Source: Mytilus trossulus (Eukaryota). Taken from it: a DNA stretch of 64,000 nt. Of the stretch, positions 1 to 64,000 are shown in pieces (within the stretch, counting starts at the first letter, position 1; every line of letters starts with the position of its first letter). Both the position numbers and the translations under genes were made by a program. The notes under the pieces were generated by a model, which saw only the letters and a program-made list of their open reading frames with translations, was not told the origin of the DNA and searched no databases. The stretch is taken from assembly GCF_036588685.1 (NCBI RefSeq), contig NC_086382.1, forward strand, positions 54,808,001 to 54,872,000, given 5' to 3'.

Positions 1-2005
1 TCCATTTCAAGTCACATTTCACAATATTTTAGCAAACAAGCCGTATATTTTAAGTAAACAGCCATGTTTTTTTAATGTGGATTGCAGATCACGTTAACAT
101 GTTAGTTCAATTGTCGTATTTTTCTAAAAGATTTTTTCCTTGCACAAAAAAGTATTCCTTTTTTATGATTTTCTTAATTATTGTTTAGGACAGATAACCA
201 CTGAACATAATTGGAATTTGATGCGACTGTCATACAAGTGAGACGTTTAGCGCGATAAAATAAGGTTGATTCCACCATTTTCTACATTTGTGAATGCCTG
301 TACCCAGTCAGGAATGTAACAGATGTTGTCCATTCATTTGACGTGTTGGTTTTTGCCATTTGATTAGGGACCTTCCGTTTCAAAAATCGAAAATAAACTG
401 ACAACACAATGGCTTAAAAAAGAAAAAGACAAGCGAAAAAATTGAACACAATACACAACAAGAACCCATCAAAAATAGTTATGATCTCAATTGCTCCGGA
501 AAGTGACAGAAGCCTTTATGTCTGTTGCAATTAACAATTTGACTTTTCCAAACTGATTAAATTCCAAAGTTAAGCATTTTTTCTGTCGATGAAAACATAA
601 AATAAAAATTGTGATGAGAATAACACCATCGAGTTAAAGATTGACAATTTTTATACAATCTGTTTTATTTTTGAAATATTTTGTTTTGTTTAGGTTGTTG
701 TGGTTATCTCAATCGATTACATCCCACTTATTCTTTTTTTAAACTATCTGATGAGTGCATTGTGTTCAATGTTTGAAAAGTCAAAACATTACATAGACAT
801 TAACGCAAAATCCTGTACAGTATCAACAGGATGTGGGTAGTACAAAAACAACAGACATTGAGGCCTGAGTATTTGAGGATCGTTTAAAGTGTAATTCTAT
901 TGAAACTTATTTATTCTATTGAAATTACAGACCGTCCCATTAAATAGTACTCTATAAACGTCTTTATCGCTCAAAATAAAACATTAGTTTCAATTGAGAG
1001 TTTTTGAATATAGATTTTTGTTATTTGACAAACATGATATCGATTCAGACTTTGCAAACTCTATGTATCTATTAAAAATGAAGAAATGAAAACATTGCAA
1101 AGTTAGTTATTCTAAACAGTTTTGTATATTCAAATTGGAGCAACGTCTTGAAGGTTTGAATTTAAAGGACTGATTATTCACAATAAAAAAGCACTTTAAA
1201 AATAACTTCTTTTACAAACTGTTTTTTATCAATCACATGGATATTAAAAAAAAACGATAATTCTTAACTCTACTTTTTGCGATTAGTGTGATAGAAATTG
1301 AAAACATAGCGACTAGCCAAGGTTGAAGAAAAGAAAGGGGATGTCTTTAATTTCAAATAGCAAACTGCTATATAGTGAAATACCTTGTGAATTAAGTAAT
1401 ACAAAGCTGTGCATTTTTTTTTATTATGACAGAGTTTTAATCTTTTTAAGAATCTTTCGAAATTAAAAGTTCTTACGGCTTATTTAAAGCATCAGGAATT
1501 GGATACGAATATTTTCAGCATTTCGTATATACATTTTCCAACTTAGTTTACGATTATGGTGTGATTTTTATCACCAGTTGTCAACACGTCTATGTTGATA
1601 TGAATTATCATTGTTATTATTGCTAATTTCATCCAGTATATTTTACCATTTTATTTTTAGAGCATACATGTACAATTGTATATCTATTATTAATCAAATT
1701 TTTCAAAGGCGGAAAGTTTTGCTAAACAGGTTCAACACAAACATTTTGTTGATGTATTTTCCTCGGTTTTAGTTTTAATCTGGATTTATTTTCCCTCAAA
1801 CGATTCATGACTTTTTAACTCCGGTATGCCACTGTTGCCCTTATCTATAATAAGAGATTATCGATGATCATCTCAACGAGATTGATTTTGTATCGCTATT
1901 TTACCTATTTTACCTATGCCGACGTTGTCAATTTTATATCAATGTCATGTTAATTCCGTAAGCAACTCCACGTGCATGCTTAGTGCATGCTTAGTTTCTA
2001 GCGAT

Positions 2006-2580
2006 AAAGGAGTAAGGACCGATTTTGGCCTCAAATTTCAGGTTAATCTGACGAAAGATTTTGACCACTTTTTAAATACTTAAGTGTCTATTGATTTAAA
2101 TCAATTAGTTTATGTGAAAGATTTTAACTGATTTAGTCATTAAAAACGATCCGATTTAATCTGAAATATGAAAATTCTACCATATATGCCAAAAATGTCA
2201 CTTTTCAGATGTTTTTTTGTCAAAAGTGAAAGTGGCCGCATCCGTGTTCATCCTCAACCTATATATATGTTATGTATTATCATAAAATACAACTTACATT
2301 TCAATTTTTAGGATGAACACGAATGCGGTCACTTTCGTTTCACACGAAAACCGTCTAAAATTTACCTTAAATGCTAGAATTGTGAATATTTCAGTAATTT
2401 CGCATGACTTCGTGGTGCTAGTACCCGATATATGTGCACTGTATTGTAAAAAAGCAGCCCATATTTATGTAGCAGAAGCATTCTCCTGTCCAATATATAA
2501 TTAAAAGTTTACATTTTAACAATTTGGTAAAACTGCTATATTTTGGAACCAAAAAGTGGTCTTACTGGACCTACTCCTTT
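2006..2580 (+). mobile_element. Non-autonomous TIR DNA element (Kolobok/Crypton-like ends), copy 1
   Basis: Begins AAAGGAGTA(A)GG, ends CTGGACCTACTCCTTT (inverted termini); high similarity to 2889-3423; non-coding. Confidence 0.7.
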
Positions 2581-2888
2581 CCATCTCAAGCGAGTAGCAT
2601 GATATGAAAATTATCACAAAAAGAGATGAAAGGAAAAATTCACAAAATAGCGATAATGTGTCTTATAATAGGTATCAACCATCCGATTTGGTGTATTCAG
2701 TTATATTTATAGTATTTATAACGTTACCCATCTACACCAGTCGAAAGTTTTGCCATCATAAAGCAAATGTGAGGTGAGTTGTATACTTTTATTGCAAATG
2801 AAATCGACGTATTCCTTTTTGTTTTGAAATTAAGGGGATATCCTGTTGAAAAACAAACTGAATTAATGCAACACTCCCAGGTATTTTC

Positions 2889-3423
2889 AAAGGCGTAGGT
2901 CCGGCAAGGACCGATTTTGGCCTCAAATTCCAGGTTCATCTAACGAAAGTGTCTATTTCAATTGATTCAATTAGTTTATGTGAAAGATTTTAACTGATTT
3001 AGTCACTAAAAACGTTCCGATTTAAGCTTAAATATGAACAATCTATCAAATATAACAAAAAAACGTAACTTTTCAGATGGTTTTTGTCAAAAATGAAAGT
3101 GGCCGCATCCGTGTTCATCCCCAACCTTTATATATGTTATGTATTATCATCAAATACAACTTTCATTTCAGTATTATGAATGAACACCAATGTGGACACT
3201 TTCATTTAAGACGGAAACCGTCTAGAACTTAACTAAAATGCTAAAATTGTGAAGATTTCAGTAGTTTTACTTTATGATGCTAGTACCCGATATGTGTGCA
3301 TTATATGAACGCCGTAGATTGACCTTTAATGGTTTACTTTTAAATTATTATTTGGATGGAGAGTTGTCTCATTGGCACTCATACCACACCTTCCTATACC
3401 CAAAAAGGGGTCTTAGTGAACTA
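2889..3423 (+). mobile_element. Second copy of the 2006-2580 element, 3' part disrupted by another repeat (about 3308-3398)
   Basis: AAAGGCGTAGGTCCGGCAAGGACCGATTTTGGCCTCAAATT start and body align with copy 1; terminal remnant CCAAAAAGGGGTCTTAGTGAACTA at 3399-3423. Confidence 0.7.
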
Positions 3424-4080
3424 AGTATATTCTGTATTCTGTAAACACAACATGTTTTTGAGCAAACATTAATGTACACATGAAACAAACGTTGAGAAGC
3501 CAAGGAAAATATAATCGTCAAACAAAAACCGGGCGAAAGAGGACAGTCAAAATCGTAAAAGGCGACATTAATTTAGTACAGTTTAACTGCAAATTGATAT
3601 ATATATATATTTTCAAAAAATGCACCGCATGTATTGCCTCAAATTGCGTATTATCAACTCTGGTCTAGACTCATCAGATTGAAACGAATATAGGCATGTT
3701 AAGAATAATACATGGTAAGTAATGCGTCACTTGATAAAAACAACATGGCATTATAGATTTTTTTTTTAAGTTACGCCCGGACAACAGATGTCAGTAAATT
3801 ATATATGGAGCTTCGTTCCCATCCAATTTAGAATTTACTGAACCCACAAAAATCCTACAAGGTCACACTGTGTTACTTCTAATATGTGCGTGATGATAAA
3901 ATTGTATAGAAAAAAATTAATGGAAAAAGAAATACTTGTTTCAAGCCAGGAGTTAGACATTTGTTTTCTATTCGTTTGATGTGTTTGAGGTGGTGATTTT
4001 ACTTTTTGATAAAAGCTTTTCCGTTTTGAATTTTCCTTGGTGTTCAGTATTTTTGTTAGTTAACTACTCTTTGCTTTAAT

Positions 4081-5380
4081 ATCGTCTATTCAGTGCCCGC
4101 ATAAGGTGTCTCTCCAAATGGGGCTGCACACAATCCTGGATTTATTTTGGTAGATCATATTTCAGAAAAGCGTTACCGATTTCGATTTTTTTTGTTCGAT
4201 AGAAACAATTAAATATTGGTGTGCTGAATGATAATCTATCAAAATAAGGGGGAAATTGCCTCAAATAGTTTAAGGTTGATGTACCCTTCTTTAGCCATTT
4301 TTGTACAAATTTTTCAAACCTCAATTGTTTCAAAACTACATATATAATGAATAATAGAGATAGGCCATTTAGTACATATTCCAAGGGGAAACTTGATGCA
4401 CAGCATTATTTTTTTACTGTTTCATTGCATTTGATAGGAAAAGAGGACTTTGTGGCAAAGAAATCAAGATTTTTGTAGAAAATCCACAGCCTTTAATACA
4501 GAGATTTTTGTTATAAAATTTGAAACATAAATTACTCACTTTGATGTGCTAGTGTTTATTTTTTACACAAAGTTGTAAGCAACCTGTTAATTCTAAAACA
4601 CTTCGTGCTGATTCACTAAAGTCGAGCGCACCCTAAAAGGTGTACTTGATTTTGGCTATATTTATATTTGTTTTAACCAATAAATACATTTATAAACTTG
4701 TTTTAAGGAAATCAATGCTAGCACTGCATGCAATATTCCTATATCTATCAGTCTTCAAATTGCCAAATATGAGAGTACAAGGATAAAGACTGTGGATTTT
4801 CTATAAAAATCTTGATTTATTTGCCACAAAGTTATCTTTTTCTATTAAATGCAATGGCACAGTAAAAAATAATGCTTTGCATCAAGTTTCCCCTTGGAAT
4901 ATGTACAAAATGGCCTATCTCTGTTATACATTATATCTGTAGTTTTGATACAATTGAAGTTTGAAAAGTTCGTACAAAAAATGGGTACAGAAGGGTACAC
5001 AAACCTTAATTATACTTCCAGAATAGTGTCGCAGGCTTTTTGAGAAAATATTATTTGTTCTTTTTTGTTACAAGAAATTCATACATGTAGTGTGCCAAAA
5101 CATAAGTGTTCAGTTGCACAAACACATTACACAGAGCAGCATGATATTTGTAACACATTCATCATTATACTAGCCCGACATCCAACCCTTTGATTTAACC
5201 GGTATAAACGTTCTTGATGGAGGTACTAATCAGAAAGATCACACAATTCTCTGTTTCCGCTTTGATATTACTTCAATCATTAGTGAGTAAAATGAAACTG
5301 GCTATGATGTAATTAGAATAGGAAGTTGTCGGAAAGAGAGATGGCGAATAACCGGAAGCTTGAGTCAAATCTGTATATAA
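4081..5380 (+). pseudogene. Decayed intronless reading frame of unknown family, split by the Kolobok-like element
   Basis: Removing 4274-5009 rejoins one frame of ~188 codons with 6 internal stops (..GVSPNGAAHNPGFILVDHISEKRY..GEIASNSLIILPE*..PDIQPFDLTGINVLDGGTNQKDHTILCFRFDITSII..). Confidence 0.4.
4274..5005. mobile_element. Kolobok-like non-autonomous element (MITE) with ~225-bp TIRs and TTAA TSD
   Basis: TTAA|GGTTGATGTACCCTTCT ... AGAAGGGTACACAAACC|TTAA; 4274-4497 is the reverse complement of about 4785-5005. TTAA TSD with RR..YY ends is the Kolobok pattern. Confidence 0.85.
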
Positions 5381-5908
5381 AACTGCTTGTTGCGTGACAT
5401 GTTTCTATATTTGTGCTAGTTGAACGTATTGATTATACCCAACCCAGGATGTAACAATAGAGTTGTTAATAAGGTTTTGCCTTAAACGCTCTTTATAGTT
5501 TTTAAACAATTAAAAAGCGTCAGTAACTATTAATATACGTTACATAAACTCGTTTAATATCATACATTTCTTTAATAGATTTAGGTTTATCAACGATTTC
5601 TCCTTATTTTATCGATTTTTTTAATCTGTAATCAATCAATTATATTTTTTTTTATATATTATGCATAAACATGTCATTTAGAAAAGTTAAATGCAAATAA
5701 TATATTAATATATGCCAACTTTGGCTTAAATCTCAAGAACGCTTATATTCCGAAACAGAGGACTAAAAAAGAAATCATTTTTGCGTTACTGTGGTAGTTG
5801 TACAACGAGTTTTGTTTGCGTTCTACAATAAACTTACATTTGAGGGAAATGACGAGTATAGTAACCATTTACGTGTATACGACACGGGTTTTTTTTTAAA
5901 AGAAAAGG

Positions 5909-6728
5909 TATGACGCGGAATTAGGGTCATAAACATTGAATTTAGCATATGCTTAAATGATTTTAGCATAAGCTATATTATAATTTAGCATATGCTAAAA
6001 TGATTTTAGCATAAGCTAAATTCATTTAAGCTAAACTCATTTTAGCATAAGCTGAATTCATTTTTGCATAAGCTAAAATCATTTTAGCATATGCTGAATT
6101 GTTTAGGTTATACATAAATCTTGGCGCGGAATTAAGGTCATAAATACTAATATTCAGCTTATGCTTAAATGATTTTAGCTTATGCTAAAATGAATTCAGC
6201 TTATGCTTAATTAATTGTTTTATCCAATCAAAATCTCGCTTTCTTAACTACTTTTATACTTTTCTCTGGTAAAAAGGAATAACCACTTTTCTCAAATAAA
6301 TAAATGTTTTTCTTAATGTAACTACATATATAAATAGGGAGACTGTGGCCCTCTGCCATCCCGCTAAATCCGTCTCTGTTACCAATTAAGCCGATTTTGT
6401 ATGAGAATTTAAGTCTCGCATGTTGGGAAATTTATTTCAAATTCATGACACGTGTTTTTTGTTTAAACAATATTCTATGTGTAATTGTGTATACATTGTA
6501 TTCGATCTTTTAACCCTTAACGGTGCTATAAATATACAATGTGTACATTTTTTACCGATTGCATAAATGAAAATTCCACTACTGTGTGGGGTTAAAAGGT
6601 CGAATACAATGTATACATTAAAATAGATGACAAGTTGAGATTGGAACAAATGATGGGTTTTTTTAATCTTGTACAATGATTTAGCACTATCAGAAATACA
6701 GGTCAATTTTTATTTGAAGCACAATTCC
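5909..6728 (+). repeat. Left arm of element A, with 21-bp palindromic subrepeats
   Basis: Tandem TTAGCATAAGCTAAAATCATT-like units; terminal motif repeated internally at about 6123 (GGCGCGGAATTAAGGTCATAAA). Confidence 0.9.
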
Positions 6729-6916
6729 TTTTGCAGTTTTCGAGTACTTCTGTTTTTGATCGTTCTTAACTTTTGCCAAAATATAACTGATACCTGAATC
6801 TAACGGTTAGAGATGTGCCTGTGAGGCCAAGTAAATTTTCAGCTCAATTGCATTTTTAGTTTTAGATCGAGTTATGCTGTTTTCAATTAAGGCATTCCCA
6901 ATTATTTAGCGATATA

Positions 6917-7084
6917 CAGGGGCGGATGCAGGAATTTTCGAAAAGGGGGGGGGGGTGCTAACCCAGGGCAAAAAGGGGGGGGGGGGGGTTGCAAAACATA
7001 TGTCCCGATACAAATGCATTGATCGGCAAAAATAAAAGGGGGGGTGCGCACCCCCGGACCCCCCCCCCTCTGGATCCGCCACTG
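6917..7084. mobile_element. GC-rich MITE with CAGGGGCGGAT(G/C)CAG TIRs
   Basis: CAGGGGCGGATGCAG ... CTGGATCCGCCACTG; poly-G/poly-C tracts; related copy at 21667-21830. Confidence 0.75.
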
Positions 7085-7416
7085 ATATAGGGGGGTTGGG
7101 GGGAAGGGGGGGCTTGTCAATTCGAGATAAATTCAATTCGAATTAAATGTACATTAGACAGTGACTGAAAACCAAATGCCAAATATGATATGGTGAGCTT
7201 CCCGGCATTTTTATGACTTTCATCTAGAATATTGAAATGTTAGCAATTATAGGCAACCATACGGCCTTGAATAATGACAAAAACCAACACCGAATGGTCG
7301 GCTATATTTTTTTTTTACAAAACATCAAAATTAAGTCGACAGACATGAACTATCGACAACCACAGGCTATGCATATTGTATGTGCCTGTCCCAAGTTATG
7401 AGCCTATACAATATGC

Positions 7417-7689
7417 ATGCAAATAGAGCGGTCAACCCATCCTTGTTCAAGGTGCTTTGAAATACCCAAGATATATGTGTATGACACAGAAATGTTTTAC
7501 TTCAATAAAATGTAGGATTAATCACTTACAAGTGTCATATTTAAGGGTGTATTTTTTCACGACCTATGTGATGTACCACGATTTGGTGGTATGACACATG
7601 AAGAAGACATTATTGTTAATAAAATGAATGTGACTTTATTCATTTGTAATAATGGTTATTTCAAGCATTTCTGTCAAGTTTTGTCATAA
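7417..7689 (+). pseudogene. Decayed Cys-containing reading frame inside element A
   Basis: MQIERSTHPCSRCFEIPKIYVYDTEMFYFNKM*D*SLTSVIFKGVFFHDLCDVPRFGGMTHEEDIIVNKMNVTLFICNNGYFKHFCQVLS*: 2 internal stops in 91 codons; coding-like sequence continues to about 7960 with frameshifts. Confidence 0.4.
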
Positions 7690-8242
7690 TCAGTTCAATA
7701 GTAGTTTGAAAAAAATCTAGTATAATGAAAGACGACATCTACAAATTCCAAACCAAGACGCATCAAGATAGATTATAGTGTGGACAAATAAAGGATCAAA
7801 ATTAATATTTATCACATCTGCCTACAAACAGTTGAATATGATACACAAGAAAATTTTAGAAAGATATATACCACTAATGAACCTTTTTTGTCTCGTTTAT
7901 CATTTTGGTCAACTTATTACTCTAATTTTCTCAAAATTTCAACTTTTCAGGCCAATGAATAAAAATGATGGGATAACTTTTATTCATTTATGATAGAATT
8001 ATTATATGAAATGAGAAGTTGAAGTAATTTAGCAGAATGAACAAAACAATATAAAAGTTCACTGTCTCCAAGTAGGTTTCAATAAGTCCTTACGTAAATA
8101 TTGAATTTACGCCGCGTTCCACAGAGGGACATTAAAGGGTTCTCTTTCAGTGAATAATTTGTTGTTACAACATTAAGAATAATTTCATTTACTTATAACT
8201 TTATATTCATTTAAGTATTTTCTATGAAAATGTTCTATGTTC

Positions 8243-8712
8243 GAGGGTATCACCAGCCCAGTAGCCAGTACCGAAAGGAAAATACGGATTGTTTGTGTTA
8301 TTAAAATTTGCTGTAACAAAATGATAGAAATTATTATAAATTAAGGAATGTATCTCCCTCAAGCAAAGCTCTGATTCCTTTCACGGATTTGGCTATACAT
8401 TTTGGACCTTTTGGATTATAGATCTTCATCTTTTATATAAGCCGTTTGAATGGTTTTACACTAGTAATTTTGGGGCCCTTTAAAGCTTGTTGTTCGGTGT
8501 GAGCCAAGGCTCCGTGTTGAAGGCCGTACTTTAACCTATAATGGTTTACTTTTTAAATTGTTATTTGGATGGAGAGTTGTCTCATTGGCACTCACACCAC
8601 ATCTTCCTATATCTATTTGGATTTCAAATATTTTAGCCACGAGCATCACTGAAGAGAAATGTATTGTCGAAATGCGCATCTGGTGCAGGAAATTGGTACT
8701 GTTAATGTTATT
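8243..8712 (+). mobile_element. Retrozyme-like monomer (second family), interrupted by a common interspersed repeat at about 8443-8615
   Basis: Shares GAGGGTATCACCAGCC.AGTAG with the 26.5-27.3 kb units and ends in a hammerhead motif followed by GGTAC. Confidence 0.6.
8643..8686 (+). ncRNA. Type I hammerhead ribozyme motif (one stem II mismatch)
   Basis: Stem I GCATCA/TGGTGC, core CTGAAGA and GAAA, stem II GAAA/TGTC with an A.G mismatch, palindromic stem III ATGCGCAT, AUC cleavage triplet. Confidence 0.75.
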
Positions 8713-9424
8713 TAAAAATTCTACCATAGTAGAAAATGAAAAATAAGGAGAAACAGCCCATCCCCCATAAAAAACAAAACAAAACAAAAAACGGTTACAC
8801 GCCATTAGTCCGACAACCCATTAGTCCGACAACCCAATAGTTTGATTGAACCTTTCTATTGTTTAGAATATTCACAAGATGATCACATTGATAAACGTTT
8901 AGGAGACTTGATTTCCTTATTTTTTTCATAAAATGACACCCTTTAACATTTAAGAAATATTTAGTCACATGTTAGGATTTTCATGTTGTCACTTGTTCAC
9001 GTATTATGTGCTATTGTAGACTAGTTATGTTTTATAACATTTTTTATTGCGCTGAACCCTTCCACCGAAACCGAACTGAATAAAAAAGCTGCAATGCTAA
9101 GGTATCATTTGTGATTTCAATTGCAACCAATTTTAACAAGAGTAAAACATCCTATATGCAAAAACAGTATTTGATTTTTATCCATAGCTTAGATAGTAAA
9201 AATGTTATCATAAAATGATATATGCCTCAGGGAACAGTTAGTATCTCAGGGACTGCTAATGTGCTTTCATCCTTGCAACCATTCAATAATAGTACAAACG
9301 TATGACATTCATGGAACCTATTTTTTACGAGAAATTTAATGTTTTAAATTGAACTAAAGATTTTACAAATTTTATGTTTTCATCAGAGTATTATTTGTTA
9401 CATCAATAGATATAAACAATTCAC

Positions 9425-10197
9425 CAAAGTTTCATGGACACATTAACGGTTCTCGAGAGGTAGAGCGGACACAATTTGTTAAGAACAGCAAACGGATGGA
9501 TTGGCCGACGGACGGACCTTTGACACACACTCTGGTGTCATGTACAAACCGACAGACAGACGGTCAAGTATAAAGTATGAAATATTAACGGTTCTCGAGA
9601 GGTAGAGCGGACAAAATTTGTTAAGAACAACGAACGGATGGACAGACCGACGGACTGCCCTTTGACCTAGGATGCATACATTATGACACATTCTCTGGTG
9701 TTGGTTAATATATATGTTAAGTTAAAAATGTTTGTCAGGTATAAAGTATGAAATAATAACAGCTGTCCTCTCAAAATATAGTGTGGATCAAATTTGTTAG
9801 CGATGGAAAGACCAACAGACAGACGGACCTTTGACCTAGGAAGTTGTACATACATCATGACTCACCCTCTGATGTTGGTTAAAATGGATGTCAAGTATAA
9901 ACTTGGAAATCATAACGGTTCTCAAGATATAGAGCGGGCACGATCTTATCCACAGGACACAGGGTTGTCAACTGAAACCAAAGTTTGTTTTACCTTGACC
10001 TTTGACCTAGAAAGTTGTACATACATCATGACACGCCCTCTGGTGGTGGTTAATAAACATGTAAAGTATAAAGTATGAAATCATAATGGTTCTCTAGATA
10101 TGGAGCGGACACAAGGTTAAAGTGTTACGGACGGACGGACGGACGGACGGACGGACGGATCACTATAGGGCGATCCGCCTAAAGGCGGGGCCCTAAT
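9425..10197 (+). mobile_element. HINE/pearl-like element: diverged core repeats, (GGAC)n microsatellite, 3' hairpin
   Basis: Recurrent ATAAAGTATGAAA..AACGGTTCTC..GAGCGGACA units, (ACGG)n at 10127-10159, hairpin GGGCGATCCGCC-TAAA-GGCGGGGCCC. Confidence 0.75.
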
Positions 10198-10591
10198 TAT
10201 CTTTATAACACCGCAAGCCTCATTCACAATCGAAGCCAAAACAAAATAGAAAAAAACGACTAGCACATTGATATCAAATGACAGTCAGTATCAAACCATG
10301 TACTACATAATTCAAAAGAACTTACAATATAATCATCTTTTTTTCCCCAATATAAGAGCCTATTTATAAATAACATAGCTGAATAATGATTCAAAGTCTG
10401 TATAAGCTCAAGATAATTTAAAGTTAAAGGTACGAACCATTTGAATTAAGGAGGCAGTCTTAGATATTTGAGGGAAAACAAATGACTCTGATTTTTGTCT
10501 TCAACAAGTTCTGGCTGAACTAGATTAAAAACAATAATCTTGCCCACTTTTTTGCTATTAAAACAGAATTTTCCAACAGAATTATTCAGCA

Positions 10592-11056
10592 TTAAATGAA
10601 CATGATTTTTTTTGTGGCCGTGGTTTGCATGTCTGACAGGAATGTCTGTTTCGTCGAACTAATATGTTGAATACTTTTTTCAAGACCAGACTGCAACCTG
10701 TCTGCTGAGTGTGGCCGTATTGTCTCCATTTGTCGAACGTCATTCATAAATTCGTTGCCATAAAACTCATACGTTGCCTTTTGGTTGCTTTGGAACACCT
10801 CACTTCCCTTGATTGTGTTGAGTGTAACAAATCAATCAAACATTGGGGTAAAAATTGCTTGATTGTCTTTTTTTAACTCTTGTCGGTCTTATTGTAAATT
10901 CCATTGAATAGCTAGGTGTATAATATCTTGTTTACAACAAGAAATCTGTGAGGTTATGATAACGTAACTATATTTGTAACCGGCGAGAATTTTCCTTGTC
11001 TATTTTTTACTGACAAGTCCCACATCAAATTTATCAGTACATAGCTTTGAATCCAT
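10592..11056 (-). pseudogene. Decayed intronless ORF inside element A, unknown family
   Basis: ATG at 11056 to stop at 10592 in one frame, 154 codons with 3 internal stops: MDSKLCTDKFDVGLVSKK*TRKILAGYKYSYVIITSQISCCKQDIIHLAIQWNLQ*DRQELKKDNQAIFTPMFD*FVTLNTIKGSEVFQSNQKATYEFYGNEF... Confidence 0.55.
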
Positions 11057-13206
11057 ACTATCATTTTATAAAAGACAAATAATAGGGAGAATACATGATC
11101 GAAAATGTCCAACCCTTACGATTTACAGCAACTACAAAATGAACATGCTCCGTGTAGAGATTTGTCTCAATCATACCACATCTTTTTATTTTAGCATTTA
11201 AAGAAATTCCTAGTCCTCGTTTGCTGAGTGATCAAAAAGTTTATTTGCATGCAGAAATTTAATTTCTAGGATTACCATAATCAGTTATCTACGTGGCGAT
11301 GGTCGTTACTTCTCTTTGTACACCGGCTTATTTATAATCGATTTTTTTGTTGTTGCTTATTATGAAAAAAAAACATACTTGATGCACATAAGGAATTATC
11401 ATTTCACTATCTCACTTTTGTTAATGATTGAACAAAAAAGTCATAATCTAAATTGTTTATGTATTTCATAGCTAGTGCCCCTTTAAGCAATTATATTTTT
11501 AGTACATTAATTTGGTGCATGGGATGAAATCATGATAGGACCATGAAAAGATTTATCTCACCTTGACAATATGTTTATTGGTCATTGAATTATCAATTAA
11601 ATGTAGTACTTGTAGAAATAAACTCAATTTTATAAATACTGAAACAAAGAAAACATTTCAGTCTTTGTATGATAATTATCTATACAATGTAGATAAAAAA
11701 AGAAGATGTGATATGATTGCCAATGAGACAAGTTGACAACTCTCCAGAACAGATCAAATGACATAGAAGTTAACAACTATCAGTCATCATATGGCCTTCA
11801 ACTATGATCAAAGCCAATACCGCATAGTCAGCTATAAAAGGCCCCAACATGACAAATGCAAAATAATTCAATAATTCAAATGAGGAAACTAATGGCCAAA
11901 ATTATTTACAAAAGAAAAAAAACGGAAAACATATTAACAAACGAAAACCACTGCAAGGCCATAACTACCATTGAGGCAAGTAAGGCGCCTTACTAAAATT
12001 TCGACACTGATTTTTTTTATATACATATATAAATAAAATAGTCATTTGTTGTTCTGTCTCAACCTCAATTCTTCCTGGTTATAACTCAGCATCTATTTTT
12101 CAGATGTCATTGTATCATAAATTACCTTAAGTTGTGGAAATCGATTTAATAATGTTTACCCTCTACGTTATTTTTAACCCAAAACGCAGTAATGTCGCAA
12201 GTAATGTAGGAAGGAAAAAATGGGACGGAATTACATGTATACGGTTTACCATAAAAATAAACAAAATTTCAGTTAGATGTACAGAACTTTTATCATAGGA
12301 TGTTTTTGGAAAGAAAGTATGTTTCCAGTTTTTGACGAAAAAAATACTTTGTTATTATGGAAAGCCAACGGGGTCAAAATTCTTACTTCGTAACTTGTCA
12401 ATTTGTTACTTGTAACTATGTGATTTGTCAATTTGTATATTGCTGTTTTGTAACTTGTCGATTTGTTAAATGTCGATTTGTATATTGTCTGTTTGTATAT
12501 TAATGTTTTGTAACTTGTCGATTCGTGAATTGTCAATTTTTTATAAATATTGATGTTTTGTAACTTGTCGATTTGTTAATTATATAAATGTCGATTTGTA
12601 TATTGTCTATTTGTATATTAATGTTTTGTAACTTGTCGATTCGTAAATTGTCAATTTGTATATTGATGTTTTGTAACTTGTCGATTCGTTAAATGTCAAT
12701 GCGTGATTTGTCAATGTGTGAAATGTCATCGTTGTATTATGCTAACGATATTTATGACGACAGATGGCGCTCAGTTTCTTCTTCGTTTTATAAGCCTCCT
12801 GTAAGTAAAAGCACCTCCATATGGAATATATATACCTAAGTAATTTTAATCAATCAATTACAGCAAATGCGTCTAAAAGAAAGCAAAATAAAAATTGCAT
12901 GTTTACAGGACCCCAGTTTTATTTTATTTACTGACGTGGACTTTCGTTCGAGAACGGAAACTATAAAAATACACCCGACTAGCCAAGTCCCTCCTTTTAT
13001 ATTTATTTTTATATTCTTTTATCTTTTTATTATTTACGTAATCATAAAGTGTTTTTTTTATTCATTTATCTATTCAAACTTTTGCTCTTTAAAATTTCTA
13101 TCTAACTTTATTTATCATTCTAAATTATGTCAATTACCACATGGTAAAAATATAAATTATGTAATGCCCAAAAAGGCGCAAGCCAGGGCCGACCGTGCAA
13201 GGGTTG

Positions 13207-14642
13207 TATAGCCAGTCAAGGTCGTTAAAAACTTCCATTTTTTGTCAAGTCCGTCGACGTAATCGATCTCTCCTACTAGACCTTTTCAACATCTCTCGAC
13301 ATCTACAGTTGAGAACGACTACGACAGGTAAAATGTGAAGGGTCGTCTCAAAATTAAAAAAATAAATCAGATCATTATTGATTTTAATGCTTACATTGAC
13401 AATGACAAAACTTTCTTATAGGTTGACAAGGGCGTCACATGTCTGTTAATTTTTCGCCTTAGATGCCTCTATAATGTACTCAATACTTTGTATCATTTCA
13501 ATTCACTTATTTGGTGTTTCACTTGAATTCTGTATTCACCAATCACTGCTAAAATGTTGTTACATTGAAACGAGTGGTCAATTATATTTTTTTTCACAAT
13601 TTATCAAGGAAAAACTTCAACTCGAGCAAGATATCTTGAAGCAGAGAAGACCGTCGTTTATAAAAAAAAACTAAAAAAAACCTGAAGTGATATTATCCTT
13701 CAACTTAAAAAGTCAATATGTAAGTATCCCTCTAGAAATTGAATATGTACATCAACTAAGGTGAAGATCGGTGGAAAAACACCAAGTTGGTCGTGTTCAC
13801 AAGAGTGTGATACGGACGGAGGGTCCATTATTCTTTTTCATAAATTTTGAAAAAAGTCACAAAAGCTTTTACGCCAACAAATTAAATCGTTATTGGCATG
13901 CGGTAAATATTTGGCGAAAGACTCACATTATCACAAAAGTGAAGAGAAAATGGGAAAGGATTCAGAATGATTGAAATAGTTTTTTAATCAATTCAACATG
14001 AAATGTCGTGCATATAAATACGAAATAAGAATATATGACAGAGACATATGTATGGTGGACGGTTGGGACGTTTCCCCTTTTCGTGTTTTCGGGGTAATCC
14101 ATAAATCAAGAAATTGAGAAATCAGGAAATCTAGAAATCAAGAAATTGGAAAATCGAGAAATAGAGAAAGCAAAAACGCGAAATCGAGAATAGATTTCAC
14201 GTTTTCGTGTTATCTCTTTGGTGTTTTGGCGTTTTTGCTTTCTTGCTTTCTCGATTTCTCTATTTCCCGATCTTATCTATTTCCCAATTTCCCCGGCCCA
14301 CTTCTCAATATATCTCGATTTCTCGAATTCTAATTTCGCGTTTGCAAAGTGAAAGGAGAAGTCACGAAAACGCGAAATAAATGGCCACATTCGGCCACTG
14401 TACATACATTTATTTATTTACTTGGTTGATATATATTCTTAAGCTATATAGTCAAAACAGTATAAAACGGCCAATACAATATGTTACGTAATGATAATCA
14501 TGTTTTTTTGTCTTTGAGACGAGCCATCCATTTTACCTGTAAACTGTAGGTGTCATTAGTCGATGTCGAGAGATGTTGAAAAGGTCTAATTGTGAGGTAA
14601 TTGAAATAGTCGTTGGTCCGTGGAATATAACGACTGGATTAT
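13207..14642. mobile_element. Diverged inverted-repeat pair (element C), nested in B
   Basis: TAGACCTTTTCAACATCTCTCGACATC (about 13277) versus GATGTCGAGAGATGTTGAAAAGGTCTA (about 14562); ACAGGTAAAATG versus CATTTTACCTGT; ends CCAGTC/GACTGG; no clear TSD. Confidence 0.6.
14051..14402. mobile_element. MITE with IS3EU-type ends (element D), nested in C
   Basis: CATATG|TATGGTGG ... CCACTGTA|CATACA; ~9-bp GAAATCGAG-like units in the left half, reverse complements in the right half. Confidence 0.7.
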
Positions 14643-15502
14643 TCAGGTAAATACAATAAGGAGATGTGGTAATAAACCGTATAATTGACAATGAGACAAC
14701 TATCCACCAAAGCGAAGTTCAAATAAAGTCGATGTAAGCAAGTATAGGCAACCTACGGCCTTCAACAATGAAAAAACATAATACCAAATAGTCGGCTATA
14801 AAAGGCTACATCATTACTGGAAAACCCGGGTTCTAGTAATAAACGTATATATTAATCCTAAAATGCTACTGATTATCGGTTCATTTAATTCTGACAGGAG
14901 GGGAAAGGGCTGACATATATATATTGATACACATGCCTACTGAATTTTTTCTGGTCAAGAATCTTAAAAATTGCCGCTACCAGATTCCCGTTCTATGAAA
15001 ATTTACAACCAAAAAGATAAAAATATTCACGAGTCCCTCGATCGCAACAGTTGCTTATTAACGCCTAGTATTCAAGATATGATCCCCACCCGGTGACACA
15101 CCTCCTTATAGCCCGGCAACCTTACCAAATCTTATATTTTGTCTATCGGATCGTTAATTAACCGAAATGATTTACGATGTTAATCAATAAAGCTAAAAGA
15201 TTTTGAATGTGCATGTCATGTAAAATAAAAAAAATCATTTGCAATGAATTCGTAACAATATAATCCTAACTCAATTGACAAACCATGCTGTATTCCGCCT
15301 GGCTCTTCTGTTCAGCAGTCAACCATGATCCCAGGTCGGATTGTTGTCTCTTTGACACATTCCCCATTTCCATTGTCAATTTTAAATAGGTGACGCGTGT
15401 AGAAAAAAATAAACAGTTTCATAGTTTTACGATCATGGTCATTAACAAACTATCCAGAGGAAAAACCTCCTAATATTTTTCGATCTAGTACCATGATCAT
15501 TC

Positions 15503-15945
15503 AAGATTTGTACCTGTATCTGTAGGAAAACGTTGTGGATAAAAAAAAACGGCTTTAATACAACGATAGACAGAGCGCCGTCGATGTATTGACGATGCAC
15601 GAGAGCAGTTTCTGAACGACTGTCAACTATCGCGGTTTGTGCACTACAGTTTCTTCAAGGTGGTTCCACTCGAATACTGTTTTTACGAAAAATAAGTTGG
15701 AAATATTATGGTATTTTGCTCGTTGAGATCTCAAAACACTTTTTGAAGTTCTTGATATGCAATTTTTTCAATACGTTTCTTGACTGATAATTGTTCAATC
15801 GGGCACTTGGCAGCAATTGATTGTCCTTTTTTGGACGAGCTTTTTTTTTATTTTCTGGCTCTATAGCACTGAAAAACTTTCTTATCAGGAATCCTAGTGT
15901 TAATTTTGACTCTTTGACTACGTTGCATTTTTGGAAATATTTTCT
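15503..15945 (-). mobile_element. Degenerate 3' fragment of a CR1-group LINE ORF2 plus tail
   Basis: Minus strand encodes ..NVVKESKLTLGFLIRK.. and ..NLFFVKTVFEWNHLEETVV.., matching the CR1-type KKANxxLGFLxRN and SFFPxTxxxWNxL motifs; CAGATA-like tail. Confidence 0.7.
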
Positions 15946-17633
15946 GACCTACAAGGAACAGGTCCGTATAGAGACATTAACCAGAGGTCTGTGTTACAAA
16001 CTATATCACAAACGTTTACTTTTAATGTCTGAGTAAATTTGATTCGCATTTACTGGATTGTGTCAGGATGTATTCTGCAATATTGAGAGATAGTTAGTGT
16101 TTGAACTGAAAACTCGTATCCAAGGCTTGTAAAATATCAAGTGGTTTTAGATTTTAAATATTTTATTTGCGTGTTTTATATGGAATAATTGCTTACCAAA
16201 TGAACAGTAAAACGTTTTTAAGATTTTAAAGATAACAAGGAAAGTGTTTGAACAGTAAATGCTATTGCGAGGGCAGGAGTGTTTTAATTATAGACTATTT
16301 AACCCTATGTTATATGGAGATATAATAGTGATCCGGCTATGAACGATTGGACTGTGTAATATATATAGTTAACTCGAGAGTTAACCATGTTAACTACGTT
16401 TACATGGTGATGGATTAGTCCGCATGCTGTATATATGTTACTGTTATAAATTATAATAACTACGCATACTGATTTTATGAGTGCCCCGTGTGTAAGGGTT
16501 AGGGTGCAAATAAGGGTGCAAATTTGAATTACGCTATAGAAGCGAAGCTCCTGCTAGAGGAGGAAGATAAAGACTAGGTTACAGGTAACAGGTAGTCCAA
16601 TTTAGGTCCTCGTTTAGTTTTCTGGTTCCTTTAGATTTTATTACAAAATAGTGCATATTCAATACAGTTTTAATAAATAGTATACATTAATCAAGTAACT
16701 CATTTGAAAAGAAAACCATTCAGTTTGTCTTTGCAAAGTTCAAATATGATATTATAAACTGTGACATCTGTTATCTTCATTACTCAGGAGCCAAATAAAT
16801 AAAGATTGTTCGTCTATTTGCTTCTTGTATTAAAACATCATTAGAGAATTGCATTCTTTTCTGAAATTTTTATATTGAGATTATAATATTAAGGAATAAT
16901 GAGTGTCAAACCATTTCTCCCATTCATGATACATTTGGTTCCAAATTTGATACCCAGGACACTATTAGTAAAAATTTTCCAGCACCGTCTTATATTTCAT
17001 GTATTTAGTCTTATTTTGACCCGGTTAAATATTAAGTATAAATTTCCTGCCAAGTGACAGTAATATATTTGCGAAGTTGATAAGGAAGCCCGTTCGAGGA
17101 CAGCGACACATCTATGATATCCCATCCCAGGTTTGGTGACCAGTACAGTAAACTATAAATAAAAGCGGGACCCTGATATACATGCTATATAAAACAAACA
17201 ATGTATTTATCTATTTGTTTTCTTTTTTATAAATGTGCTTTACATAATTGATTTAAATTACATTGGTATATATTCCATATGCCGGTGCTCCTACTTACAG
17301 GAGGCTTATACACCGTAGAAGAAACCGAGCGCCATCTGTCGTCATAATGATCGTTAGCATAATACAACGATGACATTTCACACATTGACATTTCACACAT
17401 TGACATTTAACGAATCGACAAGTTACAAAACATCAACATACAAATTGACAATTAACGAATCGACAAGTTACAAAACATCAATATACAAATAGACAATATA
17501 CAAATCGACATTTAACAAATCGACAAGTTACAAAAGTTGAAAACAGCAATATACAAATTGACAAATCACACAGTTACAAGTTACAAATTGACAAGTTACG
17601 AAGTAAGAATTTTGACCCCGTTGGCTTTCCATA

Positions 17634-17846
17634 TGTTTTTGACCCTGAGAAAAAAAAATGTTTGTTTCACCCTCAGCTGTCACTATATGTAATGCTAAAA
17701 TTGAAAGAAAAAAATGGTTTTCGACTTGTCGCCAAAAAAATATATTGTCTTTCGCCGAAGGCGAAAAAAAAGTTTGTCCAGAAAAACAACTCCATAGCCC
17801 ATAACCCCCCCCCCCCCCCCCAAGAAAATCAAATGGTTGCCGCCTT
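17634..17846. mobile_element. Half of a MITE ending GAAAATCAAATGGTTGCCGCCT, apparently the target of element B
   Basis: Same TIR and internal TTCGACTTGTCGCCAAAAAA motif as 23823-24022 (opposite orientation). Confidence 0.7.
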
Positions 17847-17919
17847 TTATCTGACATTCTGTGCAAGTAAATCAAAAAATGTTTATCCTTGATTAATTTG
17901 AATAGAATTTTATTTTCGT

Positions 17920-18440
17920 GACACATGATTTGTCGAAGTACACCTCTTCAATTACTTGAACCTTGGCTTGCGAATTATTTTGGGAATACTTTGTTATCTG
18001 AAGTATCTTGCTTTAAATTGTTTAACTTCTGATATACATTTTGAAATATAGTAATCTGCTACTGGATATTCCGTAAAAACCGCTAATATAATCACGGGTT
18101 TTATTTATTCAATGAAACGGTTTTCGTGGGTGTTTGGGATTAGTCTTTCAATTACCTCCATTTCAGGCACAAATTTATATTGACGAAAAGTTCCGGCTTC
18201 GCAAGTACAGGAATTACTTTACATATGACAGTTATAACATGTATAGCAGGACAAATCTCGAAGTAAAACAATACGTGGACTTGTATTAAGTCTTTTAATA
18301 TTGGTGAATGCACCTTACTGAAGTGACGACTTTAAATGATCTATTTCGGAGTACTTCGGCAACATAAATTAAAATTCGCACTTTACATTTAAAGGACTGT
18401 CTTGGTGTCTCCAATTTGTCTTTTCAAAAGTTGAACGTTA
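17920..18440 (-). pseudogene. Decayed Cys-rich reading frame inside element A
   Basis: One frame, ~175 codons, about 6 stops: ..FMLPKYSEIDHLKSSLQ*GAFTNIKRLNTSPRIVLLRDLSCYTCYNCHM*SNSCTCEAGTFRQYKFVPEMEVIERLIP.. Confidence 0.4.
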
Positions 18441-18909
18441 TGCATGTAATGAGGTTTTTTTCCCATTTCACCATTCTTTTAAATAAATTGTTAAAAGCTA
18501 TAGACGATTAATGAAAATTGCAAAATTTAACCTGTTTCGAATCTCTGTCCCTGACCGGAGTCTATAGCAACATGCACTATTCTTGTAACGTTGGGCATCC
18601 TTTTTTTTCCCGCATAGCTTTGTTATTTTAATCCTCAAATATATACTAAATGTTACTTAGTATATGATCAAGACATATAAAACATAACTAAAAACATATA
18701 TTTGATTTGTTTAAATACTGGTTCGTGTTTAACACTGTGCGGGACAAATTTGCCATTCCGGTATCGGCAAATCTGACTTTGTCGGTTTACAAGATATCAA
18801 AAAAAAATATTTGCCCAGTGATAGATTATTGAAAATTTAAAAAAAAAAAGCCATATGATCCAACTTTTCACTGTTGTCACTCTTGTCACTGCAGCTGATT
18901 AAAAGTACA

Positions 18910-19300
18910 TTTCCCATGGGAAATTTGAAAATTCCCATGGGAATATTAGAATTTCCCTTGGGAACATTGAAAGTTCCCATGGGAAAATTTACTTTTCCCA
19001 TGGGAAGTTTAGAGTTCCCATAGGAACTTTAAAGTTCCCATGGGAACATAAGTAAATTGTTTGTTCCCATGGGAATTTCAAAATTTCCCAAGGGAAACTT
19101 TAAATTTCCCAAGGGAATTTTTCTTCCCAAGGGCACTCCTTTTCTTCCCATGGGAAAAACTTTTCCCATGGGAACAATATTTGTTCCCATAGGAACAATA
19201 ATTCTTCTCATGAGAACAATACTTCTTCCCATGGTAACAATAATTGTTCCCGTGGGAACAATATGTTTTCCCATGGGAACAATGATTGTTCACATGGGAA
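18910..19300. repeat. ~21-bp-period array of the palindrome TTCCCATGGGAA
   Basis: Roughly 18 phased copies; accounts for the three overlapping ORFs at 19029-19461. Confidence 0.9.
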
Positions 19301-19499
19301 GTGATATAACTAAAAAGAAAACATAAAAAAATCCTCTCATTGCATGAGTGAAGCAATTTCACAAAGCGGACTAAGTTATTATGGGTATAAATATTTCTCT
19401 GTATTTTAATTGTAGATATATATAATTTTTGTCTTGGCATGCTCAATTGAAAGTAAATCACTATGTGTCATAGTGCAAATCGAGTTTCAAAAAATTAAC

Positions 19500-19672
19500 T
19501 ACTATTAATTCAGAAATTATTGCTGTTTTTATTATTGTGAAAATAGTGACAGGGTTATAATCACAATAATATACACTTGCATATTGAAATTTTTATGACC
19601 TCAACAGGATTATTCTAAATTTTGCACACAAAAAAATGATGAAAGCTAGCAATAATTTCTGAATTTTCAGTA
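19500..19672. mobile_element. Short TA-flanked MITE (Tc1/mariner-like)
   Basis: TACTATTAATTCAGAAATTATTGC ... GCAATAATTTCTGAATTTTCAGTA. Confidence 0.65.
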
Positions 19673-20189
19673 TATAGTTTTGCATATATAGCTTTCATAC
19701 AATGTCTTATGTTTATCCATTTGAATGATTTTGTGTTTTTTTCATGCAGACATTTAAATGTTGATAGGTCTTGCTCATTGTTGACGGCTGTTCAGTCACT
19801 GGCTGAAAATACCGTTATCTCTGGTTTTTAGTTGTCTCATTGGCAATCACATACCATATCCTTACTTAATTTCAACACTTCTTAATTTAAGTTATGTGCA
19901 TTTGAGAATATCATTTTCAAAAAGACAAAACATTACATTTTGTATTACAAATAAGGCACTTGTGTTTTAATATTTCACCTTTCACTGAGATAACACCATC
20001 AAGTAAAATGTATGAAACAGATATTTTGCAGAAGAATCATTAAAATGAAAATAAAATCTGCAGATGACATAAATGAAGTTTACGATGATTATTAGAAAAT
20101 TAAGACACGTCAGTTCAAACTCTTAAAGCCTATTTTCAGATAATAAATATTAACCCCCCCCCCCTAACTTAACCCAAACGTTGCATAAG

Positions 20190-20700
20190 ATTCAAACGTA
20201 CTTAACAGACTTTTAAAAATTAGGGGTAGGCATGCTAAATGTATATACTCTTTAGACCAAAACTCGGACCTTTGGTGAAAACTAACCATCAGTTGATCCA
20301 CCTGGGACTTTTGGCCCATAAGACCTTTGAATATTACCTATAAAATGCACCTAGTAGGTAAATGGGTATTGACGAAAGGACATTTTGACACTCTTTAAAA
20401 AATCTGGGGTAGCCATGTTAGACCGTTTAGACTGGACCTTTTGAAGACAAACCATAACATATCTATTTTGGAGCTATGGTGAAGACAAACCCTAAAATGT
20501 AAAATGTCCATCCTTAGCCTTAAGGTCCATTGCACCCTAGACCATTACCTATCATTTGTACCTAGTGGTTAAACATGATTAACCGAAAGGAACTTTTGTC
20601 AGATTTTTTAAAATTAGGGGTAGGCATGTTAGACCCTGCAAACATAATTAAGTTTGGACCTACCAGGAGTTGTACCACCTGGACCTTTTGGACTATTGGA
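20190..20700 (+). repeat. Diverged ~190-210-bp tandem repeat (about 3 units)
   Basis: TTTAAAA(A)TTAGGGGTAGGCATGTTAGACC-like motif at about 20211, 20394 and 20604. Confidence 0.6.
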
Positions 20701-20745
20701 ACAGTGCTTTGGTTTTTTTATATTTGGTGTAAGTAAACAAAAAGT

Positions 20746-21253
20746 AACAAGAATATGTCCACAGTACACGGATGCCCCACTCGCACTATCATTTTCTATG
20801 TTTAATGGACCGTGAAATTGGAATAAATTCTCTATTTTGGCATTAAAATTAGAATGATCCTATCAAAGGAAACATGTATACTAAGTTTCAAGTTGATTGG
20901 ACTTCTACTTTATCAAAAACTACCTTGACTAAAAACTTTAACCTGAAATTTGCACTATCATTTTCTATGTTCAATGAACTATATAATTGGGGTCAAAACT
21001 CTAATTTGGCATTTAAATTAGAAAGATCATATCATAGAACACATGTATACTAAGTTTCAAGTTGATTGGACTTCAACTTCATCAATACATACCTTGACCA
21101 AAAACTTTAACCTGAAGCGGGACAGACGGACGAACGAACGGACGGACGGACGAACAGACGGACGGACGAACGAACAGACGGACGGACGAACAGACGGACA
21201 GACGCACAGACCAGAAAACATAATGCCCCTCTACTATCGTAGGTGGGGCATAA
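20746..21253 (+). mobile_element. pearl/HINE-like element, near full length
   Basis: AACAAGAAT start, subterminal ATGCCCC/GGGGCAT inverted repeats, two ~170-bp core repeats, GGAC/GAAC microsatellite 21120-21210, 3' hairpin. Confidence 0.85.
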
Positions 21254-21666
21254 ACAAATTCAATTGGTAGGAAGAAATCGCTGTAACTATACAATAATTT
21301 GTCAATTTTTTGTCTTGTATTTAATATGTGGATGATGGTGAACCTTAAAGAAACTCTGTTAGTCCTAAATTTTATTTTTATTGCAAATTTCCGATGGTCA
21401 AAAACCTTTGGATCACAACTTTTCAAAAACCTGAATTGTAGAATACAAATGACGTTAAGCACGATATTGCGTATCATATGGTAACGTCAAAGTTTTACGT
21501 TTTACGGCGATTACCGATTATTTGTGATAAGTTTTGTATTTCGCTTGCAATTTTTGTTTTGCTTTTCAATACGTATACTACTTATAATGTTTTGTTGTAC
21601 CGAATATGCATAGAATATTTCCCAATGATAGTAAAGTAAGCAACAAACAAAAAAATGTATCATATT

Positions 21667-21830
21667 CAGGGGCGGATCCAGCCATCTTAAAAAGGGGGTC
21701 CCAACCCAGGACAAAAGGGGAGGGGGGTTCTAACTATATTTCCCCATTCAAATGCATTGATCGGCAAAAAAAGGGGGGTTCCAACCCCCGTACCCCCCCC
21801 CCCCCCCCCCCGTCCACGGATCCATCAATG
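21667..21830. mobile_element. GC-rich MITE related to 6917-7084
   Basis: CAGGGGCGGATCCAG start, shared AAATGCATTGATCGGCAAAAA core, degenerate right TIR. Confidence 0.7.
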
Positions 21831-22450
21831 GCATTTGGGTAATGCATAGGTATATAAAATGAGAAGATATATATGGTAGGATGAGTGCCAAGAAAATTCT
21901 ATCTGAGGAACTATATACAGATGATCCACCATAAATAGCGTACCCCGAATCGACAACGTTGAAATTTTACGAACTTGCAAGACATTTCATTCCTTAAAAA
22001 ACGAAGTCGTTTCGACTACGCAAGTTATCAAAACGTATGTAGCTGTTTTGTAAAGTTAAAACACAATTATGGAAAAGCAATATTTAGCATGCAACTAATC
22101 TAAATTTTCAATAAATAACGTCGCAAATGACAATTTATTTGTAAAAAACGGCGAAATCCGACATTAAACATTTTGCAAGACATTTGACAAAGGCCGTTGC
22201 AATTTTATATGTAGTGTGAGTGCTGCAAAAATTCAATTTTGATATTGTCTATGTATGTACTTATATGTAAGCCGAATTTACACAAACAAAATATCATATA
22301 ATCTAATATTTCAAAACCTATAAATTTTGAAAACTTTTAACATCTTTTAAAATCTGACCAATATGAACACTTTTTGATTTTGCCAAAAAAACGCGTTGGT
22401 CATATCAGAAACACATATCCAGTAATATTATTATACTTTATATAGAGAAT

Positions 22451-22581
22451 AATACTTGGCAAAATTCGTATCATATGTCGTATCATCCCGAGACATCACT
22501 ATCAGCCCAAGGGCCTTTAGGCCCGAGGGATGATATTGGTCGAGGGTGATACGGCATGTGATACGGATTTTGCCATGTATT
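22451..22581. repeat. 130-bp imperfect palindrome (long hairpin)
   Basis: AATACTTGGCAAAATTCGTATCATATGTCGTATCATCC ... GGGCCT-TT-AGGCCC ... GGGTGATACGGCATGTGATACGGATTTTGCCATGTATT. Confidence 0.85.
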
Positions 22582-23822
22582 ATACGCTTTATCATATATT
22601 TCAACAGAAGGGTATTATATTATATGAACTGTTTTCTGATCCATAGCACTAAGTTACCTTCAGTTCTGCTTTTCTCTTGTTTCAAAGCCATAAAATAACT
22701 GCTCAATTATTTATACGAAGCACCTAGGTTACTTCACAATTTGCGTGCTGTTGTTTTAAAAAAAAAAATGTTTATTTTTGTATTTTTTATAGTTGCATTT
22801 AGTGTGCCAAAAAATATGATAGCTTTTGTTCGTGACGTCACATACAATATAAAAACTTGACGTTCGTGACGTTACATACCAAACAATGACGTCATTCAAA
22901 AAATTGACCTTTTTTGAGGAAATTTTTTCTTAAGCAAAAAAAAAACCAAAAAACTGACTTCATGTAAAAAAAAAAAAAAAAAAAAAGGTATGCGATACGG
23001 GTTTAGCTATGCGATACAGGGTAGGTGATACAGACTGGAAAAAACGAACCTTTATTAGATATACAAAATAGCTGTATTTTGTACTAAATATAATATGATA
23101 AATATATATATAAAGCATATCATTCATTCGAATTTTCGTGGATATAACACTATTTTGAAGAACACAAACACCTCTGCTAAAGTGATTGTGCGTATAGTCT
23201 GTTTCGTCTGACACGCATATTGTTGACGTTTTGTCAATATGTTGTCCTTATTTTAGACTAAAGTAAAATATGATTAAACAATTTGTTCTTTTTTTCAGAA
23301 TAGTATTTATCTGCCTAGTCTATGGATATAAGTTTTAAATAACTTAACTGTTATGATTTTATAGAAAAGCTGTTTATTAGTGTGGACTGGTTGTTTGCAC
23401 GGTATAGGTCCTTGATACATCGAAAATTGACGCACCCGCAGGCGTCCTTCAGACTGTTTATGACTAAATATGTTGATATGTAGTGATTGATACTTGAGTC
23501 TTAGAAGAACAAGGTTTATGTCAGTCTTAGTGCAATGATTTGGACAAACTTTCAGTTATTGTACATGTTCTCATTTTGGTGCTTTGTGTTTATAGCTATT
23601 GTCTAGATATAATGTTAGTGTTTCTTAGTGGTTTCGTACCAGTCTTTTAAGTTTATCTGTTTTCAATTGATTTTACAGTTTGTTCTTAATAAGTTGGCCA
23701 TTCACTCAGTTAAACAACGGGATCCACAGTTTTTCGTGAATGGCCGAAAAGGTCGAATTTACTATAATATCATGCACCGCTTGCTTGGATGCATTTATTC
23801 TTCCCGAGTGATTTTGCATCTA

Positions 23823-24022
23823 AGGCAGCAACCATTTGATTTTCGGGGATGGGCGATGGATTTTTTCCCCGGGCTAAGGTTGGTTTTTTTAGAAAAGAAC
23901 AATCTATTTTTTTGGCGACAAGTCGAAAGCAAATTGGTCACTTACCCCCCCCCCCCCCCCCCCTTAAACACACACACAAATAACCCACCCACCACCCCTC
24001 AGAAAATCAAATGATTGCTGTC
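23823..24022. mobile_element. MITE with AGGCAGCAACCATTTGATTTTC TIRs
   Basis: AGGCAGCAACCATTTGATTTTC ... GAAAATCAAATGATTGCTGTCT. Confidence 0.75.
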
Positions 24023-24060
24023 TGATTTCAATTTCTTGGGTCACTATGAAAACTACTAAT

Positions 24061-24992
24061 GGAATTGTGCTGCATATAAAAATTGACCTGTATTTCTGAT
24101 AGTGCTAAATCATTGTACAAGATTAAAAAACATCATTTGTTCCAATCTCAACTTGTCATCTATTTTGATAAATATACATTGTATTCGACCCTTTAACCAC
24201 ACACAGTAATGACATTTTCATTTATGCAATCGGTAAAAAATGTACATGTACACATTGTATATCTATAGCACCGTTAAGGGTTAAAAGATCGAGTACAATG
24301 TATACACAAATACACATAGAATTTCATTTAATCAACAAACACGTGTCAAGAATTTGAAATTTTGCAACATGCGAGACCTAAATATTTATACAAAATCGGC
24401 TTAATTTGTAACAGAGACGGATTTAGCGGGATGGCAACGGGCCACAGTCTCCCTATTTATATATGTATTTACATTAAGAAAAACATTTATTTATTTGAGA
24501 AAAGTGGTTATTCCTTTTTACCAGAGAAAAGTATAAAAGTAGTTAAGAAAGCGAGATTTTGATTGGATAAAATAATTAATTAAGCATAAGCTGAATTCAT
24601 TTTAGCATAAGCTAAAATCGTTGTAGCATAAGCTTAATTCATTTAAGCATAATCTATATTCATTTTAACATAAGCTAAAATCATTTTAGCAAAAGCTTAA
24701 ATCGTTTTAGCATAAGCTAAATTCATTCAAGCATAAGCTGAATTTTAATATTTATGACCTTGATTCCGCGCCGAGGTTTATGTATAAGCTAAACAATTCA
24801 GCATATGCTAAAATGATTTTAGCTTATGCAAAAATGAATTTAGCTTTTGCTAAAATGAATTTAGCTTAAGCTAAAATGAATTAAGCTTATGCTCAAATCA
24901 TTTTAGCATATGCTAAATTATAATATAGCTTATGCTAAAATCATTTAAGCATATGCTAAATTCGATGTTTATGACCCTAATTCCGCGTCATA
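24061..24992 (-). repeat. Right arm of element A
   Basis: Reverse complement of 5909-6728, with extra 21-bp units at about 24600-24745. Confidence 0.9.
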
Positions 24993-26498
24993 AAAAGGTA
25001 CAAAAATAGCAAATAAGTTGAAATATAAATAAAAACGTTAGGTTGATAATCGTTAATAACAAAAATGTCTTACTGGTCATGGAACATTGTTTTCGTCATT
25101 TGCTTTTCGACAAGAATTCCCCCTATTGTAGAAATTGAATTACCTGCAATAATTTTGAAAACACCTTTTTTATAATTTCTTCGTGCTTATGCAGGAAAGA
25201 GGAAAAATGTATGGCATTACCTGTAAAAAGAGTACATTCAAAGTGTATAGTACCAATGTTATTTCAACTGATTGGGCGGAGTTTATAAAAAGTAAAATCA
25301 CATAAAATACTGAACTTAGAGGAAAATCAATTCGGAAAGTTCATAATCACATGGCAAAATCAAATAACAAAACGCATCAAAAACGAATGGACAAGGTATA
25401 CGACTGTCATATGTCAGGAACCTAGAGTGGTTGTATGTTTTCAAATTTAAATGTTTTTGTAATGTCATCTGAAAACTGTGATGTTGCAGACCGTTTTTTG
25501 TCATTGTTTGTTAAATTCAATCAAATTTTTTGACTCGAACAATTCAAAAATTAGCAAATGCTAAAGACACCTAACAATTGCTTGAAACCATACATGATCG
25601 TTGCCATCTAACAGAACTTATTGAAATATTGATCTTAAATTCAATGCTCGTATACCAAAGATTTTATTTCATATTCATATTAGGATACGTAATATAGCGG
25701 TATGTTCTTGTTATTGACGTTGGCTCAAATGTCGCTATAACCATTCTCAAATGATTACGTAAGGTGACTTATTAATCTCTGTGTTCCCTGTTAAGAGTTT
25801 TCTCACTGGTTGCTATATCACATCTTCTTTTTTTATATCATGAAACATTATCTATAATCAGTTTCACAAAAACTCGTATGACTTAAAAAATCAGTTTACT
25901 GTGTTCAACTTATTGCTTTTGGGCACTGATAATATAAAACTAAACTTTTACTGCTCAAACTGAAACATTTGTCTTTTTACTAAATCTTCGCCGCATGGTC
26001 TTTTCTAATTATAGTTCGTTTTAGTGTTAAATGTTTTGGAAATCATTAGTTACTATGAAGAGTAGTAATCAGTGTTCAATAATAATATGCTCTCTGAACA
26101 TCTTTTTTATTTTCTGTTTCAATACTTTTGTATTGCTCCCGATAAAATCCAAGACACCACCTTTTTTCTTGATTTATATGTTAGATGTTTTTTTCTATAG
26201 TTGAATGATCGTGTTTTCTAACGGTTGTAAAGCTATTTTTGTCTCTTGAGATACCATATTGTCTCACAACTACAACTCATCATTGTTTCTGTCAATTTCT
26301 ATCACAAAATCTAACTGCATATTCTAACTTTTGTTTTGAAATTGGTCTGGCATCATTTAATCTTTTTGATAATGTTATAAATAGACTTTAATTCTACATT
26401 TGCCTGTAATATCTCTATGCAGATTTGATCAATTTTCCTCATAGATATTTTAACACCTCATTTTTTACAATTGAGTGATGTTTCATCGGCACTCATAC

Positions 26499-27315
26499 AT
26501 TGTACTTGATTGGCTTTATCAATATGTTGATATGAGCGTCTTATGTAGACGAAACGCGCGTTTGACGTTCTAAATTATAAATCTGGTACCTTTGACAGCT
26601 ATTTACACAACTGGGTCGATGCCACTGCTGGTGGATGTTTCGTTCCCGAGGGTATCACCAGCCTAGTAGGCAACATTCCGGTGTTAACATGAATATCAAT
26701 AATGTGGTCATTTTTATAAATTTCCTGTTTACAAAAAGCATATATTTTTCAAAAACTAAGGATTTTCTTATCCCAGGCATAGATTACCTTAGCCGTATTA
26801 GGCACAATTTGTTGGAATTTTGAATCCTCAATGCTATTCAACTTTGTACTTGTTCGGCTTTATAAATATTTTGATATGAGCGTCACTGATGAATCTTATG
26901 TAGAAGAAACGCGCATCTGGCGTACTAAATTATAATCCTGGTACCTTTGATAACTATTTACACCACTGGGTTGATGCCACTGCTGGTGGACGTTACGTCC
27001 CCGAGGGTATCACCAGCCGAGTAGTCAACATTCCGGTGTTGACATGAATATCAATAATGTGGTCATTTTTATAAATTTCTGGTTTACAAAAACCTATCTT
27101 TTTCGAAAAACTAAGGATTTTCTTACCCCAGGCATAGATTACCTTAGCCGTATTTGGCACAACTTTTTTGGAATTTTGCATCTTCGATGCTCTTCAACCT
27201 TGTACCTGTTTGGCTTTATAAATATTTTGATATGAGCGTCCTTGATGAGTCTTATGTAGACGAAACGCGCGTTTGGCGTACTAAATTAAACTCCTTGTAC
27301 ATTTGATGACTAATT
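26499..27315 (+). mobile_element. Tandem non-LTR retrozyme array: ~2.3 units of 344-356 bp with three damaged type I hammerheads
   Basis: Unit landmark GGCTTTAT.AATAT.TTGATATGAGCGTC at 26512, 26856 and 27212, each followed by a hammerhead remnant ending GAAACGCGC. Confidence 0.85.
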
Positions 27316-29304
27316 GTACCACATCTTCGTATGTATATTTTCCATACACAAAATGTTACTAGTATACGATAAAGATAATTTATGACTTTTAAAACCACCT
27401 TTATTACTGAATACATTTTGACAAACATGTATTAATTTGCTCTTAGTAGATACGATTAAAAAACTTAACCAACGATGAAAGTAAGGAAAATATAAACAGA
27501 CAACTTATTAAACCAGGCTAATGAATCTTCATATCCATACAGATATTAGTTTAATACGTATTGTGGTATATCGCTATAGGGACACTTCATTTGATATATG
27601 GTGTTGAGTTTAAATACCAATAGAAGACTTCAAAGTATTTTACAATATTTTAAGGTTATTTTAATAAACCCGCGAGATTATCTCGTGATCCTCATGGTCC
27701 GAGAACACAATTATTTTCTTGTGCATTTCTTTTAGAACATAAATGAAAATAGAAAAAAATTCAACCTTCGCTTTCTCAAAGAAACTTTTACAGTGTGTTG
27801 TACCACTTTTGGGACAAATGAAATCAAAATGATAGAAAACTTCATCGCCTCTAACTTAACATAGGGACAACCTTATGTTTATGGGCGTCTTGAAATCTTT
27901 TGACAGATTCCGAAGTGCTAATTTTAAACCTTTTTCTGCTGGACCAAATCCCTTCTTTCCTTTAAAATTCTGGACCCAAATTTTTTTACAGCGTAATTTC
28001 AACCCCCTACTTGCGATTTCAGGCATTAAACATAAATAAATTTGGAAGGGGTATAAAAATTAATGGCAGGTAACCCACTGTCAACACTAGGGACTATGTG
28101 TGAACAACGAAAATCAAGGGACGACAATGGTGGTCTCGGACTTTATACGAAACTGATATAAACTGTTACACTAATGTGATCAGCCTTAACAACTCAAGTT
28201 ATTTATTTTCACTTTCGCGAGCTAAAACTGACAATCAAACTAACAATATCAATACAAACAGTTTATTTTCTTTGTTTGTTGATTAAAGCGCAGACTAACA
28301 CATATGGCAAATATCCGTTTTTTGTCAAAAATCCATTACCTAGGAGATCAGTGAATATGATATTTTTCCCTTAAGGTTATGGATGTTTAACATCTACATA
28401 CTAAAACCTGTTGTGTTGTCCGCTTAATGTCCCTTTTGATTAACATTATGGAATTTAAGACCTACTGCATACCTGCAATGAAATATATCAAGTAAGTCAG
28501 AACACTGTCGTTGTATTCATCCTTGATTAAGTTAGGTGATGTGATAGCCATTTAAAGAAAGCTAATATCCTAGAAGTATATTGACATATAAAAAAAAGGT
28601 TTTATATCAACGGAGTAAAACCAAATACTATATTTTTATTGCAAACATGTTCTTCTACATGTCATTACTTTGTACAGTAATAAAAGAGTCGATACGTTTG
28701 GCACCGCCTGTACTGGGTAATTTACTCTACTCTGATTCTAACTTCTGATTCAAATAACCATACATCAAAACGATTTATGTCTGATACAAGCAAACTAAAC
28801 GAAGCATATTTTACTATGAAAGCAATAATTTCAAAATCCATGTGGTGCCAGTTTGTATGTTTTTATAACTAAGATAAGATACTTGTTATTTCAGTAGATA
28901 AAAAATAAACAAAAATAAACAATATCATACATTTTTCGACCAAACACAGGTTAATATATTGAGTATTTTATTTCATGGCTTGAACTTAATTATAGAATCT
29001 TAATAACAATACATCTGAGTGAAAAGTCAGTTAAGAGTCGTTGTTGACTAAACAATAATGTACAGGGTTATAAACGACAAAAATATGATAGATAATTAAA
29101 TATTGATACGTTCATTGCTTTATTTCAGGATATGTAAAAACAGTGCAAATTTAAGATTGCGTTTAAATGTGTTTTCAATATACATACAGGATATTGCTAT
29201 GCATTTATAATTGTGTACAACAAACAATAAGTAAGGTTCAAACTTTCATTACATTTAATTTGTATACTTCTATTAATCCCTTTTATTATTTTTTTTTAAG
29301 TTTG

Positions 29305-29520
29305 AGTTTTCCGAAATACTAAGGATTTTCTCATTCCAGGCACAGACTACCGTAGCCCTATTTGAAACAATTGTTTGAATTTGGGATCCCTAATGCTCAT
29401 CAACTTTGTACTTGTTTTGCTCTATAAATATTTTGATATGAGTTTCACTAATGAGTCTTATGTAGACAAAACGCACGTCTGGGGTATTGAATTATAAGCC
29501 TGGCACCTTTGATTACTATT
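29305..29520 (+). mobile_element. Partial diverged retrozyme monomer with degenerate hammerhead
   Basis: ACTAAGGATTTTCT..CCAGGCACAGACTACC ... CACTAATGAGTCTTATGTAGACAAAACGCACGTCTGGGGT. Confidence 0.75.
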
Positions 29521-29582
29521 GTCAAAAACTACCAATGTTTGCCCAAAGATGTAGAGCTGGTTTCATTTACTGATATTTTTCA

Positions 29583-29945
29583 ATTGAAAATGCAAGGTGG
29601 TTACCTACATTAAAGTGTTTTCTTTGTTTTCGTTATCAAACGATTCACACCGATTCCCACAATTTTCAAGGTTTTATAACGGAGTGCAATGTCTGTGTAA
29701 CATACAAAGTATCATTGACTATGCAAGAGTATAGTCGGTGTTAAATGTTAATTTCACTCACTGAAACATCTAGATATACATTTAACTCGAGATACAAGAT
29801 GCATGGTGAATAAGGCAGCAGACGCCAAAGTAAATCTTATTTTATCCAACGTTGAGTAATAAATGACCACTTAATAATACGACTAGCATTTCAGTGTGTT
29901 TAAGAATCAGGTCTGGAAAGACACTTGTCTATTAATTCTTATTGA
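29583..29945 (+). pseudogene. Decayed reading frame with two CxxC motifs
   Basis: IENARWLPTLKCFLCFRYQTIHTDSHNFQGFITECNVCVTYKVSLTMQEYSRC*...; 121 codons with 4 internal stops. Confidence 0.4.
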
Positions 29946-30959
29946 TTGCTTGAATCAAACGACTGGAAGCAATCGTTAATAAAGAAAGGGTTCAGTAGTC
30001 ACAAGACTAGTAACCGTGCAAAATGTATGTGTCTGTGTCCTATGGCAGGTGCTGTAGAAGTATTTTTTGTAATATCTTATCGAAATAAGGTTTTATTGAC
30101 TGTCTTTGTTCAATTTAGGTCGATAACTTGTTGAAAAAAACTTATTCGCGATTCTCCAACATTTGAAAAATCTACAAGTGAACGGCAATATATGTGCTTG
30201 GTGATTAATGATATATAACGAGTAAAAATATTGTTTTATGAAGATATATTGAGACCGGAATACCCGGCCACGTCCACTTTTATTTTTGTTCATCTGATGA
30301 GTTAAGCCTTTTTCAACTGATTTGTATGTACACTCCTACTCGCTAATTTAAACTCGAATTACAAAAATAGAACTTTAATATTCAATCGATTCATTACTTT
30401 TGAACTTGCCTTTATGATGTCCATTATTTTAACCGGTGATTTTGGAATATGAAAAGTCTTTATTTTGAAACATAGTGTAAGGGTGCAATTTGATAAAAGA
30501 AAAATGATAAAAGGATGTGAAATAGAAAAAAAATCTTGATTACATATTGCACTGATTTATAGGATGCAAAACATGTTCCTTAGAACTTTCAATAATGCAT
30601 TCAAGTCATCTACATATATATATAAAAAAATATATGTCTCAGCAGACAAACTATCATCAAATGATATATAACAGGAGGAAATCGAAGCTTGATGCACAAG
30701 TAATGTAATAATAGGAGCAAATCAGTTTGATGTTATCGCATCATTTCATGTTAATCAAAAGTTAAACAAAAGATCACTGTGTTAACACTAGACTGACAAA
30801 TGTACGTTCATTGTCAATATACTCAATGTAAGCTAATATTTTCTTGTTTCGTATCGACGAAAAATGATATAAATTGAAGAATAATAAAGTTTTCTAGTGA
30901 GACACCATAAACTGTAATTCAACGAAATCCAAAAATATACTGATCATCGTCAATCAATG

Positions 30960-31410
30960 GCAATTTGTTCTTCGCGACAAGACCTTTAATATCCACAATG
31001 TCTGTAATAGATAAACTGCCTCTAATATACACATTGTCTCTAATAAACAAATTGTTTTTAATATGCTCAATGTTTCTAATAAACAAACTGTTTCTAATAT
31101 ATATAATGTCTCTAATAAACAAACAATCCCTAATATACACAATGTTTCTAAAAAACAATCTGTCTATAATATAGATAACTGAATGCCTCTAATAAACAAA
31201 CTATCTCTTAGATACATTATGAATCTAAAACACAAAATGTCTCTTTTTGCGACAAGGCCTTTAATATACACATTGTCTCTAGTAAACACAATATCTCTAT
31301 TCGCGACAAGGCTTTTTTAATATACACAATGTATCTAATAAAACAAACTGTTTCTAATATACACAGTGTGTCTAATAAAACAAGGTATATGATTGTCAAT
31401 AATATACACA
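30960..31410 (+). repeat. ~39-bp minisatellite
   Basis: TCTAATAAACAAACTGTTTCTAATATACACAATGT-like units; the ORFs here are periodic artefacts. Confidence 0.85.
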
Positions 31411-32508
31411 AACAGCGAATTGCAAAGAAACAGTCTATACCATGTATAAACTAATTACTGTTATTGAATGCATGTGCTTGTAAGTATTGTATATGTAGCT
31501 GTACTTACATTGGTTGGTGGGTTTAAAATCAATTTCAATTTGAAGAACAGTGTGCTACAAATGTACAAACGACTTTGGTAGGGAATTTTTGTTTTTTTGA
31601 AATATGTCTTAAAAGAAAAAAACTAAAAATACAGATCTCCGAGGAAAATTCAATCGGAAAATCCCTAATCATATAGCAAAATCAAATTCAAAGCCCATCA
31701 AACGAATGGACAACAACTGTTATTGCTTTAAGACGTGTTACGGTACTTTTATATCCCAATTTCAAGTTTTTAGTTTTGATGTTATACTTTTGATTCTCAT
31801 CAGATTTTGTCTAAATAAATTGCTAAGTTCTTTTCTGTGTGTGTTAAATTTTTATGTTGGTCGCCTCTAATATTTATTGCGTTTCCCTCAGTTTTAGTTG
31901 GTAGCCCGAATTTGTTTTTTCTATCAATTTATGAGTTTTGAACAGCGGTATAGTATTGTTAACTTTATATAAACTTGACTTGGTACAGGCAATTTCAAAT
32001 GTATAAAATGGTGGATTGCACCTGGTTTTATAGCGCTAAACCTCTCACTTGTACGACAGTCTCATCAAATTTCGTTATATTTACATTTACAACAATGCGT
32101 GAACAAAACAAAAATAATGATAAAATAGTCAAAATATGGGTACATAAGTCATTACTGCATTACAATCTTAAACACACAATTCTACACAAAAGCACTAAAG
32201 CATCTATCAAATTTAAAACACATTCATTGCTACGCGGGTCTGACGTCATAAAATGTAAACGTCACATAGAAAGTAATATTGTCGTTCAACTTTTATTCAA
32301 AACAATTTTATAATGTCACATGGGGAATGTTGGCTGAATAAAATCAAAATTATGTTAGAATCAATATCAGAAATAGACCAAGATTTAAAACAGAAGTTCT
32401 TTAGAAATTTTAAAATGCCACAAATGGTTAATACCACTACGCGATTAAAATAATTTTGTCTAACTGTTTATCAATTAAAAAAAGCCCGGTATATACTCCT
32501 TAATACAC

Positions 32509-32790
32509 CTATCTACGATTGTCCTCATTAAATAAAGGACGTCCATATAAAATCCCCGTTATATCTGTTTTGTTTGGTTTTGTAAAGTGTTGTTTAGCAT
32601 TAGGTTTTTCAGTGACATTGCGTTGGAAGTGTATTTCCGTCTTGAGATTATGAAAGTAACTTTCGTATATATCGTTTTCTAGTTTCAACATCTTCCATAT
32701 ATACTTTGAATTGAGACACAATCCATGCTGGTCAATGTATTTTTGCAATAAACATATTTCGGTAAAGTTTGATCCTCATTGACTTAAAGA
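32509..32790 (-). pseudogene. Coding-like fragment of unknown family
   Basis: 88 open codons: GSNFTEICLLQKYIDQHGLCLNSKYIWKMLKLENDIYESYFHNLKTEIHFQ...GILYGRPLFNEDNRR*. Further decayed minus-strand frames at about 33520-33665 and 34610-35100. Confidence 0.45.
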
Positions 32791-33666
32791 TTGTTCTTAG
32801 TTATGTTAATTACGATAAATCAAATCTTTTGTGAAAGATTACACGACTATTGTTTTGAGATGAGTAAAAAATGAAATGTATATGACATTAAACTGAGGAT
32901 ATTTCAAAGTGACGGACGTATTGATTAATGAGATATTTAGACAGAAAGGCTTATAATAGACGTCTTAATCACACTTGACCACTCTTCATTTAAAAAACTA
33001 TTTATCATAGCAGTGTCTCAGCAGGAAAGACCTTGTCTATCAACGGTCACTAAATATTGATGTTTATCCAGAAAAAAACCCCGGCAAAAGCTGTTATTTG
33101 CATATTCTACTACATCTAATAGTTCTTTTAGAAAAGCGCTCTTATGAACAACATATTCTTTTTTCTGTAAAACATTAGACAAACTTTAAAGACAACAGTT
33201 TAAATAAAACAATGCTCTCAACCCGCATCTATAAAACATTTCTGTAAATGGTAAAGAAAGAATTTGTGATAATTTTTGAAATTAAATAGTCTTTCATTGT
33301 CCAAATTTACACCTAAGAATATATTTCACTGAAACGAAATTGAGGCTACATCATTGATCTAATACCATTACTTAAAACGTTGAAATCAATCGCAACGTTT
33401 GCGCTTTTGATATAATAATAAAGAATTATTTAAAAATTATATTTATAAATCAATTGTTGCAAACCTTCGATTATTTTTCAAAAACAAAATCATCTATTAT
33501 AAATAGTTAAAAAAAAGATGTCCATGTTCAATAACAAATTTCCTCAGCAAGGTGTGGTCAAATCTTCATGTATTTTGGAACTTGAATAATTGTGTGTACT
33601 TGTCAAATCTTTGATGTTATTTGTTTCTTTCTAAACTGTTGAGATATCTCTATTGGGAAGTGTGTT

Positions 33667-33841
33667 ATTACCTTAGCCGTATTTGGCACAACTTTTTGAA
33701 CCTTTAGATCCTCAAGCTCTTCAACTTTTTACTTGTTTGGCTTTATAAATATTTTGATATGAGCGTCACTGATGAGTCTTATGTAGACGAAACGCGCGTC
33801 TGGCGTACTAAATTATAATCCTGGTACCTTTGATAACTATT
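33667..33841 (+). mobile_element. 5'-truncated retrozyme monomer
   Basis: Closely matches 27138-27315 and 26783-26958. Confidence 0.85.
33763..33806 (+). ncRNA. Consensus-intact minimal type I hammerhead ribozyme
   Basis: Stem I GCGTCA/TGGCGT, CTGATGA, stem II GTCT-tatgt-AGAC, GAAA, palindromic stem III ACGCGCGT, GUC triplet (cleavage predicted after 33800). Confidence 0.9.
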
Positions 33842-36009
33842 GACACCTACATAATGCACAAAACCACGTTTGCCCACTTGGTCTAAAATTTTCAAAATAT
33901 GCACAATCATAATATTTTAGTATGCTATTTTTGCGTTTAGGAATTGATTGCAATAGCCCGACAGTGTGAGGGCTCACCTAAAAGTATAAGTCGTTATAAA
34001 GTACTAGTTATTTAGTTTAGTCAGAAACAACAAGTATACAGCCTGTAATATAAGGGAGTGACAGATACCAGAGGAACTTTTGATTTCATACGTCAAAAAT
34101 AGAAAAATTAAGTGTTTTAAAAACTTTATTATCTAGAAATATTGCCGTAGCACATATATTAGGTGTGCAAATGATTACGGTTAACGGTAGGAAAACAAAT
34201 ATTTGCATACCTACGAAGAAATATATAGAAAAGGGGAAATAAACAATTAAAATACATATTCATTATTTTTATTTTCACTTTTATTTGTAGGGTCGCCGTT
34301 TTTGTCGGTCACAGGTCTGAAATATTAAGAAGTAATCAAATATATATTTCAGTTGATAGTTATTAATTTCATTCTGTAGTTGATTTAGGTCGAACTGTCT
34401 GTGCAGATCTATAAACTATTCGCCAGTATAATTTTATGTCTGATTGTTATAGCAACATAACTGAATAAATCAAGGCATTTTTTTTTTTACTTTAGATGTT
34501 GTAGATATAGATCAATGTTTGCTATAATGTAAAGCTAAGCATACTATAAGTTGATTTACTGTATATTACTTCAACACTTCATTAAATAAAATCAGCTGAT
34601 GAGATCTTACATAACTTCTTTATCGATGATATTCATTTAAAAACAAGTACGTTTTCTCCCGTTTCTCAATGTGTATACCTGGCATATCTTCTAACGTTTA
34701 ACGACATCCATGGTTTGAATGATTTTAGCAGTCGTAAGCTGAAGATGTACATGGGTTTTGTTCCTTTTAACTTAGCCACGATCTAATCTTTTCTATTTCA
34801 AAACAACAATTGTAATTTTTGTTCGTATTTAACATTCCATCGGCAACACAATGGCTTCTGCAAATACTTAAAGACCATCAACGTCGGAACCGTTTGTACA
34901 CAGCTTGGAAAACATTACAATTCGATGCTTTTTAGAAGTTCATCACCGATTCTGTTCTTGTTTCTATAATTCAGTTGTGTATACAAATTTGTGTACAGTT
35001 GTTTAGTTGTAAGTCTCTGTTGACATTTGATGCATTGTGGGTTTCTGTCACTTACTGGCTCATGATGATGGTAGCTTAATTGTTGTTTTATTAAATAACA
35101 CAAAAGCACATTTTAAAGGTCCATATCAAATTATGCCATTGTTATTTCGTTTGTAAAACATATTCAATTTCTGCACATTCTCTTTATAATATCTTCACAA
35201 ATTATAATCAATGTTATATACATCTAAATTTTTTGTCAAAATATTCAACGGTTATCGAACTTAAAAGCAGGAAACAAAGGCAACACTATTTTGTACATTT
35301 CAGAGCTAAAACTGCATGGTATCCTGCTTGTATCAATATTCCTAACCTAATGACCAAACACAGATGTAATAAATGTGATTCCCATTGATTAAGTAGCTTT
35401 TTAGACTGACGATTTTTTTCATAACCATTAGAACATAAAATGTTATAAATACAGACCATTGATAACCAATTACAAATAACACTTGTACTATTGTAGAGGC
35501 GTGACAAATTAAAAATCAGACATTGCAATTGATTTTGATTGTGTTAGCTTGGAGCGATAAATAAAAACATAGTACTCTTAAATAAGTGTTTAGAGTAAAT
35601 GTCTGGAAATGGCTTTTATTTATCATTGATCAGCAAATTACTTTAATAAGGAACAAAGTACGAAAGGGCACAGTTGTCAATTGAATCTTCCATGTGGTGA
35701 AAAATTGTAAAATAAATAATATGTCTTCATTATATGTGTACATAAATGCAAAAAGACAAATAGGAAACATACATCGTTAGAAACATCTTTATTCTCTGTG
35801 CTTTCGTTTTATCCAAATTAATCTGAATTGGTACATCAGAATAAAGTTACTCTCCTATTTTCTTCCACAGTTTGTGCATTTTTTCTATCTACTTTTTATT
35901 AATGCCTCTGCCTATTAAAACTATAATATGACCTTGAAATATTGTTTCTTAAATGGTGTCACAACGAGATATTTTTTTACTGTGCTCAACCAATCTTCAT
36001 GGAAGGAAA

Positions 36010-36342
36010 TTTACAACATTTTAGTTTCTATCGCTCTTCAGATAAACTGGTTTCTGCTTGTTCTCGTTAAAGCTGTAAGTAAATTGTATGTAAAAACACA
36101 AACTTACCAATGAGATTTGTTAGCTATCGAAACAAGTTGGATTTATTTTTTCCAATGAAGGATACTCAATTTTAATGAATGCTCACGATATGTTTGAGGA
36201 TTTCAATATCATACGTTAATCAAAAGCTTGCCTACCACAGTACGTTCAAAATGCAATCTATCAGACAATGTCTGTACAGAAAAAGGTCTGTGATTATCAG
36301 CATTGTATTCAATTAGTGTCTACTAGAGAATTCAAAAGCTGA
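36010..36342 (+). pseudogene. Decayed reading frame, probable paralog of 42270-42763
   Basis: ..NLPMRFVSYRNKLDLF/SNEGYSILMNAHDMFEDFNIIR*SKACLPQYVQNAIYQ.. Confidence 0.4.
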
Positions 36343-39003
36343 TATTTACACTGTTCGTTTATACTAATTAATGCTTTCAAAGAAACATAAATTAGGAATC
36401 TTAATTTGCTGTGTAAATATAATCAGAAATTTAACAGCAAATATGTCTCTCGACAATTGATATTGGATGCTTTGGGTTGACAGTGATAAGAACATGCACG
36501 ACATTTGTATGTTAAGATAATCTTAAAATTTTAAAACATCATGCTCCATTGTCAATAGTCGGTATCGTATTTGTGCCCATTATCAGAAATTGTAAATTCA
36601 GAAAGTAATGCGAGGTTTTACTAATGCGAATAATGCGACTCTTTAGATGAAAACAAAAACCACTCGCATTCGGAAAAATGATTCATATATATGCAAGAAA
36701 CATTTATTCACAACGCGATAATAGATGAACGATACAATGTCTGAATTGATTGTAATCTATTTATTGATATAACTTTTTTAATTTAAAGTATAAACTCATT
36801 CATTCTAGATTCTCGGAGATGCAGACCTATTTGCCACACATACATTTATAGCGTTAAAATGTCAACCTGTTTATCTCAAGATATATTTAATTTTTAATAG
36901 GCTATGGCAACACAGTCTTTGAGGAAATCCGATCTCGTGTTATTCATACTCGAAAAGGGTCCAATTTGATACTCATTAAAAGCAAAGTTTGTCACATAAG
37001 TTTGCTTTAAGGATTTAAAAAATTGATTCAAAGAAAATGAATAATAATTAGAAGAGAACAGCAATCAAAATCAAGGAGTAAATAAAGACTCACGAATCCA
37101 AAAGACGTTTACATCAACAGTTATAAATAACAAACAACACGAACTGCACTAAAAACCGGCAGTGAAATCATGTGCTCCGGAAGGGTAAACATTTCCTGCA
37201 CCGTATACGGCACCCGTCGTGTTATGTCTTTGTTCAGTTCGTTAATGGTCGAATATTATTATGACTGAGGAAGAAAATCAAGTATGATTCCTGACACACT
37301 TTTGTCATAATGGCCAATCAGCTATGTTACTTACGTAAATATATTTGACCACTCACAGGAAATGCATTCCAATACGTTGTGATATCTGTTTAGTAGTTAA
37401 GAAAAGATTTATAAAAATAAATAGTGTTGTTTTACTGAAGATCTCAAAATTGTGTACTGTTGTCAGAAATCCTATTGACTAGAATTAAAACCAACTTAGG
37501 ACTTGACATTAATTTGATAATAATGACAGTCATATAGTTACCTATGGTACTAGGATTCCCATCTTCTCTAGACTTGGAATGAAGATCAGCTTAACATGTT
37601 ACATGTATACAGAATATACAATGTAGACACCTGTCTACTGTGGACGCTGGTAAGTTAAACTCTTAATGTCTGATTTTACATCGTATGAACACCCAACATT
37701 TTTTTGTAAATCCTAATAAACACTTTTGAGTAATATAACATTGCTTTATGCTGATAATATGAAAACTGTTAGAGGCCGTATACCAAATCATCTGATTTTT
37801 TTTATATAGAAAAAAACAAAACCCGAAAAACAAAAACAAAAAAAACCTAAAATTCCTTATATTGACAATGAAACGTGACTAAACCAAAACAGACATATAA
37901 GGTAAAATGTCAAAAATAGGGTTACAAAAGTCAACATTGCGTTGTTATCTTAAGCACCAGTATAATAAGTATATATGTCAACAAAGAATACCAACTTAAT
38001 ATTTCAACATCAGGAAATTAAAATCACCATCGTCGCTGTCATTCAAATGAAAGTGTTTGGCACTTTCTTAAGTTTGTGTTTATTGATTATTATCTACATA
38101 GAGGCATACAGTACAAAGGGTAGATTCAAATCACTAGCCGAATAAAAATTCACAACGTGAACGACGATGGAAGGATGTACAAGTCCACACATTTTTTATA
38201 GAAAATTAAATACTTAGTTATATGAGTCCCATCAATAACCCATGACTGATCTCAGATGCAGCAGAAAAATACGTAGTTCCTGATTTCAGCATATCGTTGA
38301 TCATCTATGGCACATACAATTCAAAACAATCAACCAACTCGTAATGGCGTTTATAAACGTAAGAAAGCATGACTACCACTTCACCACTTGAAAACATTGA
38401 TTCCATAGCTTTTTGTAATCATTGACTCTCTATCGAGGACATCACGATATGAAAAAGTAAAATCGCAAAAATATTGAACTCCGATGAAAATTAAAAACAG
38501 GAAAGTCTCTTATCAATTGAACGCACGCCCTTGCAAATCGTTACGTGGAGAGATAAACTTCATATGTACTGTGAACTTCAAAAAAAATAAATGAAATAAA
38601 GTAACGTTAACATCACGATTATCTACGGGAAGTGAACTACATTGTCCGAGAATACAGTTAAACTTGTTACAAGGTGTTTTCTTTTATATGTAGGACTACG
38701 GATACAAATAATATCGTGTTACAGTTCCAATAATTTCATGAATTAAATTTTTTTTTTTTATTTTTTTTTTTAATATTAAACATATTTTATGAATTAATTA
38801 ATTGAAACTAACATAACCTATTTAAAGATAAGTAAACAGATTATTTTTAAAATTAAAGTAGTAATTAATGTATTGGAAAAATTAAAAGGGATAAATGTTA
38901 TTATCAGTAAAAGAAAATATTTTACTTATATCATAGGCAAAAGATTCAGATTGTTTTATCAAAGCTTTCGTTTTTCTATCATTTAATGTGTCCATATTCA
39001 TTT

Positions 39004-39607
39004 ATGACGGAAGTGGATAACAACCTTCACTGGATGTACATCCCTCGCATGGTCTGCTCGGTGCCCCGGTCGTTGAGCTTTAAATGATTTTGTGTCATGG
39101 GTCAGGAACAGGTAGAGAACGCCATTTCGGTATGTCGCCATCTCTGTTTTGTGAGTTGTTTTGGTTGTTTTTTTGTTGACTATGTTGGTGTTATTTCTTC
39201 ACAACGGCTGCTTTCATGGCCAAATTGGTCAGCTTGGCAGCCCGCTAATCTCGATGATTGAGTACTGGTAGATGAGTCTCGGACGTAGTATTTAAGTTGA
39301 AATGAAGCACTATCAGGACCCAAATCGCAAGGCATTGAAATGAAAGTCCATGATCTAACACCTAGTATACAGCCCTCAATCGGCATAACATTCCCTAATA
39401 TACAATGGGTGTTTATGTGCATGTTGACGCGGGAATAAATGCACAACAAACATTTACTGTACAGCGTTGGATTGGTTTCTGTCATCTAAAGTAGTTTGTG
39501 GTTGATCCATTCACAAGTAGACCGTCATCGAAGATAGCAAATAAAGGAGCTAGCCCAGCACGTCCGTTCGATGGAAGGACGGAGACGTGACTGGATTAAT
39601 AATTGAT
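39004..39607. mobile_element. 604-bp GC-richer insertion flanked by a 15-bp direct repeat (retroposon-like)
   Basis: TGTCCATATTCATTT (38989-39003) and TGTCCGTATTCATTT (39608-39622); clear compositional shift inside. Confidence 0.6.
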
Positions 39608-39859
39608 TGTCCGTATTCATTTTTCTAATTACAATCATGATATACACAACTTTAAACAATATATGATGAATGATATATAAATTTGTTTTGTGATTTAACA
39701 AAAATATCCGCTGGTAGCACTGTGAGTTATATTTACGTCATTATATTCCAAGTCAGCAAAAACATTTGTTAGTTAAACTTTTATTTTTATATATGGAGAT
39801 CTTGCAATTAAACACCCAACATCTACCTTTAATGCTCTATCAAAAATAATGCTAGACTA

Positions 39860-40460
39860 TTATTTAGCATTTATGCCATACAAGACATTTAGCTGTACAT
39901 TGTTTAACAGATAAGAAACCGGACCAAAAGTTTGTGGCATAATCTGAAATGATAGTTCGTATCTAGTTTTCTGCACATGTATTGCGAAACAGTGACTTCC
40001 TGAACAGAACAATACAATTTTTAGTATTAGTAAAATTAACTCGTCATAGATATAAGACTTATGATTTTGTACGGGGAAAGCGTCTACAGACAGAGTAACA
40101 CCGACCAATAAATAGGGACAAAAGATACCAGAAGTAAAGACTAATAGATCGAAAAAAAACCTGACGTTGCAATTCACGAAGTTGCATTGTATCAAGTTGA
40201 ACAACACACACGAACATATTGATATTCTTTCACCTTACATTCTACTTTCCCCTCCTATGTCTTATATCTAATTCATCGAAAACAGGGTGTCTCAGGTCAA
40301 ATGTGCCAACGATGACAGGATTACCATTTGATATGCAGAGTAGGGTGATTTTTTGCAGATTTACTATTCATTTTCATCTCTTGTTAGGCTTGTTTATAAT
40401 TTTTAACCTGAAAAATGTCAAAATTATTCTTCCCAAACCAATTATATCAATTACTGTTTA
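39860..40460 (-). pseudogene. Decayed coding-like region
   Basis: ..IVNLQKITLLCISNGNPVIVGTFDLRHPVFDELDIRHRRGK*..; a 115-aa open frame follows in another frame. Confidence 0.3.
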
Positions 40461-40796
40461 AAATAGTATTGACGTTGCAAATTCATTTTTAAAGTCAACT
40501 TTGTGTTGTTATGTTTTCTTGGAATGATAACATGACTTCTTTATATATATATTTAGTAAAAGTTTAATCTAACGAGACTCAAAGATGATTCATTTCACAT
40601 CAGAATCTGACTGACGAAGGATATCTGTTATCCGAAATATTTATAAATAATTACATTTATAGTTACCTTTTTTTGTATTTGGAGTTGTTGTGTACACTTT
40701 TTTAGGCGTTTATATAATTTATTTATTGTGTACATGTATCGTTACTCGTAACGATCCAGCGCCCACGTGGGGAAAATCGTTGACTACTATACAGAC

Positions 40797-40800
<4 letters not shown>

Positions 40801-40831
<31 letters not shown>
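40801..40831. repeat. (TA)n microsatellite
   Basis: About 15 TA units. Confidence 0.95.
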
Positions 40832-40834
<3 letters not shown>

Positions 40835-42269
40835 AAAAATAATTATCAAGGTTATGCAATATTTTTCAATTATCCACAATAAAATCTTCTTCATTTTCAA
40901 TGTTATATACCTGTGTTTGCATATTTACTCAAAAAGCTATCAAAGTAACCATACTGTGCGTTTCTTGTAAAGGTAATCAAAAATATGCGTTTAAAAACAA
41001 TGAATTTGATACATTTGAATTGGTAAAAATGCCGAATCGATCAATTTCAAGCGTAATACGTTTCTTTTTTTAAGATTGCCTTTTAAAAGTATTTTTTGCA
41101 TATTAACCTATTGGTTTTGCACAGTTGGATTGCCAATACTGCAATCCAAACCACTATCGATAAATTTAAGAAAGAAACGGAAGTGTATTGAACCCAGATT
41201 ATGGAATTAATTCGTTTTGCTCCATGCTGTCTTCCTTTTTTGCAGCTCGTCTTTTGTACTCTGTCTGTATTGACTTTGCAATAAAAGGCGGATGGCCGAG
41301 GGATCAAGCTAGAGAATGCAAACATGAACTTGTTTTGACAACTACATTACACACAATCTCGTTCTTTTGTCACGAGTAAAATTTATATCAGTTATTTAAT
41401 TTCTGATATCGTGTATAGTTTAGGTCTTTCTTCTAACCTATATCTTTTTAACTTCCAATTAGATATACATATTTAAATGGATGAGTACGAACGAATGAGA
41501 GCTATACACAATGTCATCATGTAACCAAATTTTATGAATCCTACTTTAAGAGATATTGTCCTTTGTATACCCAATTACATTGAATTTATTAGTTTTACCT
41601 TGCTATTTTTCAATTTTTTAGTTTTTTCTTCATTCCGTTGTTCAAAAGTCATAAATCGATTGAGAGAAAACAAATCCGGGTTACAAAGTAAATTGGGTGA
41701 ACTCAACAAGTATAAGAGGAAAACAACAGAAACAGAAAGTGCGACAAAACAAAAACATTAATAGAAACGCACTAATATGAATTCATTATGTTTTATTAGA
41801 GATAGCAGTTTTTGTTGTTTGCGTAGGGGTACAATCAAATTATTTTCAGTGAAAGACAAATTCCGAGAGGCGTATATGGATGCTTCGGCAAAACAACGAA
41901 AATTATTTACGGACACAAAACACGAACAGATAATTGGCACCTATGCAAATATATGAATCCACAGTTTTTGATAACAACTGCTATATTGTTTACTATGTAC
42001 AAAAAGATTCAGGGGAAAATGATGTGGTGAATCTGGTTTTATGGTTAGCGAAACCTACCTTCTATGGCAATATCAAAAGATAAATCGATAAAATCACAAC
42101 AATACGTGACCTGAATGCAGTAAAAGTACATTGCATAAAACGAATAGGTTAGCTTCTAGATCTTCTTGCGGATAAATATCTCTTCTTTTCGATACTTCGC
42201 CTTACAATATGTGAAATATACGACTTTGAATTTAAACTGTTAACACAGATATGTAATGTTATCGATATC

Positions 42270-42763
42270 TATCAGAGAATGCCGCTTGAATTTGTTTGAA
42301 AGATGGTTATGTTATTGCAACTAATACTCATGATTTATAGAGTATTGATAGTATTTTTCCACTAATATACAGTATCTCTTCAATTCCGAAACATTGTTTT
42401 TAAACAACATAATACAATATTTTTAATACGGTTTTTCATATACGTACGATTTTCAAAGGATCTTTCACGTTTTCTTTTTACAAGAAGTGCTCTGCTTGCT
42501 TATAATTCAAGATAAAGGTTACACTGATACCGATTTAATGTTGCTTTAAATGTGTTCTTGAAATTAAACATTACACTAATTTACCGAGGCTGAATGATAT
42601 TCTGCCTGTGTGCAATAATGGCAATTTGTTGGCGTCTAAAACAGATTTAATTGGAAATTTAATTGACAAATCTAGAAAATTTTCATTAAAACAACTGAGG
42701 TCTGTCAAAAGAGAACATGCTCATCTAAGAGACATTTCAATAAATTATATAGAATACTTTTAA
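42270..42763 (+). pseudogene. Decayed reading frame, probable paralog of 36010-36342
   Basis: MPLEFV/KDGYVIATNTHDL*SIDSIFPL..., then 74 open codons in the same frame as DGY (..KCVLEIKHYTNLPRLNDILPVCNNGNLLASKTDLIGNLIDKSRKFSLKQLRSVKREHAHLRDISINYIEYF*). Confidence 0.45.
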
Positions 42764-43731
42764 TTTACGAATGATCTAAGAATGCAACACTGAAAATCAA
42801 ATAACACACAAAGAATAGCAGGGCAAATATTTGACCTTCAACTGATTGTTCCTCTGTATTTCATTCAATTGACTTTGAAACACACATCTTATATCATTTT
42901 GCAGACTTTTAAATCTTATACTTTAGGGTCATATCTGTCTGTACATGTAATTATATTTTGAACTTGTATAGAAAACGAACAACTACTTCTTTTCAAAAAG
43001 AAATGATTAACATATAACGAAATAACCCAAATTTCCCTGTACTAACCTTTTTTCAAGGACATAAGCTTGAATATGATGTCAAAGTGGAGCCAATTTTATG
43101 AAAGACAAAAAGAAAATAGCATACCTTTAACTTACATCTTACATTACGAAATAATTCAATATTTGAATATGAATGCAAAAAGCGAGATTTACATTGAGCA
43201 AATGATATCTAACAATTTTATAAAATGCATCAGTACATCAACAAAATAATATCTAGACCAGCCTTCTGGAGAAATTCCGGAAATTATCAACAAAGGTACA
43301 ATATGTCTATCAGTATTTCGGTGAAATGTTTCCTTATATATAAAGGCAACAGCAGTATACCGCTGTTCAAAATTTATAACTCGATAGAGAAAAAAATCGG
43401 GTTACAAACTAAAACTGAGGGAAAATTATCAAAATAAGAGAACTACGACACACCAGAAACACAACAAAGAAATGTAGCACACAGAGAAACGAATTATAAA
43501 GTAACAATGGCCATGTTTCTGACTTGGTACAAGGCATTTTATGAAACAAAATGGTGGATTGAACCTGCTTTTATGGCAAACCAAACCTCCCGCTTTAATG
43601 GCAGTGTTATTCATAACATTATAATGACGACATTACACGACGGGCTACAATAAGTAAATAGGAGAAAATATAAGACAGAGAAAAAGACGAATGATATCCA
43701 TAAAAAAGTAACAGGTAGAACAATATGTGTA

Positions 43732-43965
43732 TACGCAAGACGCGCGCTACGTCCACACAAAACTATGCTCAGATGAAAAACGTTTGAAAGCCATAACAAT
43801 TATATAGTTGAAGATCGCCGAAAGCCTAAAGTTCCAAAAAGTTGTGAAGCCTGGGTTATCCGCCTAGGACAAAAACATAATTATTATCGTGAATCATACA
43901 TAGTTTTGCAATCAGTAGATTTTATAAGAAATGACTATTTAATAGGTATACAAGATTAAACTGAC
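43732..43965 (-). mobile_element. Old degenerate retrozyme copy
   Basis: TACGCAAGACGCGCGCTACGTCCACACAAAACT is a decayed reverse complement of the hammerhead region; TTCCAAAAAGTTGTG matches the unit body. Confidence 0.55.
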
Positions 43966-46900
43966 ATTAAACATTACAAAATAACAGCCGTGATCGCCAA
44001 AGTCATTGCAACGCCCAACGTGACGTCACATTTAAATTTCTATAACGTGTTACGAAAACTAAGAAAGGATTTGGATGAAATTCAAGATTAAATGTGTAAG
44101 ACTTATCTTACTTATATTTAGAACTGTGAAAATTATTATACTAATAACATGGCTTTTAACAACCTTTTTCTGAGCATTTTCTTTTAAAATTTTACTTGCT
44201 GATCGAGTCTATAAAATTAGTTGTTAATTCAGAATGATTTTCTCTTGTTTCTGTTGTATATGTATGTGTTAAAAGTCGACATAATTCTTTTTTTTATGTT
44301 TATCATCAATAACTTCGTTTTCATTTGAATCTGTATCATTTAAAACGATTAAATATATTTTTAAATACGATTTTTGTTGTGATGAAACTAAAACACGAAA
44401 GTTGGAACCAATAATTGGAATTGCATAATGTTGAAATAAAACTTGCAGTTTCTTGACATGGTATAATAAGGTACATTATTTATAATTTACATGAAATCAA
44501 TAACATTTTGGTATAGATTTGAAAAGGGTTTTACGAACTTCTTAATTTAACTGTTTTATTGACATCTGTTCTTCTTGTTAGGTCTGTAACTCTGTAATGT
44601 TGTTAAGACTTATTTAACCTTCATTTCTCAATTATATCATAGAAGCATCTGAACTTCATTACTGTTAGTAAAAGCTATCCTTCGTTATTCTTATCAAATT
44701 TCACAAATGTTGTTTAGAATTGATGCTATACTGACACACTGAATTTAGCTGTAGAAAATAGGTCACTTCTTTCATCGTTTTAAATTGAGTAAGTGTTTTT
44801 AATTGAGCTCATTGTTTCAACTTTTTTTTGTGCATTGCCTTTATGTGTTAATTATAGAGCATACTTTTAATCCGCAAGAGATAATCAAAACTAACTATTG
44901 AGGTAGTACAATTGGAAACCAAATGAACTATAAAAGGAATGAGATCGATTGCATTAACTGATAATCAAGATCTCAAATGCATGCATCGTGGAAATCAAAC
45001 AAAATATCAAAAATTAAATGTCAATGCATGAACAAGAACTACCCGACATACATAGACTTTGCCATTAGATGCTAGATTCTTTTTATTCTTGATACGAAGC
45101 TTCAATATGTTCTGATTGAGACTATGACTCTCGGGTTTAATGGCTGTATTTTGACAATTATACCTATAATGTCTGTTTTGTTCAATCATCGTTTTGAATA
45201 TAGCGAAATTTGATGCGACTGTAATACAAATGCGAGGTTTAGCGCTAACCAAAACAGGTTCAATCAACCATTTTCTACATTTGAGAATGTCTGTACCACG
45301 TCCGGAATATTGCAGTTATTGTCCATTCGTTTGATATGTTTTATGATTTTAATTTTGGTATTTAATAAGGGACTTTTCGTTTTGATTTTTTTTTCGGAGT
45401 TCAGTATTGTTTTAATTTAAATTTTATGCATGAAAGACTAAGTCGCCTAGAAGAAAAATGCAGTTTGATTACATTTAAATGCCGGATGATTATTATAAAA
45501 TTCGTATTCCAAACGTATTAAATATGTTGTCAATCAAATAACTAAACCTCCTCATCGTACCGGATGTAAGTGTCAATGAGACAACCTTGAATTCAAGTCA
45601 CAAGTGTCATATATAAACATGTCAAAACAAACATTTTTGACCTAAACTTATGCAAAATCGGATTTTAGTTTTGGAAAATAGATAAACATATTGATGATTA
45701 TAGTGTGAGGGTTTACACGAGCAACACGACGGGTCAAACATGTGAATCAGTTTCTGCTTAGTTCTTTCGGAGTGCATGCTATCACACCTAGTCTTTTTTG
45801 TGGGGTGTTTGAATGTCCCAGTTGTATCTTTCGCAATCAAGTTACTATTGCAAAAAGAGGATTATCTTTATCAAGTGTTCAATATGTTTTTCACTTTGCA
45901 TGCAAACAAACTTTGACATTTCCATTCTCAAATTTATAAAAACGACGCCTTAAATAAATCAATTTCTGGATGTAAACGTATAGATTACACATTTGTATAT
46001 TGATTAGTTCAGTACTTGCAAATTGCCATTAGAAAATAAAAAAATATGTTCATGAATTGGAATACATGTAGCCTAAGTGCAGCTTGGGACCATTATATAT
46101 GACGCGTCTAAAAATATACTGCAGTTAAAAACACCATTAACACTTTGTTATCCTGATGATTAAGGTTTTTTCCTAGTTTCATTTATACCAATCTGACAAA
46201 CCACTTACTTATGTAAATATCAATCTGTGTTTTATTTTCAAAATATGCAACTTTTATGTTTTCTGTCTACAGCAAAGAATAATATATTGCTGTAAAATGT
46301 CATATCGTTTAAATGGGAAATAACTGTAACAGTATATAAGTAACAATTCATATTTCCGTACTAAAAAAATATTTTAAAACAAGTACTAAATATACAAATT
46401 AAAAAATAAACAGTTTTAAAAGTGTAAAGTGGGCCTTGATTTTAAAATTAAAAATGAAATAAAATGATTCTGTGAGCATCATGACTACAAAACTGCTCGT
46501 GTACTTTCCTGTTATCTAATTCTTATACTTAATTATCTCAATCGCAAGAACAACTTAAGTTTATGAATATGATAATAAATTAAAAAAAAATGATAGATAC
46601 GATATTGCTTAAAATGTAACCATAACTTTAGATAAAATTTGAAAAAAAACCAAGTTAAAAATTAAGAAGGTAACCAATCCTCTGGTGAAGCTATGAAAGA
46701 ATATCTGCAGCATTCATTTTATATTATTTCTTATACGTAAGTAAAGCTGTTTATTTTTACTTTTCAACAGTTTGCTCATGGTTGAAGGCCGAACAATGAC
46801 CTACAGTCGCTGCATGTTACATCTTCGATATTTGGTTGATAGTAACTGTTGTCACATTGGCAATCATACAATATTTGTTGATCTGATGGAGATTTTTGTT

Positions 46901-49549
46901 ACAGCGCCATACTACATTATTTTTTCCAACTACAGTGTTTACTATTGAATGCCTTCCCATTCATAGCACAATACTACATCACATGTCTTACGAAGTATTG
47001 ATTGTCATGTTAGAAGGAATAAAATTGCAGTGACAGCTTAATAAACACACGATAGAGCAATACTTGACATAGAACAATTCTCGTAACAATTTGTTTGATT
47101 TTCCAATTGATCTAACACTCAAATTACTATTAAACTTTTAGGAAAAACATTTAAGTTGTACACTTTCGGTATTTGAATTCAGAATAAATACAAATGTATC
47201 AACTAGAAATGAACAGTTTTCGATGTATCACTTAATTATGTCGATTATTCTCTTTATAAATTTTCATTAAAAAAAGTTAATTTCGCTTTTCTTATTTTGA
47301 AATGTCCACTATTTAACTACGATGAAACTAAATTGAGGAGTATATATCGCATTCGATGCATACAGTGATGTCTTATTTTTTTTGTAAATGTTATAAGATT
47401 ACTGAACTATATAGAATAAATCAGAGAACTTTAATCTAAAGATTCGTTTCTTTAAAAAATGTTCTGAATAAGTGTTTATGAAACGTTTGTGATTTTATAT
47501 CCATAATCGTCAATAAGGCAGTAAAAACAAAACCCCAACCAACAACATTCAACTCGGAAAAGTTGTCAATAACAAGTTTCAACATCATTAATTCATTGAA
47601 TAATTTAAAATATGTTATCTGATTTTTGTTTTCTTCAATTCAGAACTTTTTTTTTATATAGTTCATGGATACATATGGAACATTTAAACGATTAAAACAT
47701 TGGTAAACATGTACGTTTTTTGGTTTAAATGCGTCTGCTTCAATAACATATCATGCAGTTCTAAAACTCATTACTTAATGTAGTCAGTCTAGATTTTGAA
47801 TTTTCTGGACTAAGTCTATTTAACCGTAAGCATGACCAACTGATAAAATAGAGCCTATAGAATAATGCTTTACAACACTTACGCCGAGGGAGACATTTTG
47901 CAATAACTAGCTTTCCTGCTATATCGATATAACATTATAAAAACACTATCTTTTGAATCTAGACGTCAAAATCATTTATTTTTCCACACCTGCTACTAAT
48001 GAAAGTGCCGAGACAATATCTCAAAACTTTCATTTCACTTTGTATTTCGTTTCTACAGGATTGAAAAAATCCATAAAATGGCAAAACAACTTAAATGTTT
48101 TTTATAATAACTGTGCTAAATTGCGATTTTAGTTAAAGAGAATATAATCATGACAATTAGGTTTAAGAGGAAACATACTTACTACTACATTTCATTTTAT
48201 TGTTCGATAACTATTCCAATAAAACAATCAATAAAAACCATAGTACAGTAAATGGCAAAAAGTTAAAAGTAACATACACTGTACTTGTTAAATGTTTGAT
48301 CTAAAATAATAGAACTGCATATTATTAAAGGAAAAATAAATTCGATAAGTACATTTCCAGATAAAACGAGAAAGAAAGACGTTCTAATTGGTCCTGTCCA
48401 ACAATCGTTGACGTAAACCTAATGAAATAATACATACAAATAATGTGATCAGTCAGATATGTTTGCTTCATTAAATGTTAATCACGAATAAGACAAGACA
48501 TCATATTCTTATCTCTTGATTGAAAATTGTGCTTAATGTGGCTAAAAACCAACATAGATGTCAATGTATGTATAATATTGTGCATTGATGAAATCCCTCT
48601 TCGAAGATTATCTCACGTTTCTTTTTATCAATGTCAAAATCGGTGATATATTTAAATCTTAAATTTCTGCAGATTACTTGCAAATCGAGGTTTTTTTATA
48701 CCTATTTTTCTTTTTTGTATTGCTGAATATAATATTGCTGATATTATGCTTGCATTGTCAATATTCATGATCTTACTTGTGTTTAGATTGATTGAATGTT
48801 TTGTGCCGTTTCCCATAGCATTGCCTCTTATAAATAGTGTTTGAATAATAATCCTGGTACCTTTGATATTATTTCTATGTTATATAATTACAGGCCACAA
48901 TGATTTCCAACAGTCAAAACTAGCATTTAGGTAAAATACATGTATAAACCTTTTGAAATAATTAAAACATCTTTCTTTTTTCTAAAGCTTTCAGTTAGCA
49001 GGTACAAGAATCATACATTTACATGTCTGAGCCTCATTTCTAATACTGTTGAACTTATGTCTTTGATTTTCCCTTTTAGTAACATCGTAGCTCCAATATA
49101 TGTATGAATCTTATTATTTACGCTCTCTGTCACTGTGTTTATAGCTCTCACTAGTTTATTTATTTGTTAGTTTGTCGACACTAGTACTACCTAATAAATT
49201 TAATTTACTATTTGATGTCTGTAAATCTTCATTCTACGTTTGTCTGTTAGCTTTATAATTAAAAGCCGTAAATCAATCTATCAGATTTCACGAGTTGATG
49301 TTTTCTACAATTAAATCAAGACGGCATCTGAACTTTATTATGAGAATTACTGACCATAACCTAATTTAATTTTTGCGTGATTTCCAATTAAATACTACAT
49401 TGACATTCTTTTCCGAATATACATTTAAGAAAAAATCATCAAATATATCAGGCTTATTTTTTTTACGCCAGAAGTGCATTTCGTCTACAAAGGACCCACT
49501 AGTGTGTTCGAATAAAACAATGTTAAAGGGAAACGTAATACACGATAAA

Positions 49550-50462
49550 TGTTACCCTCTTATATAGTATATTGGCCTCTAGTTCTTTATCTTTATCTAT
49601 AGTACTTTATCATGTTTATGCTAATAATATCTTGTACTGTACGTTGGTCTCATATATTATATGTCGATCTCCAGTACGGTATGTTACCCTATAGTTTTGT
49701 ATTTTGCCATCAAGTTATTGAAGTTGACCACTTGGTTCTTATATTGACCTCTATTGCAGGATGTTTACCACTAGTACTGTATGTTTTACACTCATACGCA
49801 ATGTTACTTCTAGTACTGTATTTTTTTCTCTAGTACTAATTGTTGCCCTCTTGTACTGAATGTTACCCTCATGTACTGAGTGTTGCCCTTTTGTACTTTA
49901 CGTGGACCTCTAGTTTGTTCCTTTTTAAATTCTTACACGACAATGACTGCTGTACCCATATTTTAACTATTTTATTTATTGTGTCTGTTTAGTAAACGCA
50001 TCATTGTAAAAATTACGGAATTTGACGAGACTGTCATCAAAGTGAGAGGGTTAGCGATATAAAACCAGGTTTAACCCACCTTTTTCTACATTTGAAAATG
50101 CCTGTACCAAGTCAGAAATATGACAGTTCTTGTCCATTCATTTTTTATGTGTTTTGTCATTTGATTTTGCCATGTGATTATGGACTTTCTGAATTGATTT
50201 TCTTCTAATTTCAGTATTTTTGTGATTTTACTTTTTAGTATACTGCCATTTATTATTTTACGTTGCTCACTTGGCCATAACATTGACATCTAGACTATAT
50301 ATCATCCTCTCCTACTGAAAACTTGCCTCTTAGTATTGTATGTTGACCTCTTGTACAGAATGCCCTCCTGTAGAACTGTATGTTGCCCTTCAGCACTTGA
50401 TGTTTACCTCTGTACTGTATGTTTTCCCTACTACTGTATTGTACCATCTTACGTTGTCCTCT
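49550..50462 (+). repeat. ~21-bp minisatellite (CTAGTACTGTATGTTACCCT-like) split by an interspersed repeat at about 49935-50238
   Basis: Periodic AGTACTG..TGTT.CCCT units on both sides of the insertion. Confidence 0.75.
49935..50238. repeat. Abundant interspersed repeat family (class undetermined)
   Basis: GCCTGTACCAAGTCAGGAATATGACAGTT core; related copies at about 210-385, 25288-25420, 31620-32340, 43510-43730, 45150-45420, 56030-56200 and 56940-57105. Confidence 0.8.
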
Positions 50463-50767
50463 AAATCTGTTTTTTTTCTGCTGATTTTCGGCTTACTATC
50501 TAATTGACATTCGTTACATTTCTACATTTTCTTTCATTCATAGATCAAGATTGCAGCATGTAGTCTCTATTACTGCTTGCTGTCCGATGTAAGCCAATGC
50601 TCTGTGTTGAAGGCCGTGTTTTGACCTCCGGTGTTGTTTTTTTTATAAAATGTGATTTTGATGGAGAGTTCCAATAGTCGATACCTTATACAATCAGAAA
50701 TCAAAGGAATTTGTGATATGCCATGATTTCTTAAAAGAAGTACAGTAGTGTTTTATGAACAATTACA

Positions 50768-51590
50768 TCAAATTGAGAATGGAAATGAGGAATATGTCAA
50801 AGAGACAACAACTCGACCAAATAAAAGAAACACAGCAGACGCTCACCTACAGGTCTTCAATGTAGCGAGAAATTCCCGCACCCGGAGGCGTTCTTCAGCT
50901 AAACAAATATATATACTAGTTCAGTGATAATGAACACTATACTAATTTCCAAATTGTACACAAGAAACTAAAATTAAAATAATACAAGACTAACAAAGGC
51001 CAGAGGCTACTGAGTTTGGACAGGCGCAAAAATGCGGCGGGGTTAAACATGTTTGTGAGATCTCGACCCTCCCCCTATACCTCTAACCAATGTAGAAAAG
51101 TAAACTAAACAACGCCCACATTTAAATTCAGTTCAAGAGAAGTCCGAGTCTGATGTCAGAAGATGTAACCAAAGAAAATAAACAAAATGACAATAATACA
51201 TAAGTAACAACAGACTACTAGCAGTTAACTAACATGCCAGCTCCGGACTTCAATTGAACTAACTGAAAGATTATGATTGCATCATATGAACATCAGACAC
51301 AATCCTTCCCGTTAGGGGTTTAGTATTATACCATCATAACATATATGAGAAGAACATAACCCGTGTCATGCCAACAACTGTTTTTAGAATAAATGTGTTT
51401 AGTTCCGATTCAAAGACCTTATAAGTGACTCAATATTAACGCAAAAATATGCAATCTATAATGACTTGACAACAGAATCGTAATTATATCCCTTCTTAAT
51501 AAGTCTATTCAAAGGTTTTGTAATTTTCTGAGGTGAATACTGACACCTTTGTGCTTTATAAAGAATTTTTCCATAAAAAAATGATGTCCT
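50768..51590 (+). repeat. Interspersed repeat, about 820 bp
   Basis: Starts AAATTGAGAATGGAAATGAGGAATATGTCAAAGAGACAAC; the reverse complement of this end occurs at about 15335-15385. The right boundary is approximate. Confidence 0.5.
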
Positions 51591-52930
51591 TATACCGATG
51601 ATAAAATTTTCTGACTAGTTTGTGATATCGAAAACCCTGGTGTAATAATTTTTAAGTAATTACATACACTTATACCATACATTTTAAAAAAAAATCCCCT
51701 AAATACACAATTACTCATATTGAAATAATTTAGTGGTCACTTATTATCAAGAGGAATTAATCCCAGCCCCGAAAACAGCGTTTGAGTTGAAAGTAGTTCG
51801 TATGTTGAAAAATCGAAAATTATTGCTTATTGAAATTGATTTGTCGTCTTTCCAAACAGTCGTATAATAAATCGTCTTTTTATTCTATTTTGCTTTTTTT
51901 TTCTTAACTCGCTGGCACACACATGTGGCAATATCTTTTTATTGTAAGATACCATTCCATAGAGAATATAATCTTTATAACAACACTTTTGAGGATGTGA
52001 TGGTTCAGTGGTATGCATATTATTTCTAAAAAATCAAACTCATATCTAGATGTTCTCTAACATTTTTATAAAATCAAATAGTGTTAAAACATCAATGATA
52101 TCTTTGGTTTAGTGCAGTGTATCTGATAACTTTGAAATTAGAGAAAATTGTTGAGTAAGAAGGCAACCTTTATTCTATCATCGAGTACAGAAAATATATT
52201 GGATTATTGTAAAGCAATATAATATTTCCCACAGAAAGTTACCAAAAGTTAGCGTGCAATTAATTCCAATATTGCACTAGTGCAATACATTTTCTAAATT
52301 CATGATGTCATCAACGACAAAACCTTAGTTTAAACCAATTGTACTTTCAAATATTATATCACTATACAATAAAAGGGTTATTGCAAGAATATTGGGGAAT
52401 ATTGTCCATCGTAGAACATATCGTAAGATGGCAGACTTGTTTACTGTATCCTGCTTCTTAAATTTGTATAGAATATTATATTAATGCAACTAAAACACCA
52501 CCACTAGTCGATATTTTATTTGAATAAACCCATTTAACTCATTTTGTCAGAAACTATAACTTAAAGAATGTGTTTGTCAAATCAGTAGAAATAGATAATT
52601 GTTCAGAGTTGTAACTAGTCACGTCACTTCAAAGATTTCAATTAAACCATCATATATTTGATTAATCACTAACTGAAAAGATATTTGTATCTGTTACGTA
52701 ATAAGTATGACAATTAACCGAATGTCTCTTCAGATTTTTAATGACTATCTATGCATCCTTTGAAGCTGCACATTAAGTTAAAGCATTTGGTTGATGTAAC
52801 ATTTATTTCACTTAACGGATAATATTTTAAATTGATACTTTACTGGGAAAAATATATTCTGTTCAGTTGTTGTATAATCACCACATATCTGCTGTCTTAT
52901 GACATAGAAAACATCTTAGAGACGAATTAA

Positions 52931-53198
52931 AGGGGTAGCCAACACCTTGACTAAAATTAATTTTGCTCGTTTAATAATCATATAATTTTGACAATATATT
53001 GACTTTGACCCTTGGAATAACATATAAGAATTTAAAAACATATGAACCAATCACTTTCTCGGAAAAAAATTGTTGGATTCATTTTGAAAAACACTCATTT
53101 TGATCGTTTAGAAGCTTAATATTTCCTTAACAATACAACGTGATTAAAACGTTTAGCTGATTTTGCAAAATTTAATCCCTGTAGTGTAGGGTACCACC
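52931..53198. mobile_element. Short Kolobok-like MITE
   Basis: TTAA|AGGGGTAGCCAACAC ... GTGTAGGGTACCACC|TTAA. Confidence 0.65.
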
Positions 53199-53485
53199 TT
53201 AAGTCACCTGGTATACCGTGTCTATGAAGACAGAAGAAAAAAAACCGCGAACCGTGATGTAGACACCCCATAATTGGACTAAATACAGCAGCTCATTGTT
53301 AACTGTTGCTTTTTTTTTTGAGTGGAATTTTGACATTTTTATGCTTATTCCTCTAACAAAAAAAAACAATAATATATCTGAAGGGTTGTAAAAACTAGAT
53401 GATTTATTACCGTTAGAAATACATTTCTTTTGAAATTTTACAATGATTTCAATCTTTCGGTTTTTCATGTAATCTGTTTATATTT

Positions 53486-54553
53486 AAGTCTCCCAAACAA
53501 AATTTGGAAACTTATTGTTTTAGCTCAGTTCTTATTATTTTCATTCTTCTTCTTCTTCTATTTCTTTCGCAGCAGTTCTCCAAAACATTTTAGATTTACT
53601 TAGGATTTCTATACATTTTAGACTGGTATGTCTAGGTGAGCCATCAACCTTTTATTTGTTCCTAGGGGTCTATTACGGGATATTTTGGGGCATAAAAAAT
53701 GGAGAGGTTAATTATAAAACTCTTCATGATTATTTAAAAAAAAATTTAAATGACTATAACTTAAAAAGTGTAAGTGACAGACACACCCAGTCTTCAGAAA
53801 TGATCACAGGACAATAACACAAATCATATTAAATATATGGTGAGCCTGGGGGTCACCCCAGCCCCTTTAATTTGAGAATATACTATTATCTTGAAACGGT
53901 TGAGATCCCCACCCCTAAACCATATTTATTCTTGAATGAGACAACAAAACAAAATAAATGAAATAAAAGCGAACTCCCTAGGGGTAATCCCAACCTGTTC
54001 AATATGAGAATGTGCTATTATCTTGTAAACGGTCTAGATCCCCACCCTAAACCATATATAATCTTGAATGGGATACTACAATACATCAAATGAAATATAT
54101 GGGAAGTCCCGGGGGTCACCCCTACCCCCTCTTGTTTAAAACCTGTAAACGGCCAAGATCCTCACCCCTAAACCATATATGTTCTTGTATGGGACAATAA
54201 AACAAATCAAATGAAATAAAAGGGAAGACCCTTGGGGTCACTACCACCCTTTTTAATTTGAGAATGTGCTAATATCTTGTAAACGGTCGAGATCCCCACC
54301 CCTAAACCATATATATTGTTGAATTGGACGACAAAACAAATCAAATGAAATATAGATGAAGTTCATGGTGGTCACCCCACCCCCTCAAGTTTGATCACCT
54401 GTAAATGTTCAATATCTTCACCCCTGCACCATACATGTTCTTGTATGGAACAATAAAACAAATCAAATGATATTGGGGGCATGGGAATGGCGAATTATAG
54501 GAGCTTTGTTTTGGAGAACTCGTAACAGCATTCTGTTATAATTACTTCCTGTT
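53486..54553 (-). mobile_element. HINE-like element with internal ~115-125-bp tandem repeats
   Basis: Terminal hairpin AAGTCTCCCAAA..TTTGGAAACTT, (TTC)n microsatellite, five copies of GATCCCCACCCCTAAACCATATAT-like motif, subterminal TTTTGGAGAACT/AGTTCTCCAAAA inverted repeat. Confidence 0.75.
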
Positions 54554-55377
54554 ATTGTTTGTTTCTTAACATCCTCTTATTTGTATCATTTTCGTTTATC
54601 ATTTGCATGGATATCGTTTAATTCAATTTAGTTTAAGTTTCAAACACTATCGAAAAATGAAGAGCTAGTTTTTAGAGAAAAATGACCATCAGACGAATGA
54701 TATTCAACTATACATATTGTGTTAATTTTAAGACGCTAATATAATATATATATTTCATACTTTTGTGTTTTTTTTAGATATTAGTAATCGCCTACATTCT
54801 TGCTGACTTGCTATATTTTTCGCATTCAGTGCAGTAAACGCAAAAACGTAAATCCCTGGGTATTTTATTGTGTTGAAAGAATGTTAAACTAATGGAATTT
54901 GCTTGGAAAGACAATTATACGCTAAATAAAATTACATGAATGCTACTTTTATTTATACTATTGTCTCGGATATTTTGCGCAAATGCATATTATTTGGTGG
55001 CGCAAATAAAATGTTATTTGAACTAAATGTTAGACACTGTTATGAGGTTTAACTAATATAAGGTTGTGCAAAAATGATAAAAAATTTGCTTATAGCATTT
55101 AAAAAAAGTGCTTATCAGAAACATGTTTTCCCTCACAATGCACATATTGCAATTGGAATCTTTTTCTGTTACATTTCCATCATGTCTTGCGTAATGTGCT
55201 TACAGTGATATTTAGTTGCTTATATCTATGTCTTTTTACTTTGTAACATGAATAGTTGTTATAATGGCAAACATATCACATCTTCTTGTATTTTACCATG
55301 AGAAAAAGTCCTCCTACAACCACATAATAGAATCATGTATAAGGCGTATTACTAGTTGTTTATATGTTCATTACTGC

Positions 55378-55817
55378 TTATGTTTTCTCCTTCTCTGTGA
55401 AAGTGTTATTGAAATCCTCTATCAAGGTTTTTGTTTGTGACTTTAAATATTCTTCTAAATCGATTATTGAAATGCAATATTCGAAAAAAAATAATGTTGT
55501 CTCATTTTCACAGGCATGCAGTAGTTGGGATTGGCTGGTAATATATTTCATTGTTTGCCTTGGTCTCACATTTATCAAACTGCTGTATGTGTTAATGCAA
55601 CTTTGGTACATTCACATCAGGTTATCTATATACATTTGGAAGTACAAATGTAATTGCTACATTTAAGGCAAATTTGTAAAAAAATATTCTGTACATTTAA
55701 CAATGGTTGGTAACATATCTCGTTGTTCAATGAAAAAAATCTTGATATACGGATTTCAAAAAAATTGAGAAAGTTGAAGAGTTTTACCATCAATACCCTT
55801 TTCTTTTCAACTATCAC
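55378..55817 (-). pseudogene. Decayed coding-like region with an internal peptide repeat
   Basis: LNNEICYQPL and, in a shifted frame, ANNEIYYQPI; ends IIDLEEYLKSQTKTLIEDFNNTFTEKEKT*. Confidence 0.4.
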
Positions 55818-58800
55818 GTTTTTGGTCCCCTATTATTGTTAAATAAACAACTGTTAGTCCGTTAAGAATCTAAAGTGATTGATATTTCAACCGATAGCAA
55901 TCCGTCTGAATTATGATTATTTGGCAACATATATATATGTCGACTATGAACAGTGTAGTTGTCTCATTTGCATTGAATCACACATTGCCATCTCCATATT
56001 TGTTATAGTAAATTAATTTATACAACCTGGTTGCTATAAAACATGGTTTAATCCACAATTTTTAACATATGAAAATTCCTGTACCAAGTCAGGAATATGA
56101 CAGTTGTTATGTGTTTGAACTTTTGATTTTGCTATTTGATTAGGGACTTTCGTTTTGAATTTTCCTAGGAGTTCAGTATTTTTGGTATTTTTGTTTTTCT
56201 CTTGAATGTTGATACTAATATGATATAAATATTTGTAGTGTGCTTTGCGCTGAATTTATAATTGATCTATTCATCTTATAACTTTTCCTTATGAACAAGG
56301 AGAATGAAGGCATTGTTTTTGTTTTCAATATTCATTTGTGTTAACCAGATCGTGTAATGTTTCACAGTTCATCGATAGATCATAATAATATAGTGAAGAA
56401 TGCCTATAAACATGTTTCATCATTAGCAAAAAGTAATTCCAATAGAGGAGCTTGTTTCTTGAGCTGTACAGTGATCGTTTGTTTATGATCTTTACAATAC
56501 ATTTATGTCGTTCTTACATTTGTAATCACATTTGTGAGTTATGTCAATATTTTGTCTGACATATGTTATATGTCGTATTATATTATTGGATATCAATGTT
56601 CTTCCCTACGAATACAATGCTTATCAATTTTTCCCTTTACATCAATAAACGTACGGTATTTCTTAAAATGTGTGAAATTACCCCAGAAAATTAAAGGCCT
56701 GTACAAAGTCGTTTTGAAGTTTCCTCGGAGTTCAGAATTTTTGTAATTTTACCCTTACACTGTTGCGTACAAACGCGACTATCTTTTTTTGACACAAATG
56801 TGAGTTTAGAAATTAACAAACGTTAAACTAGAATGTTAAACTTAATCCAACCTGGACTGTCTTTTCCATATTTACTCCTGTGATTTATTCAGTTTATTTC
56901 AATGCATTTACTGAAATCGGTTATGGTGTGGAATGTGTAGAAAGCAAAATCACAAAAATACTGAACTCCGAGAAAAACTAAAAACGGAACGTCCCAGATC
57001 AAATGGTAAAATCAACGCTCAAAAGCATCAAACGAACGAAAACAACTGTCATGATCCTAACTTGGTGCCGGTGTTTTCTTATACAGAGCATGGTGGATTA
57101 AACCTTAAATGGTATATAAATATGTGCGTGTTATTAAATGTTTAATAGGAACTAAAACAATACTGCAGATTATTGATAATTTTATCAAAATTGTTTTGAA
57201 GAGTATCCTTTACAATTTGTTTGAATAGTATGTGTTCTTTTTTTTTACAAAGTTCTTTCTCTGAAAATAAAGAAAATAAACAAAGATCTTGGATGACTAG
57301 ATAGACTTATTAATTTAGACCTCATATTATTTAATATACTAAAATATATTGATGAGTTTAACGAATGCCATACTTTTTTAAGGTGCACTTTTTATGTCTT
57401 CGTAGTGATAAAAAAAGTACAATTATTTTTGTCAATGAAATTGTACATGTTAAATATCCCTTTTTTAATTTTAAGGTAAAGCTCTGTTTATGCTATTTTA
57501 TGCACAAATGCACACTGATATGAGTTTGTTATGTGTTTTTTTTTCTAACACGGTTATAGAATATGCCCATTTGCCGTTTGTTTAATTACCAAAAAAGCGA
57601 CTTTTTGTTTTGTTATGTTTTTCACTGTGAATTCATCAAGTTCTTGAAGTTGTGACGACATGATTTCATTTGAAGTGTTGTCTAATTGACATAAACCTCT
57701 GGACTATAATTTATGTCAATTAAACACACAATGATAGTGTTGGTGTAAATCATTATCCTATTGTAGACGACAGAGTTGTGTTTAGAAGCAATAAATGTCC
57801 TAACATTTGTATAACTGCTTCGAAATTCATTAGACGTGTCTAGCTCTCATAAAAACAGGCTTAACTTTATTTCATGATTTTTTTCTATTCCAGCGGTTCA
57901 TTCTATATACCAACATTCACTGTAAAGATTTATGAAGAAAGTTGAATATCTAAAAAAAAGGTATAAAACGTTTTATGACTTCAAAGTAATTTCTCAAATA
58001 ATTGTTCTATTCGTTTGCAATAACATTGTTTATACTTGTTCATAGTTGATACAATGTGTTATAATTTTATTGATTTCTTTTTACTTGTACTAAAGTTATT
58101 ATCCGGAAACCATCCGTCTTCGGACGACGCTGACAACGACGACATGATACCAATTTACGACCGCAAAAATTTCTGCGGTTGTATAAAAATTTCAAAAATG
58201 TACAAATGTACAATGAAATATAGTTTTAGAAATCAATTAGGCTAGATAGGCCTTATAATTTTTTTTTACATAATTGAAGGACCATTTACACTCAGGACCG
58301 AGTCATCAGTAGACAGTACAGATGTATTAAACAACCTAGCATCATATTGCTAGTAGCGGGGGTAGCATTCTTTTTAGAAATTTGTCCTTTTTTTTTTATA
58401 ATATGTTTGGTTCAAATCAAAATGGAATGCTTTTATATCCCTAATACTTACATTGTACATAGAGGTGATACTACTTTGACAAATCCTTGTACATGAAAGT
58501 TGTCTGTCAAATCTTTATTTCACAAAGAATGAATTGCATAACAATGAACTGAACTCAAAGCAAAGTACTTTAACACCAAGTCTTTGATAGAACCATGCAA
58601 AATGCCTATAAGTGGGTCCACATGACATGTCAACCAAATGAAATGAAATTTTGCACACATGTTATGATAGTCAAGAGAAAAAAAATTCTATCTTTAAAAT
58701 TTTATTTTTAGCTATTTTTAGATTTTACAGCGCCATCTACTGGAAATGCCTAAATTTCCAAAAAAATCTACAAAAATATCACAATTTTGCTGCTCTGAAT

Positions 58801-60639
58801 ATGCTAGATCAGGTTATGTTTAACTGGTATTTGAATTGATTTTTATAACAAGCATCATTCGTCCTTGGAAACTTGACAAAATGTTAAAGCTTGAGTTGCT
58901 AAATTTAAAGGCTAACCGGTCCAAAAAGGGCATTTAGGGCATATTTTGGATGAAGGTGTATTACAATAAGGCAGTATGTCTCATAAAATGAAAACTGCCA
59001 GTTGACCTTGACCTTTGACCTCAAGGTCAAAATATTTGATTTTTTCCCTGTTTTTTTTTACTAGAGCACACATTTTTCTCTTCCTTGAAGATTTTTTTAA
59101 TACTTGACACACAATGTCAGCACCTAAATATGATGTGTTGTGTACCATGGATAATGACCTTGATATTTGTCCTTCAAGGTCAAATAAAAGGTCAAGGTCA
59201 AATAGGTTATTCTATTCTCAGCCTAAAACACAACATTCTGTCTTGACATGTCAATATGAAAGAGGAGTGTACTGATTGCTTATGAGACATCACAGTTTAA
59301 ATGGAGTGGAAGCAAGCAATTTTATTTTATAGGCCACAGTACAGCTAAGGGTTTGCCCTGTGGTCATGTTCCGCTCCCTCATATAACGATGTTACTGTTT
59401 AGACTTATTATTTTTTAAAAGTTAAGAACTCAATCCGTAACCCATATTTAATCTTAATTGCATTTCTAGTTCATCATGGGGGTCATGCCCTGCCCCCTAC
59501 ATACAATTGATGGTTAAATAGCTTGAAATATGTTCATATTCCTACCTTAAATCATATATATTGTTTCAATCAGACCTTAGAGTACACCAATGATATATAA
59601 TTTAATAATTTTATATCATGACTAGACCAATTAAGTGTACCATATATTATGTTACTCATGTCCTAACCCCCTGACTCTACAGGGAAGACATTAGTTTTGA
59701 TTCACTAAAACAGTTCTAACGAGTAATATTTAACTTTAGAAAAAAATCGTAGAATTTTAGCTTAATGCAAAAACTTAAAATACTGCAAATTCAGAAATTA
59801 ACGTTTGTAATAATATTATAATTGCTTATTCACGGTGACCGTCAAAAATATGAGATTAATCGAAGCAAATTAAATTACACTGTAACAGAATATTGTACAT
59901 AAATGAATTACAACTTTGGTTATATAACAGCCTATGCCATATAGAGTGTCGGGTTTCCCAGTTTGTTGCAGATCGTGTAGCGACCAATGGGTGTACAATT
60001 TTTGGCTGGTTAACTTCTGAGATGAAATGTTGTATCCTTGACATATACCCAATATCTATTCTTGTTGTCCCTCTCAGCATCACATTGCAGCTGGGGATAT
60101 ATAAATGCTGTTCGTTCTTCTATCCGAGCATCGGTTCGTATTGTCAAGTATCTAGTATAATTAATCGTTATCTAATCTAATATCATGCCATTGCTTTCTA
60201 AAGATAAATGGTCAAGGCTGCAGATGAGCCCAGTTCAAACAATTAGCAGTTGGGGGAACATTAAACATCGGTTGTTTTATTCATATTGCAAATATTTTTG
60301 AATTTATAGAAGGTTTCTTTAGTCAGTTTCTTAGATTTCCCAAATAATAATCAAGACAACAATGAAGATTTTTGATAAATAATGGCTGTTGTTTGAAAGG
60401 CACAAGAAAAATGTAAAATTTCTTCAAAAAATTAAAAAGAACCTATTATAATACATTGTACCACATCTTCTTACTTTTATATTGTATGCTTTTTATACGA
60501 CTGCAAAAAAAAACACATTTGGTTTAAGTGGATGGAGCTCTGTAATTTAAAAAATATATGTGTCAGAGCGACACAAATGGCCCTGTCCCAAAAAGTTGAA
60601 AATCTGCAATTTCAATATAAACACATGTGGACACAAACA

Positions 60640-61050
60640 TAATGGTAGTCCCAAATATAAAAAATCAGCTCAAAATCTGGAGGCATATAGAAAAAAAATC
60701 CATATAACTGTGATTTTCAATAATTTCTCAAAGTCCAAAGCCCGTAATTTCGTCAAAAATTAGTGGAGCGGAACGAACTTAAACTTGATCTGCAACTCAT
60801 CATGGTTAACTCACATACCAAAAATAAGCCCAATATCTGAAGGCGTTTAGAAAAAAAAGTCCGTACAACTGTGATTTTCAACAGTTTCTCAAAGTCCAAA
60901 GTCTGTTATTTTGGCAAAAATTAGAGGAGCGGAACGAACTTAAACTTGATCTGTAACTCATCATGGTTAACTCACATACCAAAAAAATCAGCCCAATATC
61001 TAAAGGCGTTTAGAAAAAAATCCGTATAACTGTGATTTTCAACAATTCCT
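60640..61050 (+). repeat. ~160-165-bp tandem repeat (about 2.5 units), HINE-core/satellite type
   Basis: GGAGCGGAACGAACTTAAACTTGATCTG..ACTCATCATGGTTAACTCACATACCAAAAA repeated at about 60765 and 60926. Confidence 0.85.
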
Positions 61051-61949
61051 TACGGGTTGCTGCTACAAGGGGGTTTCAAAAAGGTAAAGGGGGGATTTTT
61101 TTTCCAATTCATTAAAGGGATTCATATTTTTTTTCCAAAATTTTACAAATTTCAAATTCGATTGCACAGTATTGCATAATAAAATTGTTAGATCTTTGAC
61201 CACATTTATTTTGTGTCAGAATTATATATATTATGTCAAAAAATTGATTTCAATCTAAACTCAGACAGTATCAAGGATGGGTTTGGGTCCAAAATGCCCC
61301 AATTGTTTAATGTTCGACATCTCCGGTCGTATCTGGCTGCGCTCAGCGAAGCATTTTATATAAGCAAGGTGGAAAAAACTGAAAAGACCTCGTTATGAAG
61401 GCTGTGAATGTTCGTGTCAGTGTAAAAGTGTAATTTTGACATAAAAATATATAAAGTATTACTAAAGATTGCTTCAGCCATTATCTCTTAACCATACAAA
61501 AAACTGTCCAAATTTCATAAAATCTAAGTTTTGATAAAGTTGTTGGTGTTAAAAAAAAAGAACTAAATGTTGACGCTACTGCAAACAACGAAAGAATATA
61601 GGATCGCTTTATCTTACTTTTGCAACATGTATTATGTATTATCCAATTGGTCATATAAAAATCAATGTTAATTTGACTATATTTTTTTTAGGTATTTACA
61701 CCTTGTTAAATTATTTCTCTTTTCTTTTAAAATATTCTTTGAAACTATATGGATATACAGATTGTTATTCTATAAATGTTTGTTATCAATTAACAACTGC
61801 AAATTTTTACTTTTTTCAACAGAATAGTACAAGAAATCCTGATTGTTTTAGTCTAAACATTCTCTTTAACACCTTTGTTTTATATTTATCTTTATGAAAA
61901 GAAAGGAAGTATTGAAAGGCTTAAGATTTATCAAGAGCAGAACACTAAA

Positions 61950-62770
61950 AAAATTTCTTCAGATTGTTGAAAATGCATTTTTTCTCAGAATTACCTCCCT
62001 TTGTATCATAGATAATCAATATTTATGGCATTATTTATTTTGATTGTATAGTCTTCATTGTTAGTTTAACATTGTTAGGTATAATAAATAATAAATACAT
62101 TCACAAAATTGTCTACGGATTGATATATTAATTTCATTGATTTCAGAGAAAGGGAAATTTGAATATTACATGTATTCAAGGAGAATTTTAGAAAGTACTA
62201 ACCCAACCATCGTATATGCTAAAATGCGTTAATAACTATGTATCTTAATACAACCAAATAAATATATACTTTTATGTTTAACATGTGTACTGAGAATTGG
62301 TAAGTTTGAAAAAAGTTATTTTAATTTTTTTTAAAATCATTTCTACTAGATTATCTCCCTTTGTACCATATACATTCAATATATGTGGCACCATAAATTG
62401 TAATTGAACTATGGTCATTGTTACTTTGAATTAATTTGTCAATTATTGTACTGCTTTTGAAAAAGAAACACTTACATTCGCAAAATTATCCACAAAATAC
62501 TAGTTTAAATTCATTGATTTATAGAGAGAAAATGTAGATTTAGCAATTGTTTAGAAGAATTCTACAATGTACTTGAAAGAGACCCCAGCAAGGGTATTAG
62601 CTAAAATGCATAATTAAGTATTCCAATTGATAAAACAAAGTGAGTTATATTAATAATTTTAATGGACCAAAGGCTGGACAGCTTTTGAAATATGTACTTT
62701 TTATGATTTTCTGAAAATATTTTTTACTGGATTATCTCCCTTGTAATAATCCACAAACTGTTTCTTGAAA
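61950..62770 (+). repeat. Diverged ~360-380-bp tandem repeat
   Basis: ATTA(C/T)CTCCCTT(T)GTA motif at about 61990, 62350 and 62731, with aligned downstream blocks. Confidence 0.65.
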
Positions 62771-63907
62771 AATGTATGTACTGATGAGTTTTTAAAGCTT
62801 TAACACTTGATTATTCAATAAATCATCTTTCTCCATCTCGTTATTTTTCGCATTTATAAGTTTCAGGGTGTTGAAATTGGTTAATTTCATAGAAAAATAC
62901 TTCCTCAAACATGGGAAAACTGGTTCCCGGTACATTACAGCATCTCCAAGCTGAAAGACACGGGAACCAGATGAAATATTTTCAATATGAACTTCTTTCA
63001 TAATGATGTTTAAGCACACAAAGTTTCAATCGAATCTGATGACCCCCCTTGTGGACTGTTTTGCATGGTTCTTATGGGAGACTGGATGTTAATAATACAC
63101 TTAGACAAATGACTAAATCCAGTGATATACTTTGTACTACAGGTCCTTCATGAACATCCATCGACCAAAACCATATCTCAAGAACATTCCATACTACATG
63201 GTTGGATTAAGAAGTCCTGAAAAAGACATGATTTTTTTTTATTGTATTTTTAGTATATATGCACAGGTTAATAAAACTTTCTTGTGGTATAATCATTCAA
63301 TATCTAGCAACTATCAATTTGCTTCATGCACATATTGATATAGGTTGAGTGTCCCTCTGTTGGAAATAAGAACACACCTCCACCTCATTTTCATGTTTTA
63401 GTCAACTGACAAAACATTCAAAACTATAAAATGTTATCTAAGACTTGTCAGTGTCTATTCACAGTTGCCACTGAATCAGTGATATATGTACACATAATTA
63501 TATACATGTAAGACTAAAATTATGAAGTACATATATAAGACTAAACTGACATTTGGTCTTTACTACATCTTCATTCCCCAAGTCATTTTTAAATCTGACT
63601 TCATGATAAAATAAGATTCCATATCTACATGTAACCAATGAAAATCAAATATCACTCTAATAGACTAGCATTTAAAGCCCAGTTTTCTAAAATGGTAGCC
63701 AGGTGGAACCTAGAACTAAAACATTAGAAACAATATAACTGAAATATTTCAAATGCATGTATATTTAATAATATAAATTCTCCAAAATTCACTATATTTT
63801 CCCCTTTTTTATCTTCTGTTCGAGACTGTATATTGACCTCTATAGATGTCTTTCAATTACATTCAGTTTGGTGTGGGTTGATCATGTTTGATTGTTGTAC
63901 ATGTTAC

Positions 63908-64000
63908 AACCAGATGCTCGGCAGGGCGCAGCTTCATACGACCGCAGAGGTTGAACCCTGAACAGTTGGGGCAAAAAAAGTATGGGCACTACATTCAAGC
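63908..64000 (+). mobile_element. 5' end of a HINE-like element running off the window
   Basis: AACCAGATGCTCGGCAGGGCGCAGCTTCATACGACCGCAGAGG; related reverse-strand end at about 61290-61356. Confidence 0.55.

Follow-up and report, generated by a model that had tools for sequence, protein, structure and literature searches.

A 19-kb mobile element without a transposase gene in Mytilus trossulus, likely of the IS3EU/GingerRoot lineage

Complete families of IS3EU transposons always have TA..TA ends and usually have 6-bp target-site duplications, according to the available part of PMC10045372, and the fungal members have TAYGG ends (PMC12730594). The gene-carrying GingerRoot elements of Selaginella lepidophylla, as given in the accessible sections of PMC6839031, are 3.9-12.9 kb long, with 100-150-bp arms and host-gene fragments. 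Here we analyze a window of 64,000 nts from Mytilus trossulus (GCF_036588685.1, NC_086382.1, 54,808,001-54,872,000, forward strand); all positions are positions in the window. It includes a 19-kb element that is a real mobile transposon and the longest copy of its family that we have seen. Its features are:

5903..5908, left target-site duplication AAAAGG, read directly
5909..6741, + strand, left terminal inverted repeat, 833 bp
6917..7083, G-run MITE-like insert that is missing here from all eight other copies with a match to the flanking probe
7451..8238, old dispersed repeat, 77-83% identical to many other loci and common to sibling copies
8242..8715, + strand, what we take to be a Penelope-type terminal repeat, with a minimal hammerhead motif at 8643-8686; no match in Rfam
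9442..10190, presumably a Helentron/DINE-like repeat, with subrepeats and a GACG microsatellite, common to sibling copies
10357..11151, dispersed repeat, 75-85% identical to many loci; an older C7 copy lacks it at this site
12356..17633, nested element of 5,278 bp from a second family, whose ends are TATGG..CCATA; private to the window copy
17848..18730, dispersed repeat, 79-86% identical to many loci
18900..19303, array of 21-bp palindromic units
20171..20745, the oldest core common to the copies, 66-76% similar to a 344-bp tandem repeat arrayed elsewhere
20746..21254, presumably a Helentron/DINE-like insert, found in two young siblings and absent at the site in the C3 and C7 copies
22439..23104, 666-bp MITE, 80-91% identical to many loci, missing from the C3 and C7 copies and inverted in two siblings
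24048..24992, - strand, right terminal inverted repeat, 945 bp
24993..24998, right target-site duplication AAAAGG, read directly

The element starts with TATGAC at 5909 and ends with GTCATA at 24992. The preliminary description had reported inverted arms with these ends and AAAAGG on both sides, and we confirm it: the two arms are 94.6% identical over 826 aligned columns, with 126 gap columns that are mostly additional 21-bp subrepeats of the right arm. With the composition of the window, an exact 6-mer match is expected by chance at 5e-4 per site. The first 23 bp of the left arm form a small palindrome, TATGAC-N11-GTCATA, followed at 5935-6216 by 21-bp palindromic subrepeats, with a degenerate second copy of the terminal motif near 6120. 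The TA..TA termini, the 6-bp duplication and the terminal inverted repeats are features of IS3EU/GingerRoot, and membership in that lineage is likely. The outer ends read TATGA..TCATA and depart from TAYGG..CCRTA, a motif given for fungal families and not stated for the whole superfamily; the TATGG..CCATA ends of the nested element agree with it. We discarded an insertion age based on the divergence of the left and right arms, because the same differences are present in sibling copies.

Using the exact end pattern, we find at least 54 TATGAC..GTCATA family ends in the genome and none in the control; a looser pattern identifies 74 places, with 4 in the control. The paired copies range from 123 bp to 19 kb, including mini copies of 123-435 bp. 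Other copies with TA or 9-10-bp duplications had been set beforehand as the outcomes that would count against the element, and the duplication is 6 bp family-wide: exact in 18 of 22 paired copies (12 of the 14 longer than 8 kb), matching at 5 of 6 positions in two, and absent in two. A TA target duplication is ruled out, as the duplicated hexamer is different in each copy. Relative to the window copy, the identities of left arm, right arm and interior are 98.1, 98.5 and 97.2% for the C5 copy; 97.7, 98.3 and 97.3% for the C12 copy; 93.1, 93.4 and 92.0% for the C3 copy; 89.4, 89.3 and 87.9% for an older C12 copy; and 88.6, 87.4 and 84.7% for the C1 copy. Between copies on different chromosomes, the arms thus diverge at the pace of the interior, from which we conclude that some 13.5 kb of backbone moved as one piece. 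Single copies have later deletions and private insertions, such as the nested element of the window copy. The earlier claim that all 19 kb moved together is therefore retained for one mobile element with that backbone and not for the 5.6 kb private to the window copy, which may postdate its last jump. One 5.2-kb copy that has long frames turned out to be a mini copy containing a retroelement, presumably of Penelope type. The end pattern has no match in the metagenome and viral contigs.

Other repeats make up about 69% of the interior. Sibling copies show empty sites for the nested inserts of the window copy, and some inserts are present in the young subfamily while the same site is empty in older subfamilies. 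A young 174-bp repeat (8443-8616) that is private to the window copy splits the repeat at 8242..8715. The nested second-family element has arms of about 0.5 kb, flanks TGTTAT and TGTTTT, and inserts of its own at about 12992-13254, 13269-14590 and 15942-16590; its family (TATG..CATA) has at least 290 ends in the genome. The preliminary description had also placed a ribozyme and decayed ORFs inside the element. For the ribozyme, a minimal hammerhead motif is identified by eye, and there the support stops: Rfam has no match on the window at the gathering score, its weaker matches are palindromes and do not call a hammerhead, and the motif folds no better than shuffles. The frames do exist; they are mostly opened by tandem repeats, and none is recognizable.

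That the element has no DDE transposase of its own holds up. There is no integrase-like sequence in the window, and none of the 108 interior frames of at least 48 aa hits Pfam (E 0.01). Neither tblastn nor a profile of 11 local integrases has a match inside any family copy. Apart from a neighboring unrelated element, no remnant of an integrase or of a second gene appears in the window or in 39 family regions, nor an integrase in 20 further loci found with the looser end pattern and as solo arms, so that the search for an IS3-like integrase between the same arms elsewhere, suggested in the preliminary description, has no positive outcome in these loci, and descent from an autonomous IS3EU element is no more than a possibility. 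The genome does have IS3EU enzymes. With 150 of 343 integrase candidates scored, there are at least 156 matches to Pfam rva_4, and by-eye comparison finds in these proteins the motifs of the Repbase IS3EU transposases in the portion of the PMC10045372 supplement at hand. Three complete autonomous IS3EU copies, of 12,410, 17,614 and 18,623 bp, combine long arms and TAYGG ends with 6-bp duplications that are exact, and the autonomous elements of the genome have long arms with internal repeats, the same build as the window family. Many of the autonomous families also carry a convergent HECT-type ligase gene. None of the eight families with a resolved end, for the same 150 of 343 candidates, has TATGA ends (seven have TAYGG and one TATAT). 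An 807-bp C4 solo arm beside a decayed rva_4 gene was rejected as an autonomous partner: in two further copies of the gene the sequence continues uninterrupted across the site, which shows that the arm inserted into an unrelated element. The likely movers of the family, judging from sequence, are IS3EU transposases of other elements.

Three other explanations deserve consideration. One is a Pack-type element, the label used in the preliminary description, in which host-gene pieces would have been captured between the arms. It has a precedent in the clubmoss GingerRoot (22 of 77 elements in the available text of PMC6839031), and about 31% of the interior is without repeat assignment, the best 39-40 candidates being scored per genome search. 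Those unassigned stretches match family copies only in five DNA searches, with no single-copy donor among the best 39-40 of each. The window frames have no Pfam match, and the sole informative matches among 150 of 171 frames scanned from other copies are retroelement domains in one copy. The interiors are inherited, shared and collinear, not captured copy by copy. The Pack-type label is unsupported because these searches find no integrase remnant or host-gene fragment, and we regard such capture as unlikely. Another is the proposal that two independent small elements, or a short MITE split by a chromosome block, bracket 17 kb of local DNA by chance. Mini copies do exist, as does one solo arm inside an unrelated element, but on seven or more chromosomes these arms enclose this one interior, with duplications that differ, and in each subfamily the identities of arms and interior correspond. 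These observations refute it, and we give it next to no credence.

Alternatively, the mover of the family could be a different enzyme with 6-bp duplications (a Polinton/Maverick integrase, Ginger2/TDD or hAT6), with the TA ends a coincidence. Polintons are large and have long arms, as this element does; however, Polinton/Maverick ends are AG..CT and Ginger2 ends TG..CA, whereas the ends here are TA..TA. The 108 window frames have no Pfam match to a polymerase, integrase or capsid gene, and no remnant of a polymerase, capsid or other such gene is found in the 150 frames scanned from other copies. Polinton and Ginger2/TDD are listed among the 6-bp makers in the consulted portion of PMC6839031, and hAT6 is named in PMC12730594. 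The fifth base of the ends is A, against G in the seven resolved TAYGG ends of autonomous IS3EU elements in this genome. Against this, the nested TATGG family shares GGGTCA at positions 16-21 with the outer family and has 6-bp duplications in 8 of the 10 pairs examined, and the local autonomous IS3EU elements likewise have long arms with internal repeats. We find this reading quite improbable.

The explanation we favor, with a probability of roughly 0.8, is a non-autonomous terminal-inverted-repeat transposon of the IS3EU/GingerRoot lineage, moved in trans by an integrase-like IS3EU DDE enzyme, whose interior has grown by collecting repeats. Other repeats would insert into the interior and later be copied together with the element. 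The transposase would bind the terminal palindrome and the 21-bp subrepeats, cut at the TA ends, and join with a 6-bp stagger; a few master copies may have given rise to bursts in copy number. The interior would have no function and would be tolerated, because the IS3EU enzymes of the genome presumably already move units of 12-19 kb. More speculatively, and with considerable doubt, palindromic TATGAC-N11-GTCATA ends might mark a separate animal lineage of IS3EU that has repeatedly amplified 8-14 kb of gene-free freight in several bursts across mussel species. IS3EU would then be a natural cut-and-paste system for large cargo, reshuffling kilobases of nested repeats, other IS3EU elements among them, and perhaps contributing to presence-absence variation in mussels.

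At the locus itself, we compared four sequencing runs over 936 bases. One contig spans the filled junction, a diverged contig ends at 5894, and no empty junction is seen in these runs. Among 24 runs, one contains a fraction of 0.89 of the words of the flank and is possibly the source sample. In the flanks, 81 of 105 frames scanned give one weak match below the cut-off.

The element indicates that long units without genes move in an animal by means of a little-studied superfamily. Such units grow as repeats nest in them step by step, in an order that the family tree allows one to read. An automatic annotation of repeats would split the element into a dozen unrelated ones. The enzyme, if found, is a candidate for natural large-cargo transposition. 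The window element does not demonstrate host-gene capture.

The window element belongs to a known kind of transposon, of which it is a large representative. It had been called giant and not known to be described; local autonomous IS3EU elements reach 12.4, 17.6 and 18.6 kb, and transposase-less GingerRoot elements carrying genes are already reported in the accessible pages of PMC6839031. PMC6431247, in the part available, treats elements over 20 kb as giant and does not mention IS3EU. The literature surveyed on IS3EU, GingerRoot, bivalve giant transposons, Mytilus Polintons and hAT6 gives no description of the TATGAC..GTCATA family; a Repbase entry is possible. Pack-MULEs, in that same part of PMC6431247, are likewise non-autonomous arms around foreign DNA mobilized in trans, but with Mutator ends, host-gene cargo and lengths of mostly 1-2 kb. 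Styx of Zymoseptoria is IS3EU-related with a 6-bp duplication, and its dead-integrase copies are reported to move in trans; as far as the excerpt of PMC10853768 goes, it differs in being 7.9 kb, coding and fungal. With IS3EU/GingerRoot as characterized in the available part of PMC10045372, the window family shares TA..TA ends, the 6-bp duplication, terminal inverted repeats and autonomous members in the genome with the same transposase motifs; it differs in having no transposase gene, and TATGA ends instead of the TAYGG of the fungal families (PMC12730594) and of seven local autonomous families. The Selaginella elements, in the sections of PMC6839031 at hand, share the lineage, the 6-bp duplication, ends that are mostly TA, lengths of several kb and the lack of the DDE region in many copies, whereas in the window family the arms measure 0.8-1 kb and contain subrepeats, the length reaches 19 kb and, as far as tested, other repeats are the only cargo.

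The element occupies positions 5909-24992 of the window (G000:C10:54808001-54872000 in the 1.3-Gb Mytilus trossulus assembly G000, where C numbers are chromosomes or contigs; the window has about 32% GC), with AAAAGG flanking it at each side. Its arms, of 833 and 945 bp, are 94.6% identical across 826 columns; each end opens with the small palindrome TATGAC-N11-GTCATA, and 21-bp palindromic subrepeats follow in the arms. No gene is recognised in the 81 of 105 flank frames scanned, which give a single weak match below cut-off. The exact end pattern occurs at 54 places in the genome and at none in the control. A genome search with the inner arm finds at least 53 matches among the best 40 of 56 candidates, many of them inverted pairs spaced 5-19 kb apart. 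The comparison covers 22 paired copies, counting that of the window. An exact 6-bp target duplication flanks 18 of them, two match at 5 of 6 bases and two have none. The mobile element with an AAAAGG duplication proposed in the preliminary description is real. Fourteen copies exceed 8 kb, and a local tandem duplication inflates the length of one of these; another copy measures 5.2 kb, and the remaining seven are minis (123-435 bp). None is longer than the window copy. In the copy at G000:C12:25049432-25064625, a tandem duplication of the right part and its flank has produced a second right end with identical flank. A solo 807-bp arm lies inside an unrelated IS3EU element (G000:C4:23983288-23984094, locus L030). 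The family extends beyond this assembly: contigs from four public runs, whose labels name three organisms and a marine metagenome, have the same end with different flanks, the break falling at 5908-5909.

Apart from deletions, the interior is collinear in copies on other chromosomes, and a comparison with 16 other copies or solo arms finds a match in one or more of them for 69% of the window interior. Within each copy, left arm, right arm and interior diverge equally from the window copy: five siblings are about 97-98% identical to it, a pair on C3 and C7 92-93%, a group on C12, C7 and C30 87-90%, and a copy on C1 85-89%. These comparisons indicate that the backbone of the interior moved together with the arms. 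In the arm tree, each of three younger subfamilies is a clade inside which left arms separate from right arms, while the two oldest copies have no resolved placement. This is the pattern expected if a few master copies gave rise to bursts of amplification; it also implies that the arms inherited their 5% difference, which does not date the window insertion.

The proposal that all 19 kb moved as a unit is borne out for a backbone of about 13.5 kb shared among copies; three pieces private to the window copy (6917-7083, 8443-8616 and 12356-17633) may be later arrivals. The largest is a nested element belonging to a second family, whose ends read TATGG..CCATA. The genome has at least 290 such ends at no more than one mismatch; copies usually measure 2.9-4 kb, and 8 of the 10 pairs retrieved are flanked by an exact 6-bp duplication. 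Two sibling copies have its empty site with a single TGTTTT. This insertion may precede or postdate the outer element's last jump, and the demonstrated mobile unit therefore measures about 13.5 kb. Both families have GGGTCA at end positions 16-21 (window 5909-5932 and 12356-12379). On C3, a 613-bp pair that ends in TATGAAGGGC..GGGTCATAA represents a third family.

The idea of Pack-type cargo is not supported: the interior is inherited and made largely of repeats, which cover 11,863 of its 17,306 bases (69%, intervals set by hand). The young subfamily has inserts at 10357, 20746 and 22439 that older copies lack at the corresponding positions. The interior therefore grew in steps, and its inserts were amplified along with the element. 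Even in its oldest shared core, it is similar to a 344-bp tandem repeat located elsewhere in the genome. None of 108 window-interior frames of at least 48 aa matches Pfam. Among frames of other copies (150 of 171 scanned), tyrosine-recombinase and GDSL domains occur, both in one copy, and another copy has a reverse transcriptase match; these are nested retroelements. Five genome searches find no single-copy donor among the best 39-40 candidates in each, a depth at which the interior may still hold small host fragments. A minimal hammerhead motif at 8643-8686, present in 4 of 13 other copies scanned and not called by Rfam, lies in a repeat that we take to be Penelope-type. Motifs resembling a hammerhead lie near 27236-27279 (E 2.5 in Rfam) and near 33767, within tandem and dispersed terminal repeats, presumably also Penelope-type, at 26492-27322, 29307-29528 and 33667-33849. 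Elsewhere in the window lie an inverted-repeat element of 740 bp and, as tandem arrays, repeats of 18, about 130 and 160 bp (4270-5009, 30969-31383, 53809-54473 and 60638-61050).

Complete IS3EU families have TA..TA ends and usually 6-bp duplications, and IS3EU and GingerRoot form one lineage, according to PMC10045372. The Pfam integrase model rva_4 has at least 156 matches in the genome (150 of 343 candidates scored), and by eye these proteins share motifs with the oyster and zebrafish IS3EU transposases in the supplement of that paper. Three complete autonomous copies, of 12,410, 17,614 and 18,623 bp, show TAYGG termini together with long arms and an exact 6-bp duplication; the duplication is missing from a fourth copy, of 19,792 bp. 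Ends in the eight resolved autonomous families are TAYGG in seven, TATAT in one and TATGA in none. Eleven local integrases and their profile have no match in the window, as the preliminary description had noted for a DDE transposase inside the element, nor in 39 family regions, save an unrelated C4 neighbour, nor in 20 further loci; nine second-gene frames likewise find nothing in the window and family regions. Assignment to IS3EU, as originally guessed, therefore draws on ends, duplication length, long-arm build and active-looking autonomous relatives in the genome, not on a partner, and we give it a probability of roughly 0.8. Cutting and joining would proceed as in DDE integrase-type enzymes. 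For a fungal element related to IS3EU, PMC10853768 reports that a dead copy is mobilised in trans.

Many autonomous families here also encode a second gene, which has multiple exons and is convergent with that of the transposase. We list the second-gene loci (L numbers are loci taken from the assembly):

L093:7731-8801, minus strand, second gene
L139:7786-8136, plus strand, second gene
L162:1546-2007, minus strand, second gene
L136:5046-6113, minus strand, second gene
L152:3190-4098, minus strand, second gene

Pfam HECT scores above cut-off in two frames of the second gene, and one frame is fully matched by a 721-aa database protein. With tblastn, second-gene frames find opposite-strand matches beside ten integrase types; in five pairs the gene lies within the stretch common to two copies. 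Our literature searches found no paper pairing HECT with IS3EU or with a transposon. In the 18.6-kb autonomous element at G000:C9:16194039-16212661, an F-box/LRR frame (L084:2546-3253) lies upstream of the transposase and recurs at 99% identity in a second copy. The 17.6-kb element at G000:C3:58507409-58525022 (L079, L080) has 6.3-kb arms, each with a full 436-aa transposase frame; there are other inverted integrase pairs among the rva_4 matches. A family from G000:C2:94640949 onward (L071, L123, L162) encodes a 528-aa transposase; two copies are more than 99% alike over more than 28 kb, the right end lying beyond the compared stretch. We consider autonomous elements with ubiquitin-ligase genes more interesting than the 19-kb element itself.

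Literature searches, confined to papers, found none on the TATGAC..GTCATA family, and the text of the bivalve survey PMC10294476 does not mention IS3EU. Neither does the review PMC6431247, which considers elements above 20 kb. PMC11934779 calls IS3EU structure largely unexplored and its reference list includes a Repbase name of non-autonomous style, IS3EU-1N1_DR, and a supplement row of PMC12730594 gives a fungal IS3EU consensus of 9,258 bases. The concept of a transposase-less carrier of the IS3EU lineage, first taken to be undescribed, is already in print as GingerRoot: in PMC6839031, these elements span 3.9-12.9 kb, 22 of 77 contain host-gene fragments, and only 6 of those 22 have a DDE motif.

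Follow-up and report, generated by a model that had tools for sequence, protein, structure and literature searches.

The 64,000-nt stretch of the Mytilus trossulus genome analysed here (the window) harbors four nested inverted-repeat units, which we name A, B, C and D from the outermost to the innermost; E and H denote further repeats in A. The mapped coordinates bear out the nesting order A>B>C>D proposed in the initial annotation. The interpretation that we favor, with a probability of about 0.6, is that A and B represent distinct non-autonomous, foldback-shaped DNA transposons of the IS3EU/GingerRoot type that move by cut and paste, and that the nest came about by ordinary pile-up, with C and D as cargo. 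The superfamily, which has received little study, would thereby gain two candidate non-autonomous families, and the locus indicates that stretches of 5-19 kb can lie between ends of this type.

Two foldback units with matching ends

Element A spans positions 5909-24992 (19.1 kb, or 13.8 kb without B) and thus covers 30% of the window. Its ends, TATGA..TCATA, lie on long inverted arms and are flanked by a perfect (6/6) duplication, AAAAGG, at 5903-5908 and 24993-24998 on the forward strand. The left arm (5909-6752, forward) and the right arm (24050-24992, reverse) differ by 43 substitutions over 824 aligned pairs. Both contain 21-bp arrays (5941-6095 and 6152-6210 on the left, 24583-24744 and 24795-24960 on the right) and both carry the same hairpin of 130 bp (6488-6617 and 24173-24304), while the terminal 95 nt of the element recur as a second copy at 6122-6216 in the left arm. 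The left part of the interior (6753-12349) is a mosaic of unrelated repeats without coding match.

The extent of B is exactly 12356-17633 (5.3 kb), with ends TATGG..CCATA, of which the first 46 nt are identical on both sides, and flanks TGTTAT (12350-12355) and TGTTTT (17634-17639), both on the forward strand, that form a 5/6 duplication; the boundaries, ends and flanks previously given for this element are all reproduced without change. Its left arm (12356-12930, forward) consists of an outer part, 12356-12821, followed by an older inner extension, and its right arm (17150-17633, reverse) has its outer part at 17281-17633. Arrays of 15-bp subrepeats occupy about 12387-12730 and 17371-17599. 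Divergence between the arms rises from about 5% in the outer part (19/353 substitutions, 5.4%) to 21% in the inner one (23/107). Each arm was also considered as a stand-alone short element, given a TATGG-like motif on the inner side at 12821, and this was rejected: the flanks match at 4/6 on the left and not at all on the right.

For both A and B, the ends and the flanking duplications lie far above chance. Among random pairs of 6-mers from the window, a 6/6 match arises in 0.06% of cases, at least 5/6 in 0.9% and at least 4/6 in 6.0%. A strict window-wide scan (TAYR ends, at least 16/20 complementarity and a duplication of at least 5/6) returned six pairs, namely A, B and four AT-rich or (TA)n pairs, and the same scan on five shuffles returned 0, 0, 0, 1 and 0. 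Of the three elements with TAY..RTA ends and 6-bp target duplications initially described, A and B stand (6/6 and 5/6), whereas D is at chance level when taken alone. Likewise, the subrepeat period of 21 bp reported for A is confirmed, but those of B and D measure 15 and 8 bp instead of 13 and 9.

Superfamily affinity and coding content

The signature of IS3EU/GingerRoot elements comprises TA..TA ends of the form TAYGG..CCRTA and a 6-bp duplication (PMC10045372, PMC12730594). In A and B, termini of this kind are found on inverted repeats together with 6-bp duplications, in one copy each, and B fits TAYGG..CCRTA; multi-kb size and the presence of foreign DNA inside are further points of likeness. 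It is therefore plausible from their sequence that A and B belong to this superfamily, and the common end grammar originally attributed to A, B and D holds for the first two, with D only a possible third. IS3EU has been listed for bivalves, in an oyster table (PMC8268682) and in the title of a reference in PMC11934779. A and B nonetheless differ from GingerRoot as described: their arms are 0.47-0.94 kb long with tandem subrepeats, against 100-150 bp; A is longer than the 3.9-12.9 kb range of GingerRoot even when B is discounted; and A and B lack a transposase and any detectable gene fragment, whereas host gene fragments are carried by GingerRoot (PMC6839031).

None of the 144 reading frames of at least 45 aa across A reached the Pfam cut-off, in a search that would miss short or heavily decayed transposase remnants. 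An IS3/integrase-like DDE transposase is thus absent from A, B included, by Pfam, as expected for non-autonomous copies, and no frame across A matched a hAT domain. Outside A, the 150 longest of 286 frames gave no Pfam match at cut-off, and Rfam gave none in 5000-26000. With no transposase in A or B, superfamily membership is read from the ends. This weighs against our interpretation, as do the 6-bp repeats also seen in hAT6 and Cryptons and the lack of a further complete copy of either A or B, for which the scans of sequence collections gave no match.

These points bring in a rather improbable alternative, in which A and B come from another superfamily with 6-bp flanks, either hAT6 or the tyrosine-recombinase Cryptons, for which imperfect 6-bp repeats would be expected, and D is unrelated. 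The likeness to hAT6 is limited to its 6-bp duplications, the one trait compared (PMC12730594). In Cryptons the terminal repeats are direct and 6 bp long, and TATGG termini also occur in CryptonS, but Cryptons are said to lack terminal inverted repeats (PMC3212892), whereas the arms of A and B are long and inverted. Imperfect flanks in B and D and the chance-level ends of D would suit this alternative; the perfect duplication of A and the exact fit of B to the published termini (PMC12730594) argue against it, as would the readability of D's outer differences as CpG transitions (see below).

In overall form, A and B resemble Galileo, Tetris and the Drosophila FB elements, which have internally repetitive long arms, a non-coding middle and arms extended from inner sequence (PMC3573991, PMC4079207). 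Those elements differ in having duplications of 7 bp or 8-10 bp and P or Mutator affinity, as opposed to the 6 bp and TAY ends seen here. Foldback is said to be a shape that arises in several lineages, and not a family (PMC3573991, PMC4079207), and A and B show that shape, with long arms, internal tandem repeats and a non-coding middle. Our literature search, which Repbase and most subscription journals lay beyond, found no report of nested or long-armed IS3EU elements.

Inner elements and the order of decay

Element C (13277-14588, 1312 nt) has TAG..CTA ends and 86-nt arms (13277-13362 and 14503-14588) that are 79% alike, with 12/82 substitutions. It has no flanking duplication at any length from 2 to 12 and is not of the A/B type; a wider arm was looked for and not found. 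D (14051-14402) is a foldback of 352 nt with 8-bp subrepeats, whose inner inverted part lies at 14118-14291 and whose ends and flanks are decayed and uncertain. The coordinates, the ends TATGG..CTGTA and the flanks CATATG/CATACA (14045-14050 and 14403-14408) attributed to D are all present, yet the ends pair at 8/11 and the flanks match at 4/6. A looser scan (ends of at least 9/11, duplication of at least 4/6, up to 3 kb) missed D and found two pairs in the window, as compared with an average of 3.3 over 20 shuffles, so that the end call of D is at chance level by itself. The four differences in its outer five letters and flanks can all be read as CpG transitions, a form of decay that would explain the imperfect ends and duplication, and D is possibly a decayed member of the same superfamily as A and B. 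An exact-pattern scan for the D end gave no match in viral contigs and one in metagenome contigs (L001, 23.5% GC), which lacks a second end, does not match the window by BLAST and was taken as chance. The corresponding scans gave no match to the A end in viral contigs, nor to the B end in viral or metagenome contigs.

From A inwards to D, the flanking duplications are 6/6, 5/6, none and 4/6, and arm divergence is 5.2%, 5.4%, 14.6% and 25%. Decay is thus greatest in the innermost units, which argues against sequential insertion of the nest, with the caveat that arm divergence may be a family trait and not a clock and that the duplication counts are tiny. Nor is the nest concentric, as had been proposed: C lies 921 and 3045 nt from the ends of B, and D 774 and 186 nt from those of C.

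The immediate host of B is probably H, an ordinary repeat family found at 17640-17846 (forward) with a second copy at 23822-23935; the right flank of B aligns to it with a score of 93 and the left flank (12322-12353) with a score of 29. One public contig stops at 12353, just before B. A also took E (22439-23110), a 666-nt insert at a TATATA site. The empty form of E occurs in other animals, in 4/4 runs, as a joint 22438>23105 at which six letters fit both sides. E is hence a polymorphic insert unrelated to the A/B type; it was rejected as a further TAY/6-bp member because its site is (TA)n and terminal inverted repeats are missing.

Taken together, a flank of B in H, D within C, inward decay and E within A leave unsupported the initial suggestion that such elements target each other. 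It is very unlikely that IS3EU-type transposases prefer other IS3EU-type elements and built the nest stepwise, even if two, perhaps three, elements with the same type of end share one 19-kb nest, with no clean further example in the other 45 kb, and B sits near the middle of A, a placement with a 6.6% chance. Neither H nor C is IS3EU-type, the order of decay is opposite to sequential insertion, A makes up a large share of the window and accepted an unrelated insert, and the window is one among very many scanned. GingerRoot, moreover, is described with no target sequence preference beyond GC (PMC6839031). Mutual targeting would be surprising if true, but nothing at this locus shows it. The initial annotation had also suggested that elements accumulate inside a carrier, and this fits: where a genome is rich in repeats, insertions build up in large neutral carriers, so the nest requires no targeting.

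Probable cargo, depth and a possible link to structural variation

Under the pile-up interpretation, each unit would have been inserted whole, with a 6-bp stagger, by a DDE transposase that is encoded elsewhere and bound the two ends; the subrepeats of 21 and 15 bp probably offer it additional binding sites. The arms may have grown as inner sequence on one side was copied to the opposite side, as suggested by the mirrored hairpin of A and the outward-to-inward rise in divergence of the B arms, the same pattern described for terminal inverted repeat extension in Galileo (PMC3573991). The landing site of B, a unit of some 5 kb whose middle is multi-copy, would have been a copy of H within A, which offered a target of 13.8 kb. 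The older and smaller elements C and D, in the middle of B, were most likely cargo that it already contained when it moved.

An unlikely competing account is capture in place, whereby arms flanking ordinary chromosome at or near a donor site moved a one-off composite; C and D, and perhaps B in A, would then be captured host DNA, and the middle would be unique to each copy. The older look of the inner elements and the cargo of GingerRoot (host gene fragments; PMC6839031) agree with it, as do the mosaic middle of A, with a summed depth of 1.1e3 to 2.1e6 per bin in run X1, and near single-copy depth at places in run X10 (12.6 at 18438, 18.5 at 20413). Set against this, at most listed positions, public mollusc contigs give the interior of B a depth close to that of its arm. 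In run X1, seven listed positions in the middle of B outside C have depths of 350-4711, as compared to 2348 for the arm, and the interior to the right of C (14589-17149, non-coding) has deep contig cover in 4/4 public runs. Even the lowest listed X1 depths inside A (174-261) are more than ten times the 15.2 of an error-free flank contig. These depths are not copy numbers: the 40 positions listed of 1487 favor deep places, and neighboring positions (13828 and 13904) differ 4-10-fold. The depth of D across runs follows that of one C position (ratio 0.53-0.93) and not that of two others (1.2-9.3).

Mussel-type animals are known to carry hemizygous, present-or-absent DNA. It is conceivable, though doubtful, that their genomes harbor foldback IS3EU elements of giant size (5-20 kb), which carry along whole repeat-laden chromosome blocks, older transposons included, as cargo and thereby account for part of this DNA; the boldest form, in which IS3EU transposases also favor landing in one another's cargo, is highly improbable. 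If it turned out that chromosome blocks are commonly carried by A-type units, structural variation in bivalves would have a mechanism open to testing.

The concentric single-stranded stems once envisaged for the locus are to be expected of any nested inverted repeats, but no observation shows the locus in that state; the arm duplex energies (-801, -351, -63 and -55 kcal/mol for A, B, C and D) merely restate complementarity. When the flanks of each of the five units A to E were rejoined, no spanning copy came to light elsewhere in the window, and the 15 joints listed, of 6653 in public contigs, include no empty site for any of A to D. A second A-type end does appear in a contig of run X18, whose match stops at 24992 and gives way to different flank letters.

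Elements A and B as probable members of a known transposon kind

The outermost element of the nest, left unplaced by the initial annotation, is a 19.1-kb inverted-repeat element (A) that spans 5909-24992 and is bounded by a perfect AAAAGG duplication (6/6); its arms, of 844 and 943 nt, differ by 43 substitutions over 824 aligned pairs. It encloses B, a 5.3-kb element of the same shape, whose span (12356-17633) and flanks (TGTTAT and TGTTTT) were found as previously described and whose two ends are identical over their first 46 nt. Two million draws of random 6-mer pairs matched completely in 0.06% of cases, at five or more of six positions in 0.9% and at four or more in 6.0%, and a scan for TAYR ends with complementarity of at least 16/20 and a duplication of at least 5/6 returned six pairs: besides A and B, it picked up four that are AT-rich or (TA)n, where five shuffles gave 0, 0, 0, 1 and 0. 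Hence, A and B are real elements. A 794-nt TATAG..CTATA pair within B (16364-17157; ends 10/11, flanks 5/6) lies inside the chance yield of the scan for such ends.

Complete families of IS3EU, which is the same group as GingerRoot, end in TA..TA and in most cases are flanked by 6-bp duplications (PMC10045372), TAYGG..CCRTA termini being given in PMC12730594 along with hAT6 as another group with 6-bp duplications. A and B match IS3EU in end type and duplication, and share with Galileo and Tetris the long arms with internal repeats of the foldback shape, which is said to have arisen in several lineages as the transposase was lost and the arms lengthened (PMC3573991, PMC4079207). The two appear to behave like non-autonomous foldback-shaped IS3EU elements, a candidate membership that rests on ends and duplication. 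GingerRoot itself is 3.9-12.9 kb long with 100-150-bp arms; fragments of host genes are carried by 22 of 77 copies, and apart from GC its targets show no preferred sequence (PMC6839031). IS3EU is included in an oyster repeat table (PMC8268682) and its structure has been termed largely unexplored (PMC11934779); literature searches outside Repbase, where most such families are described, turned up no bivalve IS3EU element reported as nested or as having long arms.

Credible coding sequence is absent from the window, where GC stays at about 30-37% throughout: none of 144 stop-free frames across 5800-25100 (minimum length 45 aa) reached the Pfam cut-off, nor did any of the 150 longest of 286 frames outside that interval. 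A 97-aa frame at 35095-35385 scores 23.2 bits against DUF3615 (E 8.4e-05), short of the 24.8 cut-off, and a tandem array of an 18-bp unit (30987-31379) carries a frame that matches the Pfam LED-repeat, also below cut-off.

The period of the arm subrepeats, previously put at 21, 13 and 9 for A, B and the innermost element D, is indeed 21 nt in A, but was measured at 15 nt in B and 8 nt in D. Divergence between the B arms jumps from 19/353 in their outer part to 23/107 in their inner part, and a 130-bp hairpin is mirrored in both A arms (6488-6617 and 24173-24304). Both features fit arm growth via copied inner sequence, of which the hairpin is a marker. We propose that an IS3-like DDE transposase making 6-bp staggered cuts would have mobilised A and B in trans, that the subrepeats may provide extra putative binding sites, by analogy with Galileo (PMC4079207), and that repair between arms may have lengthened them; C and D would be passengers of B, and the insertion of B into A a chance landing. 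The observations behind this scheme are the pairing of the ends, the 6-bp duplications and the subrepeats, the lack of a transposase, further A-type ends elsewhere and a later insertion into A.

The inner elements and the significance of nesting

Judged by scans, shuffles and flank comparison, the claimed Russian-doll nest stands for A and B and less well for its inner members. C (13277-14588), with 86-nt arms and TAG..CTA ends, has no flanking duplication at lengths 2-12, and the end call of D, a small foldback inside C, is weaker than those of A and B. D was placed at 14051-14402 with the flanks originally claimed (CATATG and CATACA); its ends, chosen by eye, pair at 8/11, and it was missed in a looser scan whose yield of 2 was below the shuffled mean of 3.3 (20 shuffles). 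The inner foldback of 8-bp units (14118-14291) is real. In the outermost five letters and flanks, the four differences follow the pattern expected from deamination at two CpG sites, so that D would be a decayed TAYGG..CCRTA element.

The nest had been ascribed either to mutual targeting, with elements of this type inserting into each other, or to accumulation in a carrier. The scan found no clean TAY/6-bp element in the 45 kb of the window outside A, as targeting might lead one to expect, but the immediate hosts are of another type: D sits within C, and B beside a separate repeat, the right flank of which aligns with another copy at 23822-23935 at a score of 93, compared with 29 for the left flank. 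Furthermore, sequential insertion should leave the youngest element innermost, whereas from outside to in the duplications run 6/6, 5/6, none and 4/6 and arm divergence 5.2%, 5.4%, 14.6% and 25%, the reverse order. This inward decay is a hint against stepwise insertion, given small numbers and an arm asymmetry that can be inherited. A, itself pieced together from repeats with no relation to one another, also occupies 30% of the window and has received the unrelated insert E. Finally, B is centred in A (chance 6.6%), but the rest of the nest is not concentric. Targeting is thus unsupported, and carrier accumulation is the part of the original inference that persists. Nested inverted repeats are predicted to form concentric stems in single-stranded form. 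If C and D are B-family cargo, a single insertion, that of B into A, accounts for the triple nest.

Contigs from other animals

Public runs in which the stretch occurs include a mollusc metagenome and coded organisms, and the host is taken to be a bivalve, probably Mytilus, a genus suggested by the common repeats. Contigs of four public sequencing runs were compared with 5600-25400 at 86% likeness, and the results below draw on 40 of 1487 differences, 15 of 6653 joints and 32 contig pieces. All 30 bins were covered in all four runs, with bin depths from 1.1e3 to 2.1e6 in run X1. At seven listed positions in the middle of B outside C, depth was 350-4711 in X1 (2348 in the B arm) and 32-489, 111-1367 and 223-11484 in the other runs; these values suggest family sequence in the B middle instead of unique host DNA, although depth is not copy number, as the tool cautions, and listed positions are biased to deep places. 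With regard to the possible carriage of C and D as cargo, the depth of D follows that of a single position in C from run to run, at ratios of 0.53-0.93, and does not follow two others.

A joint omitting 666 nt at 22439 in all four runs is the empty site of E (22439-23110), a 666-nt insert at TATATA whose left end carries a 150-nt palindrome and which lacks a terminal inverted repeat; the 15 joints listed of 6653 include none that marks an empty site of A, B, C or D, an absence that carries no weight. An error-free left-flank contig of X1 (depth 15.2) reaches only 25 letters into A, too few for bridging. One record of run X18 matches 24748-24992 with 28 differences, ends at the last base of A and continues into some 600 other letters; it comes from a further A-type copy inserted elsewhere. 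Another matches 12133-12353 with 13 unmatched letters immediately before B, which would fit a copy lacking B.

Other repeats in the window

A 740-nt element at 4270-5009 has GG..CC ends and is flanked on each side by TTAA; its arms are 226 nt long and differ by 22/225 substitutions, and it is presumably Kolobok-like. An array of a palindromic 21-bp unit with core TTCCCATGGGAA lies at 18901-19303 and is unrelated to the 21-bp unit of A. Elements with tandem units of about 170 bp and ACGG/GGAC microsatellites at their end, which we take to be Helentron-like, occupy 9400-10200 and 20783-21250, and a dispersed repeat of 110-220 nt is present between 26492 and 33847 in four copies of 73-91% identity.
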